A stretch of 63,271 bases of DNA, counting the filler, from Stramenopiles sp. TOSAG23-6 (taxonomy: Eukaryota): the NCBI GenBank assembly GCA_900128565.1. It is 21 parts of 21 records of this genome, joined end to end, with 100 filler letters (N's around TTAATTAATTAA, not from the genome) between each part and the next. Parts side by side here need not be neighbours in the genome. Positions count along the whole stretch, not along the records: positions 33,330 to 36,242 come from LT637746.1; 20 more parts are not named here. One strand, given 5' to 3'. A program made the translations under genes and the position numbers. Below, in pieces: positions 1 to 63,271 of the stretch (position 1 is its first letter; every line of letters begins with the position of its first letter). Under the pieces are notes generated by a model, which saw nothing but the letters and a program-made list of their open reading frames with translations, did no database searches and was not told where the DNA came from.

Positions 1-51
1 TACCTAACAAATTTTAGTTTTTTTTTTTTGAAATATTTTTCCAAAATACAT

Positions 52-811
52 GTCAAACATAATGATGACATTTGTCTTGTTTCCCTCGTTGACTTCGTAA
101 AATATATTCCACATTCTGGTATATTTCACACACGGCAAGATGCCAGAGGAATATGTAAGATGGTTCTTGGACCTGGAGCTGATCTTGCAAGTCTTAATAC
201 TCCAAATCGAGCTGCACTTGCGACTGAACTAGTTGAGATTACGGGTAAACCACATGTATTTTTATTTTTTTGAAAATTCGTTTTTTTTTTTTTGAAAATT
301 TTGTACCTAACAAATTTTAGTGTTTTTTTTTTGAAATATTTTTTCAAAATTCATTGGTTGATGGGCATTGAAATGAAAGGAAAAGACATCAAGTGGCCAC
401 AATGGCAGGGAAAAGAGCAACATGACATGTGGCCAAAGTCAGGTAGATATGGATCTCGGAAGTATCCTTGGCACCATGTCTCCGGACAGCCGAATGATTG
501 TGATGGTGTTGACTCAGAACCATGTACGTTTTAACCCTAATTCTAATTGAATGTAATTGTTTTTTCTTTCTATATATGAAACGTAAAGAAAAATGTGTAC
601 CTAACTATAGTACACAGAATAACAATGTAAAATATTTTTTCTTACTACATGTATATTTATTGGAACTGATGGTAAATGGTTTGATTTTTCGTGTTCTCCA
701 AAAACAAGTAACGGGAGCACACCTGGCCCAGAAATTACATGGTCTGATGGTCAACGTAAAATGTATAACTTGTACCCAATGTGTATAGTTCATAGATCAC
801 ATTTTTCCTAG
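52..811 (+). CDS. C-type lectin domain protein, 5'-partial; exons 52-255, 355-523, 651-811
   Basis: Removing introns 256-354 and 524-650 gives ...ARGICKMVLG..ADLASL..KPHWLMG..GQPNDCDG..EPCIFIGTDGKWFDFSC..YPMC*, a CTLD pattern (QPND, WFD, Cys). Confidence 0.7.
256..354 (+). mobile_element. Introner-family intron, GT..AT, flanked by AT repeat
   Basis: cAT|gtattt...tacctaac...aattcAT|tgg; restores KPH-WLMG. Confidence 0.85.
524..650 (+). mobile_element. Introner-family intron, GT..AT
   Basis: ccAT|gtacgt...tacctaac...ctacAT|gt; restores EP-CIFIG. Confidence 0.85.
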
Positions 812-873
812 TTAGTAAAATGTATAACTTGTACCCAATGTGTATAGTTCATAGATCGCATTTTTCCTAATTA
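756..873 (+). repeat. 59-bp tandem duplication spanning last codons and stop of the lectin gene
   Basis: gtaaaatgtataacttgtacccaatg...tttccta twice (756, 815). Confidence 0.9.
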
Positions 874-878
874 GTTTT

Positions 879-916
<38 letters not shown>

Positions 917-1085
917 GTCCTCTGAAAATAGAGGGCTACTACGTATTATAGAACTGAGTATAGGGAAATAACTTCATTTGTAAAATAAAAACCTCCATTC
1001 GTGATACATAAAATTTTATTCTATGAATCTCAACATTTCTATATATTATACCCAATAAAACTCAGAATTTTCTTTACAATAGATT

Positions 1086-2942
1086 TTATTCTACACACTT
1101 TTGCATTACACTATAAATCTCTGAATTCGCTTTTCCATTTGCGACTAAAGATGCAAAAAGTTTTTCTGCTGCAGAATTCTTTTGATCGATAGAATCTCCA
1201 CGTTCGGACTTATCCATAACAAAATTACGAAAATATGAAATTCCTGCATGTCCTCGATAACCACCAACACCAGAAGACCAAGCATCGAGCTGTCTAAGTC
1301 TAAGTGTATGTAATGTACTTTGGAAAAATATTTCAAAAAAAAAAACTTAAATTTGTTAGGTACAAAATTGCGTACGAAAAAAAACGAATTTGAAAAAAAA
1401 ATTAAAACATACATGCACTTTCGTTCACCGCAACATTTCTGTATATCGCACGTTTTTCAGTGTCCGATAATCCTACTTGTTTAATGAGTGTATGGAATAA
1501 AACATTAGCTTCTTCTTCATTACCTTCAAGACGTAACATCTTAAGTAAAGCACAATATGTCCTATTCGTAGGAATAATATTGTAGTGTTTCATATGAACA
1601 TCAATCAACTCTTTTTGTTCACTAGACGTTTCACAAATCCCCATTAATAAAGTATAATGAATAACATCGGCTAATCCTTTTTCACTAAGTTTGTGCAATA
1701 ACTTCCATGCCGCGATACTTGACGTTTTGTTTCTTTTCTTTATATATTCAGTTGTTTTTACCCCGTCACCAAAACATTGTTTTAATGACATATTTACTAG
1801 AGACTTTAATCGGCAAATTCGTAGAGATTTCAAATCAGTTTCAACAGTTCCAAATATATTATACACAGGAACTTTAATCATCGGCATTATTGATTTCTCA
1901 ATAAATTCGGCCTCTTCGAAATTTCCTTCAACATTTAAATGGTAAAGGAAAGAATTATACAAAAATCCATTTGGACAAATTTCTCTTTCTGGAAATGTTT
2001 TCTGTATTAATTGACGATACTTATTACTATGTATTGTAAGAAAATATTTCAAACATTTGAAATTTGTTAGGTACGAAATTGCGTACGAAAAAAAATGCAA
2101 AAAAAATAAATTTAAAATTCATGATGAAACGTATGGAAAAAAATATAAAAACTCAAAACACTCAAAAAAAAAACCTTAGGTACAACATTTCGTACCAAAA
2201 AAAACAAAATTCATGATGAAAACGTACGTCATCGCAACGACTAATCTTTTCTATTAAATCCTTTGGTAAATCTTTCTTTAAAACTTTACGGAATGAAAAA
2301 TGATTTTTTCTATATGCTGTTTTTGAAAATGATTTTGCATCTACATAATTTTTACTTTTAGATTTCGCCTTTGACAATGTTTTTGCATTATCCATTTGAA
2401 TTTCAAATTTATTGTTTTTTTGAGAAATATATTTTGTATCTAACGAGTCATCATTACACGTACTTTTAGTGGTGTGTGTCACATCTGATGCTATACTAGA
2501 TTTATTTGGACCACGAAGTGATTGAAGTAAGTTCAAACTTGCATTCCCAATTGCATTTGCTACAGAAGTAAATGTAGTTGGTTCTATATTTTTCGTTTGT
2601 GTTGGTTCTATACTTTTCGTTTGTGTTGGTTCATCGCCATTGTATCGATTCACTATTGCAGGAATAACACGATCGTTTTCACACTGAAACTCATTAGGTA
2701 CAAAATGATTAGTACGAAATTCATTTTTACGTACATTGTGTAAAGGTTCAGCAGTATACGTTTTGTTTACTACAGACTCCATCTTGCTTTCAATTGAAGT
2801 ATCAAGTTGCGAATATATTTCACATGGTTTTGTTTTTTCAAATGTTTCTATTTGATTTGGTTTTGTTTTGAAAGTAGCCGAATCGATTTTTAAAGATTTT
2901 TGATTTACATCTTCATGAGCATCGGATTGATTCTTTAAATAA
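1086..2942 (-). CDS. PPR-like helical repeat protein, 5'-partial; introns 2029-2227 (double) and 1313-1412
   Basis: PPR-like motifs (PTNRTYCALLKMLRLEGNEEEANVLF, PNGFLYNSFL); frame continuous after intron removal to stop at 1086. Confidence 0.55.
1313..1412 (-). mobile_element. Introner-family intron, GT..AT
   Basis: Minus strand gcAT|gtatgt...tacctaac...agtacAT|ta; restores ESA-LHTLR. Confidence 0.85.
2029..2227 (-). mobile_element. Compound intron made of two fused family units
   Basis: Two branch/hairpin modules; the second unit begins atacgtttcatcatg overlapping the atac end of the first; removal joins CDD-SNKY in frame. Confidence 0.7.
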
Positions 2943-3042
2943 NNNNNNNNNNNNNNNNNNNNNNNNNNNNNNNNNNNNNNNNNNNNTTAATTAATTAANN
3001 NNNNNNNNNNNNNNNNNNNNNNNNNNNNNNNNNNNNNNNNNN
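2943..3042. other. Artificial contig spacer N-TTAATTAATTAA-N (recurs about every 3 kb)
   Basis: Identical 12-mer with stops in all six frames inside N runs, about 20 times. Confidence 0.98.
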
Positions 3043-3506
3043 CAGATGAAGATATTCCACAAATTATGGATGCTGTTTCATTAGATGGTGATCGCGTGAC
3101 GTATGGAGAATTCGCCCCTCTGGCATATGATTTACTTGTTGAAATTACCAAACAGGAACTTGGAAAACAAGGTAATGGTAACGACACAGCTCAAGAAAGA
3201 GCCACGGAAATTGCAAGAGAAGAAGCAGAAGATCTGCTCGTTAATGGTATGACAAAAGATCAAGTGGAAGAAATTCTAGTCAATATTTTTCAGGATGCTG
3301 ATAGCGATGGTAGTGGTACATTAAGCAGAGATGAATTCGGACAGTGTTTGAGAGATACTGATGTAGGTCTCACTGAAGGTGATATTGAGTATTTAATGGA
3401 TAAAACAGATGAAAATCAAGATGGTTTGATAAGTTTTGGCGAGTTTGTACCATTAGCGTTTGATCTTCTTGTAGAAGTCATGGCCCGACAACTAGTAGAA
3501 CAATGA
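3043..3506 (+). CDS. EF-hand calcium-binding protein, 5'-partial
   Basis: Loops DADSDGSGTLSRDEF, DENQDGLISFGEF and DGDRVTYGEF. Confidence 0.85.
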
Positions 3507-3643
3507 AAATAGTAGGGTATTCATTTCGAAAATGGACATCATTTCTTGCTATGCTACAAACAAAAACAAAAACAAACTGTATAACTTTGTACTAAGTATT
3601 TATTTTTATAGAATAAAATGTTTACAAACGTATTCCTTGAACA

Positions 3644-5983
3644 TTATATTCCTGTTGATGCACTGTATACTGAATGTCTTTCTTTAAAATCAATTTCCTC
3701 TGTATTAGATGCATCATTTGTATCTACAAACCGCTTACTAGTAAAGCTATTATTATTATTATTATTATTATTATTACTTACCACAATATACTTTTCAGAA
3801 CCTTCCATTGTTTCTAATAGTTTGCGCCCGTCAAGTAATGACTCCAAGCAAAGAGTTGAGTCGTCAATGCGAGCCACACTAGGATAACCTCGTATCAGCA
3901 GCAATCGATGGCGCATGTCGCGAGCAGTTTGTTCAGATTCTAGAGCTGCCGTAGATGCTATATTGGACGTAGATTGAGATGATGATTCAGATTTGGCCTT
4001 GGATGATTCACTCTGACGCTGCATTGAGATTCTTTTCTCACTGGCTTGTTCCATGTGCGCGTGAAGCTTTTGTAATCTTTTCCATTTTACCAATGTATCA
4101 ACTGAAGCAGAGACAAAACNNNNNNNNNNNNNNNNAGTTTTCATTTGTTGATGTTGAAAGTGCTGATAAAGGTGCAACAATATGTCGGAATAGCGTTAGT
4201 GCCCAAGAATTATCAACACGCTTCGATATTGTTAAATCATTCTTCTGTGATTCCTTTTTTTTGAAACTCTTTCTATCTTCATCAGATCTTGTACTACCAA
4301 CATCGAGGCCCATCAAAGGTGAAATCTGATATGTTTTAATATCTTTTTCTAAATGACGGAGCAGATATCCTCGAAGTGAATCATCGTGCAAGTAATATGA
4401 AGCGGCAAGGGCGCCATTTAAAGGTAACCCACATGTAGTTTGATGTAGCATACCACTTTCATCTGGTTGTAAATGAGGATGTAAGCCTCGAACAAAACCT
4501 ACGACAGAATCTTGCAAAAATTTAAAAATATATTGTCGTTTTTGTTTGATATTTGGCAAACGAAATGCCGCATTATTTTCATTGGTTGCATGATTCGTTT
4601 CTATATTGTTATCAATATTTCCTTTATCCTGCTTTGTTTGAAGTACTTCTAACAAAGTATCAAAATAACGAAGATGACTTGCAGCTGCTTTAAGAGCATG
4701 AAAAGACCATTTGCCACTACTATAACTACTTTGTGTCATCATCACATCAAACTTTTCTACGTATTCGTCCCAACCTTTCATAAGTCGAATACCTAAGGAT
4801 TCCTTCAATTCTTCAATAAGTGATAAAGTCACCCATACCATGCCATTACCATGGAAAGGTAAGCGTTGCCATAAACTGTCTCTATAAAATAGCTGAAGTC
4901 CTGCAAGCCAACGTTGCAATTGTTCCAAAAATTGTGTATCACCTGTAGCTTGCTGATAAATTGCTGCAAGAATTATTGCATTCGTTGTAAATGTTGGTGT
5001 GTCTACACCCCACTCATCTTGGTCAGGATGGCGTCGACTTGCAATCACTTCAGCTATGGGTTTCCCCTTTTTATTTTCACTAAGATCAGTCGTGTCCATT
5101 TCCGATTCCGTGCGTTTTACCACAGTAGAAACTGCACCTAATGCACTTAAGGGCTGCCCCGAAGATAACTGGGCAAGAGCTGATCTGAGTAAAGGTTGCA
5201 ATGTCATATCGCCAGTCTCACTGCAATATCTTGCCAATGCCGTTAATGCACCTAACTGTCGATTGATACAATTGCTTATAGAATTTGACGTTTCGCCGAG
5301 GCTACTTTCGTTTCTTGTATTACCACCTAATGGAGGCGGCAATCCAAGCCCTGTGTGTAGTGAGTCCCGCTCGCGATTTTTCATTTCATCTAAATCTTGA
5401 ACATTAATACAACCTCCTTCAGGACCCCAATTCATGTTTGAATGACTCCATTCATATCCAAACAAAGCACCCCCTCCACCATGACGAAACCGTCTTAATA
5501 AATGAGAAACTACATTCTGAAGGGCGCTATTTACACTTGAAGAGATACGACTAACATCATTGCGTTGCAGAGGAACAGTGATTCCGCTAACACCCTTCAA
5601 AGGAGGAGGTATCCCGTTTGTCTTTTCTTCTTGAACTGGAAGAACCAATGAAAATTTTACAGATGAAGAAGAACCTATAAGTCTTCCTACACCATCCAGT
5701 TCTAGCCAAATGTTCAGCACCATTTTTAATTGTTTTTTTTCTTCATTAGAATTGACTAACGACCCCGACGATACCCTTTGCGCTGCTACCCAGGCTTTCG
5801 TCTTTGTATCTAAACCAATCGCTACTTCTGGTTGACTCTTTGTATCATTGCTATTTAACAATAAAGGCATAGTAGCGAGATTTTGACAGAAAGAACCTAC
5901 CTTAGGATTGTGTTTTTCTGTCAGTTTTTCATCTCCGGTTTTATTTATTAGGGTTAGGGTTGAAGGTTTGACGTCGTCAGGAG
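3644..5983 (-). CDS. Uncharacterized large protein, 5'-partial, interrupted by an N gap
   Basis: ORFs 4098-5870 and 3644-4180 either side of the gap; frame open to the contig edge. Confidence 0.6.
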
Positions 5984-6083
5984 NNNNNNNNNNNNNNNNN
6001 NNNNNNNNNNNNNNNNNNNNNNNNNNNTTAATTAATTAANNNNNNNNNNNNNNNNNNNNNNNNNNNNNNNNNNNNNNNNNNNN

Positions 6084-9020
6084 AACCCAATTAGAGATCC
6101 GCCAAGTAGACCATTATCAGCAAATGGAAATCCCATTCCAATTGGTAAACCAAATAAACCAAATACAAAAAATAAAAAAAATACAAAAAATAAAAAAAAT
6201 ACAAAAAATACAAAATGTCCAATGTTGATGTCAGTATTTACAAATCTTTCCATTTTAACTACGTCACTTCGACGACAACGAGCTAATATTGATTATATTG
6301 AAAGAAGTGCTCTGGCTTGTACGTTTTTTTTTAACCCTAACCCTAATGATTCTGTACCTCCACGTTTTTTTCTTTCAACGCTAACCCTAAACAAAATGTT
6401 GTACCTAACAAAAATTAACATTTCTGAAATATTGTCTCGAAATTACAGGTAATCGAATGTCGATTACTGAAAGTCAAAAAGAGAGATATTGTTTACGTCG
6501 TAGACCAGGTCCAGAAGCATCGCCACTATTGACAAAACTATATTATTGTGAAAAGAATATAAAATTAAAATATAGAGAAATGTTGAGACAAATTAAGATG
6601 GAGAGACGAAACAAGGGTCGGAAAAAAAAAAGAAGTATTATTCATTCGACTCGTAATTTTCATCAAAAGAAAGAAAAAAAAACATTGAAAGATTTCACAA
6701 AACGACAGAAAAAAACCTCTACAATTTCTACACATTTTAATAATTCTAAAACGTCTAAACACTCTACAATAAAACTAAAACAACAGCACAAACAGAACCA
6801 AAATGTTTTATATAGTGAGTCTAATAGTACTTCTAGTGGTAACAGTATTGAATGTAGTCATGTCAATTCGAATTCTTTTCAAGGTAGACATAGAGAAATT
6901 ATATCAAGAACTACATCATTACTTAGTACAGGCAACACATCAAGTACTATTAAACATATAGAAAATACAATGACTGGTCCTAAAAGTATTTCAAGCAACA
7001 CATCAAGTACTATTAAACATATAGAAAATAGAATGACTGGTCCTAAAAGTATTTCAAGTAGCAAATCAGGTACAATTAAACATATAGATCATTTTGAAAA
7101 CAAAACAACACAGATAATAGAATCTACAAATAAAGAATCAAAATGGATCATTGGTGATGTTTCAGTACAAAAGATATTAAGTGAAGGACAGACAGTGGAT
7201 AAAAATGACATCATTGATTCTGTTCAAGACAAATTATCACTTGATAAAGACATCGAACGACCCATCTCTGTATGGGGTGGAAGAAGTGAAAACATGGCCG
7301 GTGTGATTATCGTTGGACCTGATTCTAATGACTCCAATAGAGACATCATTCCACAAAATAATACTTATGCTTCTGCATACCCTCCAGGTATAGGTGCTAT
7401 TGAAACAACAACTCATCACATATCAAATTCAATTGATGAAACAAATATTGAAAAAGCAAAAGACGAAGCAGATAAAAATGCAGCATTTGCAGAACTTATT
7501 CAAAAGTCTAATAAAGGTATTGTATTAGCTAAATTTTGTACGGAGGAAGATCGGATAAATAATGAAATTTATCCTGAAGCACAGTATAGTGAGAGTGATC
7601 ATTACAAATCTGATGTCTCAGATCGGTCAAAAATTATCAAAAAGAAAAAAAGAAAAAAAGGTAAACGAATTTCCAGATATAAAAGAAACAAAAGAAATGA
7701 TCAAGTAAATAATATATATAATGAAAGAAATGTAATGAATCAAAATAAATCAATTGAAGTCTCATTCAAATATGAACGAGATAAAACAGATAAAAACGAA
7801 ACTTGGTCATTATCCAATCCTAGAATGACGGCAGTATCCAATTCAACAATGACGCAATCTGAGGATACTTTAGTCACTGATACCCTACATCCTAACCCTA
7901 ACACTACTACGGTAGTCACGAAATCGGGAACAAATCTATTAAAAGCATGGTTACATAAAGCTAAATCAAATTTGCAACAACAAGTAGCAGAAAAGCGAGA
8001 TATAGGAAGATGTACGTTTTCAATACATTGATTTTTTTTTTGTACATTTCATTTTTTTTTAAATTTCAAATTTATTTAAAAAAAAATGTTTTTTACAATA
8101 TTTTTCACAATTTATGGTTGCGCTTGCTAGAACGACGATTGGTTGAAAGTACAAGTACGTATAAAGTACTACGTCATTTAAAACATATCATTGCACGCTT
8201 TACAGCATTACCATCAAGAGAACAAAAACAAATCAAATATCAATTGGATATGTTGAAAATAAAGAGTAATCCTAACCCTAATGAAAATCCTACCCATAAT
8301 GAAATCAGTCATCAAAAAAAAAGTAAATTATCGAGAGAAAGACAAAAATACAAAACGAAACGCCTCCAATTAAAACTTGTCAAAGCAAATGATAGAATGG
8401 TTCAATTTGAAAAACATCTATCAACATTGTCTGTATCTGTAGTAATAGAAGCAATATCTAGCATACAACAAAATCTTGAATACATGTACGTTTTCAATTT
8501 TTCAATGTTTCAATTTTAAGTTTTTTTTTTGTAGTAAATTTTGTACCTAACAAAAAAAACTTTTACCGAAAAAAAAATATTTCCCAAAAATACATAGGAC
8601 AAATGTGTGCAGTTTTGGCCGCTGATTTAACTCGTTGGAACAAAACTGATGATAATTATACAAACACACGAAATATGTCAATGATAAAGTTGATGGAAAG
8701 TGATAATAATAAGAATAATAAGAATAATAAGAATAATAAGAAAAAGCTGAAAACAAAACAAAAAAGCACCCAACAACGAAAATTGAAACAACGAATGTGT
8801 TGGCATTGTGGAATAAAACTGCCTTATACAACTGGAAACTTTTGCGAATTGTGTGGTGTAGCCCTTCCACCGAGTGTTTCGTTTAATCGTGAATCATCCT
8901 TTGGTTCTCCACCTCCAAAACCATTTGGTCCTCCACCTCCAAAACCACCAAAACCACCAAAACCACCAAAACCATTTGGTCCTCCACCTCCAAAACCACC
9001 AAAACCACCAAAACCACCAA
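6084..9020 (+). CDS. Uncharacterized low-complexity protein with CxxC..CxxC motif and Pro-rich tail; introns 6319-6448, 8012-8115, 8486-8595
   Basis: ORF pieces join in frame after intron removal; CWHCG..FCELCG; PPKP repeats. Confidence 0.6.
6319..6448 (+). mobile_element. Introner-family intron, rare GT..AG variant
   Basis: gtacgt...tacctaac...aattacAG; contains CCCTAA repeats. Confidence 0.75.
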
Positions 9021-9174
9021 NNNNNNNNNNNNNNNNNNNNNNNNNNNNNNNNNNNNNNNNNNNNTTAATTAATTAANNNNNNNNNNNNNNNNNNNNNNNN
9101 NNNNNNNNNNNNNNNNNNNNTACGAAATTTTGTACCTAACGAAAAATCATTTGAAATATTTTTCCAAAATACAT

Positions 9175-11421
9175 GAAAAAAAGATACAAACGATATCGAG
9201 CAGCAGTGCGTTGTTGGAGAGAAAGACATGCAAGGCCTCTTGTAAACCGTGTAGAACAACACATTGCTCGTGAAATTCGTAATTATATGGAAGTTCAATC
9301 TTTGCGAACAAAAAACGATATTCGAATGACACGTATTATTTTTAAGAGATGGCGGAGAGAATCGAGAAAATCTCGTCCACACGTCAAAGCAAAAATGTCA
9401 AAAGTCTTACAAATGCTAAATGAACGAAACTCTCGTACACTAAAACTTTGTTTTCAAAGTTGGGGGCTTTGTGCGAATGGAAAGGGGAGTTGTAAAGCTG
9501 TAAAAGCTGCATATAGAGCTAGGTATATAAAGGCGAGAGCTACGGTAAAAGATAAATCACGAATTAAAGGAATTATTGCAAAAAGTGAGATTTTACGACA
9601 ATTAAATTGCGATGCGACTGCAATCATTCGTGCAAACCATACAAAATATTTAATGCTCACATGTTTTAGTGCATGGGAATATGATACACTTTCAAAATTT
9701 AGATGGAAAGTTAGTCAAGCAAATCGACATTTTTTCATAACAACGACAAGCAAATGTTTCCAAGCTTGGCATTATTATATTGATATGGTTTTATCAGGAT
9801 TACCTGGTGCACCTCGGGAAGGTGCGCAGAGGTTTCAATCACTACATAATCAAAATGCAATACATCAACACTGGCGACGTAGTCATCTACGAAAGCATTT
9901 AAAGTATTGGAATATTTATTCTAAACCGAGAGCACACGTTCGAAGGCTAGAGAATGAACATGTAGGTTCCCATACTGAATTTCAAATTTAGTTTTTTTTT
10001 CATATGCAATTTTGTACCTAACGATTTTTTTTTGAAATATTTTTTTATAATGTATGCAAACAAACGTGCTAGATGGGCCATTGACACGTGGAAATGTAGA
10101 ACGATTTGGTCAAAACGTATGAAAGCCTTGTGTGTGTCAGAATGGAAAGATTATGGTGAAAGACTTATGTCAGTACCTTTTCGAGCATGGTTTTGTTGGG
10201 CACATGTACGTTTTCATTATGAATTTTATTTATTTACTTTTTTTTTTTAGTATGAAATTTTGTACCTAACAATTTTTTTTTGGTAAAAAAAAAAAAANAT
10301 ATTTTTTCACAATATATGAAAGAAGGATACGAAAAACAACAAAACGAGTCATCGTCAGCGCATTTCGACGTAGAAAAATGTATCATAGAAAATACCAAAT
10401 ATTTAAAGCCTGGAAACATTTAGCAATGTTTGGTAAAGTGGAAGGCTTAAAGAGTAGGGTATCATGTACGTTTGCAAATTTAAAATTTTACCTACATGTT
10501 TTTACTATGAAAATTTTGTCCCTAACAATTTTTTTTCTTAAAGAAAAAAAATATTTTTTCACAATACATTGATAAAAGCATTACAAGAACAAAATACATT
10601 TGCAGTGGCACTCGAGGAAACAATCGATAAATTACAAGATGAATTAGAAGTATCAGAAGCCGCATTGAAATCCCAACAGGAGGAAAATAAAGAACAACTG
10701 GAAAAACATGAAGACTTGTACGTTTTCAAAATTGTATTTTAATTTTTTTTTTGGTAGAAAATTTGTACCTAACGAATTTCAAATGTAAAATATTTTTTAA
10801 GAATACTTGGAGCATAAATTCCAAAGACATGAGTTTGCGTTGCATACTGCGGAAGCAGAAATAGTTCGGTTGCAGTCAATAATTGATGCTCTCACAATCA
10901 TGTACCCTAGTACAGTAAAACTTTTGGATGATGCTGCTGGAGGAAACCCAAAAGATGAAAATAAAGCTGTACATGAAAATACTGATGACAATCAAATAGA
11001 TACAGCGAATGACGATGCTGACATTCTTGATTTAAAACCTTTTGTGAGAATGAGAATTAAAGAATCCAATGAAAATGATGATGATGCTACAGAAGTGAAA
11101 AGTAAAGAATCCAATGAAAAAGATTCTACCAAAGATAGCACGAAACAAAAGATTACACTGAATTCTATGCCAAGCACAGAAGAACTTGTTATAGATTCTA
11201 GTAATGATTCCAGTAATGTAATTAACAGTATACAAAGCCCAGAAAACAAGGTCGTGGGCTCTAGTAATGACTTAAATGTTGCCACTTTGAAAGCAACCAC
11301 TACAGTCACAGAGGAACAACAAAACGTTGAATCTGTGGATGCAAATCAAACCAACACACCGGCAAGTGACTCTACTAATAATGTAAATGATAAAGCTCTA
11401 CAAATGACTCAAGAGCATTGA
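9175..11421 (+). CDS. Sfi1-like (centrin-binding repeat) coiled-coil protein, partial; introns 9962-10055, 10206-10317, 10466-10569, 10718-10808
   Basis: Repeated F/LxxW motifs in basic helices (CFQSW, CFSAW, CFQAW, PFRAW, IFKAW); all four introns restore the frame. Confidence 0.55.
10718..10808 (+). mobile_element. Introner-family intron, GT..TT with TT repeat
   Basis: gacTT|gtacg...aatacTT|ggag; restores EDL-EHK. Confidence 0.85.
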
Positions 11422-12000
11422 TTGCATTTTTACATGCATCACGATTTTCTATATGATGCGCAGGTATATTCGATAATCTCTGGGTTTCAACAAGTTTAGT
11501 TAGTTGTGCTGCACAAGGTCGGACTAACTCTAGAAGAATTTCACATGCTCGACTTATTGGTTTTAATTGAGCAACAACCCCTGCCAAACCTCTAACTACA
11601 TGCATTTGACTATCTTTTGGTAAGCGTTGAACGCCTGGATGTACATGTATTGTAGGAAAATAATTGTTTTTTAGATTTTTTTGTTAGGTACAACATTTCG
11701 TATGAAAAAACAATATAAATTTGAAATTCATTATGAAAAACGTACACTTAAAACATGTTTGATACTTGCTTCCGACGCAATAAAATGTGTTCCACAACGA
11801 CTACACAATAGAGCAAATGCATCGGCAGCTGCCGGAGAAATAACTGGATTAGCTTCAAGAAGTCCACTAACGATCATATTAAAGGCTGGAGTCAATTGTT
11901 GAGGATTTCGATTCAACCAATGTGAAAAACGACCAATGACAACAATACACACTCTAAGCAATCGGATATTATTACTCCATCCAGAACTTTTTTGTGTGAT
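11375..12000 (-). CDS. Transportin-3/importin-13-like HEAT protein fragment; intron 11645-11745
   Basis: IGRFSHWLNRNPQQLTPAFNMIVSGL..AAADAFALLCSRC resembles TNPO3/Mtr10 HEAT repeats; the upstream partial intron ends atacAA. Confidence 0.55.
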
Positions 12001-12194
12001 TTGTATTTTGGAAAAATATTTCAAAAAAAATCTAAAAAAAATTGTTAGGTACAAAANNNNNNNNNNNNNNNNNNNNNNNNNNNNNNNNNNNNNNNNNNNN
12101 TTAATTAATTAANNNNNNNNNNNNNNNNNNNNNNNNNNNNNNNNNNNNNNNNNNNNAAATGGATAAAAAAAATATTATGGTTATATTATATATA

Positions 12195-12236
<42 letters not shown>

Positions 12237-12884
12237 CATGATGAATTTCAAATTTATTTTTACAAAAAAAAAAAAATCATAATTTTTTTTCAAATCCAAC
12301 AAAAATAATAATATAATAATATATTGAATATAATTGATCAAAGCAAGTTCAAATTGTGCATTACTAATTTACTATTCTTATTCCCTATACATACTATATA
12401 CAATATATTAGCATCGTTGTCCGGAACCGGGTACCTGTATTTGACCAATTTCTCAAAATCTCAAAACCTCAAAAAAATAGGTCAAAATTACAAAATTAGG
12501 GTTAGGGTTGATAAAAACAACACGAAATATATGGAAAAAACATGAAAAAAATGAAAAACTCGAGAGATCTCACAAACTCTATATACTAGTCATTTTCTCC
12601 TCTACAAAACGAAAAGTTAGTGCTGTCCTTTAGGTACGGAATTTCGTATACACAAGACAATGGGAGAATCACGATACCCGGTACTACTTACGTGAGAAAA
12701 AAAAAATTCCAAAGACAAAATTTCAATTTTGCTGACTGACTCGACAACAACAACATTGAATAGAATGGAATGAACAAATTTCTATACTTTGTTATAATTT
12801 TAAAGAATAGTTTATTGTACAACTCTATCATTATAGTACTTATCTATATTATGCATTGTACAAAATAGTTTTACTTAATACAAA

Positions 12885-13690
12885 ATGGCTCATATATTGG
12901 AATCTCCAACACATCTTTATAGTAGAGCTGACGTTTGTACGTTGAAACGTTCCTTAAAGATCAAAGAAGAAACCAAAAAACGAATATTGATTACTACACT
13001 ACTAAAAAACAATCCAAAGCGTAAAAAGATCCGCGTGAAAGCCACTAACCGTAATGATACACATATAAAAGTATATTTATCGAGAGCTTCAATTGAACAA
13101 CTTTCTGAAGCAGTTGAACGTGATATTAAAGTTACTTCCCGTACAACTTTTTCAAATCGTACAATTCTATCCAATCAAAATAGCAACAATATCAAAATTG
13201 ATGTCAATGATTTCCCTAAAACACATGAAAAATCACACAAAAAGAATGAATCGTTTAAACAATTAGAAAAACATTTTCGATCAACCTTACGACATGAATA
13301 CATTGGTACAAAAACACCAGGATTTGAACATGTTGTTGATTTTCAAAATCTAGATGAAAATACAGACTATAACAAATTACAAATTAAAGAATTATCATTG
13401 AATTCTCTAAACTCTTTAAATTCTCTGAGTTCTCTGAGTTCTATGAGTTCTGTCAGTACAAAGCAAACAATACAATCAATATGTAGTGTAGATGATTTAA
13501 GTGATGATGTTCATCTTACTAAAGATTTGATTAATCTTGAGAATGCAAAAATATATACGTTACAAAATAGACCTGGATTTTTTTTTATTAGAAATGTATT
13601 TACAAAAGAACAAGAATATCGTTGGGTGAATCGAATAGTAAAGAATTTTATAAGTAAGCCATATAGAAATAATGTGATGAATTCTAATGA
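12885..13690 (+). CDS. ALKBH1-like AlkB dioxygenase N-terminal part
   Basis: FKQLEKHFR..VVDFQ and LQNRPGFFFIRNVFTKEQEYRWV..KPYRNN resemble the ALKBH1 N-terminal region. Confidence 0.55.
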
Positions 13691-13794
13691 TTATAATGAT
13701 TTTACTACTACTACTACTACTAATATTGATAATAATAATATTGATGATGATGATGATGATGATAATAATGATAATAATAATAATAATAATAATG

Positions 13795-13832
<38 letters not shown>

Positions 13833-13867
13833 GATAATAATACTGATAATAATATTGATACTACCAC

Positions 13868-13922
<55 letters not shown>

Positions 13923-13970
13923 ACTACTACTAATAATAATACTACTACTAATGATAATAATGATAATAAA
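13691..13970 (+). repeat. (AAT/ACT/GAT)n trinucleotide microsatellite encoding poly-N/T/D
   Basis: Seen directly. Confidence 0.95.
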
Positions 13971-14916
13971 TCACAAAAAGTTAAAAAAAATACTAAAACA
14001 AATAATACAAATAATACAAATAGTGTTAGCATTTTGGGTAGTTTTATAAATTTATTGGGAGGCTCACAAACAAATACAAAATCGAATTTATATGAACACG
14101 AAATCCAGGATATTTGTTCATTATCATCATTTGGTCATCCTAGCTTACCCACGACATCAAACCCTAACCCTAACCAAATTGTATTAATACGATCCTTTGA
14201 AATGACGTCATCGAATGGAACCACAACAGAAACATTAGAACTGACTGCATTGATTGCATATTCTTTAAACTCAACAGAATACGAAAATCAAATACAAAAT
14301 TTAAAAGAAAAAAATGAATTAGGGTTAGGGTTTGGGTCAACTTCAAATGAGAAAAAAAATATTTCAAATTTGAACAATGATGAGACACAAATAACAAAAT
14401 CATCAAATAATGATGATAATGATACTAATAATAATAATAATGATAAAACGATACAAAACATTGATATACATGACAATACAACAAACTATACAACAAATTA
14501 TTTTGAAACAAAAAAAAATTCAAAACATTCAAAAAAAACACGAAATCAAAAAAATCAAAAAAATCAAAAAAATCAAAAAAATAATAATGTTCAATTTTTA
14601 ACAAGTCAATCTGAAGATTCCATTAAACATATTTTCTATGATCAAGATACTGGTGAAAAATTTACATGTCAAACATTTTTTCCTTTACAATTTTTAGCAT
14701 TACGCATCGCGTTATATGAAAAAAATAATTCGAAATTTGATTCTAACCCTACCAAAAAACACGAAATATGTGAAAAATTGTTTATTCAATCATTAGCCAA
14801 AAGTTTGCCATGGAAAGCAAATGGTGGAAAATCAGGTGCAATATTTTTTAAAACATTTGATGATCGTTTTGTAGTCAAAAATATTAATGATACTGAATTA
14901 AGGATGTTTCAACATG
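13971..14916 (+). CDS. Fab1/PIKfyve-type PIP kinase region, partial
   Basis: TALIAYSLNSTEY, KFTCQTFFPLQFLALR and FIQSLAKSLPWKANGGKSGAIFFKTFDDRFVVK match the start of the Fab1 kinase domain. Confidence 0.75.
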
Positions 14917-14983
14917 GTATGTTTTTTTTTTTTTTTTTTTTTTTTTTTGGGAAATTTTTTACCTAACCAAAAAAAAAAAAAAA

Positions 14984-15030
<47 letters not shown>

Positions 15031-15262
15031 AAATTAAAAAAAAAAAAAAAAAAAAAAAAGTTTTTTTTTGTTAGGTACAATATTTACTATNNNNNNNNNN
15101 NNNNNNNNNNNNNNNNNNNNNNNNNNNNNNNNNNTTAATTAATTAANNNNNNNNNNNNNNNNNNNNNNNNNNNNNNNNNNNNNNNNNNNNTTTTTTTTCG
15201 TACGAAATGTTGTACCTAACAAATTTTAGTTTTTTTTTTTTGAAATATTTTTCCAAAATACA

Positions 15263-17038
15263 CGGGCTGAAAAGGAAAGACGAAAGGCAGAGATGGAAAC
15301 TTTGGAGTCCGATGAAAGCAATAGTGTGAGTAAAATAAAGAATCCTAGAAACAATTTGAAACAGAGACTTTCTGGGGCAAGACCACTTTCTGCTGCAGAA
15401 GTCAAAGTAATTGCAAATAGTAACGAACATGTATGTTTTATTTTTTTTTTTACAAAAAAGTCGAATTTTTTTTTCGTACGAAAATTTGTACCTAACATTT
15501 TTTTTTAGATTTTTTTGAAATATTTTTCCAAAATACATTATCTCGCTTTTTGGAAATCGAAATTATCAAAACAAAGAGTAGAAGTTGAACAAATGCAAAA
15601 AAGAGTAGCTAAAACGAATATACGACAGAAAATATTACAAGGTAGGAATAATGAACTTGAAGCTAACCTTGCACAAAGTCAATTAGCGCTCAGTACGTTT
15701 TTTTTTTTAATTTCTATTTCGATTTTTTTTTCATACGAAATTTCGTACCTAACAAAAAAAAATATTTTTTTTTTCACAATACATGTGTATCTCGAAATAA
15801 TAATTCAGAATTTCGTCGTTCCCGACCAATGACAGCTCCTTTACATCGCACCAAGTCTCCAAATATGTCAAATATTACTGTAAATGGTTTCTACAAATAC
15901 AACAGGAATAGGGGTAACAATGGTAACGATGAAAAACATGAAAATCCATCGTATGACGTCACTGGTTCTAAGGAAGCATTCACGGACATAAACAATACAT
16001 CACAAAAGAGTAAAATTGATGTGCACCCAATCCCTAACCCTAATGACGATGATGATGAAAATGATGTATATCGAATATCAAATAATTCTGCTAATTTACT
16101 CAAAAAAGCACGTGGTATGTTGGGAGAAAAGATTGATATGTATGTTTTACTTTTTTTCAAATTCGAAATTGTTTTTCGTACGGAATTTTGTACCTAACAA
16201 ATTTTAGTTTTTTTTTTGAAATATTTTTCCAAAATACATAGCGATAGAAGAAACGTACAAGACAAAGATTTCACAACACAAGAAATTCATGTACGTTTTC
16301 AACATTAATTTTCGTACCTAAGAAATTTTTTCATACGAAATTTTGTACCTAACAAATTTTACAAAAAAAATATTTTTCACAATACATGCAAAACACAAAT
16401 AACAATGATGATTATGGACTTGTACGATCAACTACTGCACGATCATGTTTGTTTTATTTTTTTTCAAACTCGAATTTTTTTTTCGTACGAAATTTTGTAC
16501 CTAACGAATTTTCTTTTGAAATATTTTTCCAAAATACATCAGCTGTCGAAAGAGCTCGATCTAGAAGAAATAGACCAGTCTCAGCGCATCCGAGATATAA
16601 TAGTAGAAATGTATTTTTTTTTTTTTCAATTTCGAATTTTGTTTTATAGTAAATTTTGTACCTAACGATTTTTTTTTGAAATATTTTTCCAAAATACATA
16701 CTTCATCTACCACAAACACTTTTTCTTCTAGGGAACGCATCCCAATCAAAGATAAGAGGCCTTCATCAGCATATACTAAAAATACTAAAAATAAAACTAG
16801 AATAATTCCTGTATTTCCTCAGAAGATTTCAACAAAAGTTCAGGGTAGACCATGTACGTTTTTATTATCAATTTTAATTTTTTTCATACGAAATTTCGTA
16901 CCTAACGAATTTTTATTATCAATTTTAATTTTTATTTGTTTACTGTATGAAAATTTCGTACTAACAAAAATAATATTTCGAAATATTTTTTCACTAAATA
17001 TCATCGGCATATCCCCGTGCTAGATCTCACATAAATAT
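15263..17038 (+). CDS. Uncharacterized coiled-coil protein with RPx(S/T)A repeats; introns 15431-15538, 15693-15784, 16140-16239, 16291-16387, 16447-16539, 16611-16699, 16854-17001
   Basis: Seven family introns each restore one open frame; motifs RPLSA, RPMTA, RPVSA, RPSSA. Confidence 0.6.
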
Positions 17039-17137
17039 GTACGTTTTATTTTATCAATTTCGAATTTATTTTTTTATAAAAATTTTGTACCTAACAAATT
17101 TAAGTTTTTTTTTTTTAAATATTTTTCCAGAATACAT

Positions 17138-17917
<780 letters not shown>

Positions 17918-18219
17918 AAGAAAATCTTTATAATAAAATTGTTTGAAAATTGAATCTGTACCAAATTTTGTACTTGATAAATTCCGAAATTAATCTCATG
18001 GATCTTTCGTTTCCGTTCGTATAAATTTATCCATCAGTGCAGATTTAATTTCTTCTTTCGACAAACATGTATTTTGGAAAAATATTTCAAAAAAAAAAAA
18101 CTAAAATTTGTTAGGTACANNNNNNNNNNNNNNNNNNNNNNNNNNNNNNNNNNNNNNNNNNNNTTAATTAATTAANNNNNNNNNNNNNNNNNNNNNNNNN
18201 NNNNNNNNNNNNNNNNNNN

Positions 18220-19339
18220 AAAAACAAAAAGTCAAGAAGAGATTGAAAAGTTACAACATTTTCTTGATTCGCAACAAGGCGGTTTTCAATCAGCTGAGAA
18301 CAATGGGTCATCTAGCGATGGCTTCTTTGGAGATACTGATAGTGTAGCAAGTGATAATACCACTCATCACTATAATGACAGTGATCAATACAATACCACT
18401 CATCACTATAATGACAGTGATCAATACTTTGGTTCTGATGGCGAAAATATGGAGAATAATCAATTTTCTCCAATATTTGAAAATCCATCAAAACGACTTC
18501 AATTTACACGTGTTAAGAGTGATTGTAACGACAACAAGACAAAACGTTTCCCATCACCATCGAGGATATGCAATACAATGAAAAATGAACATAAAACTAA
18601 AACTTTGAAACGCAAAAATGTATCAACCCTAAATGATGATGCACATACAACACCAATGACTCAAATAATACGACAAACATCGACAATGTATGATGGTATT
18701 GTGCGTTTTCATCCATTAATTATAATGTCTTTTTCTTTTTTTTTTTTTCCATAGAAAATTTCGTACCTGACGATTTTTTTTCTAAAATATTTTTTCACAA
18801 TACTTGAACCTGTCGACCCAAAGATGAAAGCTTTAAATGTCGAACTTCAAGATGCTCTATTTCGTTTTACAACTGTTTCGAAGAAGCGACATAAACATCA
18901 GCAACATGTGGTTAGACAGAGAATTTATGACCGTGCAAAACTGAAACTTCGAAAACGTAGCTCAGAGAAAGCAAACAAGTTGAGAGTAATTCGTCAGAAA
19001 CAAATTAACAAATTGAAAAGTGAGTGTGAAAATTATCGATCAAAAGCGAATGACATTGTACCTAAAATTAAAGGAATAAAGCGTAAATTTAACGATGTAA
19101 TACATAGTGATTGTGTTGGTGAATTAGACAAAATATGGCAAAGATTCAATATGAATAAAAAAAGTCACCAATCACTAATAAAACAAGCTATGATTGATGT
19201 GACAGCTCTACACAAAAACATTGATAATCGACAAATGTATTATATAAATTCTGCAAGAAAGAAGGTCAAGGAGAGTGCAGCAAAGATGGATAAGAGACTT
19301 CAAGGATTTCATGATATGGCTACAGTAATGAATATCTAA
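18220..19339 (+). CDS. Uncharacterized coiled-coil protein, 5'-partial; intron 18701-18805 (GT..TT)
   Basis: ggtaTT|gtgcg...aatacTT|gaa joins ORFs 18449 and 18824 in frame. Confidence 0.6.
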
Positions 19340-19739
19340 AAAGCAATGTTAAAGAAATCTTTGCTCGTCTTTGTTTCGGATTGCTTTTGAGTAATAAGTA
19401 ACTATGTTGAAAGGCTTTAGTGATATATGATTTTATTTTAAACAAAGAATTAAGCGTTGGCTCATGTAGTAGCTTGTTAAAAGTCATGGTACGTTCAAGT
19501 GATTTGGTAGTTTTTTGTATATAAATAATAAGGACAAGTATTAATTTGATCGAGATCTCAGATCATTCAAATTTCGATTTTTGATGGATTTTTTTTTTTT
19601 TGCTTTGGCCGCTTTGGCCAACCACTTAGTGTTTTTAGTGTTTTTATCTCATTCTAATAAATTTACATTTAGGGAATTGCTAAACATTCTACATACTATA
19701 CAATTGTTCAATATTGCCTTATTAAACTCTATTACAGAA

Positions 19740-21038
19740 ATGAAGAAGGGCACTTATAGTCACGAATCTGGGGTATTCACCGAGACTCCATCAGAAGCAG
19801 CTCAAAGATTATTTGATCAAGGTCTTATAAGCGAGTCTGATTTGGACCAGTGCTTAAAGGCCGACGAGGATTTCCAGCGGAGTCGTAGAGAAAGCACCCA
19901 GGAAGACCTTTCAAATCAAGGAAAATTAGTTAGGCCTTTAAGTCCTCGATCTGCAGCACATGTGCTATTTGAAAAGGGTGAAATATCTGATGCTCAATTA
20001 GCAAAGTTGCTAGGTTCAGCAGATATTTTTTTGCCCGACAATCAAACAAAGAATTCTGGTTTGATGAATTCCTTTCGTAAAAGTTTCCGTAAAAAGAAAA
20101 CTCATCAAGAATTAAGGAACGTTGAAATTGGTGGTTCACATTTACGTGAGGCTATTATGACTGGTAATGTTGAAGCCATCACTGAAGCATTAGAGAAATA
20201 CCCAACATGTGCAACAAAACAAGATTCTAGGGGAGATATACCTCTTTTAGTTGCTTCTCGCATAGGTCGTACTCCTGCTATTAAAAGTATACTTGATCAT
20301 GATGCAACATTGGCTTTTATACGAGGATCTGATAATTTATGTTCAGCGACGGTGTGTGGTTCTCGATCAGCTGGTCGCATGGTGGTGTATGTTTTTTTAA
20401 TTTTTTTTAATTTTTAAATTTCGTACGAAATTTTGTACCTAACAAAAAAAAATATATATTATTTTTACAATACATACTACATATGTTGAAATTTTGGAAT
20501 AATCAAAAGCAATTGGAGTTAAAAGCTCATAGTCTAGATAACAGAAAAACACGAAAAAAAAAGTTCTCGCGGCTAAATTCGAAATTGAAAATAATTTCAA
20601 CATTGGAGGAAAGCATTGTTGCAAGAGCAAGACGTGGTTGTTGTTTGTACCAAAAAGATGTATGTTTTATTATGTTTTTTCATCAAATATTTTTTATTTT
20701 TTTTTCATATGAAATTTTGTACCTAACAAAAATTTTAAAGTGTTTCGAAATTGTTTTTGATAATACATACAACAAATAGTGGTTTTGAAGAAAATAATAC
20801 TGTTTGTGTGACAAGTGGTGTCAATTTTTCTTCCAGTACAAATTTTATATGTAAAAATAACCCTAACCCTAAGCTAGAAAGGAATTTGGACACTGATGAT
20901 GACGTTTCAAAATATTTACCTGATAGAATTTTTGATTATTTTGCAATTATTTCTTCGAAAACCTCATCTACTAGTGACGTCATACCATCACCATCCTATA
21001 TTAAGATTGTACTAATAATTTATTACCCTGTTACATGA
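19740..21038 (+). CDS. Ankyrin-repeat protein; introns 20387-20475, 20660-20768
   Basis: LREAIMTGNVEAITEAL and DSRGDIPLLVASRIGRTPAIKSILD ankyrin motifs. Confidence 0.6.
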
Positions 21039-21761
21039 TTGATGAAAATGATATTTTTGGTCATTTTACATTGGATACAAAAAAAAAAAAACGTACTACA
21101 ATTTTAGAAAAAGAATCGTCATTAGGGTTAGGGTTAGTAGGTTTNNNNNNNNNNNNNNNNNNNNNNNNNNNNNNNNNNNNNNNNNNNNTTAATTAATTAA
21201 NNNNNNNNNNNNNNNNNNNNNNNNNNNNNNNNNNNNNNNNNNNNATTAAATGACTACTAACAACATTGTTTTTAGATTTCATAGTTTTGCCAATTGAACT
21301 ATTTCTTTGCGTTCTTTTTCACTTGCCAAATACTTTACCCTGTCTTTAGGTTCTCCTTCACCATTTTCAGGAGAATGCTGCGTCTTTTTTTTCTTGCTTC
21401 GATGTCGCTTATTTAGAAAACCAGACCTCATGTCAAACTTTAACGTGTCTATTATATCACGGAGTCATATTATAATACATTTCAATTGCCTAGAGTTGAG
21501 TGCTGTATCACCATATTAAATTTGGACATAAACTTGGAGGACAAAAAAAGCGACAAAAAAAGCAGAAATTGAAATTCGTCGAAATTTGACCGAGACCCTA
21601 AATTAGAAATTCACGCAAAAAACGAAAAAATTGGCTTTCAAATTCAATTTAATCGCAAGATCGAAAAAAATCGTGATGTCAACAGCTGACTATCTTTTTT
21701 GTTAGTAACCACAGTAGCGACACAGTAGCTAAGCAAAGAACTTTTGAGCAAGGTTTGTTTT

Positions 21762-24066
21762 ATGAAAACTGGAATGATTCGCCATGTATGCCGTACGCTA
21801 CATTCCAAGGCAATGCTACCTTGCAATGTTACCCAATTGCGACTATTTGGAAATACTGCTTATTCTCGCATATCACCTCAAGTGAGCCACGTGAGTATAT
21901 ATTGTAATAGCCAATTACGCCTCGCTGGCACTACTACGTTTTTCAATTATCGTTTACACGCTTCTCGCCGTTTATTTTGGTCAAATGCGGGTACATCAAA
22001 CGTATTCACTTCATTGAAACAATCTATGTTGTGGGTCACGTTTGGACGAAGTTATTCTTTTTTACGTCCCCTATTGTGTATTTCAGCAATATGCTTTCCC
22101 ATAGTTGGCATTTCAGTATATTTTGCTTCATTCTCTATAGCATCTTGTGAGAAGCCAGTAGTTCGAAAAAAGTTAATCATTGAGAATCCAAACGATCAAG
22201 TTTCGTTCAATTTATCTTTAGCCGATGCACAGCGTGTTGTTGGTCCTCGATACAAGCTGTTAAAGCGTCTTGGGCACGGACAATATAGTATAGTATTTGA
22301 AGGTATTTGTGTAGAGACGGGAGTTAAAACTGCTTTCAAAATAATTCCAAAAAGTCTAACAAACTCTGTTGGATTACACACAGAAGTGGCAGTAATGTCA
22401 CTTAGAGGACGGCACCCAAATATAGTCAATCTCATTGCTATATTAGAGAGACAAGATTTTGTTGTTCTTATTGTAGATCTTGCCGAAGGAGGCGAATTAT
22501 TTGATAGATTAGTAAAACTTGGCAGAATGAGTGAAACACAGACACGAAGATTATTTCGGCAGGTAATTTATGCATTGAGGCATCTTCACTCAGCAGGTGT
22601 GTCGCATAATGATATAAAACCTGAAAATATTCTTTTAACATCAAATAGGGCTGATGCAAATATTAAGTTAGCTGATTTTGGTTTATCTCGATTGTGTGAC
22701 AGTCTCCAGAAGACTGGCGCATTACCCGGTACATGGGCTTATTGGGCTCCTGAATTGTTCTTTGAATCTCGAATTCTTGCCGTTGAAAATAGTACTTCTA
22801 GAGGTGTAGGGTTAGGATCTATGGTAGAAAAAAAATCAGAATCGTTATGTTTGAAGTCAGCTGATATGTGGAGCTTAGGAGTAGTTCTTTATATTATGGT
22901 ATGTATGTTTTATTTTTTTTTTCAATTTCGAATTAAATTTTTTTTTATAGTAAATTTTGTACCTAACAATTTTTTGTTTTTGAAATATTTTTCCAAAATA
23001 CATGTGGAATTCACCCGTTTGATCCCTTGGGTACATCAACTGATGATGAAATAATTGCTGCCATATCAAGTTCAAATATTGATACGTCATGTGTAGGTTG
23101 GAAATCATCACCTAAAGACTTAAAGAATCTCATAAAAAGTTTATTGTCCGTAAATCCTATTGACAGACCTACGGTTGATGAAGTTTTGCGCCATCCTTGG
23201 ATGATGCCACGTGGGATAAATCATATAAACAAAAGTAGAAGTAATGCTGATGATAGTTACAATACTACAAGGAATGATGCAGAACAAGATGAAAGCGTGA
23301 TGTATTTTGAAGATATTAGTACGATGAATCAAAATCATGAAATTAATCCAGACACAAAATGTAAAAATTTGGTTGAGAAAATTGTAAGAGAAAAGAATGA
23401 TGAAATGATTCAACCTATAGAAAAAAAAGATTCTGATGATACAATTACAAACAATACTACTACTAATAATAACAATAATAATAATAATAACAATAATAAT
23501 AATAATAATAATAATAATAAGAGTTTGATGATAACGATAGCAAGTAATTCAAATCAAAATTCAAATCAAAACAAACTTAAAAAACATATATCTGTTTTAC
23601 GTTCAGTGCAAGCAAGTGTTTTGGTAGCAATGATTAAGTCATCTGTAGAATCGACTCATACAATGAAAAAATCTCCAAGTCAGTATAATGACATACACCC
23701 TACATCTGAACAAAAACCAAGTTCAGAATTTGGACAACAATCACTCCAATGGGCAAGTGACCTGAGCAACTCTGAGTTAGATGTATGTTTTTTTTTTTTA
23801 AACAAAAAAATGGAATTTTTTTTTCGTACGAAATTTTGTACCTAACATTTTTTTTTAGATTTTTTTGAAATATTTTTCCAAAATACATCGTGAAGACTCT
23901 GAAACACCCGAAGGAAAAACCGCCGTTGGAATACTTGTCAAAAAATTATTCATTGAATTTACTAAAGTTGAAGATCAAAAAAATCTTATTCGTAATGTTG
24001 ATAGGCTGTTCCCGGAACGATTAAAAGATGCTGATTCTGCACAAGTGAAAAAAACATTTATTACAT
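21762..24066 (+). CDS. CAMK-family Ser/Thr kinase, 3'-partial; introns 22903-23003, 23783-23888
   Basis: LGHGQYS, GGELFD, HNDIKPEN, DFG, APE; intron removal restores DMWSLGVVLYIMV-CGIHPF. Confidence 0.92.
22903..23003 (+). mobile_element. Introner-family intron, GT..AT
   Basis: ggtAT|gtatg...aatacAT|gtgga; restores the subdomain IX LYIMVCGxxPF. Confidence 0.9.
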
Positions 24067-24325
24067 GTATGTTTGATTTTTTTGATTTTTTTGATTTTTT
24101 TGTTTTGAATGTTTTTTTTTTCATACGAAATTTTGTACCTAACAAATTTTTTTAGATTTTTTTTTTGNNNNNNNNNNNNNNNNNNNNNNNNNNNNNNNNN
24201 NNNNNNNNNNNTTAATTAATTAANNNNNNNNNNNNNNNNNNNNNNNNNNNNNNNNNNNNNNNNNNNNGTTAGGTACAAAATTTCGTACGAAAAAAAACTC
24301 GAATTTGAAAAAAAATAAAACATAC

Positions 24326-25251
24326 ATGTATCATATATAAGCCATCATCTCGCTGTATACATTTCCCAATATAATTTACTTTATTTTTAAATACTGTACC
24401 AGTATATATAGTGAAAAATATTTAAAAAAAATTGATTTTTTTTATTAGGGTACTAGGTAAGAAATTTTCGATGAAAAAGTGTAGGTAAAATATCGTAGGG
24501 TTAGGGTTCATGATTAGGGTTAGGGAAAACGTATGTGAGTTTTCCTCATTTTTATTGTAGAATCAGATAGGGAGAATTCACCATCTATGCAAAATGGGAT
24601 TTCACGTCCTTTCCAGATAGATGTTCCAGAACCATTCAAAGTGATAATATGTTCTTTAGCATTGCTATTATTCGAACAGACATCAAAATTAATTGAAATG
24701 TCAATCCATTTTGTCACAGAGTTTGCCTTGCCCATACTTATACCCGACCACTCGCCTTTTAAAGAGTCTACATACTTTGTTATTTTAGAAGGGTTTTCAT
24801 AGTAATCCTGAGCACTATAAGTATCACAAAGTGATAAACTTGTATCTCTATTTAATGGACTATAAGAACATAAACCAGTTACACGTGATAGATTAAATAT
24901 ACCATTCAAGTAATCCCCCGCAATCTGTGCTTCAGGAATGTCAAAGAATCCAAAGTATTCAACGACATTTGTGAACTCCCCTTTATGTTCTTTACGTAAA
25001 ACAATTTTCTTAGTTTCCAAGTTAAATGAACCTGTTATATCAAATGGTATTCTCTTGCTTTTCCAATACGAAGTTCCACTACCACTGACAGATCCGAAGC
25101 AATTACTGCCAGATAAACGGAACTTCATTTGAAAGCGAGTCCATCGTGTCGTTTCTCTTTTTACTCGCGAACGAGATATTCCCTCCCATACACCTGAGAG
25201 ACCAGAGATACACTCACTCCAATTCTGATCTCCACTTGACACACTATTCAT
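24326..25251 (-). CDS. Uncharacterized protein with a duplicated beta-rich domain; intron 24404-24534
   Basis: Two repeats GxWxGIS..GSGTSxWK..IPFxIxGxF..RKxHxG..VxYxG; the second is completed after intron removal. Confidence 0.65.
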
Positions 25252-25658
25252 TAATAAGATTATAGAAGGAAACTCTTCTCTCTAAAGATTAGAGAAAAGA
25301 GACTTCTCTCTCTAATTTTAGCTTGTTCAAGAATTGATGTTCGACGACGTTCAAAAAATGACCAGCCTTTCAAGAATCTGAATGAAACACGAAAAAAAAA
25401 GGATTTTCAGCCAATTTCTAATTTCAAAGTGCATTTTTCTGCATTTTTCAACAATACCGCCGATAATTGCCGATGCTCCCTCAAAGCGAAGGACGCTCAA
25501 AGCTCAAACACACACACACGCACCTCCAAGGGAAAAACACAAAAAGGGCTCAAAATAGGGCAAGTATTGTCTGATTTTGTCTGAATAATAGTACCCCACT
25601 CTCTTTGAAGTTAAAAACTCTCTTTCGTTCCGGATTCAAGAAAAATAAAGGACGATAA

Positions 25659-27190
25659 ATGGATCCTGTACAAACAGGAGCCATATTTAGGGTCCGTGAT
25701 GTGAGCAAATTAATGTCACCTCAGCCGCGCCGTCACTTTTCAACGAATAAAACATCTAGTGGTTCGGGCTCCACTTTCTCAACATCTAGAGCTGGGTGGT
25801 ACAGTACAACAGGTGCAAATTCTCGTCGGTCGTATAGTTCTGGTTCTATTCGAGGAAACTATGGTGTTCATGTTAATAATGGTGTGCGTAGACCTATGCC
25901 ACATAGACGGGGGGTAGTTGGAAGTTATTTATCTCCTAGTCCTGGAGCACGCCATTTAAAACCTTCCCCCCATTCTACGTGTCCTCCTCCTGCTTATGCC
26001 TCTCCAAACATTCGAAAAACAGAAAAGTCAACGGATTATTCTTCATCTGGACCTTTTGGAATCAAGTCTTCTAGTATTCTTGAGAAGTTCAATGCGTTAT
26101 ACAAAGAAAGTCCCATGCCCAAGGTCCTGTCTTCTTCACATTCAAAAATAAATTTTCCTGCTAAAGAAAATTGGCCCATAAAGGACACTTCGAAGCCGTC
26201 GCCAGTTTTGTGTCGAACTCTGCCGTCTTCTGGAGTTCGACTTGACAGTAACAGATCAACATCATCAAATAGTTCGTCTTTCTCTACACAGTGTTCACGC
26301 TTTGTGGTTCCAAAACCTATCACACCCTATTCTTTTTCAAATGAGACTTCTTCAAAAGCACGTCATTTAGGACCCACATTTATCCAAAATAAACCAGTCG
26401 TAGGATTTAGAGCGAATGTATGTTTTATTTTTTTTTCAAAGTTGATTTTTTTTCGTACGAAATTTTGTACCTAACAAATTTTACAAAAAAAAAAATTATT
26501 TTTCACAATACATAGTGGTTGCGTGATAGATGCCGAGCGACAGCAATCAAATATTGCGGTTAATAAAAACTTCAATTCTAGGTTGAGTTCTACAGGAGTT
26601 TTTTCTAGAAATGTAAATAGTGACAGAATTTCAATTGAAAATAATAGTTTTAGTAGTCAGAATGAAGAAGATATTCAAGATCTCAATACTCATCTATCCA
26701 TTTGTAGTAGAGAGTCTGAAAGTCTTAGTTCAGAATATACAGATATTAATACTTTAAACAAAGATAATGAGACTAACCCTAACCTTGAACAAAGAAAAGA
26801 CCCATACGTCTCTACTATTTCTTCAAATCTTGTCAATAATGATAAGACGAGTCAATTACAAACATATCATAAAGATACGGTTGGTCGCAAACTTGACACA
26901 AAAAATAATTCGATGCCGATGTTGTCTGCTTTAAGTAATATTTCTCAAATGACAAATAAGATCAATGACGAGCCTATTCCTCGAAGTAGTAAACGAAAAC
27001 AAACACCAAGATCAGAAGCAAAATCTCTATCAAAGAAAAAAACAAAAACTCAACCAAATTCAGCATCAANACGAAAACAAACACCAAGATCAGAAACAAA
27101 ATCTCTATCAAAGAAAAAAACAAAAACTCAACCAAATTCAGCATCAAAACGAAAACAAACACCAAGATCAGAAACAAAATCTCTATCAAA
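25659..27190 (+). CDS. Ser-rich disordered protein, 3'-partial; intron 26418-26513; 75-bp coding repeats
   Basis: ORFs 25659 and 26523 join in frame. Confidence 0.6.
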
Positions 27191-27351
27191 NNNNNNNNNN
27201 NNNNNNNNNNNNNNNNNNNNNNNNNNNNNNNNNNTTAATTAATTAANNNNNNNNNNNNNNNNNNNNNNNNNNNNNNNNNNNNNNNNNNNNTTTTTTCGTA
27301 CGAAATTTTGTACCTAACGATTTTGTTTTCAAATATTTTTCCAAAATGCAT

Positions 27352-28012
27352 TGGAGTTCAAACTGGATGATTTTGACTTTACAGAGGAACAAAAAGAATT
27401 GATGATGTTGGATGTACAGCAGAGGACTAAGGATGATGTCCATGAAAATTGTTGGCAAGATGGAGCAAGGAGATGTATCTTATTCTTTGCTTTGCGCGAC
27501 ATAAAAAAAAATGAAGAGATTTTATTTGATTATGGTCCAAAGTATTGGCAAAATAGAGATACAGAAGTAGTGATTGAATGTANNNNNNNNNNNNNNNNNN
27601 NNNNNNNNNNNNNNNNNNNNNNNNNNNNNNNNNNNNNNNNNNNNNNNNNNNNNNNNNNNNNNNNNNNNNNNNNNNNNNNNNNNNNNNNNNNNNNNNNNNN
27701 NNNNNNNNNNNNNNNNNNNNNNNNNNNNNNNNNNNNNNNNNNNNNNNNNNNNNNNNNNNNNNNNAGACATAGGAATCCATCATGCATGTCAGATATATGT
27801 ATGTTTTATTTTTTTTTTGTATGAATTTATTTTTCATACGCAATTTTGTACCTAACGAAAAAAATTTTGAAATATTTTTCCAAAATACATGTCGACTTAA
27901 AGTCTGTAAGTGTACAAGGAATTTCAAAAACAGGGTAAATGCTGCTCATGTGTGTAGTGGTCAACTCAGTGTTCCAGCACCATTAGTAAATGAAGCTCCC
28001 CAACGTAATTAA
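27352..28012 (+). CDS. SET-domain protein C-terminal fragment; intron 27799-27890
   Basis: ILFFALRDIKKNEEILFDYGPKYW SET motif. Confidence 0.7.
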
Positions 28013-28275
28013 CTATCAAAAATTAAATCATTCTCATTTTATTAACGTAATTAATTATCAAAAATTAAATCATTCTCATTTTATTAACGTAATTAATTAA
28101 AAAAAATTAAATCATTCTCATTTTATTGTATGATCAAATTTTAATACATTTCATTGGGTTTAAAATTGAGTTTTATTTTGTCAGATATATTCCACACATA
28201 TGGTATGTAATATAGTTTTATTAGGTATGTTGTCCCAATCTATATTTTTATTGTCATTTTTTTTATCAAAATGAC

Positions 28276-29175
28276 TTATCCACAGTACATAAAAACTGGA
28301 TCATTAATCAGCATGACACGTGTTTCTTCTTCTAAAGACTTACGGGAGCATTTTGGTAAACCAAAAGATCCTTTATGAGCAATACCATCATAATAACGAA
28401 GACTTTTTGAACCACCAACTAGTCTTGTATCAATTTTTTGATCAATTTCTTCAGATTTCATATTAACCACACTTTCTGTTGTGATATTCCGTGAATTTGT
28501 TGCCATAACAAAACCCCATGGACATCCAAATGATGGAATGTTTGCATTGAATTAGAATTCCTTTGTGTAGAGTTTATATCCTGGTCCCGCTTCTATAGGA
28601 TCAGCAATATCCATTATGATAACATCAAACTTCTCATTGTTATTTTCCAACCAAGCCTTCGCATCAGTATACGCCACATGCATTCGAGAATCCTCCATCA
28701 CACCTTCGTTCCATTCAGGCATATACTTACGGCACATGTCACATGCTAATTTGTCAATATCGACCATAACACAACGTTCAACGCTCTTATGTCTAAGAAC
28801 ATCACGCGCAGTCGCAAACTCACCGCCGCCGCCAATGTAGACTTTCTTCGGGTTTGGGTGTAAAAGCATGGCTGGATGTACCAAAGATTCGTGGTAGATA
28901 AATTCATCAGCAAGAGTACTTTGAGTCTGACCATCCATTACAAGCGTTTTACCAAATTGATGGGTCTCGACAATATCGACAGTCTGAAACTTTGACTTTC
29001 CTGTGAAGATTTGCTTCTTGAGTGAAAGTCTGAGACCAAAGTCAGGAGTAATATTTTCAGTAAAATAATATGCTTGGCGACGTTCAAGAACATCACCTTC
29101 GTCATCTTTAGTTACGACGACTTGGTTAAGCTCTGCTGCAGTTGGCACGGGCTCGGGTTCTTCAGTAGCTGGCAT
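28276..29175 (-). CDS. Thermospermine/spermidine synthase (ACL5-like) with an in-frame TAA and missing segment (pseudogene or misassembly)
   Basis: DEFIYHESLVHPAM, IGGGGEFATAR, DIADPIEAGPG..LYTKEF* then FNANIPSFGCPWGFVMA..YYDG..H..F.LPK. Confidence 0.85.
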
Positions 29176-29412
29176 GGTTGTTAGTAATTGGATTAAAGCG
29201 AATAAAGGTTCAGTGCGTAGTAGACTACTTGTTGTTGTTGTTGTTGCTGTTGTGACGGCGACGGGTAACATTTTGTTTGGACAAACCTGTCCTACGAATT
29301 TTCAATTTTGATTGATGTCATCTGACGTTTTTGACATTTTTTGGAATAATTATTAATTTTCCTTGCCTAGCTAGGATTATCGATCTTATTTTATTCAATT
29401 GGACAAGTAAAA

Positions 29413-30211
29413 ATGAGCATACTAAAGGTAATGTCACAGACGAATATGTTGACTCTCATATTATCCTTATTGTATTGCTCTCGAAAAACACTTTCTATTA
29501 GTTGTATTGGTGATAACGGCAAAAACGTAGACTGGTGGGTTATTCTGAAGCACCCAAATTCTTTCAAATACAGTTATATGGACGAGCATAGTACAACTCT
29601 CTCCGTTTCCGCACATGAACTTGACAAAGAACATGGAGCTCTAGGACTTTCTCTAAAAGACATCTACGCGAGTGCTCATAGTAAGAGGAAGACACTTGGC
29701 TACTTATTCTGGAACGATGAAGAACCGAATGGTGATACACATGATGCACCTAATGCGCACGCAAAGGGAGTTTTAGGATTTACTAGCCGCACAGCTCATA
29801 GTCTACCTAAATTTCCAAACTATGTGAAAGATGGATTCAAACCTTCTTGGGAACTAACAAGCAATACATATGGACAAAGTTTTTTGTGTATTAGTCTTGA
29901 TAATCATGGGGTTGAAAATGCTGCCACTTCCCTTCAAGTGGATCGATTATCTATTTACGATTTTGATATCCCGCCTACACTATCTAAACATTTTTTGGAA
30001 GTGGAAAAATTAGTCAACAGAGAAAAGCTTGATTATGAGAGTCATTCACGAGTCATACAATCAAGAGGAGGTAAGAAGTTCTTACGTATCTCAAAAAGTG
30101 TATGTTTTCATTTCAATTTCGAATTTATTTTTTTTTGGTACGAAATTTTGTACCTAACGAATTTCAAATCGTTTTTGAAATATTTTTTTATACTACGTGG
30201 TCATTGGGCTA
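29413..30211 (+). CDS. Deoxyribonuclease II, 3'-partial; intron 30100-30198 (GT..GT)
   Basis: SCIGDNGKNVDWWVILKHP, AHAKGV, HSLPKFP, YGQSFLCIS; signal peptide; intron removal gives SKS-GHW. Confidence 0.9.
30100..30198 (+). mobile_element. Introner-family intron, GT..GT with GT repeat
   Basis: aaaGT|gtatg...ctacGT|ggt. Confidence 0.85.
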
Positions 30212-31046
30212 NNNNNNNNNNNNNNNNNNNNNNNNNNNNNNNNNNNNNNNNNNNNTTAATTAATTAANNNNNNNNNNNNNNNNNNNNNNNNNNNNNNNNN
30301 NNNNNNNNNNNATTGTTGGTATTCATTAATGTGCATTCTACCCTTCTTCAGCAACACATGCATATTGCTATATGATAGTGGTACACTAGTCAAAGTCAAA
30401 CACACTGGATTTTCTAAAAAGTATCGTGAATTAACCGAATAGTGAGATTATTCTACATTCCAGGTATTGTATTGTAGTATTGAAAATAAATAGATATGTG
30501 CAAAGTTCAGTACTTGTGTTAATAGTAGAGTATTTTACTACTGTCATATACAGTACTTATTTTATTATGTAAAGTATTTTAATCTGATGTCCAACAGTGT
30601 AGTATGAAGTGTAGTATATTACATCCAAAATACATTACTATATATGAATAGTATACTACTTAAGTTGGCAACTCAAGTACTGAACTACAAACTATACTAA
30701 TAAAGTTGGCAACTCAAGTACTAGACTTCGTAGTCAAGTACTTTATCACGAAATACGGTACTTTACTTTACAACCCTGAAACCGGCTACTTTTCCAGTAC
30801 GTGCATCATCAAGTATCATCAGATATCCTTGAGATTTCGTGCAGGGTTGATCCGTCAGGAAAAGTCCAAAATCAGGGCAGATCCGTCATTTTCTCAAAAA
30901 TAAATTTACAATTAAATTTAGGTCAAGAAGTGAGTCAAGTCAAGTCGACGATATCGATATAGGTAGTTACCAATACTCGACCCAATACTCGTACTCGTTC
31001 GTAGGTACGGAATTCCGTCGACAAATTATAACAGGACCCACGGGTC

Positions 31047-31343
31047 ATGGATAAACCAGATAATCAAGTTCTTGTGCTACAAATTGAAATAAAGGAACTA
31101 GAAAACGCTGTTGCTCACCTTCGGCGCTCAAATAGAGAAATTGAGTCATTCATCAGAGAGAACGGTTCAGATAGAGAGTTCTCTGAAGCCATAACTGATA
31201 ATCAAAACGCAATTCTAGTCAAAGAGGCAAAGGTATTAAAGTATAGAAAGCAGCTCGAAGTTTTATCTGGGAGTCATTCCGTCACGACAAGCATTGAAAA
31301 AGAAGAGAAAATAGTTTCTACTTCTGAAGGATTAAGTCTCTAA
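31047..31343 (+). CDS. Small coiled-coil protein (98 aa)
   Basis: Intact ATG-TAA ORF with heptad pattern ELENAVAHLRRSNREI. Confidence 0.65.
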   Translation: MDKPDNQVLVLQIEIKELENAVAHLRRSNREIESFIRENGSDREFSEAITDNQNAILVKEAKVLKYRKQLEVLSGSHSVTTSIEKEEKIVSTSEGLSL

Positions 31344-31344
31344 T

Positions 31345-32144
31345 ATGCTTATTTATGGCCTAACTGGTGGTATTGCATGTGGAAAGACCACAGTGACAAA
31401 CATATTACGTGAGAATGGTATAAATGTTATAGACTGTGACGTTATTGCACGTGAAGTAATGGAACCTCATTGCTGGGGTTACAATCGAGTTTGTCATGCT
31501 TTTGGTTCAAAACTTGCAAAACATACAGATGGCTCTATTGACCGTGCGAAATTAGGTCAACTTGTATTTGGTACAAGGACTGAACGGATAAAGCTGGAAT
31601 CAGCAGTTGGTCTTCCTATTTTTTTTGAAATTCTGAGACAAATACTGACTCATTGGTGGTCTGGTGATACTATTTTGTTCATTGACGCGCCAACTTTGTA
31701 CGAATCAAAACGTCTGTACATTTTCATTATGAATATTTTACCTAATTTTTTTTTGTACGAAATTTTGTACCTAACGAATTTTAGTTGTTTTTTTGAAATA
31801 TTTTTTCACAAAACATACTACCACTATGTTCAAAAGTTGTAGTTATTGCTGTTGACGCTAAAACCCAAATAAAACGTTTACTGATACGTAATAAAGAAAT
31901 GACAATAATTGATGCAAGAAATCGCATTAAAGCACAAATGCCAATTCAAGAAAAAAAGAAACTTTGTGATTTTGTTGTTGAAAATAATCAAAATATACAA
32001 CAATTAAATGAAAACATTTTATCTCTTATACGAGAGATACGAAATGATACATCAATCGGCTTTCCTAGTCCATCGCTTGTTACATCGTTTATAGTAGTAT
32101 TTATTTCCATGACAATATTGTTTTATTGCTGGATTTATAATTGA
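31345..32144 (+). CDS. coaE: Dephospho-CoA kinase (DCAKD/CoaE); intron 31716-31819 (GT..CT)
   Basis: GLTGGIACGKTTV, IDCDVIAR, DAPTLYE, ARNRIKAQMP; C-terminal TM segment. Confidence 0.92.
31716..31819 (+). mobile_element. Introner-family intron, GT..CT with CT repeat
   Basis: cgtCT|gtaca...acataCT|acca; restores KRL-PLCSKVVVI. Confidence 0.85.
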
Positions 32145-32183
32145 AAATTTATAAATTCTAAATTGTTGTTTTTTTTATTATAC

Positions 32184-33164
32184 TTAATTACTACAAAGAA
32201 GTTCTTCCTTTGGGTAAACTTTAAATGTATTTAATGCCCATAATGTCACACACGTTGGGATTAATAAAATTCCGAAACAAAGTGACAGCCAAGCAATTTT
32301 TATATCATTTCTTTTTGTATCATCACCAGGAAGAGTTTGATCTGAATTTATTTGAGTTGTAATTTCATTACATACAGGAATATTTATATACATTGATTTT
32401 AAATAAAAAGCTGCAGGTAGTACAAATATCATCATAGGAGAGCAAGTGGACCCGACTAAGCTTACAACAACCTCAATATCGTGAGCAATCATGTATTATG
32501 ATTTTTATTTATTTTTATTTTTTTTGTTAGGTACGAAATTTACTATAAAAAAAAAATAAATTTGGAAATTTGATGATAAAAACGTACATACCAATAGAAG
32601 CAGTAAAAACAACTAAAAAGAGGTTCAAAAAAAAATTAGATATAAAAGACAACTTTGTGGTACCAAAAACCAGTTGAGATATATTTAATCGAGCTTCCCA
32701 GACTACTATCGGAAAAGAAAAAACAACTGAAAATCCAAAAGCTACTTTAAGAATCGTCCTGGATTGTGAAAAATATTCTTTTTTTTTTTTTTTTTTAGTA
32801 AAAAAAAACCGTTAGGTACAAAATTTTCTACCAAAAAAAAAAAATTAAAATTCATGTTAAAAAAAATACATTAAAGTATCAATAACAGATCCTCCAAATA
32901 TAAAATTTCGTAATAAATCATGACACGTGTTATTGCGAAAGGCCAAATATCCACAGATACCGACAGTCATATACGATATAGCACAAATACACGTATTGTG
33001 AAAACATATTAAAAAAAAAAATCTTTTTTGTTACGTACAAAATTTTCAAAAAAAAAACAAATAAAAATTCGTTAGGTACAAAATTAAAACGTACACATTG
33101 AAATATGCGAAACTTTTGAAATCTTTTTAGGATTTGGATTTTTCATTTCTCGATACACTGGAAA
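32184..33164 (-). CDS. Amino-acid transporter (Aa_trans/SLC38-like), 5'-partial; introns 32991-33094, 32759-32869, 32491-32587
   Basis: PVYREMKNP, YMTVGICGYLAF, FSFPIVVWEAR, VSLVGSTCSPMMIFVLPAAFY. Confidence 0.85.
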
Positions 33165-33329
33165 TGTATTTTGAAAAAATATTTCAAAAAAATCTAAAAA
33201 AAATTGTTAGGTACAAAATTTCGTATGAANNNNNNNNNNNNNNNNNNNNNNNNNNNNNNNNNNNNNNNNNNNNTTAATTAATTAANNNNNNNNNNNNNNN
33301 NNNNNNNNNNNNNNNNNNNNNNNNNNNNN

Positions 33330-34736
33330 TAATATTTGACACTTCTCTTTTGTCAGTATCATTAATATTTGACACTTCTCTTTTGTCAATATCATTAACA
33401 TTTGACACTTCTCTTTTGTCAGTATCATTGTATTCGCATTTACTTTGATTAACACCAAATAGATATTTTCCTGAAATCACCAAATTCATTGTATCCTTCG
33501 CCTTCACCACGGCAGGCGAGGGAGGCGGAGGAGTCATTGGTGTTTCCGTATATAAAAACGAGTTATTCAAAGTATTATTTTCTTTTTCATCATTATTATC
33601 CAATCCATCAAGGTGATTCTTATTGAGTGAAGGATCAAAATTCAGTTTTGAAGACTTTTGAATTTGCTCAAGTAATTCTTCAAGCCAATTACACACATCA
33701 TCTGCATTAGGTCTATCTACTGATTCGTATTGAGTACATGTATTGTGAAAAAATATTTTTTTTTGTAATGTTTTTTGTTAGGTACAAAATTTCGTACGAA
33801 AAAAAAACAAATTCGAAATTGAAAAAAATTAAACATACACATCATTGAAAGTTCAACCAATGCATCAGGACATCCTTTAAGTACATTATCTTTAATAGCA
33901 GTGGGCTTAAAATCAAATAGATTTCGGGGAAGTCTTTTCAGGAACGTTTCAGGCAATTGGCATATATGGTGAAAAAATATTTCTTTTCGAAAACAATCGT
34001 TAGGTAAAAATTTTCATTAAAAAAAAAAAAAAAGNAAAAAATTCAATTTTGAAAACGTACAACATATACACTCGGCTATTATTACACCAAAGGAGAAAAT
34101 ATCTATTTTTTCATCTGCATGCTCATGAAGAAAAAGTTCTGGTGCCATATACGAGTCTGTACCTACTGTAGTCATTCGTTTACTTCTGATTTCTTTTGTT
34201 GAAATTCGCCGTGAAAGACCAAAATCAATAATTTTGCATTGACAACCAATTCCCCCGAGCATTAAATTTTCTGTTTTTAAGTCCCGATGTATAATTTCAC
34301 ACTCGTGCAAATGCCTCATTCCCCGAGCTGCGCCCAGTAAATAGAATACCAACTCATCCCATTTTTTAAATGGACCGTATGTAGTCCAATAATCTCGTAA
34401 CGTTCCGCCAGATAATAATTCCATAACAATCTTGGGCAATACACTCTTTTCTTCTAGAGCATTTTCGTCTTCTTCACAGTCATCTGACTTGTCACATAAA
34501 TCACTGTAGATAACACCATGAAGTTTAGCTAAGTTTTGATGATGTAATCTTCCTATTTCGATTTCACGGGTAATATACTTGATTGCAAATTCGTCGAACC
34601 CTGGTCGAAGGCGAAAACATTTGACTGCAACGGGTAGTCCTAACCAATTTCCAGCGACGACAGAGCCATATTTGCCAACTCCTAACTGTTCAGGTGGGTC
34701 CGCATAACTTATTTCATGAGCTAGAATATTATTCAT
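33330..34736 (-). CDS. TKL-group (LIMK/TESK-like) protein kinase; introns 33962-34060, 33738-33838
   Basis: GVGKYG, VAVK, HRDLKTEN, DFGLSR, VGTDSYMAPE, DIFSFG, C..DRP. Confidence 0.9.
33962..34060 (-). mobile_element. Introner-family intron, GT..AT, informative for splice register
   Basis: tgt t|gtacg...catatAT|gc caa gives ICCQLP; a 2-nt upstream shift would create TGA. Confidence 0.85.
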
Positions 34737-34772
34737 CCCTTATTAGCTCGGGTAAACAAATTGCTTTTCGAT

Positions 34773-34805
<33 letters not shown>

Positions 34806-35107
34806 TTTTCAATAAGATTAAATCAAATGAAACTATGTACGACACTTGCTTCTTTTGATCATTCGACGTATTTCAATTTAATGGTTCGATACAATTGTCA
34901 ACATTATTAATTTAGAGGTTTATAATAGCCCATTCGTATAGAGGAGCGGACGACATCACGATTTCAGATTCATCATCACGATTATTTCAGAATTTTCGGT
35001 TCTCAAAATTTTCTCAAATCTTTCGAAGGCGTACGATTTCAGATTATTCTCAAAGATTTATTCGTAAAGCACCAACATTGTTTCAATTTCGAATAAGGAA
35101 ATCCAGG

Positions 35108-36176
35108 ATGACGATATTCTTTACAATAATCTTTAGCCTATATTTCGTTTTCATAATAGATGTCTATAGTTTAAAAAAAACTCCACCTTTGCGCCCACCA
35201 GAGGCATATGAAAAGCCAAAGCCTGGACAACACATGGGTATGATGAGGTTATTGCACAATATGTATGAACGAGAAAAGCCAGTTGAAACTCTGAGTGTCC
35301 CATGTGATCCTCCTCAGCTAGTGCAAAAAACTGCTCACTTTTGCGTCGCCCAGAAAATAGCACCTGAAGGTTGTCTTCGTATGATCAAAGAAGTGCAAAC
35401 ACGGTGTACGCAACATGGGGGTAAAGGTCGCTATGAGCAAAAATTTGAGTTAAACAGAAGCGTTGTCGTACCTGTAGTTCTCCCAGATGATGTTTCTTTT
35501 ACCGTAGAGTTTTTTAATGATTCAAATCCAAAGTCTATTGCACTTGAAGTTTGCACTAAATTACACTTATCAGCAAGTGACGAAAGATGTATGCAAATGG
35601 CAAATTTTTTTGAGAGTAAAGTAGAAGAAAGTTGCTGGGAGTTGGGACATTGTGAGCATATGCCTCCAAAAACCGTTGAATTTTATCGTCAATATGGATA
35701 TTCAACGGGTGATGCACAAAATAATCGGAAAGGGAAAAAAAATAAAAAACGTAAAAATATAAAAATTCCACAGAAATATGCTCAAAAAGGTCCAAAAAAT
35801 CAAACTTCAACAACAGTTGGCTATGCAGAAGAAAGTAAGAAAAAAGATTCAACTTCTTCAAATTTAAGTTCAAATTCAAGTAGAGGCATAAAAGATGAAA
35901 TATTAACTCTTCCTGATGTTGTTCAAGATTTGGATACTGTACCCAAATCTCGAAAAGAGCAAGCAGCAGCCGCACAGATTATCTTTGACTGGCCGAAAGA
36001 AGGCATGGTACGTTTTTTTCATTTCAATTTAAATTTAAATTTCGAATTATTATTTTTTTTTTCTTACACTGTAAAATTCATACATTCATTTCATACCTAC
36101 TGAATTTCAAGCTGTAAAACATATTTTTTACAATAAATGTTTATCATGTCGATGCTATTCGCTTAGCTTTGCAAAT
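35108..36176 (+). CDS. Uncharacterized secreted or membrane-anchored Cys-containing protein, 3'-partial
   Basis: Hydrophobic N-terminus, long ORF, family intron 36008-36138. Confidence 0.6.
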
Positions 36177-37201
36177 GTATGTTTTATTTTTTTTTTACAA
36201 AAAAATCGAATTTATTTTTCGTACGAAATTTTGTACCTAACANNNNNNNNNNNNNNNNNNNNNNNNNNNNNNNNNNNNNNNNNNNNTTAATTAATTAANN
36301 NNNNNNNNNNNNNNNNNNNNNNNNNNNNNNNNNNNNNNNNNNTAAAAATATTTAATTTTTTTTTTTTTTTTTTTTTTGGTTAGGTACAGAATTTCGTACG
36401 AAAAAAAAAATTGTAAAATTCAACAATAAAAACGTATCAAGGGATTATAACTCTCAGGAGTGTCTGTATTCATTCGGCGTTTTGCATCGATTCGATTGGC
36501 TTGTAGTTGCATATCATCATATAAAGGAATATTTGGATCTCTATTCCATATTGTTCCTACATTTTTGTTAAAGTTTTTTACTGTCTTTTTTATTTCATTC
36601 TTTTTCTCCTCATTCATCAAAGTATTGCCATATAGCTCGGCTGTCTTCGTTTCCAACCCATCATCTTTTACAGGTACTAAGGGATTGGATACTTTAAAGT
36701 GTGACTTATCTTTAGTAGGTAATAAGGGAGTTGTCACTTTGAATTGAGATTCATCTTGATCAACATTTGAATTTGAACTCATTTTTCTTCTTTTTCTGAA
36801 TGTTATGAAAAAAACTTCAAAAGCTCCTCAAAATAAGTTGAATGTGTGTAGAAAAAGTATAGAAGCACCATTATATCGCATGTAGAGTTGGTAATAGACT
36901 TGGCTTAGTATTAATGTTTTGAATACAAAATAGACATTTTATTTAATATTATATATATTGTATAAATGTTGCTCTTACTAGTAGATGAATTAGTACTTTA
37001 TTATAGAGAGAGAGAGTCGATCGATGGACGTCTTCGTCTACTAAACCTCCGATGAAAAATATCCGAAACGTTACAAAATATAGAAAGTCGAAGTATTGAC
37101 ATTGTTCACAACACTACTTGCTAGTACAACACAACAAAATTACTCCTTACTACAGACAGTTACAACACATTTAATACATTTTATATACACAATTCATAAC
37201 T

Positions 37202-37687
37202 ATGTCACAAGCAAATGATTCAAAAGAGATAGTCATTGATGTTTCAGCGTTCATGACGTATGAAGAATATCTTGATTCACAGATCAAAGAAGTTGATGAG
37301 TTTTACTTGGAAGATAAGGAATTAGCTCGTGAATTAGTTCAATTGGGATACAGAGGCTCAGGGGACACGCTACAACGGGAAGATTTTGAAGCCCAGAAGA
37401 AGCTAGAACGTGACAAAAAGACTCAGAAAGCAGTAGTTCCGAAACATCTTGCTCACACAGGTATCAAGTTGGATGACTTTCCATTTCTAGAGGCTCTTGC
37501 TCATCGAGAAGAGTTAGTTCGGACTGGCAAACTAACGACAATCATTTTTATTCGTGATTATAACCAAAAAGGACAAGAAATCAGTGGATATATTGATTAT
37601 GCTCATCGACTCAAAACAGAAGATTTTGAACCGTACTTTGAACAAAAGAAAAGATTAATGCCACGTGCAAAAGATTTGAGCTATTAC
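37202..37687 (+). CDS. CFAP299: Cilia- and flagella-associated protein 299 (DUF4464), 3'-partial
   Basis: YEEYLDSQI..D.FYLED.ELAR.LV.LGYRG.G, IIFIRD.N.KGQEISGYIDYAHRLKTEDFEPYF. Confidence 0.85.
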
Positions 37688-37774
37688 GTACGTCTTTTTT
37701 TTTTGATTTTTTTTTTCAGTTTTTTTAATTTTTTTTTTCGTACGAAATTTTGTACCTAACGATTTTTTTATCCA

Positions 37775-37822
<48 letters not shown>

Positions 37823-37909
37823 TGGATAAAAAAATCGTTAGGTACAAAATTTCGTACGAAAAAAAAAATTAAAAAAACTGAAAAAAAAAATCAAAAAAAA
37901 AAGACGTAC

Positions 37910-38395
37910 GTAATAGCTCAAATCTTTTGCACGTGGCATTAATCTTTTCTTTTGTTCAAAGTACGGTTCAAAATCTTCTGTTTTGAGTCGATGAGCATAA
38001 TCAATATATCCACTGATTTCTTGTCCTTTTTGGTTATAATCACGAATAAAAATGATTGTCGTTAGTTTGCCAGTCCGAACTAACTCTTCTCGATGAGCAA
38101 GAGCCTCTAGAAATGGAAAGTCATCCAACTTGATACCTGTGTGAGCAAGATGTTTCGGAACTACTGCTTTCTGAGTCTTTTTGTCACGTTCTAGCTTCTT
38201 CTGGGCTTCAAAATCTTCCCGTTGTAGCGTGTCCCCTGAGCCTCTGTATCCCAATTGAACTAATTCACGAGCTAATTCCTTATCTTCCAAGTAAAACTCA
38301 TCAACTTCTTTGATCTGTGAATCAAGATATTCTTCATACGTCATGAACGCTGAAACATCAATGACTATCTCTTTTGAATCATTTGCTTGTGACAT
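37910..38395 (-). CDS. CFAP299: CFAP299 mirror copy (fold-back)
   Basis: Exact reverse complement of 37202-37687. Confidence 0.6.
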
Positions 38396-38814
38396 AGTTA
38401 TGAATTGTGTATATAAAATGTATTAAATGTGTTGTAACTGTCTGTAGTAAGGAGTAATTTTGTTGTGTTGTACTAGCAAGTAGTGTTGTGAACAATGTCA
38501 ATACTTCGACTTTCTATATTTTGTAACGTTTCGGATATTTTTCATCGGAGGTTTAGTAGACGAAGACGTCCATCGATCGACTCTCTCTCTCTATAATAAA
38601 GTACTAATTCATCTACTAGTAAGAGCAACATTTATACAATATATATAATATTAAATAAAATGTCTATTTTGTATTCAAAACATTAATACTAAGCCAAGTC
38701 TATTACCAACTCTACATGCGATATAATGGTGCTTCTATACTTTTTCTACACACATTCAACTTATTTTGAGGAGCTTTTGAAGTTTTTTTCATAACATTCA
38801 GAAAAAGAAGAAAA

Positions 38815-39159
38815 ATGAGTTCAAATTCAAATGTTGATCAAGATGAATCTCAATTCAAAGTGACAACTCCCTTATTACCTACTAAAGATAAGTCACACTT
38901 TAAAGTATCCAATCCCTTAGTACCTGTAAAAGATGATGGGTTGGAAACGAAGACAGCCGAGCTATATGGCAATACTTTGATGAATGAGGAGAAAAAGAAT
39001 GAAATAAAAAAGACAGTAAAAAACTTTAACAAAAATGTAGGAACAATATGGAATAGAGATCCAAATATTCCTTTATATGATGATATGCAACTACAAGCCA
39101 ATCGAATCGATGCAAAACGCCGAATGAATACAGACACTCCTGAGAGTTATAATCCCTTG
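38815..39159 (+). CDS. Uncharacterized protein first exon (mirror copy at 36438-36782, minus strand)
   Basis: ATG ORF running into a family intron that starts ATACGTTTT. Confidence 0.5.
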
Positions 39160-39354
39160 ATACGTTTTTATTGTTGAATTTTACAATTTTTTTTTTCGTA
39201 CGAAATTCTGTACCTAACCAAAAAAAAAAAAAAAAAAAAAATTAAATATTTTTANNNNNNNNNNNNNNNNNNNNNNNNNNNNNNNNNNNNNNNNNNNNTT
39301 AATTAATTAANNNNNNNNNNNNNNNNNNNNNNNNNNNNNNNNNNNNNNNNNNNN

Positions 39355-40797
39355 TAATATTTGACACTTCTCTTTTGTCAGTATCATTAATATTTGACAC
39401 TTCTCTTTTGTCAATATCATTAACATTTGACACTTCTCTTTTGTCAGTATCATTGTATTCGCATTTACTTTGATTAACACCAAATAGATATTTTCCTGAA
39501 ATCACCAAATTCATTGTATCCTTCGCCTTCACCACGGCAGGCGAGGGAGGCGGAGGAGTCATTGGTGTTTCCGTATATAAAAACGAGTTATTCAAAGTAT
39601 TATTTTCTTTTTCATCATTATTATCCAATCCATCAAGGTGATTCTTATTGAGTGAAGGATCAAAATTCAGTTTTGAAGACTTTTGAATTTGCTCAAGTAA
39701 TTCTTCAAGCCAATTACACACATCATCTGCATTAGGTCTATCTACTGATTCGTATTGAGTACATGTATTGTGAAAAAATATTTTTTTTTGTAATGTTTTT
39801 TGTTAGGTACAAAATTTCGTACGAAAAAAAAACAAATTCGAAATTGAAAAAAATTAAACATACACATCATTGAAAGTTCAACCAATGCATCAGGACATCC
39901 TTTAAGTACATTATCTTTAATAGCAGTGGGCTTAAAATCAAATAGATTTCGGGGAAGTCTTTTCAGGAACGTTTCAGGCAATTGGCATATATGGTGAAAA
40001 AATATTTCTTTTCGAAAACAATCGTTAGGTAAAAATTTTCATTAAAAAAAAAAAAAAAGNAAAAAATTCAATTTTGAAAACGTACAACATATACACTCGG
40101 CTATTATTACACCAAAGGAGAAAATATCTATTTTTTCATCTGCATGCTCATGAAGAAAAAGTTCTGGTGCCATATACGAGTCTGTACCTACTGTAGTCAT
40201 TCGTTTACTTCTGATTTCTTTTGTTGAAATTCGCCGTGAAAGACCAAAATCAATAATTTTGCATTGACAACCAATTCCCCCGAGCATTAAATTTTCTGTT
40301 TTTAAGTCCCGATGTATAATTTCACACTCGTGCAAATGCCTCATTCCCCGAGCTGCGCCCAGTAAATAGAATACCAACTCATCCCATTTTTTAAATGGAC
40401 CGTATGTAGTCCAATAATCTCGTAACGTTCCGCCAGATAATAATTCCATAACAATCTTGGGCAATACACTCTTTTCTTCTAGAGCATTTTCGTCTTCTTC
40501 ACAGTCATCTGACTTGTCACATAAATCACTGTAGATAACACCATGAAGTTTAGCTAAGTTTTGATGATGTAATCTTCCTATTTCGATTTCACGGGTAATA
40601 TACTTGATTGCAAATTCGTCGAACCCTGGTCGAAGGCGAAAACATTTGACTGCAACGGGTAGTCCTAACCAATTTCCAGCGACGACAGAGCCATATTTGC
40701 CAACTCCTAACTGTTCAGGTGGGTCCGCATAACTTATTTCATGAGCTAGAATATTATTCATCCCTTATTAGCTCGGGTAAACAAATTGCTTTTCGAT

Positions 40798-40830
<33 letters not shown>

Positions 40831-42266
40831 TTTTCAATAAGATTAAATCAAATGAAACTATGTACGACACTTGCTTCTTTTGATCATTCGACGTATTTCA
40901 ATTTAATGGTTCGATACAATTGTCAACATTATTAATTTAGAGGTTTATAATAGCCCATTCGTATAGAGGAGCGGACGACATCACGATTTCAGATTCATCA
41001 TCACGATTATTTCAGAATTTTCGGTTCTCAAAATTTTCTCAAATCTTTCGAAGGCGTACGATTTCAGATTATTCTCAAAGATTTATTCGTAAAGCACCAA
41101 CATTGTTTCAATTTCGAATAAGGAAATCCAGGATGACGATATTCTTTACAATAATCTTTAGCCTATATTTCGTTTTCATAATAGATGTCTATAGTTTAAA
41201 AAAAACTCCACCTTTGCGCCCACCAGAGGCATATGAAAAGCCAAAGCCTGGACAACACATGGGTATGATGAGGTTATTGCACAATATGTATGAACGAGAA
41301 AAGCCAGTTGAAACTCTGAGTGTCCCATGTGATCCTCCTCAGCTAGTGCAAAAAACTGCTCACTTTTGCGTCGCCCAGAAAATAGCACCTGAAGGTTGTC
41401 TTCGTATGATCAAAGAAGTGCAAACACGGTGTACGCAACATGGGGGTAAAGGTCGCTATGAGCAAAAATTTGAGTTAAACAGAAGCGTTGTCGTACCTGT
41501 AGTTCTCCCAGATGATGTTTCTTTTACCGTAGAGTTTTTTAATGATTCAAATCCAAAGTCTATTGCACTTGAAGTTTGCACTAAATTACACTTATCAGCA
41601 AGTGACGAAAGATGTATGCAAATGGCAAATTTTTTTGAGAGTAAAGTAGAAGAAAGTTGCTGGGAGTTGGGACATTGTGAGCATATGCCTCCAAAAACCG
41701 TTGAATTTTATCGTCAATATGGATATTCAACGGGTGATGCACAAAATAATCGGAAAGGGAAAAAAAATAAAAAACGTAAAAATATAAAAATTCCACAGAA
41801 ATATGCTCAAAAAGGTCCAAAAAATCAAACTTCAACAACAGTTGGCTATGCAGAAGAAAGTAAGAAAAAAGATTCAACTTCTTCAAATTTAAGTTCAAAT
41901 TCAAGTAGAGGCATAAAAGATGAAATATTAACTCTTCCTGATGTTGTTCAAGATTTGGATACTGTACCCAAATCTCGAAAAGAGCAAGCAGCAGCCGCAC
42001 AGATTATCTTTGACTGGCCGAAAGAAGGCATGGTACGTTTTTTTCATTTCAATTTAAATTTAAATTTCGAATTATTATTTTTTTTTTCTTACACTGTAAA
42101 ATTCATACATTCATTTCATACCTACTGAATTTCAAGCTGTAAAACATATTTTTTACAATAAATGTTTATCATGTCGATGCTATTCGCTTAGCTTTGCAAA
42201 TGTATGTTTTATTTTTTTTTTACAAAAAAATCGAATTTATTTTTCGTACGAAATTTTGTACCTAAC
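39355..42266. repeat. Exact duplicate of contig 33330-36242 (TKL kinase plus secreted protein)
   Basis: Identical ORFs offset by 6025 nt, same single N. Confidence 0.95.
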
Positions 42267-42366
42267 NNNNNNNNNNNNNNNNNNNNNNNNNNNNNNNNNN
42301 NNNNNNNNNNTTAATTAATTAANNNNNNNNNNNNNNNNNNNNNNNNNNNNNNNNNNNNNNNNNNNN

Positions 42367-43794
42367 CTCAAATATATTACATAAATGAACCAAGACTTCC
42401 CACGTTTCAAACCAGTGGAAAAGAAAGTCTTAGAAATCCCTCGAGCGAACTTACGGTGACATCCCACAATGCAGCTTATGTGTGCTATACGAAAGATTCG
42501 AGTAATCCAAATTGTGGAAAAAACCAAACATGCACTACAGGCATTACAAGTTTGCCTATGCCAGGAGCGGTTTTATTTGATCTCGGAACAATAAACCGGG
42601 ATACTCTTTTTAAAGTAGTCGGCTGCCCATCTACAAGAGGAATACCGCCACCACAACAATCGGATGTATCACAAGTACAATATTATCTTGATGCAGGAGA
42701 AATAGTTTTTCAACCCAGCAGTACTTTTTCTCTTTTAATCATGAATCCTTGTTTCATTTTTTTCGTATGAAATTTTGTACCTAACAAATTTTTCTTTGTA
42801 AAATATTCTTTTATCTTACTGCTACTAAAGAGGCCCTCAAAAACCCAAGTGTAATTACAATATCATCTGATAACTCAAAAGCGATTTGCTATTCAATGGA
42901 TGAAAATAGTCTACCAAGTTGTTCAAGTAATGGATCAGCATGCACTTTGGGCACAAATGTAGAAGCTCATGGTCTTATCTCTTTGTCGAAGAGCGGTACT
43001 GTATGTTTTCACTATTTTTTTTAAATTTCATTTTTTTTTTCCAAAGTTTATCCCTTACGATATTTTTTACGATTTTTTTTACGAAAAAAAAAAATATATA
43101 TATTTTCACAATAACGATATATGCAGTTGGTTGTGTCGATACAACTCTTCCAGGTAAACCTAATCATTCCAAAGTTGGAAGTCAATCTTATACACTCATG
43201 CCAGGAGCAGTTCAGTTTAGTCCTAAAGAAGGTAGTGTTGCAAACCCGACAACGATTACAGTCTCGTGTGGTGCGGAATCGCCAGATAAACATAATATTT
43301 GCTATACGGTAAACAGTAACTCCAAAACTGAAATCACTGATGCAGAATGTGCTACGGATGGTGGGTCATGTACCAATGGAACATTGGTTCCGGAAAGTGG
43401 TATTGTAATAACAGAGGAAACGACCTTGAGTGCACAATGCTGTATGAATACGACAAAAATAAAACCCGCATCGGAAATTCCAGTAGCTACTATATTGTAT
43501 ACGATTGGAGCATCAAATGCAATACTTGAAACGGATGCGGGAGATCGCGTTCTTAAAGGTACAATCATTACTATTTGTCTTTTATGTATGTTTTGTTGTC
43601 CTGGATTTTAGTTTTTTGTACCAAATTTCCTACTAACAACAATTTTTATTTTTTATTTTTACAATACATTCATCCCCGTCATTATGATATTTACATGTCC
43701 GCGATACCTTACCCCAAATTACGACCCACCAGAATGGTGGGATGAAGCGTATGATAGTGAAGATGACAATGGAACTGAGAGTAAAGATAAATAA
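42367..43794 (+). CDS. Single-pass membrane protein with Fn3-associated/CHB_HEX_C-like repeats, 5'-partial; introns 42721-42821, 43001-43116, 43586-43669
   Basis: Repeats VCYTKDSSNP / ICYSMDENSLP / ICYTVNS; TM segment IITICLLFIPVIMIF after splicing. Confidence 0.55.
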
Positions 43795-44067
43795 ATAATG
43801 ACTGTGAGAGTAAAGCTAAATAAATATGTTAGATCATATCCGCAAAAAAAAACTACAACCCATTAGATACTATTGATAAATAGAATAGTAAAAAAAAAAC
43901 ATTGTAAAACAAAAAGTTATAATTTGTATATTAGTTTCGTACTATATTTTTATTATATACATAAATAAAATGGTACTTAAATGACTAGCCATTACTATTG
44001 GTCTTTTATGTATGTTTTTTTTCCTAAACTTTTTTTTTGTACCAAATTTCGTACCTATTAAACAAAT

Positions 44068-45078
44068 TATTGAGCACAGCCAAATAAGGCGGCAGCTAAT
44101 TCTTCTATTAAAATTTCTGCTTCTTGTCTTGTTGGATGATTCATATATTTTATCCAACTAGCATCAAATAGTTTCTTCAAATGTGAACTAAACATAATAT
44201 TTCCTTCATGTTTTGTAGAAATATATATATATTTTAAAANAAAAAAAATTAGGTTAGGTACAAACTTTCATAGAAATATATATATACATATTTCGTGTAA
44301 AAAAAAAAAAATACAATATCCTCTTCCACATGAGTACCCATTAATCGAATCACTGCCTCCGCTAAAAAATGTTCAGTACGCCCAGGTTGAATCATAGTAA
44401 TATTTTTAGGTAGTGAAATGTTTGTTGCTGCTTCCTCTGTGACATCTAAAGACATTAGGTTTAGGTTTGTCGGATGAGTTCCACCACCACCGCTTATATA
44501 CTGTGAAAAAATATTTCAAACTTTTTACATTTTTGTTAGGTATGAAATTTCGTACGAAATGTTTTTTTTTTTTTTTTTTTGTAGACGTACATATACTGTG
44601 TTGAGGATTCTGTTGACATTGTCGATTGTCTTGAAACAGAATTGTTAGAGTTAGACGACAAAGTATTGGATCGGTTACTCCGATTCCCCATATATTTTGG
44701 AAAAATATTAAAAAAAAAAATTCTAAAAAATTTGTTAGGTACAAAATGTACTATAAAAAATAAATTCGATTTTTTTGTAAAAAAATAAAATGAAACATAC
44801 ATTATTGTCAACCGACGTTCGAATTCATTTGTTCGAGTTCTGCTTCGTCTTCTCTGTGCAGATTTTCTATAATTTCGTCTTTTGTCACTCATCATTTCCA
44901 AAATTTTACGTAAAATTGACTTAGATGCTGGAAGTCCTTCTGCGTTTAACACCATTCGATTCGTACTCTTTGCACGAATTCCAGAGAGGCCACGGGACGG
45001 TGCACGTTGATGTCCNAATAACGTCGATTTAAAACTGTCTGCTCTTGCAAAACGACGAGAGTCCAAATCTTCAAACCA
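44068..45078 (-). CDS. Uncharacterized protein, 5'-partial, three family introns
   Basis: Exons join in frame to ...ELAAALFGCAQ*. Confidence 0.55.
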
Positions 45079-45180
45079 TGTACGTTGTAGAAATATTATA
45101 CAAAAATACATTAGAGTTAAATACATTATGAAATGGTATACATGAAAACTGTATATACACTTTGAATAAATTTTTTTTAC

Positions 45181-45219
<39 letters not shown>

Positions 45220-45374
45220 TTTTTTTTTTTTTGAAAAAATTTTTTTCCAAAAAAATTTTTTTTTTTTTTTTTTTNNNNNNNNNNNNNNNNNNNNNNNNNN
45301 NNNNNNNNNNNNNNNNNNTTAATTAATTAANNNNNNNNNNNNNNNNNNNNNNNNNNNNNNNNNNNNNNNNNNNN

Positions 45375-45844
45375 ATGGTAATCCTGATAAGGGTATGACA
45401 AGAAGTAAACGTGACTGTAACAATGAACGTCTCAAGGGCTGTTCGTGGAACAAAACGGTTGGTTACTGTGCACCACAAAAAAACCAAAAAGAACAACCAG
45501 TTAAAATTAAATCAGAAGAACAGTGTCGATTTAAGACTGATCAGGATGGTAAACTAAACAAAAGGAAGCAAAGAGGGAAGAGAGGTAATGATGGATGTAC
45601 TTTTATGCAACGAGAAGGCTGTGAATGGAACTTTGAAAAAAAATATTGTAGTGCATCGGCACATCGTGCAATTTGTATAAGACAAGGACAATCTCGAGAG
45701 TTATGCGATGACTTGAAATTCAAACAATGTCAATGGAACGAAGACAAAAAGTACTGTGGTGTATCACAAAGTTCACAAGGTCGAAGACAAGACAGACAAA
45801 AACGCAGGATGATGAAAGCTCGAAATTCCGGAAGACGGCGTTAG
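45375..45844 (+). CDS. Cys-rich repeat protein C-terminus
   Basis: Three repeats CxWNxxxxYC. Confidence 0.6.
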
Positions 45845-46258
45845 TTAGTTACTTAGTTAGAGAGAATGTAATGAATTGAGTGAATTTTTTGTCTGTAAAT
45901 GACGGCTTGCAAATGCTTGCAAATGACCGCAAATGATCCGAAATAACGTCAACCATTTTTATGGCAAACGAAACCATGAACATATGTATTGAAATGTATA
46001 AAATGAAATGTTCAAAATTTGAATTTATTAATATATATACATCATATACATCTCCTCAAAAATCCGCAAAAATCAATGAGAAATCCCGGTATAAATCCGG
46101 GTAAATTTTAATTCTGATAACCGCTAAACGATAAACTATATATATACATAAACATAGTCCTCAACACAACACTCAACACATCTCGANNNNNTACCCGGTA
46201 TCGTTGCTATTATAATTATATAGCCTACGTACCGGACAGACCTGCGTCTGAATCTTTT

Positions 46259-46762
46259 TTACTTTCGAGTCTTAACAACTCCAAATACACCAGCGATGAT
46301 GTACATTATACTTGAAACAATTTCAAGGATAATACTTGCCCCAATTGTGTTTTCTACTGTACTTGAGGAGCTTTTATCAAGTTCATGTATGGTATTTGCC
46401 CAGGAAGCGAGAACACAAAATGGGGCAATTGAGGCAAAAAAACTGAAATAAATCCACCCAGGAGAAGTTGAGACCCTTGACTCAAATACCATATCAGGTG
46501 TCATCATTAAAAAAACATTAGAACATAATCCAAAGAGTAATGCAGTTATACTTAATGCCATATATACTGCACCAAAATCTTTTGCTTCGATATCATCATA
46601 ACCAAGCGTTTTCGAATAACCACTTTGTTTATATTCAGTTTTGACAACCTTGTCAACAGCCAATGCAACAATCATGAGTAAGTTTGCAATAGCAAGTACA
46701 CCCACGGGNNNNNNNNNNNNNNNNNCCATATTCTTTTGTACATTATTTTGTATACCTTTCAT
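46259..46762 (-). CDS. Small four-TM membrane protein (claudin-like topology)
   Basis: Four hydrophobic segments in 167 aa. Confidence 0.5.
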   Translation of the reverse strand: MKGIQNNVQKNMXXXXXXPVGVLAIANLLMIVALAVDKVVKTEYKQSGYSKTLGYDDIEAKDFGAVYMALSITALLFGLCSNVFLMMTPDMVFESRVSTSPGWIYFSFFASIAPFCVLASWANTIHELDKSSSSTVENTIGASIILEIVSSIMYIIAGVFGVVKTRK

Positions 46763-47104
46763 TTTTCAAAGCATTTAATTTTTACAATAATAGTCAGTAA
46801 CTTCTACCACACCAATTAAGATAAAAATGATCATCGATGATCATGACCCGACGAGTCGACGACGACGTGTGTAACTGACAGAAAGCAATTTTTCCGAATT
46901 TTTCTTTGATAGTTTTAACTATGAAAATCCGTACCAAAAGATTTTTTTTTGAATTTCAAATTGAAGGAAATCCGAAAATCTAAATCGACTCGAGGCCGAC
47001 AAAAAAAAGACAAACTCAATTAAAAAATCTTCTTCCATCATATTATTATTATTGGAAATGAATGATATGCTTCCATAACAATTCTTCTTCAGACTATTTT
47101 ATAA

Positions 47105-48280
47105 ATGCTATCAAATGCCACATTTGAGCTATTCCCTTCAGATCCATTGTGGGCCATTCATTGTCCTTTACCCTTTGGTGTACTTGTCGAACCATGTGTA
47201 AAATTGAATACGGACGATGAAGTACCACCACACGACGAACCGGTTCGCTGCAAAAATTGTAAAGCAGTGTATAGTAAATACTGTTCTGTATCAGCTACAG
47301 AAAGTTGCTGGACGTGTATATTTTGTGATAATAATAATGTTGGAAATCCTAGTCAATTTAAATCAAATACAGATGGCATAGCAAAACCAAACTGTAGCTT
47401 AATCTATCCAAAATTGAACGAAGAAGTTATAAAATATAAGCAAGATAGTTGTGNNNNNNNNNNNNNNNNNNNNNNNNNNNNNNNNNNNNNNNNNNNNNNN
47501 NNNNNNNNNNNNNNNNNNNNNNNNNNNNNNNNNNNNNNNNNNNNNNNNNNNNNNNNNNNNNNNNNNNNNNNNNNNNNNNNNNNNNNNNNNNNNNNNNNNN
47601 NNNNNNNNNNNNNNNNNNNNNNNNNNNNNNNNNNNNNNNNNNNNNNNNNNNNNNNNNNNNNNNNNNNNNNNNNNNNNNNNNNNNNNNNNNNNCTAAATCG
47701 TAAAAGGTATACAGTCAATAGTAGTAATAATATTATTGAAGCAGACTTTTATAGTGGCTATTTATCTCCTGAAAAAAATGAACTCAATTATATTAGTGAA
47801 AAAAGTAAATTATGTGACGGCTGGTTCGAGAAGGGAGAAGACACAAATATAACAGATAGTCAATATTTTACTTCTCGTGATTTATCAATTCCAATTATAA
47901 ATAACATATTTAATGTACTCAGTGAAGGGAAAGGGCTTGGAATGGTTGCTGTGGAGTCTTGTTCTGTTTCAGAAGATGACGAGGAAAAAGAAACGAATAC
48001 TCCAATGAATAAAAAGTTAGCTCGACGTAAAGAGAGAAAAAAATTAAGAAAAATAGGGAAACGTAAAATGCGCCAAAAGCGATGTCTTGGAGTTGCATTA
48101 GAGATTGCACTTTGTATGGTCAAAGGAGCAGGGTGTAGGAAGTCGTCAAGCACAAATATTTCAAATAATCATTATAATAATAATAATAATAATAATAATA
48201 GAAGTGGCGAAAATAATAATAATAGTAAAAGTGGCCATATACTTTTAATATCATCAGGTACCTGTAATTATGGCCCAGGT
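47105..48280 (+). CDS. Sec23/Sec24-family protein, 3'-partial
   Basis: LPFGVLVEP, PVRCKNCKA..WTCIFC zinc finger, RCLGVAL, SGTCNYGPG. Confidence 0.8.
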
Positions 48281-48386
48281 NNNNNNNNNNNNNNNNNNNN
48301 NNNNNNNNNNNNNNNNNNNNNNNNTTAATTAATTAANNNNNNNNNNNNNNNNNNNNNNNNNNNNNNNNNNNNNNNNNNNNCCTGCC

Positions 48387-49307
48387 ATGGAAGAGTTAAA
48401 TGAAACGGACGCAACCGTTTTTACCCCTGAAGAAGGGGATGAAGAAAGTCCGACTTTGATGGATATTATGTATCCAGTAGAATTGTTAACTCGTTTTCTC
48501 TCTGTACCTGATATGGTATCACTTTCCGCTACAAATAAAGCGATGCGTGAGCGTGTCAGTGACAATGCTAAGTCAATGATTACGAAATTTGCCAGAGAAG
48601 TTGGACGATACACTGGTGAAGAACAAATAAAAGATTCTTCCGAAAACACAGAAGGCGAAACTTCATTAAAAATGTTATATCGTATACAAAGGATTGAAGA
48701 AATGGTTTCTCGAATTTCTAATCACTTCAAAGCAACAACAAACACTCTTACAAAGAAAGAAAACGAAAGCCGTGATGTTTGGCTAAACCGTATAGAAAGC
48801 ACATTATTGGAAAGGCAAGCTTTGACTGCGTTGTATAATAATACGAATGGAGATAACTGGAAGCGTAAAGATTATTGGAACACAGATGTGAATATTTGTA
48901 TGTGGTATGGAGTCACATGTACTGAAGGAAGTGTTACTAAATTAGATTTGTCATTCAACAACCTTTCTGATTCAATTCCAACTGAAATTGGTCAACTAAC
49001 AAATCTCAATTCTTTGAGTTTGGAAAAGAACAAACTATCTGGAGCAATACCAACGGAAATTGGTCAACTAATAAAGCTCCAATATTTGGCCTTGGACGAA
49101 AACCAACTAAGTAGTTCAATACCAACGGAAATTGGTCAATTAACAAAGCTCAGAAAATTGTACTTGCATAATAACCAACTATCTGGTCCATTTCCAAAGG
49201 AATTTGGTCAACTAATAAATCTCAGACTTTTGTACTTGTACGGCAACAAACTATCTGGTTCAATACCAACCGAAATTGGTCACCTAACAAATCTTCGAAT
49301 AAGTTAA
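48387..49307 (+). CDS. Leucine-rich repeat protein (LSGxIPTEIGQL type), intronless
   Basis: ERQALTALYNNTNGDNW..CMWYGVTC cap plus five 24-aa LRRs. Confidence 0.9.
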   Translation: MEELNETDATVFTPEEGDEESPTLMDIMYPVELLTRFLSVPDMVSLSATNKAMRERVSDNAKSMITKFAREVGRYTGEEQIKDSSENTEGETSLKMLYRIQRIEEMVSRISNHFKATTNTLTKKENESRDVWLNRIESTLLERQALTALYNNTNGDNWKRKDYWNTDVNICMWYGVTCTEGSVTKLDLSFNNLSDSIPTEIGQLTNLNSLSLEKNKLSGAIPTEIGQLIKLQYLALDENQLSSSIPTEIGQLTKLRKLYLHNNQLSGPFPKEFGQLINLRLLYLYGNKLSGSIPTEIGHLTNLRIS

Positions 49308-49761
49308 ATGGTACAAATAATACACATCTGTTGTAAATAAAAATAACCAGCCTAAACTAACAATGTTCAATAGTACAACGAATTATTCAACATATTAAAA
49401 CTTAAAAGGATAGTCTTAAAATATATTTATATTACACTACTATATCAATTATACCCGAATCTCATATAATAATATCCACTACATTATTATATGTATTATT
49501 ATATACTACAAATAATACGCCATATATATCAAATCCTCAAGAAACAATAACCCTAACCCTAANCCAACCCCACAGATTACCCCCCCGCAGCGCGTCTACA
49601 CGCGGTGCAAAAAAGAGATTTTGAATCTAAATCGAAATCGCTAAAATCGAATCTCTCAAAAAATTAAGAAGGGTCAAAAGAAGAATGCTCTTATTTTTGA
49701 TAATTAGTGATTATGTAGTACGGGTACCGTCAAGGTACCAAAAGCAACATTTGTAAAGAGT

Positions 49762-51200
49762 ATGAAGGTAAAGATATCTCAATTCATCCCATTTCGTGTA
49801 ATAAAAAACAAAATAAATGTAAAAAGGTCTACGTTTGCTGGGATATCTTTTGGAGTTACCGCCGCATATTCTTTGAGTTGTTCATACCAAGCCAAATGTG
49901 CATTTTGTGAATCAACCCAAACTGAACTTGAACTTGAACCTGAACCTTGGAAAAACGCAATCAAACAAATTTGGAACCCTCCCCCGTTTACACTTTCTGG
50001 TGATAGATTTGACCAATCTTGTTTCATAGGTCGCGCTTTACATTTCTTTAATGTTTTAGCTGATTTCCGTACACTATTTGTAAGTGATGAAGAACTTCAA
50101 AATTCGAAAACATTACTCAAAGATTTTGCTTCAAAATGTGAAAAGTCTAATATAACACCGTTAGAGAATATTAAGCTATGGAGAGCACGAAAGGTTAAAG
50201 AAGCGTGTATACATCCAGAGACAGGTGAAATCATTCCTCCTTTATTCCGGTTTTCAGCCTTTGCTCCAGTTAATATCCCAATGTTTTTCTCATTTTTTAC
50301 ATTTTTACGAAATTTTTTTTTTCGTACGAAATTTTATACCTAACAAAAAAACAATCTTACAATTTGTTTGAAATATTTTTTCAAAATTCATAACAGCAGG
50401 TCTTCTGATTCCTAATGCTCAACCTTTAACGGTTTTGTTCTGGCAATGGCTTAACCAAAGCTATAATGTGGTTTGTTGTCAAAATTGCATCTTTTACCAA
50501 TTTTTTTTTTTTTTGTGTAGTCGTTTGTATTTTTTTTTTTTTTTTTTACTATAAAAAATTTGTACCAAACGAAAAAAAAAAAATATTTTTTCACAATATT
50601 TGGTNNNNNNNNNNNNNNNNNNNNNNNNNNNNNNNNNNNNNNNNNNNNNNNNNNNNNNNNNNNNNNNNNNNNNNNNNNNNNNNNNNNNNNNNNNNNNNNN
50701 NNNNNNNNNNNNNNNNNTTTTCCCCATTGTCTTCAAATTTCATTTTTTTTTTTTTTTTTTTTTCATACAAAATTTTGTACCTAACGAAAAAAAAAATTTT
50801 GAAATATTTTTTCATCGTATATTGTATATCCAAATTAGCCACAAAAAGAGGATTAGGTGGTCCCACATTAACACAAGCTATTCGAGTTAGTGTTCCTTTT
50901 ATTTCCGTTTCTGCAGGTTGTTGTATCAACCTTATTTTGTATGTTTTCATGATGATTTTTTTTTTCTACCCATTTTGAAATTGGAAATTTTTTAAAAAAA
51001 ATCGATTTTTTTTTTTTTTTTTAAAACGTTTCAGAATTCATCCTAAAATTTTTTTTTTTTTTTTTTTTTTTTTACCAAACATGACACGATATCAAGATAT
51101 AACCGAAGGAATCAATATTTTTCATTCTACTACTGGTGAATATTTAGGTAAAAGTAAAAAAGCAGGTTTAATTGCCATACGAAATTGTTGTGAGGCCCGA
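49762..51200 (+). CDS. Sideroflexin (mitochondrial carrier family), 3'-partial, several family introns
   Basis: RFDQSCFIGRALHFF, HPETGE..FRFSAFAPVNIP-ITAGLL, FWQWLNQSYN, GKSKKAG. Confidence 0.9.
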
Positions 51201-51455
51201 CGGATGTTTTATTTTTTTTTAAATTCGAGTTTTTTTTTCGTACGAAATTTTGTACCTAACGATTTTTTTTTGAAATATTTTTCCANNNNNNNNNNNNNNN
51301 NNNNNNNNNNNNNNNNNNNNNNNNNNNNNTTAATTAATTAANNNNNNNNNNNNNNNNNNNNNNNNNNNNNNNNNNNNNNNNNNNNAAAAAAAAATCGTTA
51401 GGTACAAAATTTCGTACGAAAAAAAAAACGAATTTGAAAAAAAAATAAAACATAC

Positions 51456-52139
51456 ATGATATGACATTGTATTTACAAAGAGATTAGGGTTTGACTTCAT
51501 TATTTCTACATCAACCCAAGGAGTGAATAAATTAAATGGATAGGAAGTTCCTTGATCTACAAAAGCATCAAATCCCCACACGCCAATGTCCTCACTCACC
51601 GTGTAATTGCCACCCATAGACTTTTGCATTTTGTCCATTAATTGTGTAAACCATTTGGCTTCGTCCCGAGATACAATGCCTCCACGACCCCACCATTTCT
51701 TAGGCAAGTGAAAGGGTCCACGTTCATCATCACCTTCATGATCAAACTCAATACCTTGAATGTTTGGTCCACAACTTCTCACCGCAGGGCCAAGTGTTTT
51801 AATATATCTTTGGCAGTATGATATAGTCGTTGAATTAGTATCTCTCCATTTGCAATGGCCAAAGTTACCGCCGAGTGTTACAGTTTTTCCATGGAGTCTT
51901 GCCAAGTCCAACGCCTTTGTGAACGCGACATCCGAAAAATCGCACCCTAAGGCTGTCCCATTCTCTGATACCTGTAATCCTCCTACAGTTATGGTGGAAT
52001 AAACGCTCCAGTTTATTTGCTCAAGAGGAAAGTTAGTAAAATTTTGACCAACGTACCATCCAACAACGTCAAAAGCATGAACTTGGATATCTTGGAGAGG
52101 TAAAAATAATGTTAATAATAGCAACATTATGTGTGGCAT
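51456..52139 (-). CDS. Secreted GH18 chitinase-like glycoside hydrolase, first exon
   Basis: Signal peptide, VVGWY, INWSVYSTI, GIEFDHE (DxDxE-like), VNTMSY. Confidence 0.6.
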
Positions 52140-52527
52140 GGTAATAACTCGATATTATGAATTCGGTTTGAAATGCTCACCTCAATTTAGGCTGTATATG
52201 TTGTTGTTTTTCGCTCTTTGTCTGTGTCTCCCTCTCCTGCTAAAAATTAGTAGTTCAACTACTTGCAATTGATGCCTTTGATGATGACGCAGCTGACAAT
52301 CGTGTCTCTCAAAAAAAATTATGAGGAACAAACCTGTTTTGTCGTTTTTATGGATCAATTTTTGTGTGCACTCCTTCTTTACCTTGATGTCATTTTGATT
52401 CATTGGCTGTCGTTGTCCGTACTACTACACGTATAGCTACGTAGTACTTTAGAATTGAAAAGAACACAAATATAAACGAATACGATACTTCTTATTGTTT
52501 GCGCGTACATTGTTGATCAATTATCGA

Positions 52528-53948
52528 ATGGTCCTCATGCTGTTACGATTACTTCAAACGTGTTTAAGTGTAATTACTTTGCTCTCGCTCACTCAAGGTC
52601 CGACGCTTGTCAACGCTTCTGATGGTGCTGCCCCTGAGCCTAACTACAGTACGGAACAGCAATTTTATGTGAACTTGGGTAAAGAGTATTCTCTCTTTAA
52701 AGATTCTAAAAAAGACCATGCAAATCTACTACGAACGAAGTTTAAGCTTGACACATATATGCTTTTTTTTGCTGAGGAAACCAAGCCCGAGAAGAAATTC
52801 GATGCACGTTTNAAAAAGTTTGAAAAAGACTACACACGCAAGACTAAAGACTTTAAGGACGCTTACGAAAAAAAGTATGCTTTTTTCACCATCAATTCCG
52901 CCGCATGCGCAATGGGCGATGATCATAATTGCTGCCAACGTTATTTTAAAAAACAAAAGTGTCCACTTGAAGTCGTTAATTTATCTACTCTCAACAAAGA
53001 TGGAGTGGAAGCCCCAGAATGGTCAACGATACTTCTTGAATTAGAAGACTTTAAAACAACACTTCAAACAGATGATGAAAGTAAAATTGAAGAAAAATTT
53101 GATGCAGATGTTGAGGAATTTGATAGAATCAACGACAAGCTACATGCTTTCAAAGATTTAGACAAATTCCATGAAATATTGGATATTTTTGAAGGCGATG
53201 AAGGCATGGAAAGCATAAGAGACACGATTGAAAAAGACCACATGAATCAATTGCCTGAGGGTTGGGAACACGAAGTGGAACATCACAAAAATGCTCGAAA
53301 AGCTCAAGAAAAAGCCAAAAAAGCCGAAAAAATCGAAAAAGCCAAAAAAGCGCGTAAAAAACTACGTTACGCAGGAGCAAAAGTAAGCGAAGCGTTGAAA
53401 AGGCTTAAACGGGAGGAAGAACGAAAATCATTAGATGACTTACGACGTGACAATTATCGATTTAAGCACGAAACCCAGTTAGGGAAAACAAATGATGATA
53501 CATGTATGTTTTTTTTTTTTTTAAATTTCGAATATAATTTTTTTTCGTACGAAATTTTGTACCTAACGATTTTTTGTATGAGAAAAAAAAATTTTCACAA
53601 AATATGCTGGGAAGGAGTTTGTTTAATGAAACGTTATCCACTGGGTGGTTTGCCAACTGTGTATCTTTTAATCATTACAAAATCAATATTTATGTCTAAT
53701 ATTTTGTTTTTTGTTTTAAATGGTGTTTTTAGAAAAAAAATTTGGAATTTTTTTTAGAAATTTTTTTTAGAATTTATTTTTTAGAATTTATTTTTTAGAA
53801 TTTTTTTTTAGAATTTTTTTTTAGAATTTTTTTAGATTTTTTTTTAGAATTTTTTTAAAGGATGTTTTAGAGTTTTTTAAAACAATTTTTAGGATTACTA
53901 TTTTCGAATGTTGTACAATTTGGATTTACATTCAAATACATAAATTTA

Positions 53949-53996
<48 letters not shown>

Positions 53997-54190
53997 TATT
54001 TTCATAATTTTATATTTCTAACAATATGTAAAGCGAAGAGAATTAACTCGAGAAGAAATTCAAAACCGAATAAAAGAAGATCCATGGGATGATGAGGACT
54101 TTTTTGAAGACGTCAAAATGGATCTAAAAGATCATGATCCTACAAATGTCGAAGTTGGTGTCAATGGAAGTGTTTGTGCTACGAATATAC
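52528..54190 (+). CDS. Uncharacterized secreted or membrane protein, 3'-partial
   Basis: Signal-like N-terminus, long ORF, family introns from 53504 and 53661. Confidence 0.55.
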
Positions 54191-54499
54191 GTATGTTTTT
54201 TTGTTTTTTTTTTTTACAAAAAAAAAAAATCGATTTTTTTTTTTTGGTAAAAAAATTTTGTACCTAACAAATTTTCAAATTTTTTTTTNNNNNNNNNNNN
54301 NNNNNNNNNNNNNNNNNNNNNNNNNNNNNNNNTTAATTAATTAANNNNNNNNNNNNNNNNNNNNNNNNNNNNNNNNNNNNNNNNNNNNTTTTGGAAAAAG
54401 TATTTAAAAAAAAAAACAAATTTGTTAGGTAAAAAATTTCCTACAAAATTTCCTAAAAAAAAAAAAAAAAATTCAATTTTTTTGTAAAAAAAAAATAAA

Positions 54500-55480
54500 A
54501 ACATACCTACACCATATGCCAATAAACTTTTTTCAAATACTGACATTTTTGCGATAAATGTTTTTCCTTTTTCACCATGTTTTGAAAGGTACGATTTGAC
54601 ATGATTTGCCTTGGCACTTTTTCGAGTCAAAGTTTTTAAACGATTGGCTATGTATTATAAAAAAATATTTTTTTTTCTACAATTTGTTAGGTATGAAATT
54701 TCGTATGAAAAAAATAAAAAAAAAATTATAAAAAAAAATATTTTTTTTTCTACAATTTGTTAGGTATGAAATTCACTATAAAAAAAACTTTTTTTTTTTT
54801 TAAATTAAAAACAAAATCGAAAAAAAACATACATATACTGTGTTGTATAATACCCCGTCAAAAGTAAATTTGTAATTGATTTTGCATCATAAATTGTATG
54901 TATTTTGGAAAAATATTTCACAAAAAAAAAAAAATCGTTAGGTACAAAATTTCGTACGAAAAAAAAATTCGATTTTTTTGTTTAAAAAAAATTTAATTTT
55001 ACTTAAAAAGTCTGCTATAGATTCTCTTCCAGCTTCAGATTTTTTCAGTGCTTGGAGAGTTGACTCAAGCCTATTGTTTATTTCAGCGTTTTGAAGTTTT
55101 TCATATTCTAAAGATTCCCTCAGAGTCGATAGCTGAATTATTTGTTGAGAAGATTTTTCTTTTAATTCCCAGCATTGAGATTCTAATTCAGCATAACTAC
55201 ATGATTGTATTTTGTTCTCGTCGCCGAGTTGTTGCTGTTGCTGTAGTTGTACTTGTTGTTGGTTTGGTACATGTAATCCATATTGGGTTTGTTGTTGATG
55301 CTGACGTAAATCACGTACCGCTTTCAAACCAGTCCCATTTGCATTGTATTGATAATAGTCATTGTTTGAAAGATTTGTTTCCGGTGAATAACTACTATTA
55401 CATTTTTGATCTGAGTTTTGATCTGAATTTCTCACGTCTTTTGAAAGACGTCGCTTCAGAGAAGATAAGTTACTCTCCAT
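54500..55480 (-). CDS. Uncharacterized Q-rich coiled-coil protein, partial
   Basis: 180-aa ORF plus downstream exons; first junction frame uncertain. Confidence 0.45.
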
Positions 55481-55873
55481 GGTGCATATTTTAGTCCTCT
55501 CAACGCTGAATTCTCAAAAATATTGCATAATCATTATTAAATTAAACTTATAATACTTTTAAAAGACTTTTTTTTAGTAGTAGTATTAGTCTCACACAAG
55601 AAGAAGAAGAACGAATGAGGCGTTACAAATTAGCAAAAAACACGAAAAATGAAATTGCTCACACGAGTCAAAATTGAACTTTTTTGACACACACAAAGTA
55701 AACCTTCCTTACCTCCTTATACGTGCCAGCTTGTGACAAATTGAATAAAATAATCGGAAAATCGGTAAGCAATGGAAGAAACAGCTCAAAAGTCTTGAGT
55801 AAAAGGTAGCTTTATCGGATATGTTGTTTCATTTTTAGTATTTTGCATTGTTCATCGTATAGTAACCCAAAAA

Positions 55874-57193
55874 ATGTTACAGATAAAATATGCTGCTTCA
55901 CTTTGTGTGTCACCGTTCAACATGCAACACTTGCGCGCCGGGACTTTTCGTTTCACAAAGACTACAACCAGGCGAAATGCTCACACATTAGCCTCTTCAA
56001 ACATACGAACGAATTTTGAAGTTTTAAAGCTTCATTTAGAAAATGGTATGTTTGGACGTATGCGTGCTCACCTTTTACTTCATCGTCTGGCTGTAAATGG
56101 TTCGGCTCGTTCCGAGGAGTTCAATCTTTTACTACGATATTGTCCTACAATTTTTGAGGCACGTAACTCTGTAGAAACCATGATAGCGCATGGCTGTGCT
56201 CCAGACAAAGTGACTTACAATACATTAAAAACAAAGTATATTTTATGGGGTCTTGAGACCCAGTTACACGAGTTAGATTCGTTCTTCCGTGACCTTGGTT
56301 TAGATTCTTTAGTACACTCTGTTGAAGTTGATAAAAAAATAGGTGTCGCAGACATTTCACGCATGCGTGTAAGTATGGTGCAAAATTGGTTAGAAGAAGG
56401 ATATTCTGCAAATCGAGTTTTAGCCGAAGAATATTTTGATTCTTTGATAAAACATGGTAAGTGTGATGAGTGTATGTGTTATATTTTTTTGAAATATTTT
56501 TTTTTTTCATACGAAATTTTGTACCTAACAATTTTTTTAAGATTTTTTTTTTTGAAATATTTTTGTTCATCATGATTTTTCTATATCTTTGTTTTTTTCA
56601 TAGGAAATTTTGTACCTAAACCTAAAAGATTTTTTTTTTTGAAATATATTTTCACAATACGTGGTTGTTAACAGAGTATATTCATAAGGATGGTTCTTTT
56701 GAAATTGCTCATGCTCGATATATAAAATACATGTATGTTTTATTTTTTTTCAAATTCGAAATTTTTTTTTATAGTAAATTTTGTACCTAACAATTTTTTT
56801 TAGAATTTTTTTGAAATATTTTTCCAAAATACATTGAATCTGGTGGTTTATTGAATATATGTCGACCTTTAAATGCTTTATTTGCTCATTCTCAGATTGA
56901 GGGTGGTGACGTCATGAAAGACAGGCAAGCAAATATTTACAAAGAAATCGAAAAGTATGGTGTAGGACCAGATGTACGTTTTCAAAATTGATTTGTTTTT
57001 TTAATTTATATTTTTTCATACAAAATTTCATACCTAACAAAAAAAAAACTTGACTATACAATATTTTTCGCAAAACATGAACAAATGCATCGTTTTAAAA
57101 GTCGTGGTCACTCCTCTACTGAAATAAGCCAATTGAGAACGTCAAAATTAGGATTTTTGTTATCTAATGATGGAAAACAAAGAAAAGATGCTT
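55874..57193 (+). CDS. PPR-like protein with probable mitochondrial transit peptide, 3'-partial; introns from 56472, 56733 and 56974
   Basis: CAPDKVTYNTL PPR-like motif; resembles the 1086-2942 protein. Confidence 0.55.
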
Positions 57194-57440
57194 GTACGTT
57201 TTATATGAATTTCTAATTTAATTTTTTTTTTCATACGAAATTTCGTACCTAACATTTTTTTTTAGATTTTTGTTGAAATATTTTTNNNNNNNNNNNNNNN
57301 NNNNNNNNNNNNNNNNNNNNNNNNNNNNNTTAATTAATTAANNNNNNNNNNNNNNNNNNNNNNNNNNNNNNNNNNNNNNNNNNNNTACGAAATTTCGTAC
57401 CTAACAAATTTTACAAAAAAAATATTTTTTCACAATACAT

Positions 57441-59063
57441 GATCCAGATAAGCGGGTTTCAATGTCAGAAGTTTTGTCTGATCCTTGGTTACTGACTCTT
57501 CATGGTATTTCATCACATTTAACTCCGAGAAGAAAAATTGAAACTGCCACTCAACAACGTGATAAAAATGTGGATCTGATTGGTGCTCAGAAGAGATTGA
57601 AGAAACTAGTGGCGCGTAGAAGATTTAAGGCTGCAGCTACATGTGTCCGAGTGAGTGTATCTTGTCAAAGATTGCTTAAGAGAACCGCGAGACCCGAAGA
57701 TAGAGCAGCTTTGCGGAGGGATGAGAGACGAAGTCGGCGGAGTATTCTTACGCAAGAAAGAGATGGTTGTAATGCAGTTAAAATGGATAGTGAAAGTAAT
57801 TCAGTGAGTCGTAACACGAATCAAACTGTCACGGATAATCTCACAGCGGATACTTCCATTAGGGTTAAGGTTAAGTCTGTACCTGAAAATGTTTTAAATA
57901 ACTCAGGGTCAGAGTTGAATAATGTATTAAAGGTTGACATTCCACCTGTGATTCCATCTGTTCATGGAATGAATAGTGACAATTTCAAAGCAACAGAAAG
58001 TATACACACTCCCTCAAAGGTAAATCGGAGTTTTGATATGGTTAGTCCTCTTTCATCAATTTCATCAACTGAAACCAAAAGTTTTGATATGGTTAGTCCT
58101 CTTTCATCAATTTCATCAACTGAAACCAAAAGTAGTATTCACCGTCCCGAATTTGTCGATGCTGCGTTATCAACAGCACCGATGAGTAAAAGATGGAAAA
58201 ATGCAGTTATTTCAGTTTTGGAAGGCGATAGACAACTCTCGGTAAATACACCAGCAGCTCGAGATAAGCGTTCATTTAATTTTGCAACTATGTACGTTTT
58301 CATCATGAATTTCAAATTTAATTTTTTTTCCGTACCAAATTTTGTACATAAACAAAAAATACTTTTTTTTTTTTTGAATTCTTTTGCCTGCATTTTGTTT
58401 TTTTCGTAAAAACATTTTTGTATCTAATGATTTTTATTTTTGAAATATTTTGCCAAAATTACATCCGAAATCTTAGTAAGATTCCTCAAGATACCCCCAA
58501 AAAAGCAAAACGTGTTAGACGTATTACGTCTGCTGAGATTGCTTCGAATAAGATGAGTAGAAAGCGATCAAATGAAGTGGTAGATCCTTCACGACCGTTG
58601 GCGTATAAAAGAAGTCGCAGTGAAGGAAGTCATGGAAATTCTTTCGTTCGTTCAGCGAAGCGAATGACGTCACCTCAAAATGTAGATCGTTCACGGTATA
58701 GATTTAATAGAAGTCGATGTGAATCTCAAGAACTTCATGGTCAGCGCGTTGTGGATTATCGCCTTCGACAAGAGTTACTTGAAGAAGCATGTATGTTTTA
58801 TTCTTTTTCAAATTCGAATTTTTTTTTTATAAAAATTTTGTACCTAACGAATTTTTTTTGAAATATTTTTCCAAAAAACATGTAAACGTATCGCTGAAAG
58901 ACAAGTGAATCAAGGTCTTGTTGCTGCGAGTAGTTGGCAAGAGGCGAATTGTTTGATACTTGTTTTTAAGTTTTTACATATTGATGAAAAAACAAAACGT
59001 TGTGTACGATCTGTCTGTGGTAGTTGGGCTGCACTCGGAAGTGCTTTAAAACCTGTTGAGTAG
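57441..59063 (+). CDS. Uncharacterized R/S-rich protein, 5'-partial, two family introns
   Basis: ORFs 57462 and 58418 and the last exon join in frame to TAG at 59063. Confidence 0.55.
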
Positions 59064-59224
59064 TATAATATGTAGATTGTTAATTTAAACTAACCTTTAC
59101 AAAGTGTTTTGTACCATAATAATAGAAAAAGAATTTTGTAGTTGTATAGTTACCCCAAGTATATAATAATGTGAAATTGTGTAAATGTGAAGAAATAAAA
59201 AGTAGATATGTCAACATCATATAT

Positions 59225-60278
59225 TCATTGAAACATTCCAAACCACTCTTTGTCATTCACTAAAAATGTATCTCCATTTTTTTCAAGATTATTACGTTGT
59301 TCCTCTTGATGACGTAGCCTTGCAGAAGAATAAAATCTATTCTTAACACTGTTTGTGGTACGTCCTCGAAGAGCACGTGCAATTTCTGTCCATTTGTTTC
59401 CAATTTTGCGCTGCATACCAAAAATTATATCGTCTTCTTTCATCGTCCAAGTATTTTTGGAAAATATTTTCAAAAAACATTTGTTAGGTACAAAATTTAC
59501 TATGAAAAAAACATCGAAATTCGAAATTGAAAACATACAAGTCCCTTTGACAATGGAAGGATCTAAGTGATTGATGAAACGCTCTCGACATCGCTTTGAA
59601 GTACGACAAAGAATATTTGCTGCTTCTGACCAGTTTACCATTGAAAGATCAATTGTATTATTCATGCTTCTACTATCACAATTGTCTTTTTTATGCGCTG
59701 TATATTTGTTAACAATTTGCCAAAGTAAATCGTCCTCATCAACTGTCCAACGCCCTTTAACAAGACCAGGTCTTAATACTAACTGCCATCTGTGTTGGCA
59801 TTGAATTCGATTTCGTTTAGAACATCCAAGTGGATGAGACGCATATAATGTAGATCCCATTCGACGACTGATCCAGCCCCACTGGCCGCCAATTTCCTTA
59901 TTCATTTTTGAGTTATTAGGAAACTGTTGCCTATATGCACGAATTAAAGATCGGAGCCGCATGTCTTCTGATGGCGTCCACGGCCCTGTACCACTTAGTA
60001 CGCGTCGTAATACCCCATCAGAAGTAACAACTACACTTGCTCGGTTTTGTTGTTTTTCATAAAACTTTCGTTCACTTTCTGATAGTATTTGATGTGACTC
60101 CGAAGTAAAAGATTCTAGTTTTATATTTTGAGATTCTTGCTCAGATATTTCTCTAGTTTTTCTCATAGGCTTCAATTCTTCTTTTTTCTTTATTCTTGGT
60201 AAAGTCTCGTCATCTGACAATTCGTGAATCATACTATCTGCTCGGGCTCTAGAATATCTAGCAAGAGAAGCCCAACCA
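59225..60278 (-). CDS. Three-repeat MYB transcription factor; in-frame intron 59449-59538 (GT..TT)
   Basis: GPWTPSED, QCQHRW..LRPGLVKGRWT, RTSKRCRERF.NHLDPSIVKGT-WT..ED, GNKW.EIA..L.GRT.N.VKNRF. Confidence 0.92.
59449..59538 (-). mobile_element. Introner-family intron, GT..TT with TT repeat, 90 nt, no stop codon
   Basis: acTT|gtatg...aatacTT|gg; removal restores the MYB KGTWT motif. Confidence 0.9.
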
Positions 60279-60458
60279 NNNNNNNNNNNNNNNNNNNNNN
60301 NNNNNNNNNNNNNNNNNNNNNNTTAATTAATTAANNNNNNNNNNNNNNNNNNNNNNNNNNNNNNNNNNNNNNNNNNNNTTTTTTTTTTTGGTTTTTATAA
60401 AAATTTTGTACCTAACAATTTTTTTTTTTTTTTTTTGAAATATTTTTACAAAATACAT

Positions 60459-63092
60459 TACTCTCACAGATGAAATTTCTATAGCTCGCACGACTTCGAT
60501 GGATATATTTTCTACAAAAACGTCAACGAATCCAAATCTTGTTCAATTTCGAACTCAACTAGTCAAACAAATTAATAATTTAGTGACACAAATTCATGTA
60601 TGTTTTTTTTTTCAATTTCTAATTTATTTATTTTTCATACGAAATTTCGTACCTAACAAAAACAAAACAATTTTTTTTTTTCACAATACATGAACTAAAT
60701 ATAGAAAAATCTGAAAATCAATGCGAAGAAATATTTGATAAATTATGGATGAAACATATTTCCATTATTAGTGATTCACCAGAAGCTGTGAAATCCCCTG
60801 GCGTGGCTCTATCAAAAATATGGGAAGGAACAAAAATGTATGTTTTTTTTTCTATGATTTTTTTTTGTACGAAATTTTGTACCTAACGATTTTTTTGAAA
60901 TATTTTTTCACAATACATACTCCGTACGTCTTTTCTTGGGATACATGAGTCTAACCCTAACCCTGAGGAGAATCATACTACTTCGAATGAGCCATCTCAT
61001 CGCAATCACAATAAAAAACAGCATGCTCGAGGACCAGCAATGATGCGAATTTTAGAAGGTCGATTAGCGATAATGCTTCCACGTGTCGTGTACTTTTTTT
61101 TTTTTTCAATTTTGAATTTATTTTTCGTATGCAATTTTGTACCTAACGAATTATTTTTTTGAATTATTTTTCCAAAATACATGTACGTTTTTTCTCCATC
61201 ATTTCCATTTTGAATTTTGGTTTTTGAAGTAAATTTTGTTTTCAACAAAAACTAAATTTTGAAATATTTCCTACAATACAGTAACAATTTATTTGAATTG
61301 GAAGAACATCGTATCTTACAACTAAAGGATAATGTACAGCGCCAAGAACTTGCAACACAACAGCTAATGACGACTCTTGATATGATTAGAAAAGAACTTG
61401 TTCAAATTAAAGAAAATAATGTAAAATTAAATGCAGAATTAGAAGAAAGTAATGCAAATCTTGAGGGTGCAAAAATGCGTGCAGAAACAAGTACTAGCGC
61501 CGCACTGGCCGCAAATCTTTTAGCAGATCAGACGTCTAGTTCATTAAATGCTTTGCAAAAAAAGTATGATGAACAGACTGTTACTTTATTGAGTGCGGAG
61601 GCATGTATGTTTTATTTTTTTTTCAAATTCCAAGTTTTTTTTTCGTACGAAATTTTGTACCTAACAAAACTTTTTTCAAATATTTTTCCAAAATACATTG
61701 GCATCAGAATGGAAATCAAAACAAGAACGAATGGTTGCAAAAGTAGCACTTGAAACAGATAAAGCGCTCTCTGTAACTCGAAAACAAGAGAAACTCATTC
61801 AACATATAGGAGGAATGCAACATAGTATAATCACCCTAAAAGCAACCATCAAAGATCTTCGAAATGTATGTTTTCTTAAATTTAAATGTTTTTTTTGGTA
61901 GAGAATTTTGTACCTAACGAATTTTTACAGGAAAAAAAATATATTTTCCATAATACATACATGTCTTGATTCTCAAAAACAACAAAAAAGTTCTATGAGT
62001 GCAACGTGTACACAATTATTGCTCCTAGTGAAAGAACAACAAAACAAAATAGTATTGTTGCAGACACAGGCTGGTGAAGATGGTCAAATAATGCGAGAAC
62101 AATTGAGAAGTATTGAACAAAAAGGTGAAGGAGTAGATGAACAAATTTTTGGTGCGAAATCAGAAGCAGTGCGTCTTAAAATTATGTATGATCATGAGAA
62201 AAATGATGCTAAAGCTGCTAAAATGCAACTTATTACTGAATTGGCACGTCGGGAAACAATCGAAGCATTACTTCGAAAAACGAAACGAAAATTGAAGCAA
62301 ACTCTAGAAAAATCAGGATCAACTGAGCAAGAAATTGAAGCAGTTTTGGAACCTTTTATTTTACCTGATACGATTGAACCAAATGCAGCTGTAATGGCGC
62401 AAGTACAAAGTCGTCATGAAACTGTTGATAAGATAAAGAATCTTGAGCGATTGTTGGCAGCAGAACAAGCTAAAAATAATGAATTGGCCATATTTACTTC
62501 GAACAAGCCTCTATCAGTTACTAAGACTACACAGAAGCCTTCATATAAAAACAAGGGTACACGATTATCAGTAGAATTGAAACGTGTTCGAGGTCTTAAA
62601 CAAAAATTGAGCACCCAAGAGTGTATAGACGAGGCTTCTAGAGGAACTGTAGTACTGAAATATCATAAGAAATCTGGAAAGGCTACAAGGTGGATGGTTT
62701 ACATGGCAGCATCAAAACAATTGGGTTGGTGTAAACCTAACAAACGGAAACCAAGCACGCGTATAAATATCAGTGATTTTAAAAGTGTAAAATATGGAAT
62801 GAAATCACCTACACTTTTAACACGCGCTGCTGACAGTGGTGAAACACCTGAAAAATGCTTTTATGTGCAAACGAAAGAGAGATCATATAACTTTGTTGCG
62901 TCTACTGCCGATAATGCTGTCATGTGGGTAGTTGCATTACAATCTTTAGGATCTAAATATGGTGCAATTTCACCCGAATCAACAAAAACAAAAGGATATC
63001 TGATGTGGCAAAGATGCAAAATGAGTCTTGATACTATAGCGATGAAGAAGCGCAAATCAAGAGCTGCTCTCATCGTTGATGCACTAAAGTAA
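60459..63092 (+). CDS. Coiled-coil protein with C-terminal PH domain, 5'-partial; introns 60598-60691, 60838-60917, 61090-61182 plus 61183-61281, 61605-61698, 61866-61958
   Basis: RGTVVLKY..SVKYG..CFYVQTKERSYNFVA..WVVAL PH fold; introns restore the frame. Confidence 0.75.
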
Positions 63093-63271
63093 TTTATATG
63101 TACCTTATTATAAAGTAAATTATGATAAACAAAATTAAATGAAGTGATAGTAAAAAATTTTAACGAAATGTGTTTTATACCCGAGTAACATCTGAGAAAG
63201 CTTGAAAAAAAAAGAATAGCTCAGCAAGCAGGCTTCCAAACGGGTCCCCCACGATCGTACTAGCTGCTCTC

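What the first reader, a model, noticed from the sequence alone, without database searches (positions are those of the whole stretch)
33962..34060. Register test favours GT..NN over AT..AC boundaries
The AT repeat makes most copies readable as AT-AC (U12-like) introns. Here the flanks differ (exon ends TT, element ends catatAT). The GT..AT register gives ATA TGT TGC CAA (ICCQLP); the shifted register gives ATA TGA, a stop inside the kinase domain. Donors are GTAYGT, not the U12 RTATCCTT. This rests on one informative site.
Basis: seen in the sequence. Interest (0 to 1): 0.7.

Follow-up and report, generated by a model that had tools for sequence, protein, structure and literature searches.

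The report
AT-ending introns with a rewritten U1
In this marine protist thousands of look-alike introns start with the normal GT but mostly end in AT instead of the near-universal AG, and the small RNA that reads intron starts (U1) has changed its sequence to match them, which points to a splicing machine reshaped by a mobile element.

Summary
In detail: at 33962-34060 (minus strand, kinase) the GT..AT cut gives ICCQLP and the 2-base slide gives TGA. Alone the site is weak: registers -1, 0, +1 and +2 give the same peptide, and the slide would be TT..AT, not AT..AC. Wider tests settle it for GT..NN. (1) The only U1 snRNA found begins AAACGUACAUG, the exact complement of CAU|GUACGUUU with the cut before GT (9.2 of 11 pairs, against 3.5 in the AT..AC register; 254 introns). 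(2) One polyA contig crosses two family introns in SGT1 exactly: one ends AT and skips a nearby CAG; the other (AG-ended) keeps the upstream dinucleotide, refuting AT..AC there. (3) The slide makes stops at 6 of 64 informative sites, the GT register at none; at one AT-ended site 12 of 12 homologs fit only the GT register. No U11, U12, U4atac or U6atac was found. The last two intron bases copy the exon end (2-bp target duplication), so this is an introner whose acceptor is borrowed from an AT target. The scan noted GT-AT introns in this genome before on other DNA; none of the notes listed to me mentioned the U1 change or RNA proof. The target junction itself was not seen in RNA.

The parts
33962..34060 (-). 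99-nt intron of the repeated family, GT..AT, upstream exon ending TT (mismatched flanks)
   Evidence: removal restores the kinase frame; the -2 slide gives TGA
34053..34063 (-). 5' splice site GTT|GTACGTTT; positions -1 to +8 are complementary to this genome's U1 5' end
33999..34006 (-). branch-point box TACCTAAC (branch A inferred at 34000, 39 nt from the 3' end)
   Evidence: the U2 branch-recognition sequence GUAGUA is unchanged
33962..33977 (-). 3' end motif (T-tract, CACCATAT, then AT); family consensus TTTT(C/T)C(A/C)AATAC-NN
   Evidence: weight matrix, built without the last two bases
34061..34739 (-). exon 1 of a TKL-type protein kinase (Pkinase E 2e-36), stop-to-stop frame
33839..33961 (-). 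exon 2 of the kinase
33738..33838 (-). second family intron, 101 nt, TGT|GTATGT..ACAT|GTAC (mismatched flanks; M or I by register, no stop)
33330..33737 (-). exon 3 of the kinase, open to the end of the contig
   Evidence: 403 residues without a stop
39355..42266 (.). exact duplicate of 33330-36241 (assembly redundancy; not an independent site)
   Evidence: 2912 of 2912 identical
15693..15784 (+). family intron CA|GT..AT|GT, mismatched flanks, S or C by register, undecided
11645..11745 (-). family intron GT|GT..AT|GT in a transportin-3-like gene, S or N by register, undecided
20387..20475 (+). family intron GT|GT..AT, V or I by register, undecided
10718..10808 (+). family intron TT|GT..TT: the end copies the exon end (target duplication)
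32991..33094 (-). family intron GT|GT..GT: the end copies the exon end
17177..17389 (+). two family introns back to back; the first one's CAT end stands where the exon CAT would be for the second donor

Best explanation
These are major (U2-type) spliceosomal introns cut before GT and after the last two bases of the element (GT..NN, NN mostly AT). They descend from a non-autonomous DNA transposon (introner) whose core runs GTAYGT...AATAC and which duplicates 2 bp of its target, usually AT within (A)C-AT-G(T). The element carries the donor and a strong branch box; the acceptor dinucleotide is the right-hand copy of the duplication, so one copy is removed and the frame is restored. U1 has three changes against the Rfam consensus (U2A, U5G, C9A) that pair with intron +7 U, +4 C/U and exon -1 U, so it reads CAU|GUAYGUUU in the ordinary register; U2, U5 loop 1 and the U6 ACAGAGA box are unchanged. 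The 3' site is most likely set by the branch box plus the fixed TTTTC(A/C)AATAC motif 34-48 nt downstream, without an AG check. Shown: sequence anatomy, U1 complementarity, exact removal of two SGT1 introns in one RNA contig, end/exon covariation. Inferred: that U1 pairs this way in vivo, that the U2 spliceosome does the cutting, the transposon origin, and how the acceptor is chosen.
For: U1: one type, two identical gene copies; mean Watson-Crick pairs of 11 over 254 introns: 9.16 with C8 opposite +1, 3.45 in the AT..AC register, at most 5.05 in the other seven registers; the Rfam-consensus U1 reaches 6.94. No canonical-type U1 pattern found. RNA: polyA run X4, record 27, 235 nt, 0 mismatches, joins L089 3354-3417, 3524-3627 and 3723-3787. 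Rebuilt: intron A (106 nt..GTTCAT) is removed exactly and the CAG ending 5 nt upstream is not used; intron B fits register 0 only, and the -2 register, which there is literally AT..AC, does not match. Stops: of 242 framed introns, 64 give a different mRNA in register -2; 6 of these 64 gain a stop and none has one in register 0 (sign test p 0.016). Homology: at L028 (TC|GT..AT|GC) register 0 gives Y-R, as in 12 of 12 homologs; -1 gives C and -2 a stop. At L065 register 0 gives R, the slides C; 45 aligned homologs of 134 have 0 C, 9 K/R and mostly polar residues. Where only exon -2 differs from AT it is a third codon position in 14 of 25 against 44 of 152 (p 0.011), as expected if the upstream copy is exon. 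Duplication: TT ends follow TT exons in 10 of 14 against 7 of 240; GT 6 of 8 against 18 of 246; AG 6 of 10 against 2 of 244. Orientation is sense in 262 of 284. Nearest-neighbour identity median 0.86, 70 of 254 at 0.9 or more. No hit for U6atac, U12, U11 or U4atac at E up to 1.
Against: The RNA proof is one contig of depth 2.3 in 1 of 4 runs; its register-fixing junction is an AG-ended copy, and the AT-ended junction is ambiguous from -2 to +1. No AT-ended mismatched junction, including 33962-34060, was seen in RNA. Only 4 of the 6 stops are at AT-ended introns (sign test p 0.06 alone); two of those four lie in loci fetched by an intron pattern and one has a GG donor. The -1 slide is excluded at AT-ended introns only by the two homology sites. 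Exact removal was the best frame in 247 of 296 introns, another frame in 40, ties in 9, so the parser has errors. 63 of 254 introns have mismatched flanks, more than a clean duplication predicts, and these favour a downstream GT (28 of 63 against 51 of 191, p 0.012). No autonomous element with matching ends was found. The U1 gene scores 54 bits, under Rfam's 69.5 cut-off, and its expression was not tested. The assembly is fragmented, so missing U12-type snRNAs do not prove absence.
Confidence: 0.88

Rival explanations
1. The introns are cut two bases to the left, as NN-GTAYGT..AC (AT..AC for most copies), by a U12-type or an AT-AC-tolerant U2 spliceosome.
For: 164 of 254 copies are AT/AT and read equally well this way; the AC at the end of the core is more constant (93% A, 85% C) than the last two bases. 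U2-type AT-AC introns exist in animals (PMC1557818, passages).
Against: The RNA contig excludes it at SGT1 intron B; 6 stops in 64 informative sites; Y-R conserved in 12 of 12 homologs where this register gives a stop; U1 pairing falls to 3.45 of 11; SGT1 intron A would be AT..TC; no U12-type snRNA found.
Confidence: 0.03
2. The elements are removed with nearby cryptic AG acceptors, so the proteins gain or lose a few residues and no unusual acceptor is needed.
For: Frame-keeping GT-AG alternatives exist at the target site; 45 of 209 AT-ended introns hold an AG 10 nt or more after the branch point, and the first downstream AG lies a median 13 nt away.
Against: The RNA contig ignores a CAG 5 nt before the AT end; the first downstream AG is in frame in only 68 of 208; homologs align without a gap across L028, L065 and the kinase junction.
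Confidence: 0.03
3. The register is loose: the spliceosome slips by one or two bases, and the 2-bp repeat is kept by selection because slipping inside a repeat gives the same mRNA.
For: It would also explain why ends copy the exon end (191 of 254 matched) and why mismatched sites favour a downstream GT. Donors are also relaxed: GT 246, AT 5, GC 2, GA 1 of 254.
Against: A 2-bp target duplication explains the covariation without it; sites where slipping would give stops persist; the one register-fixing RNA junction is exact.
Confidence: 0.05
4. Removal is not spliceosomal but guided by pairing of the two intron ends (as proposed for euglenid or Amoebophrya non-canonical introns), or happens at DNA level.
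For: The ends are short inverted repeats (donor against ..AAAATAC), and the junction context is palindromic.
Against: A constant branch box at a fixed distance, sense orientation in 262 of 284, and a U1 that matches the donor; intact U2, U4, U5 and U6 genes.
Confidence: 0.01

Closest known systems
Introners that carry the 5' splice site and take the 3' site from the target duplication (Chrysochromulina type; bioRxiv 10.1101/2022.06.06.494994, passages read)
   Same: Multi-copy intron family, donor inside the element, acceptor from the duplicated target, no change in mRNA length.
   Different: The duplication is 2 bp, not 4, and the borrowed acceptor is AT (or TT, GT, AG, others). A later survey lists only AG and AC as accepted 3' sites and discarded families with unfamiliar sites unless RNA supported them (PMC12130899, passages).
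Non-canonical U2-type introns of Fritillaria borealis (PMC13326754; abstract, introduction and first part of the discussion read)
   Same: Most introns escape GT-AG, the U12 system is absent, and the U2 spliceosome does the work.
   Different: There the U1 5' end is strictly preserved and U2AF genes are duplicated; here the donor stays GT and the U1 5' end itself is rewritten.
Coevolved U1 snRNAs of Entamoeba (AACAAAC) and Mastigamoeba (ACGUAC) (bioRxiv 10.1101/2022.06.08.495308; abstract and results part 2 of 3 read)
   Same: U1 5' end changed to match an atypical donor; the ACGUAC core is the same as in Mastigamoeba.
   Different: The parts read describe changes opposite intron bases. Here C9A also matches the last exon base, which through the duplication is the base that ends the intron.
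Amoebophrya non-canonical introns and introner elements (PMC7789003, passages)
   Same: Repeated introns with direct and inverted repeats at the ends and variable splice dinucleotides in a marine protist.
   Different: There U1 was not detected and motifs are highly diverse; here there is one family with a fixed GT donor, a branch box and a matching U1.
ISL2EU (PHIS superfamily) DNA transposons (PMC4482050, passages)
   Same: AT target-site duplication.
   Different: ISL2EU targets A|AT|T; here the flanks are mostly C and G, and no matching transposase was found.
Rare GT-AT introns in mammals (PMC1557818, passages)
   Same: GT-AT boundaries can be spliced (DGCR2, and 7 U12-type cases).
   Different: Single cases there; here about 82% of a family with thousands of copies (209 of 254).

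Membership tests
U12-type (minor) AT-AC introns | Donor RTATCCTT | tested here: not met
   Donor matrix over 254 introns is GTAYGTTT
U12-type (minor) AT-AC introns | U11, U12, U4atac and U6atac genes present | tested here: inconclusive
   No hit at E up to 1 for any of the four, while U1, U2, U4, U5 and U6 were found; only 41-50 candidates were scored per search and the assembly is incomplete
U12-type (minor) AT-AC introns | Cut before AT and after AC | tested here: not met
   RNA at SGT1 intron B, stops at 6 of 64 sites, homologs at L028
U2-type (major) spliceosomal introns | GT donor complementary to U1 with C8 opposite +1 | tested here: met
   9.16 of 11 pairs on average; GT in 246 of 254
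U2-type (major) spliceosomal introns | Branch box able to pair with U2 GUAGUA | tested here: met
   CTAAC core in the box and an unchanged U2; the upstream pairs need one bulged C (inference)
U2-type (major) spliceosomal introns | Terminal AG | tested here: not met
   AT 209, TT 14, AG 10, GT 8, AC 6, other 7 of 254; 2606 against 121 genome-wide
U2-type (major) spliceosomal introns | Exact removal from mRNA | tested here: met
   Two introns in one polyA contig; one contig only
U2-type (major) spliceosomal introns | Lariat intermediate and dependence on U2 snRNP | not testable with these tools
   Needs lariat sequencing or snRNA blocking
Introner (transposon-derived intron family) | Many similar copies at unrelated loci | tested here: met
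   9130 branch-box matches; 70 of 254 with a neighbour at 0.9 identity or more, some of the closest pairs within one locus
Introner (transposon-derived intron family) | Target-site duplication (locus-specific match) | tested here: met
   TT, GT and AG ends copy the exon end, p 1e-5 or lower each
Introner (transposon-derived intron family) | Terminal inverted repeats | tested here: inconclusive
   Only about 7 nt, imperfect, and AT-rich
Introner (transposon-derived intron family) | Empty orthologous sites in relatives or other isolates | tested here: inconclusive
ISL2EU DNA transposons | Target A|AT|T | tested here: not met
   Flanks are C 43% and G 55% over 191 matched sites
ISL2EU DNA transposons | Autonomous element with the same ends | tested here: inconclusive
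   Five DDE_Tnp_4 hits, four at identical coordinates in four contigs; the two loci read have no ends like the intron's; other transposase families were not searched

The most novel reading that the evidence does not exclude
A transposon invasion has rewritten this lineage's splicing code: the major spliceosome no longer checks the last two intron bases at all (AT, TT, GT, AG, AC, GG, CT and AA all occur at the aligned position), the AG reader U2AF35 is lost or unrecognisable, the acceptor is measured from the branch box and a transposon-end motif, and U1 changed at C9 to read the transposon's AT target, possibly at both ends of the intron.
Probability: 0.4. Interest if true: 0.93.

Novelty: new variant of a known kind. 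Interest (0 to 1): 0.83.

Why it matters
The terminal AG is among the most conserved rules of splicing, and why it is kept is an open question. Here thousands of introns drop it while keeping GT, and the U1 snRNA shows base-for-base compensation, including at the exon base that the transposon duplicates to make the acceptor. That links intron gain by transposons to change in the spliceosome in one genome, and makes it testable: U1 and splice-site swaps in a reporter, and a search for what replaces the AG check. It also means that GT-AG-based gene calling and introner surveys will miss or misannotate such lineages.

Tried and rejected
Only one of the listed pieces bridged junctions; 1983 pieces and 19 joints were not shown, and the 15 listed joints are jumps between repeat copies, not splice junctions. 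The word shares of 0.05-0.08 in four runs may come from intron repeats and are not used as evidence. Kinase homologs (818 hits, 120 listed, 60 aligned, the top 25 printed) fix the junction length but not the residue. RPA2 at L054 (S or Y): the solved-structure alignments end one residue before the junction, undecided. U2AF35: not found among 16 CCCH-finger matches (7 loci read; the rest judged by finger spacing), nor with three degenerate patterns for motifs recalled from memory, whose one promising hit was a SAP-domain protein; inconclusive in an incomplete assembly. A U2AF65-like gene is present; the Phe in its ligand motif also occurs in plant and alveolate homologs, so I dropped it as a sign of decay. 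A second TIGR01642 hit was an unrelated SAP-RRM protein. Harbinger-like elements do not share the intron's ends. Searches of the metagenome collection for the U5-U2 gene tandem and for the element found nothing. My first 3'-end parser mis-anchored on an internal motif and was replaced by a weight matrix, which kept 329 of 539 parsable candidates (605 branch-box candidates), 296 distinct, 254 outside pattern-selected loci. Literature: ten searches (listings only) showed no paper on a GT-AT-dominated genome or a U1 C9A change; supplements of PMC12130899 (12 of 14 files searched) and PMC9860276 (one file, cut when stored) name no MAST-3 lineage; bioRxiv supplements and subscription papers were not visible. 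Pairing of U1 with the 3' site in fission yeast is recalled; one search did not surface it.

Full report
Setting. The window is 21 contigs of about 2.9 kb joined by N spacers, from a 21.1-Mb, 6236-contig eukaryotic assembly. Named nearest homologs of one protein are from diatoms; earlier notes call the organism a MAST-3-type stramenopile, which I did not test. A scan for the branch-box motif lists 89 candidate places in the window, a few of them chance hits; the motif TGTACCTAAC occurs 9130 times in the genome against 56 for the reversed control.

The observation. At 33962-34060 on the minus strand a 99-nt element interrupts a protein kinase (Pkinase E 2e-36). Cutting GT..AT gives I-C-C-Q-L-P; sliding two bases left gives TGA. 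But registers -1, +1 and +2 give the same peptide, -3 to -5 are open too, and the two-base slide is TT..AT here, not AT..AC. Eleven frame-keeping GT/GC-AG alternatives exist; the smallest drops two residues with a non-consensus donor, and the true donor would need a 24-residue loss. The apparent second copy at 39987-40085 lies in an exact duplicate of the contig. So the site excludes one register and no more.

The family. From the window and about 0.7 Mb of other genome stretches (765 kb in all) I parsed 605 branch-box candidates; 539 could be scored, 329 passed, 296 were distinct and 254 lay outside loci chosen by an intron pattern. The 3' end was placed with a matrix that ignores the last two bases. 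Donors: GT 246, AT 5, GC 2, GA 1. Ends: AT 209, TT 14, AG 10, GT 8, AC 6, other 7. Median length 97 nt; branch A to end 34-48 nt. Genome-wide the strict pattern ends AATAYAT 2606 times and AATAYAG 121 times. The last two bases copy the last two of the upstream exon: TT in 10 of 14 against 7 of 240, GT in 6 of 8 against 18 of 246, AG in 6 of 10 against 2 of 244. This locus-specific match is the test for a target duplication used for introners (bioRxiv 2022.06.06.494994, passages). The rebuilt target is (A)C-AT-G(T), close to a palindrome. Elements are in sense orientation in 262 of 284 cases, and 70 of 254 have a neighbour at 0.9 identity or more. The duplication is why the register is ambiguous at 191 of 254 sites.

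Register test 1: snRNAs. U5, U2, U1 and U4 genes lie head to tail within 640 nt, and U6 elsewhere. U2's GUAGUA, U5 loop 1 and U6's ACAGAGA are unchanged. U1 is not: it begins AAACGUACAUGG where the Rfam consensus has AUACUUACCUGG. Its reverse complement is CCATGTACGTTT, the donor consensus with its exon flank. All three changes match the donor matrix: A2 faces +7 (T 100%), G5 faces +4 (C 40%, T 60%), A9 faces exon -1 (T 87%). Over 254 introns the mean Watson-Crick count is 9.16 of 11 with C8 opposite the G of GT, 3.45 in the AT..AC register and at most 5.05 elsewhere; the consensus U1 would give 6.94. The gene scores under Rfam's cut-off (54 against 69.5 bits, E 8e-12), occurs on two near-identical contigs, and no canonical-type U1 pattern was found. 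U6atac, U12, U11 and U4atac gave no hit at E up to 1, which in a partial assembly is weak alone.

Register test 2: RNA. Four metatranscriptome runs from two studies were offered and laid on an SGT1 locus with six family introns. One contig from polyA run X4 (235 nt, depth 2.3, no mismatches) joins 3354-3417, 3524-3627 and 3723-3787. Rebuilt, it reads through as SGT1 coding sequence. Intron A (TAT|GTACAT..CAGTTCAT|GCC) is removed exactly; registers -2 to +1 are equivalent, but a CAG ending 5 nt upstream is not used and the slid reading would be AT..TC. Intron B (GAT|GTTTGT..AATACAG|ATT) has mismatched flanks; only register 0 reproduces the RNA, and the -2 register, literally AT..AC here, does not.

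Register test 3: coding constraint. In 242 of 296 introns a frame could be assigned from sequence 6 nt or more away from the junction. Register -2 changes the mRNA at 64 sites and makes a stop at 6 of them; register 0 has none at those 64 (p 0.016). Four of the six are AT-ended (p 0.06 alone). At L028 (amino-acid permease, TC|GT..AT|GC) register 0 gives Y-R, found in 12 of 12 homologs; -1 gives C and -2 a stop. At L065 register 0 gives R and the slides C; none of 45 aligned homologs (of 134) has C. Where only exon -2 departs from AT, it is a third codon position in 14 of 25 cases against 44 of 152 for matched sites (p 0.011), as expected if the upstream copy is exon.

How it most likely works. 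A transposon with core GTAYGT...AATAC inserts at AT and duplicates it. U1 binds CAU|GUAYGUUU in the normal register, U2 binds the branch box, and the intron is cut after the duplicated bases. The acceptor cannot be the first AT or AG after the branch point: all 209 AT-ended introns hold an earlier AT and 45 an earlier AG. The fixed motif just upstream of the end, at a narrow distance from the branch box, is the likely signal (inference). U2AF35, which reads AG with its zinc fingers (PMC7505975, passages), was not found, while a U2AF65-like gene was; budding yeast likewise lacks U2AF35 and has fixed branch points (PMC8624252, passages). This is a lead, not a result. Whether U1 changed before or after the invasion is unknown. 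Ordinary GT-AG introns remain, for example in RPS9.

Results against. One RNA contig; no AT-ended mismatched junction seen in RNA; another frame fitted better in 40 of 296 parsed introns; a quarter of sites have mismatched flanks, with an unexplained excess of downstream GT (28 of 63 against 51 of 191); no autonomous transposon with matching ends; no relatives in the metagenome collection.

Comparison and novelty. It works like an introner that borrows its acceptor from the target duplication, and like Fritillaria in escaping GT-AG with the U2 spliceosome; but Fritillaria keeps the U1 5' end (PMC13326754). Changed U1 ends are known from Entamoeba and Mastigamoeba, the latter with the same ACGUAC core (bioRxiv 2022.06.08.495308); a change opposite exon -1 tied to a non-AG acceptor appeared in none of my searches. 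GT-AT introns are known as rarities (PMC1557818). Earlier scan notes on other parts of this genome reached GT-AT many times; the notes listed to me said RNA proof was missing or did not mention it, and none mentioned U1, and a word search for it found nothing. Verdict: real, a new variant of known kinds, register GT..NN at 0.88, interest 0.83.

Noticed in passing
L008:9-645 (G000:C1146; duplicate on C6122): U5, U2, U1 and U4 snRNA genes lie head to tail on one strand with gaps of 2, 23 and 5 nt, which suggests one polycistronic snRNA transcript; U6 is on another contig. A pattern for the U5-U2 tandem found nothing in the metagenome collection.
   Followed up: partly
L001:953-1056: U6 has AAU plus one extra base in place of the consensus ACG just upstream of the ACAGAGA box, the part that faces the T-rich intron positions after +6.
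   Followed up: no
window 17177-17389 and 61090 onward; L089 about 7980-8190; L090 4082-4290: Back-to-back family introns with no exon between them; the first one's CAT end forms a perfect U1 site for the second, like a recursive splice point.
   Followed up: partly
L011, L012, L035, L108, L063, L085, L091, L106: Relaxed donors in the family: ATATGT, GCATGT, GAACGT, GGATGT, giving AT..AT and similar introns.
   Followed up: partly
L089:2770-3580 and 4191-4596: In runs X1 and X2 the summed contig depth on intron-family sequence is in the thousands while exons are almost uncovered: DNA in the library, unspliced RNA or stable excised introns; not resolved.
   Followed up: no
L146:203-3311 (G000:C2432; same coordinates on three more contigs): A complete two-ORF Harbinger-like transposon with 28-nt inverted repeats, holding one intron-family branch box between its ORFs; its ends do not match the intron family.
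   Followed up: partly
L115:4660-4765: The RPS9 gene has an ordinary CAG|GTATGT..CAG intron outside the family, so canonical introns persist.
   Followed up: no
window 36242-39355 and 39355-42266: Assembly artefacts: a perfect 1557-nt inverted duplication and an exact repeat of the contig at 33330-36241; many contigs end inside a family copy.
   Followed up: yes
L022:201-2106: A cellular RNA-dependent RNA polymerase gene (PF05183) carries a family intron with mismatched flanks.
   Followed up: no
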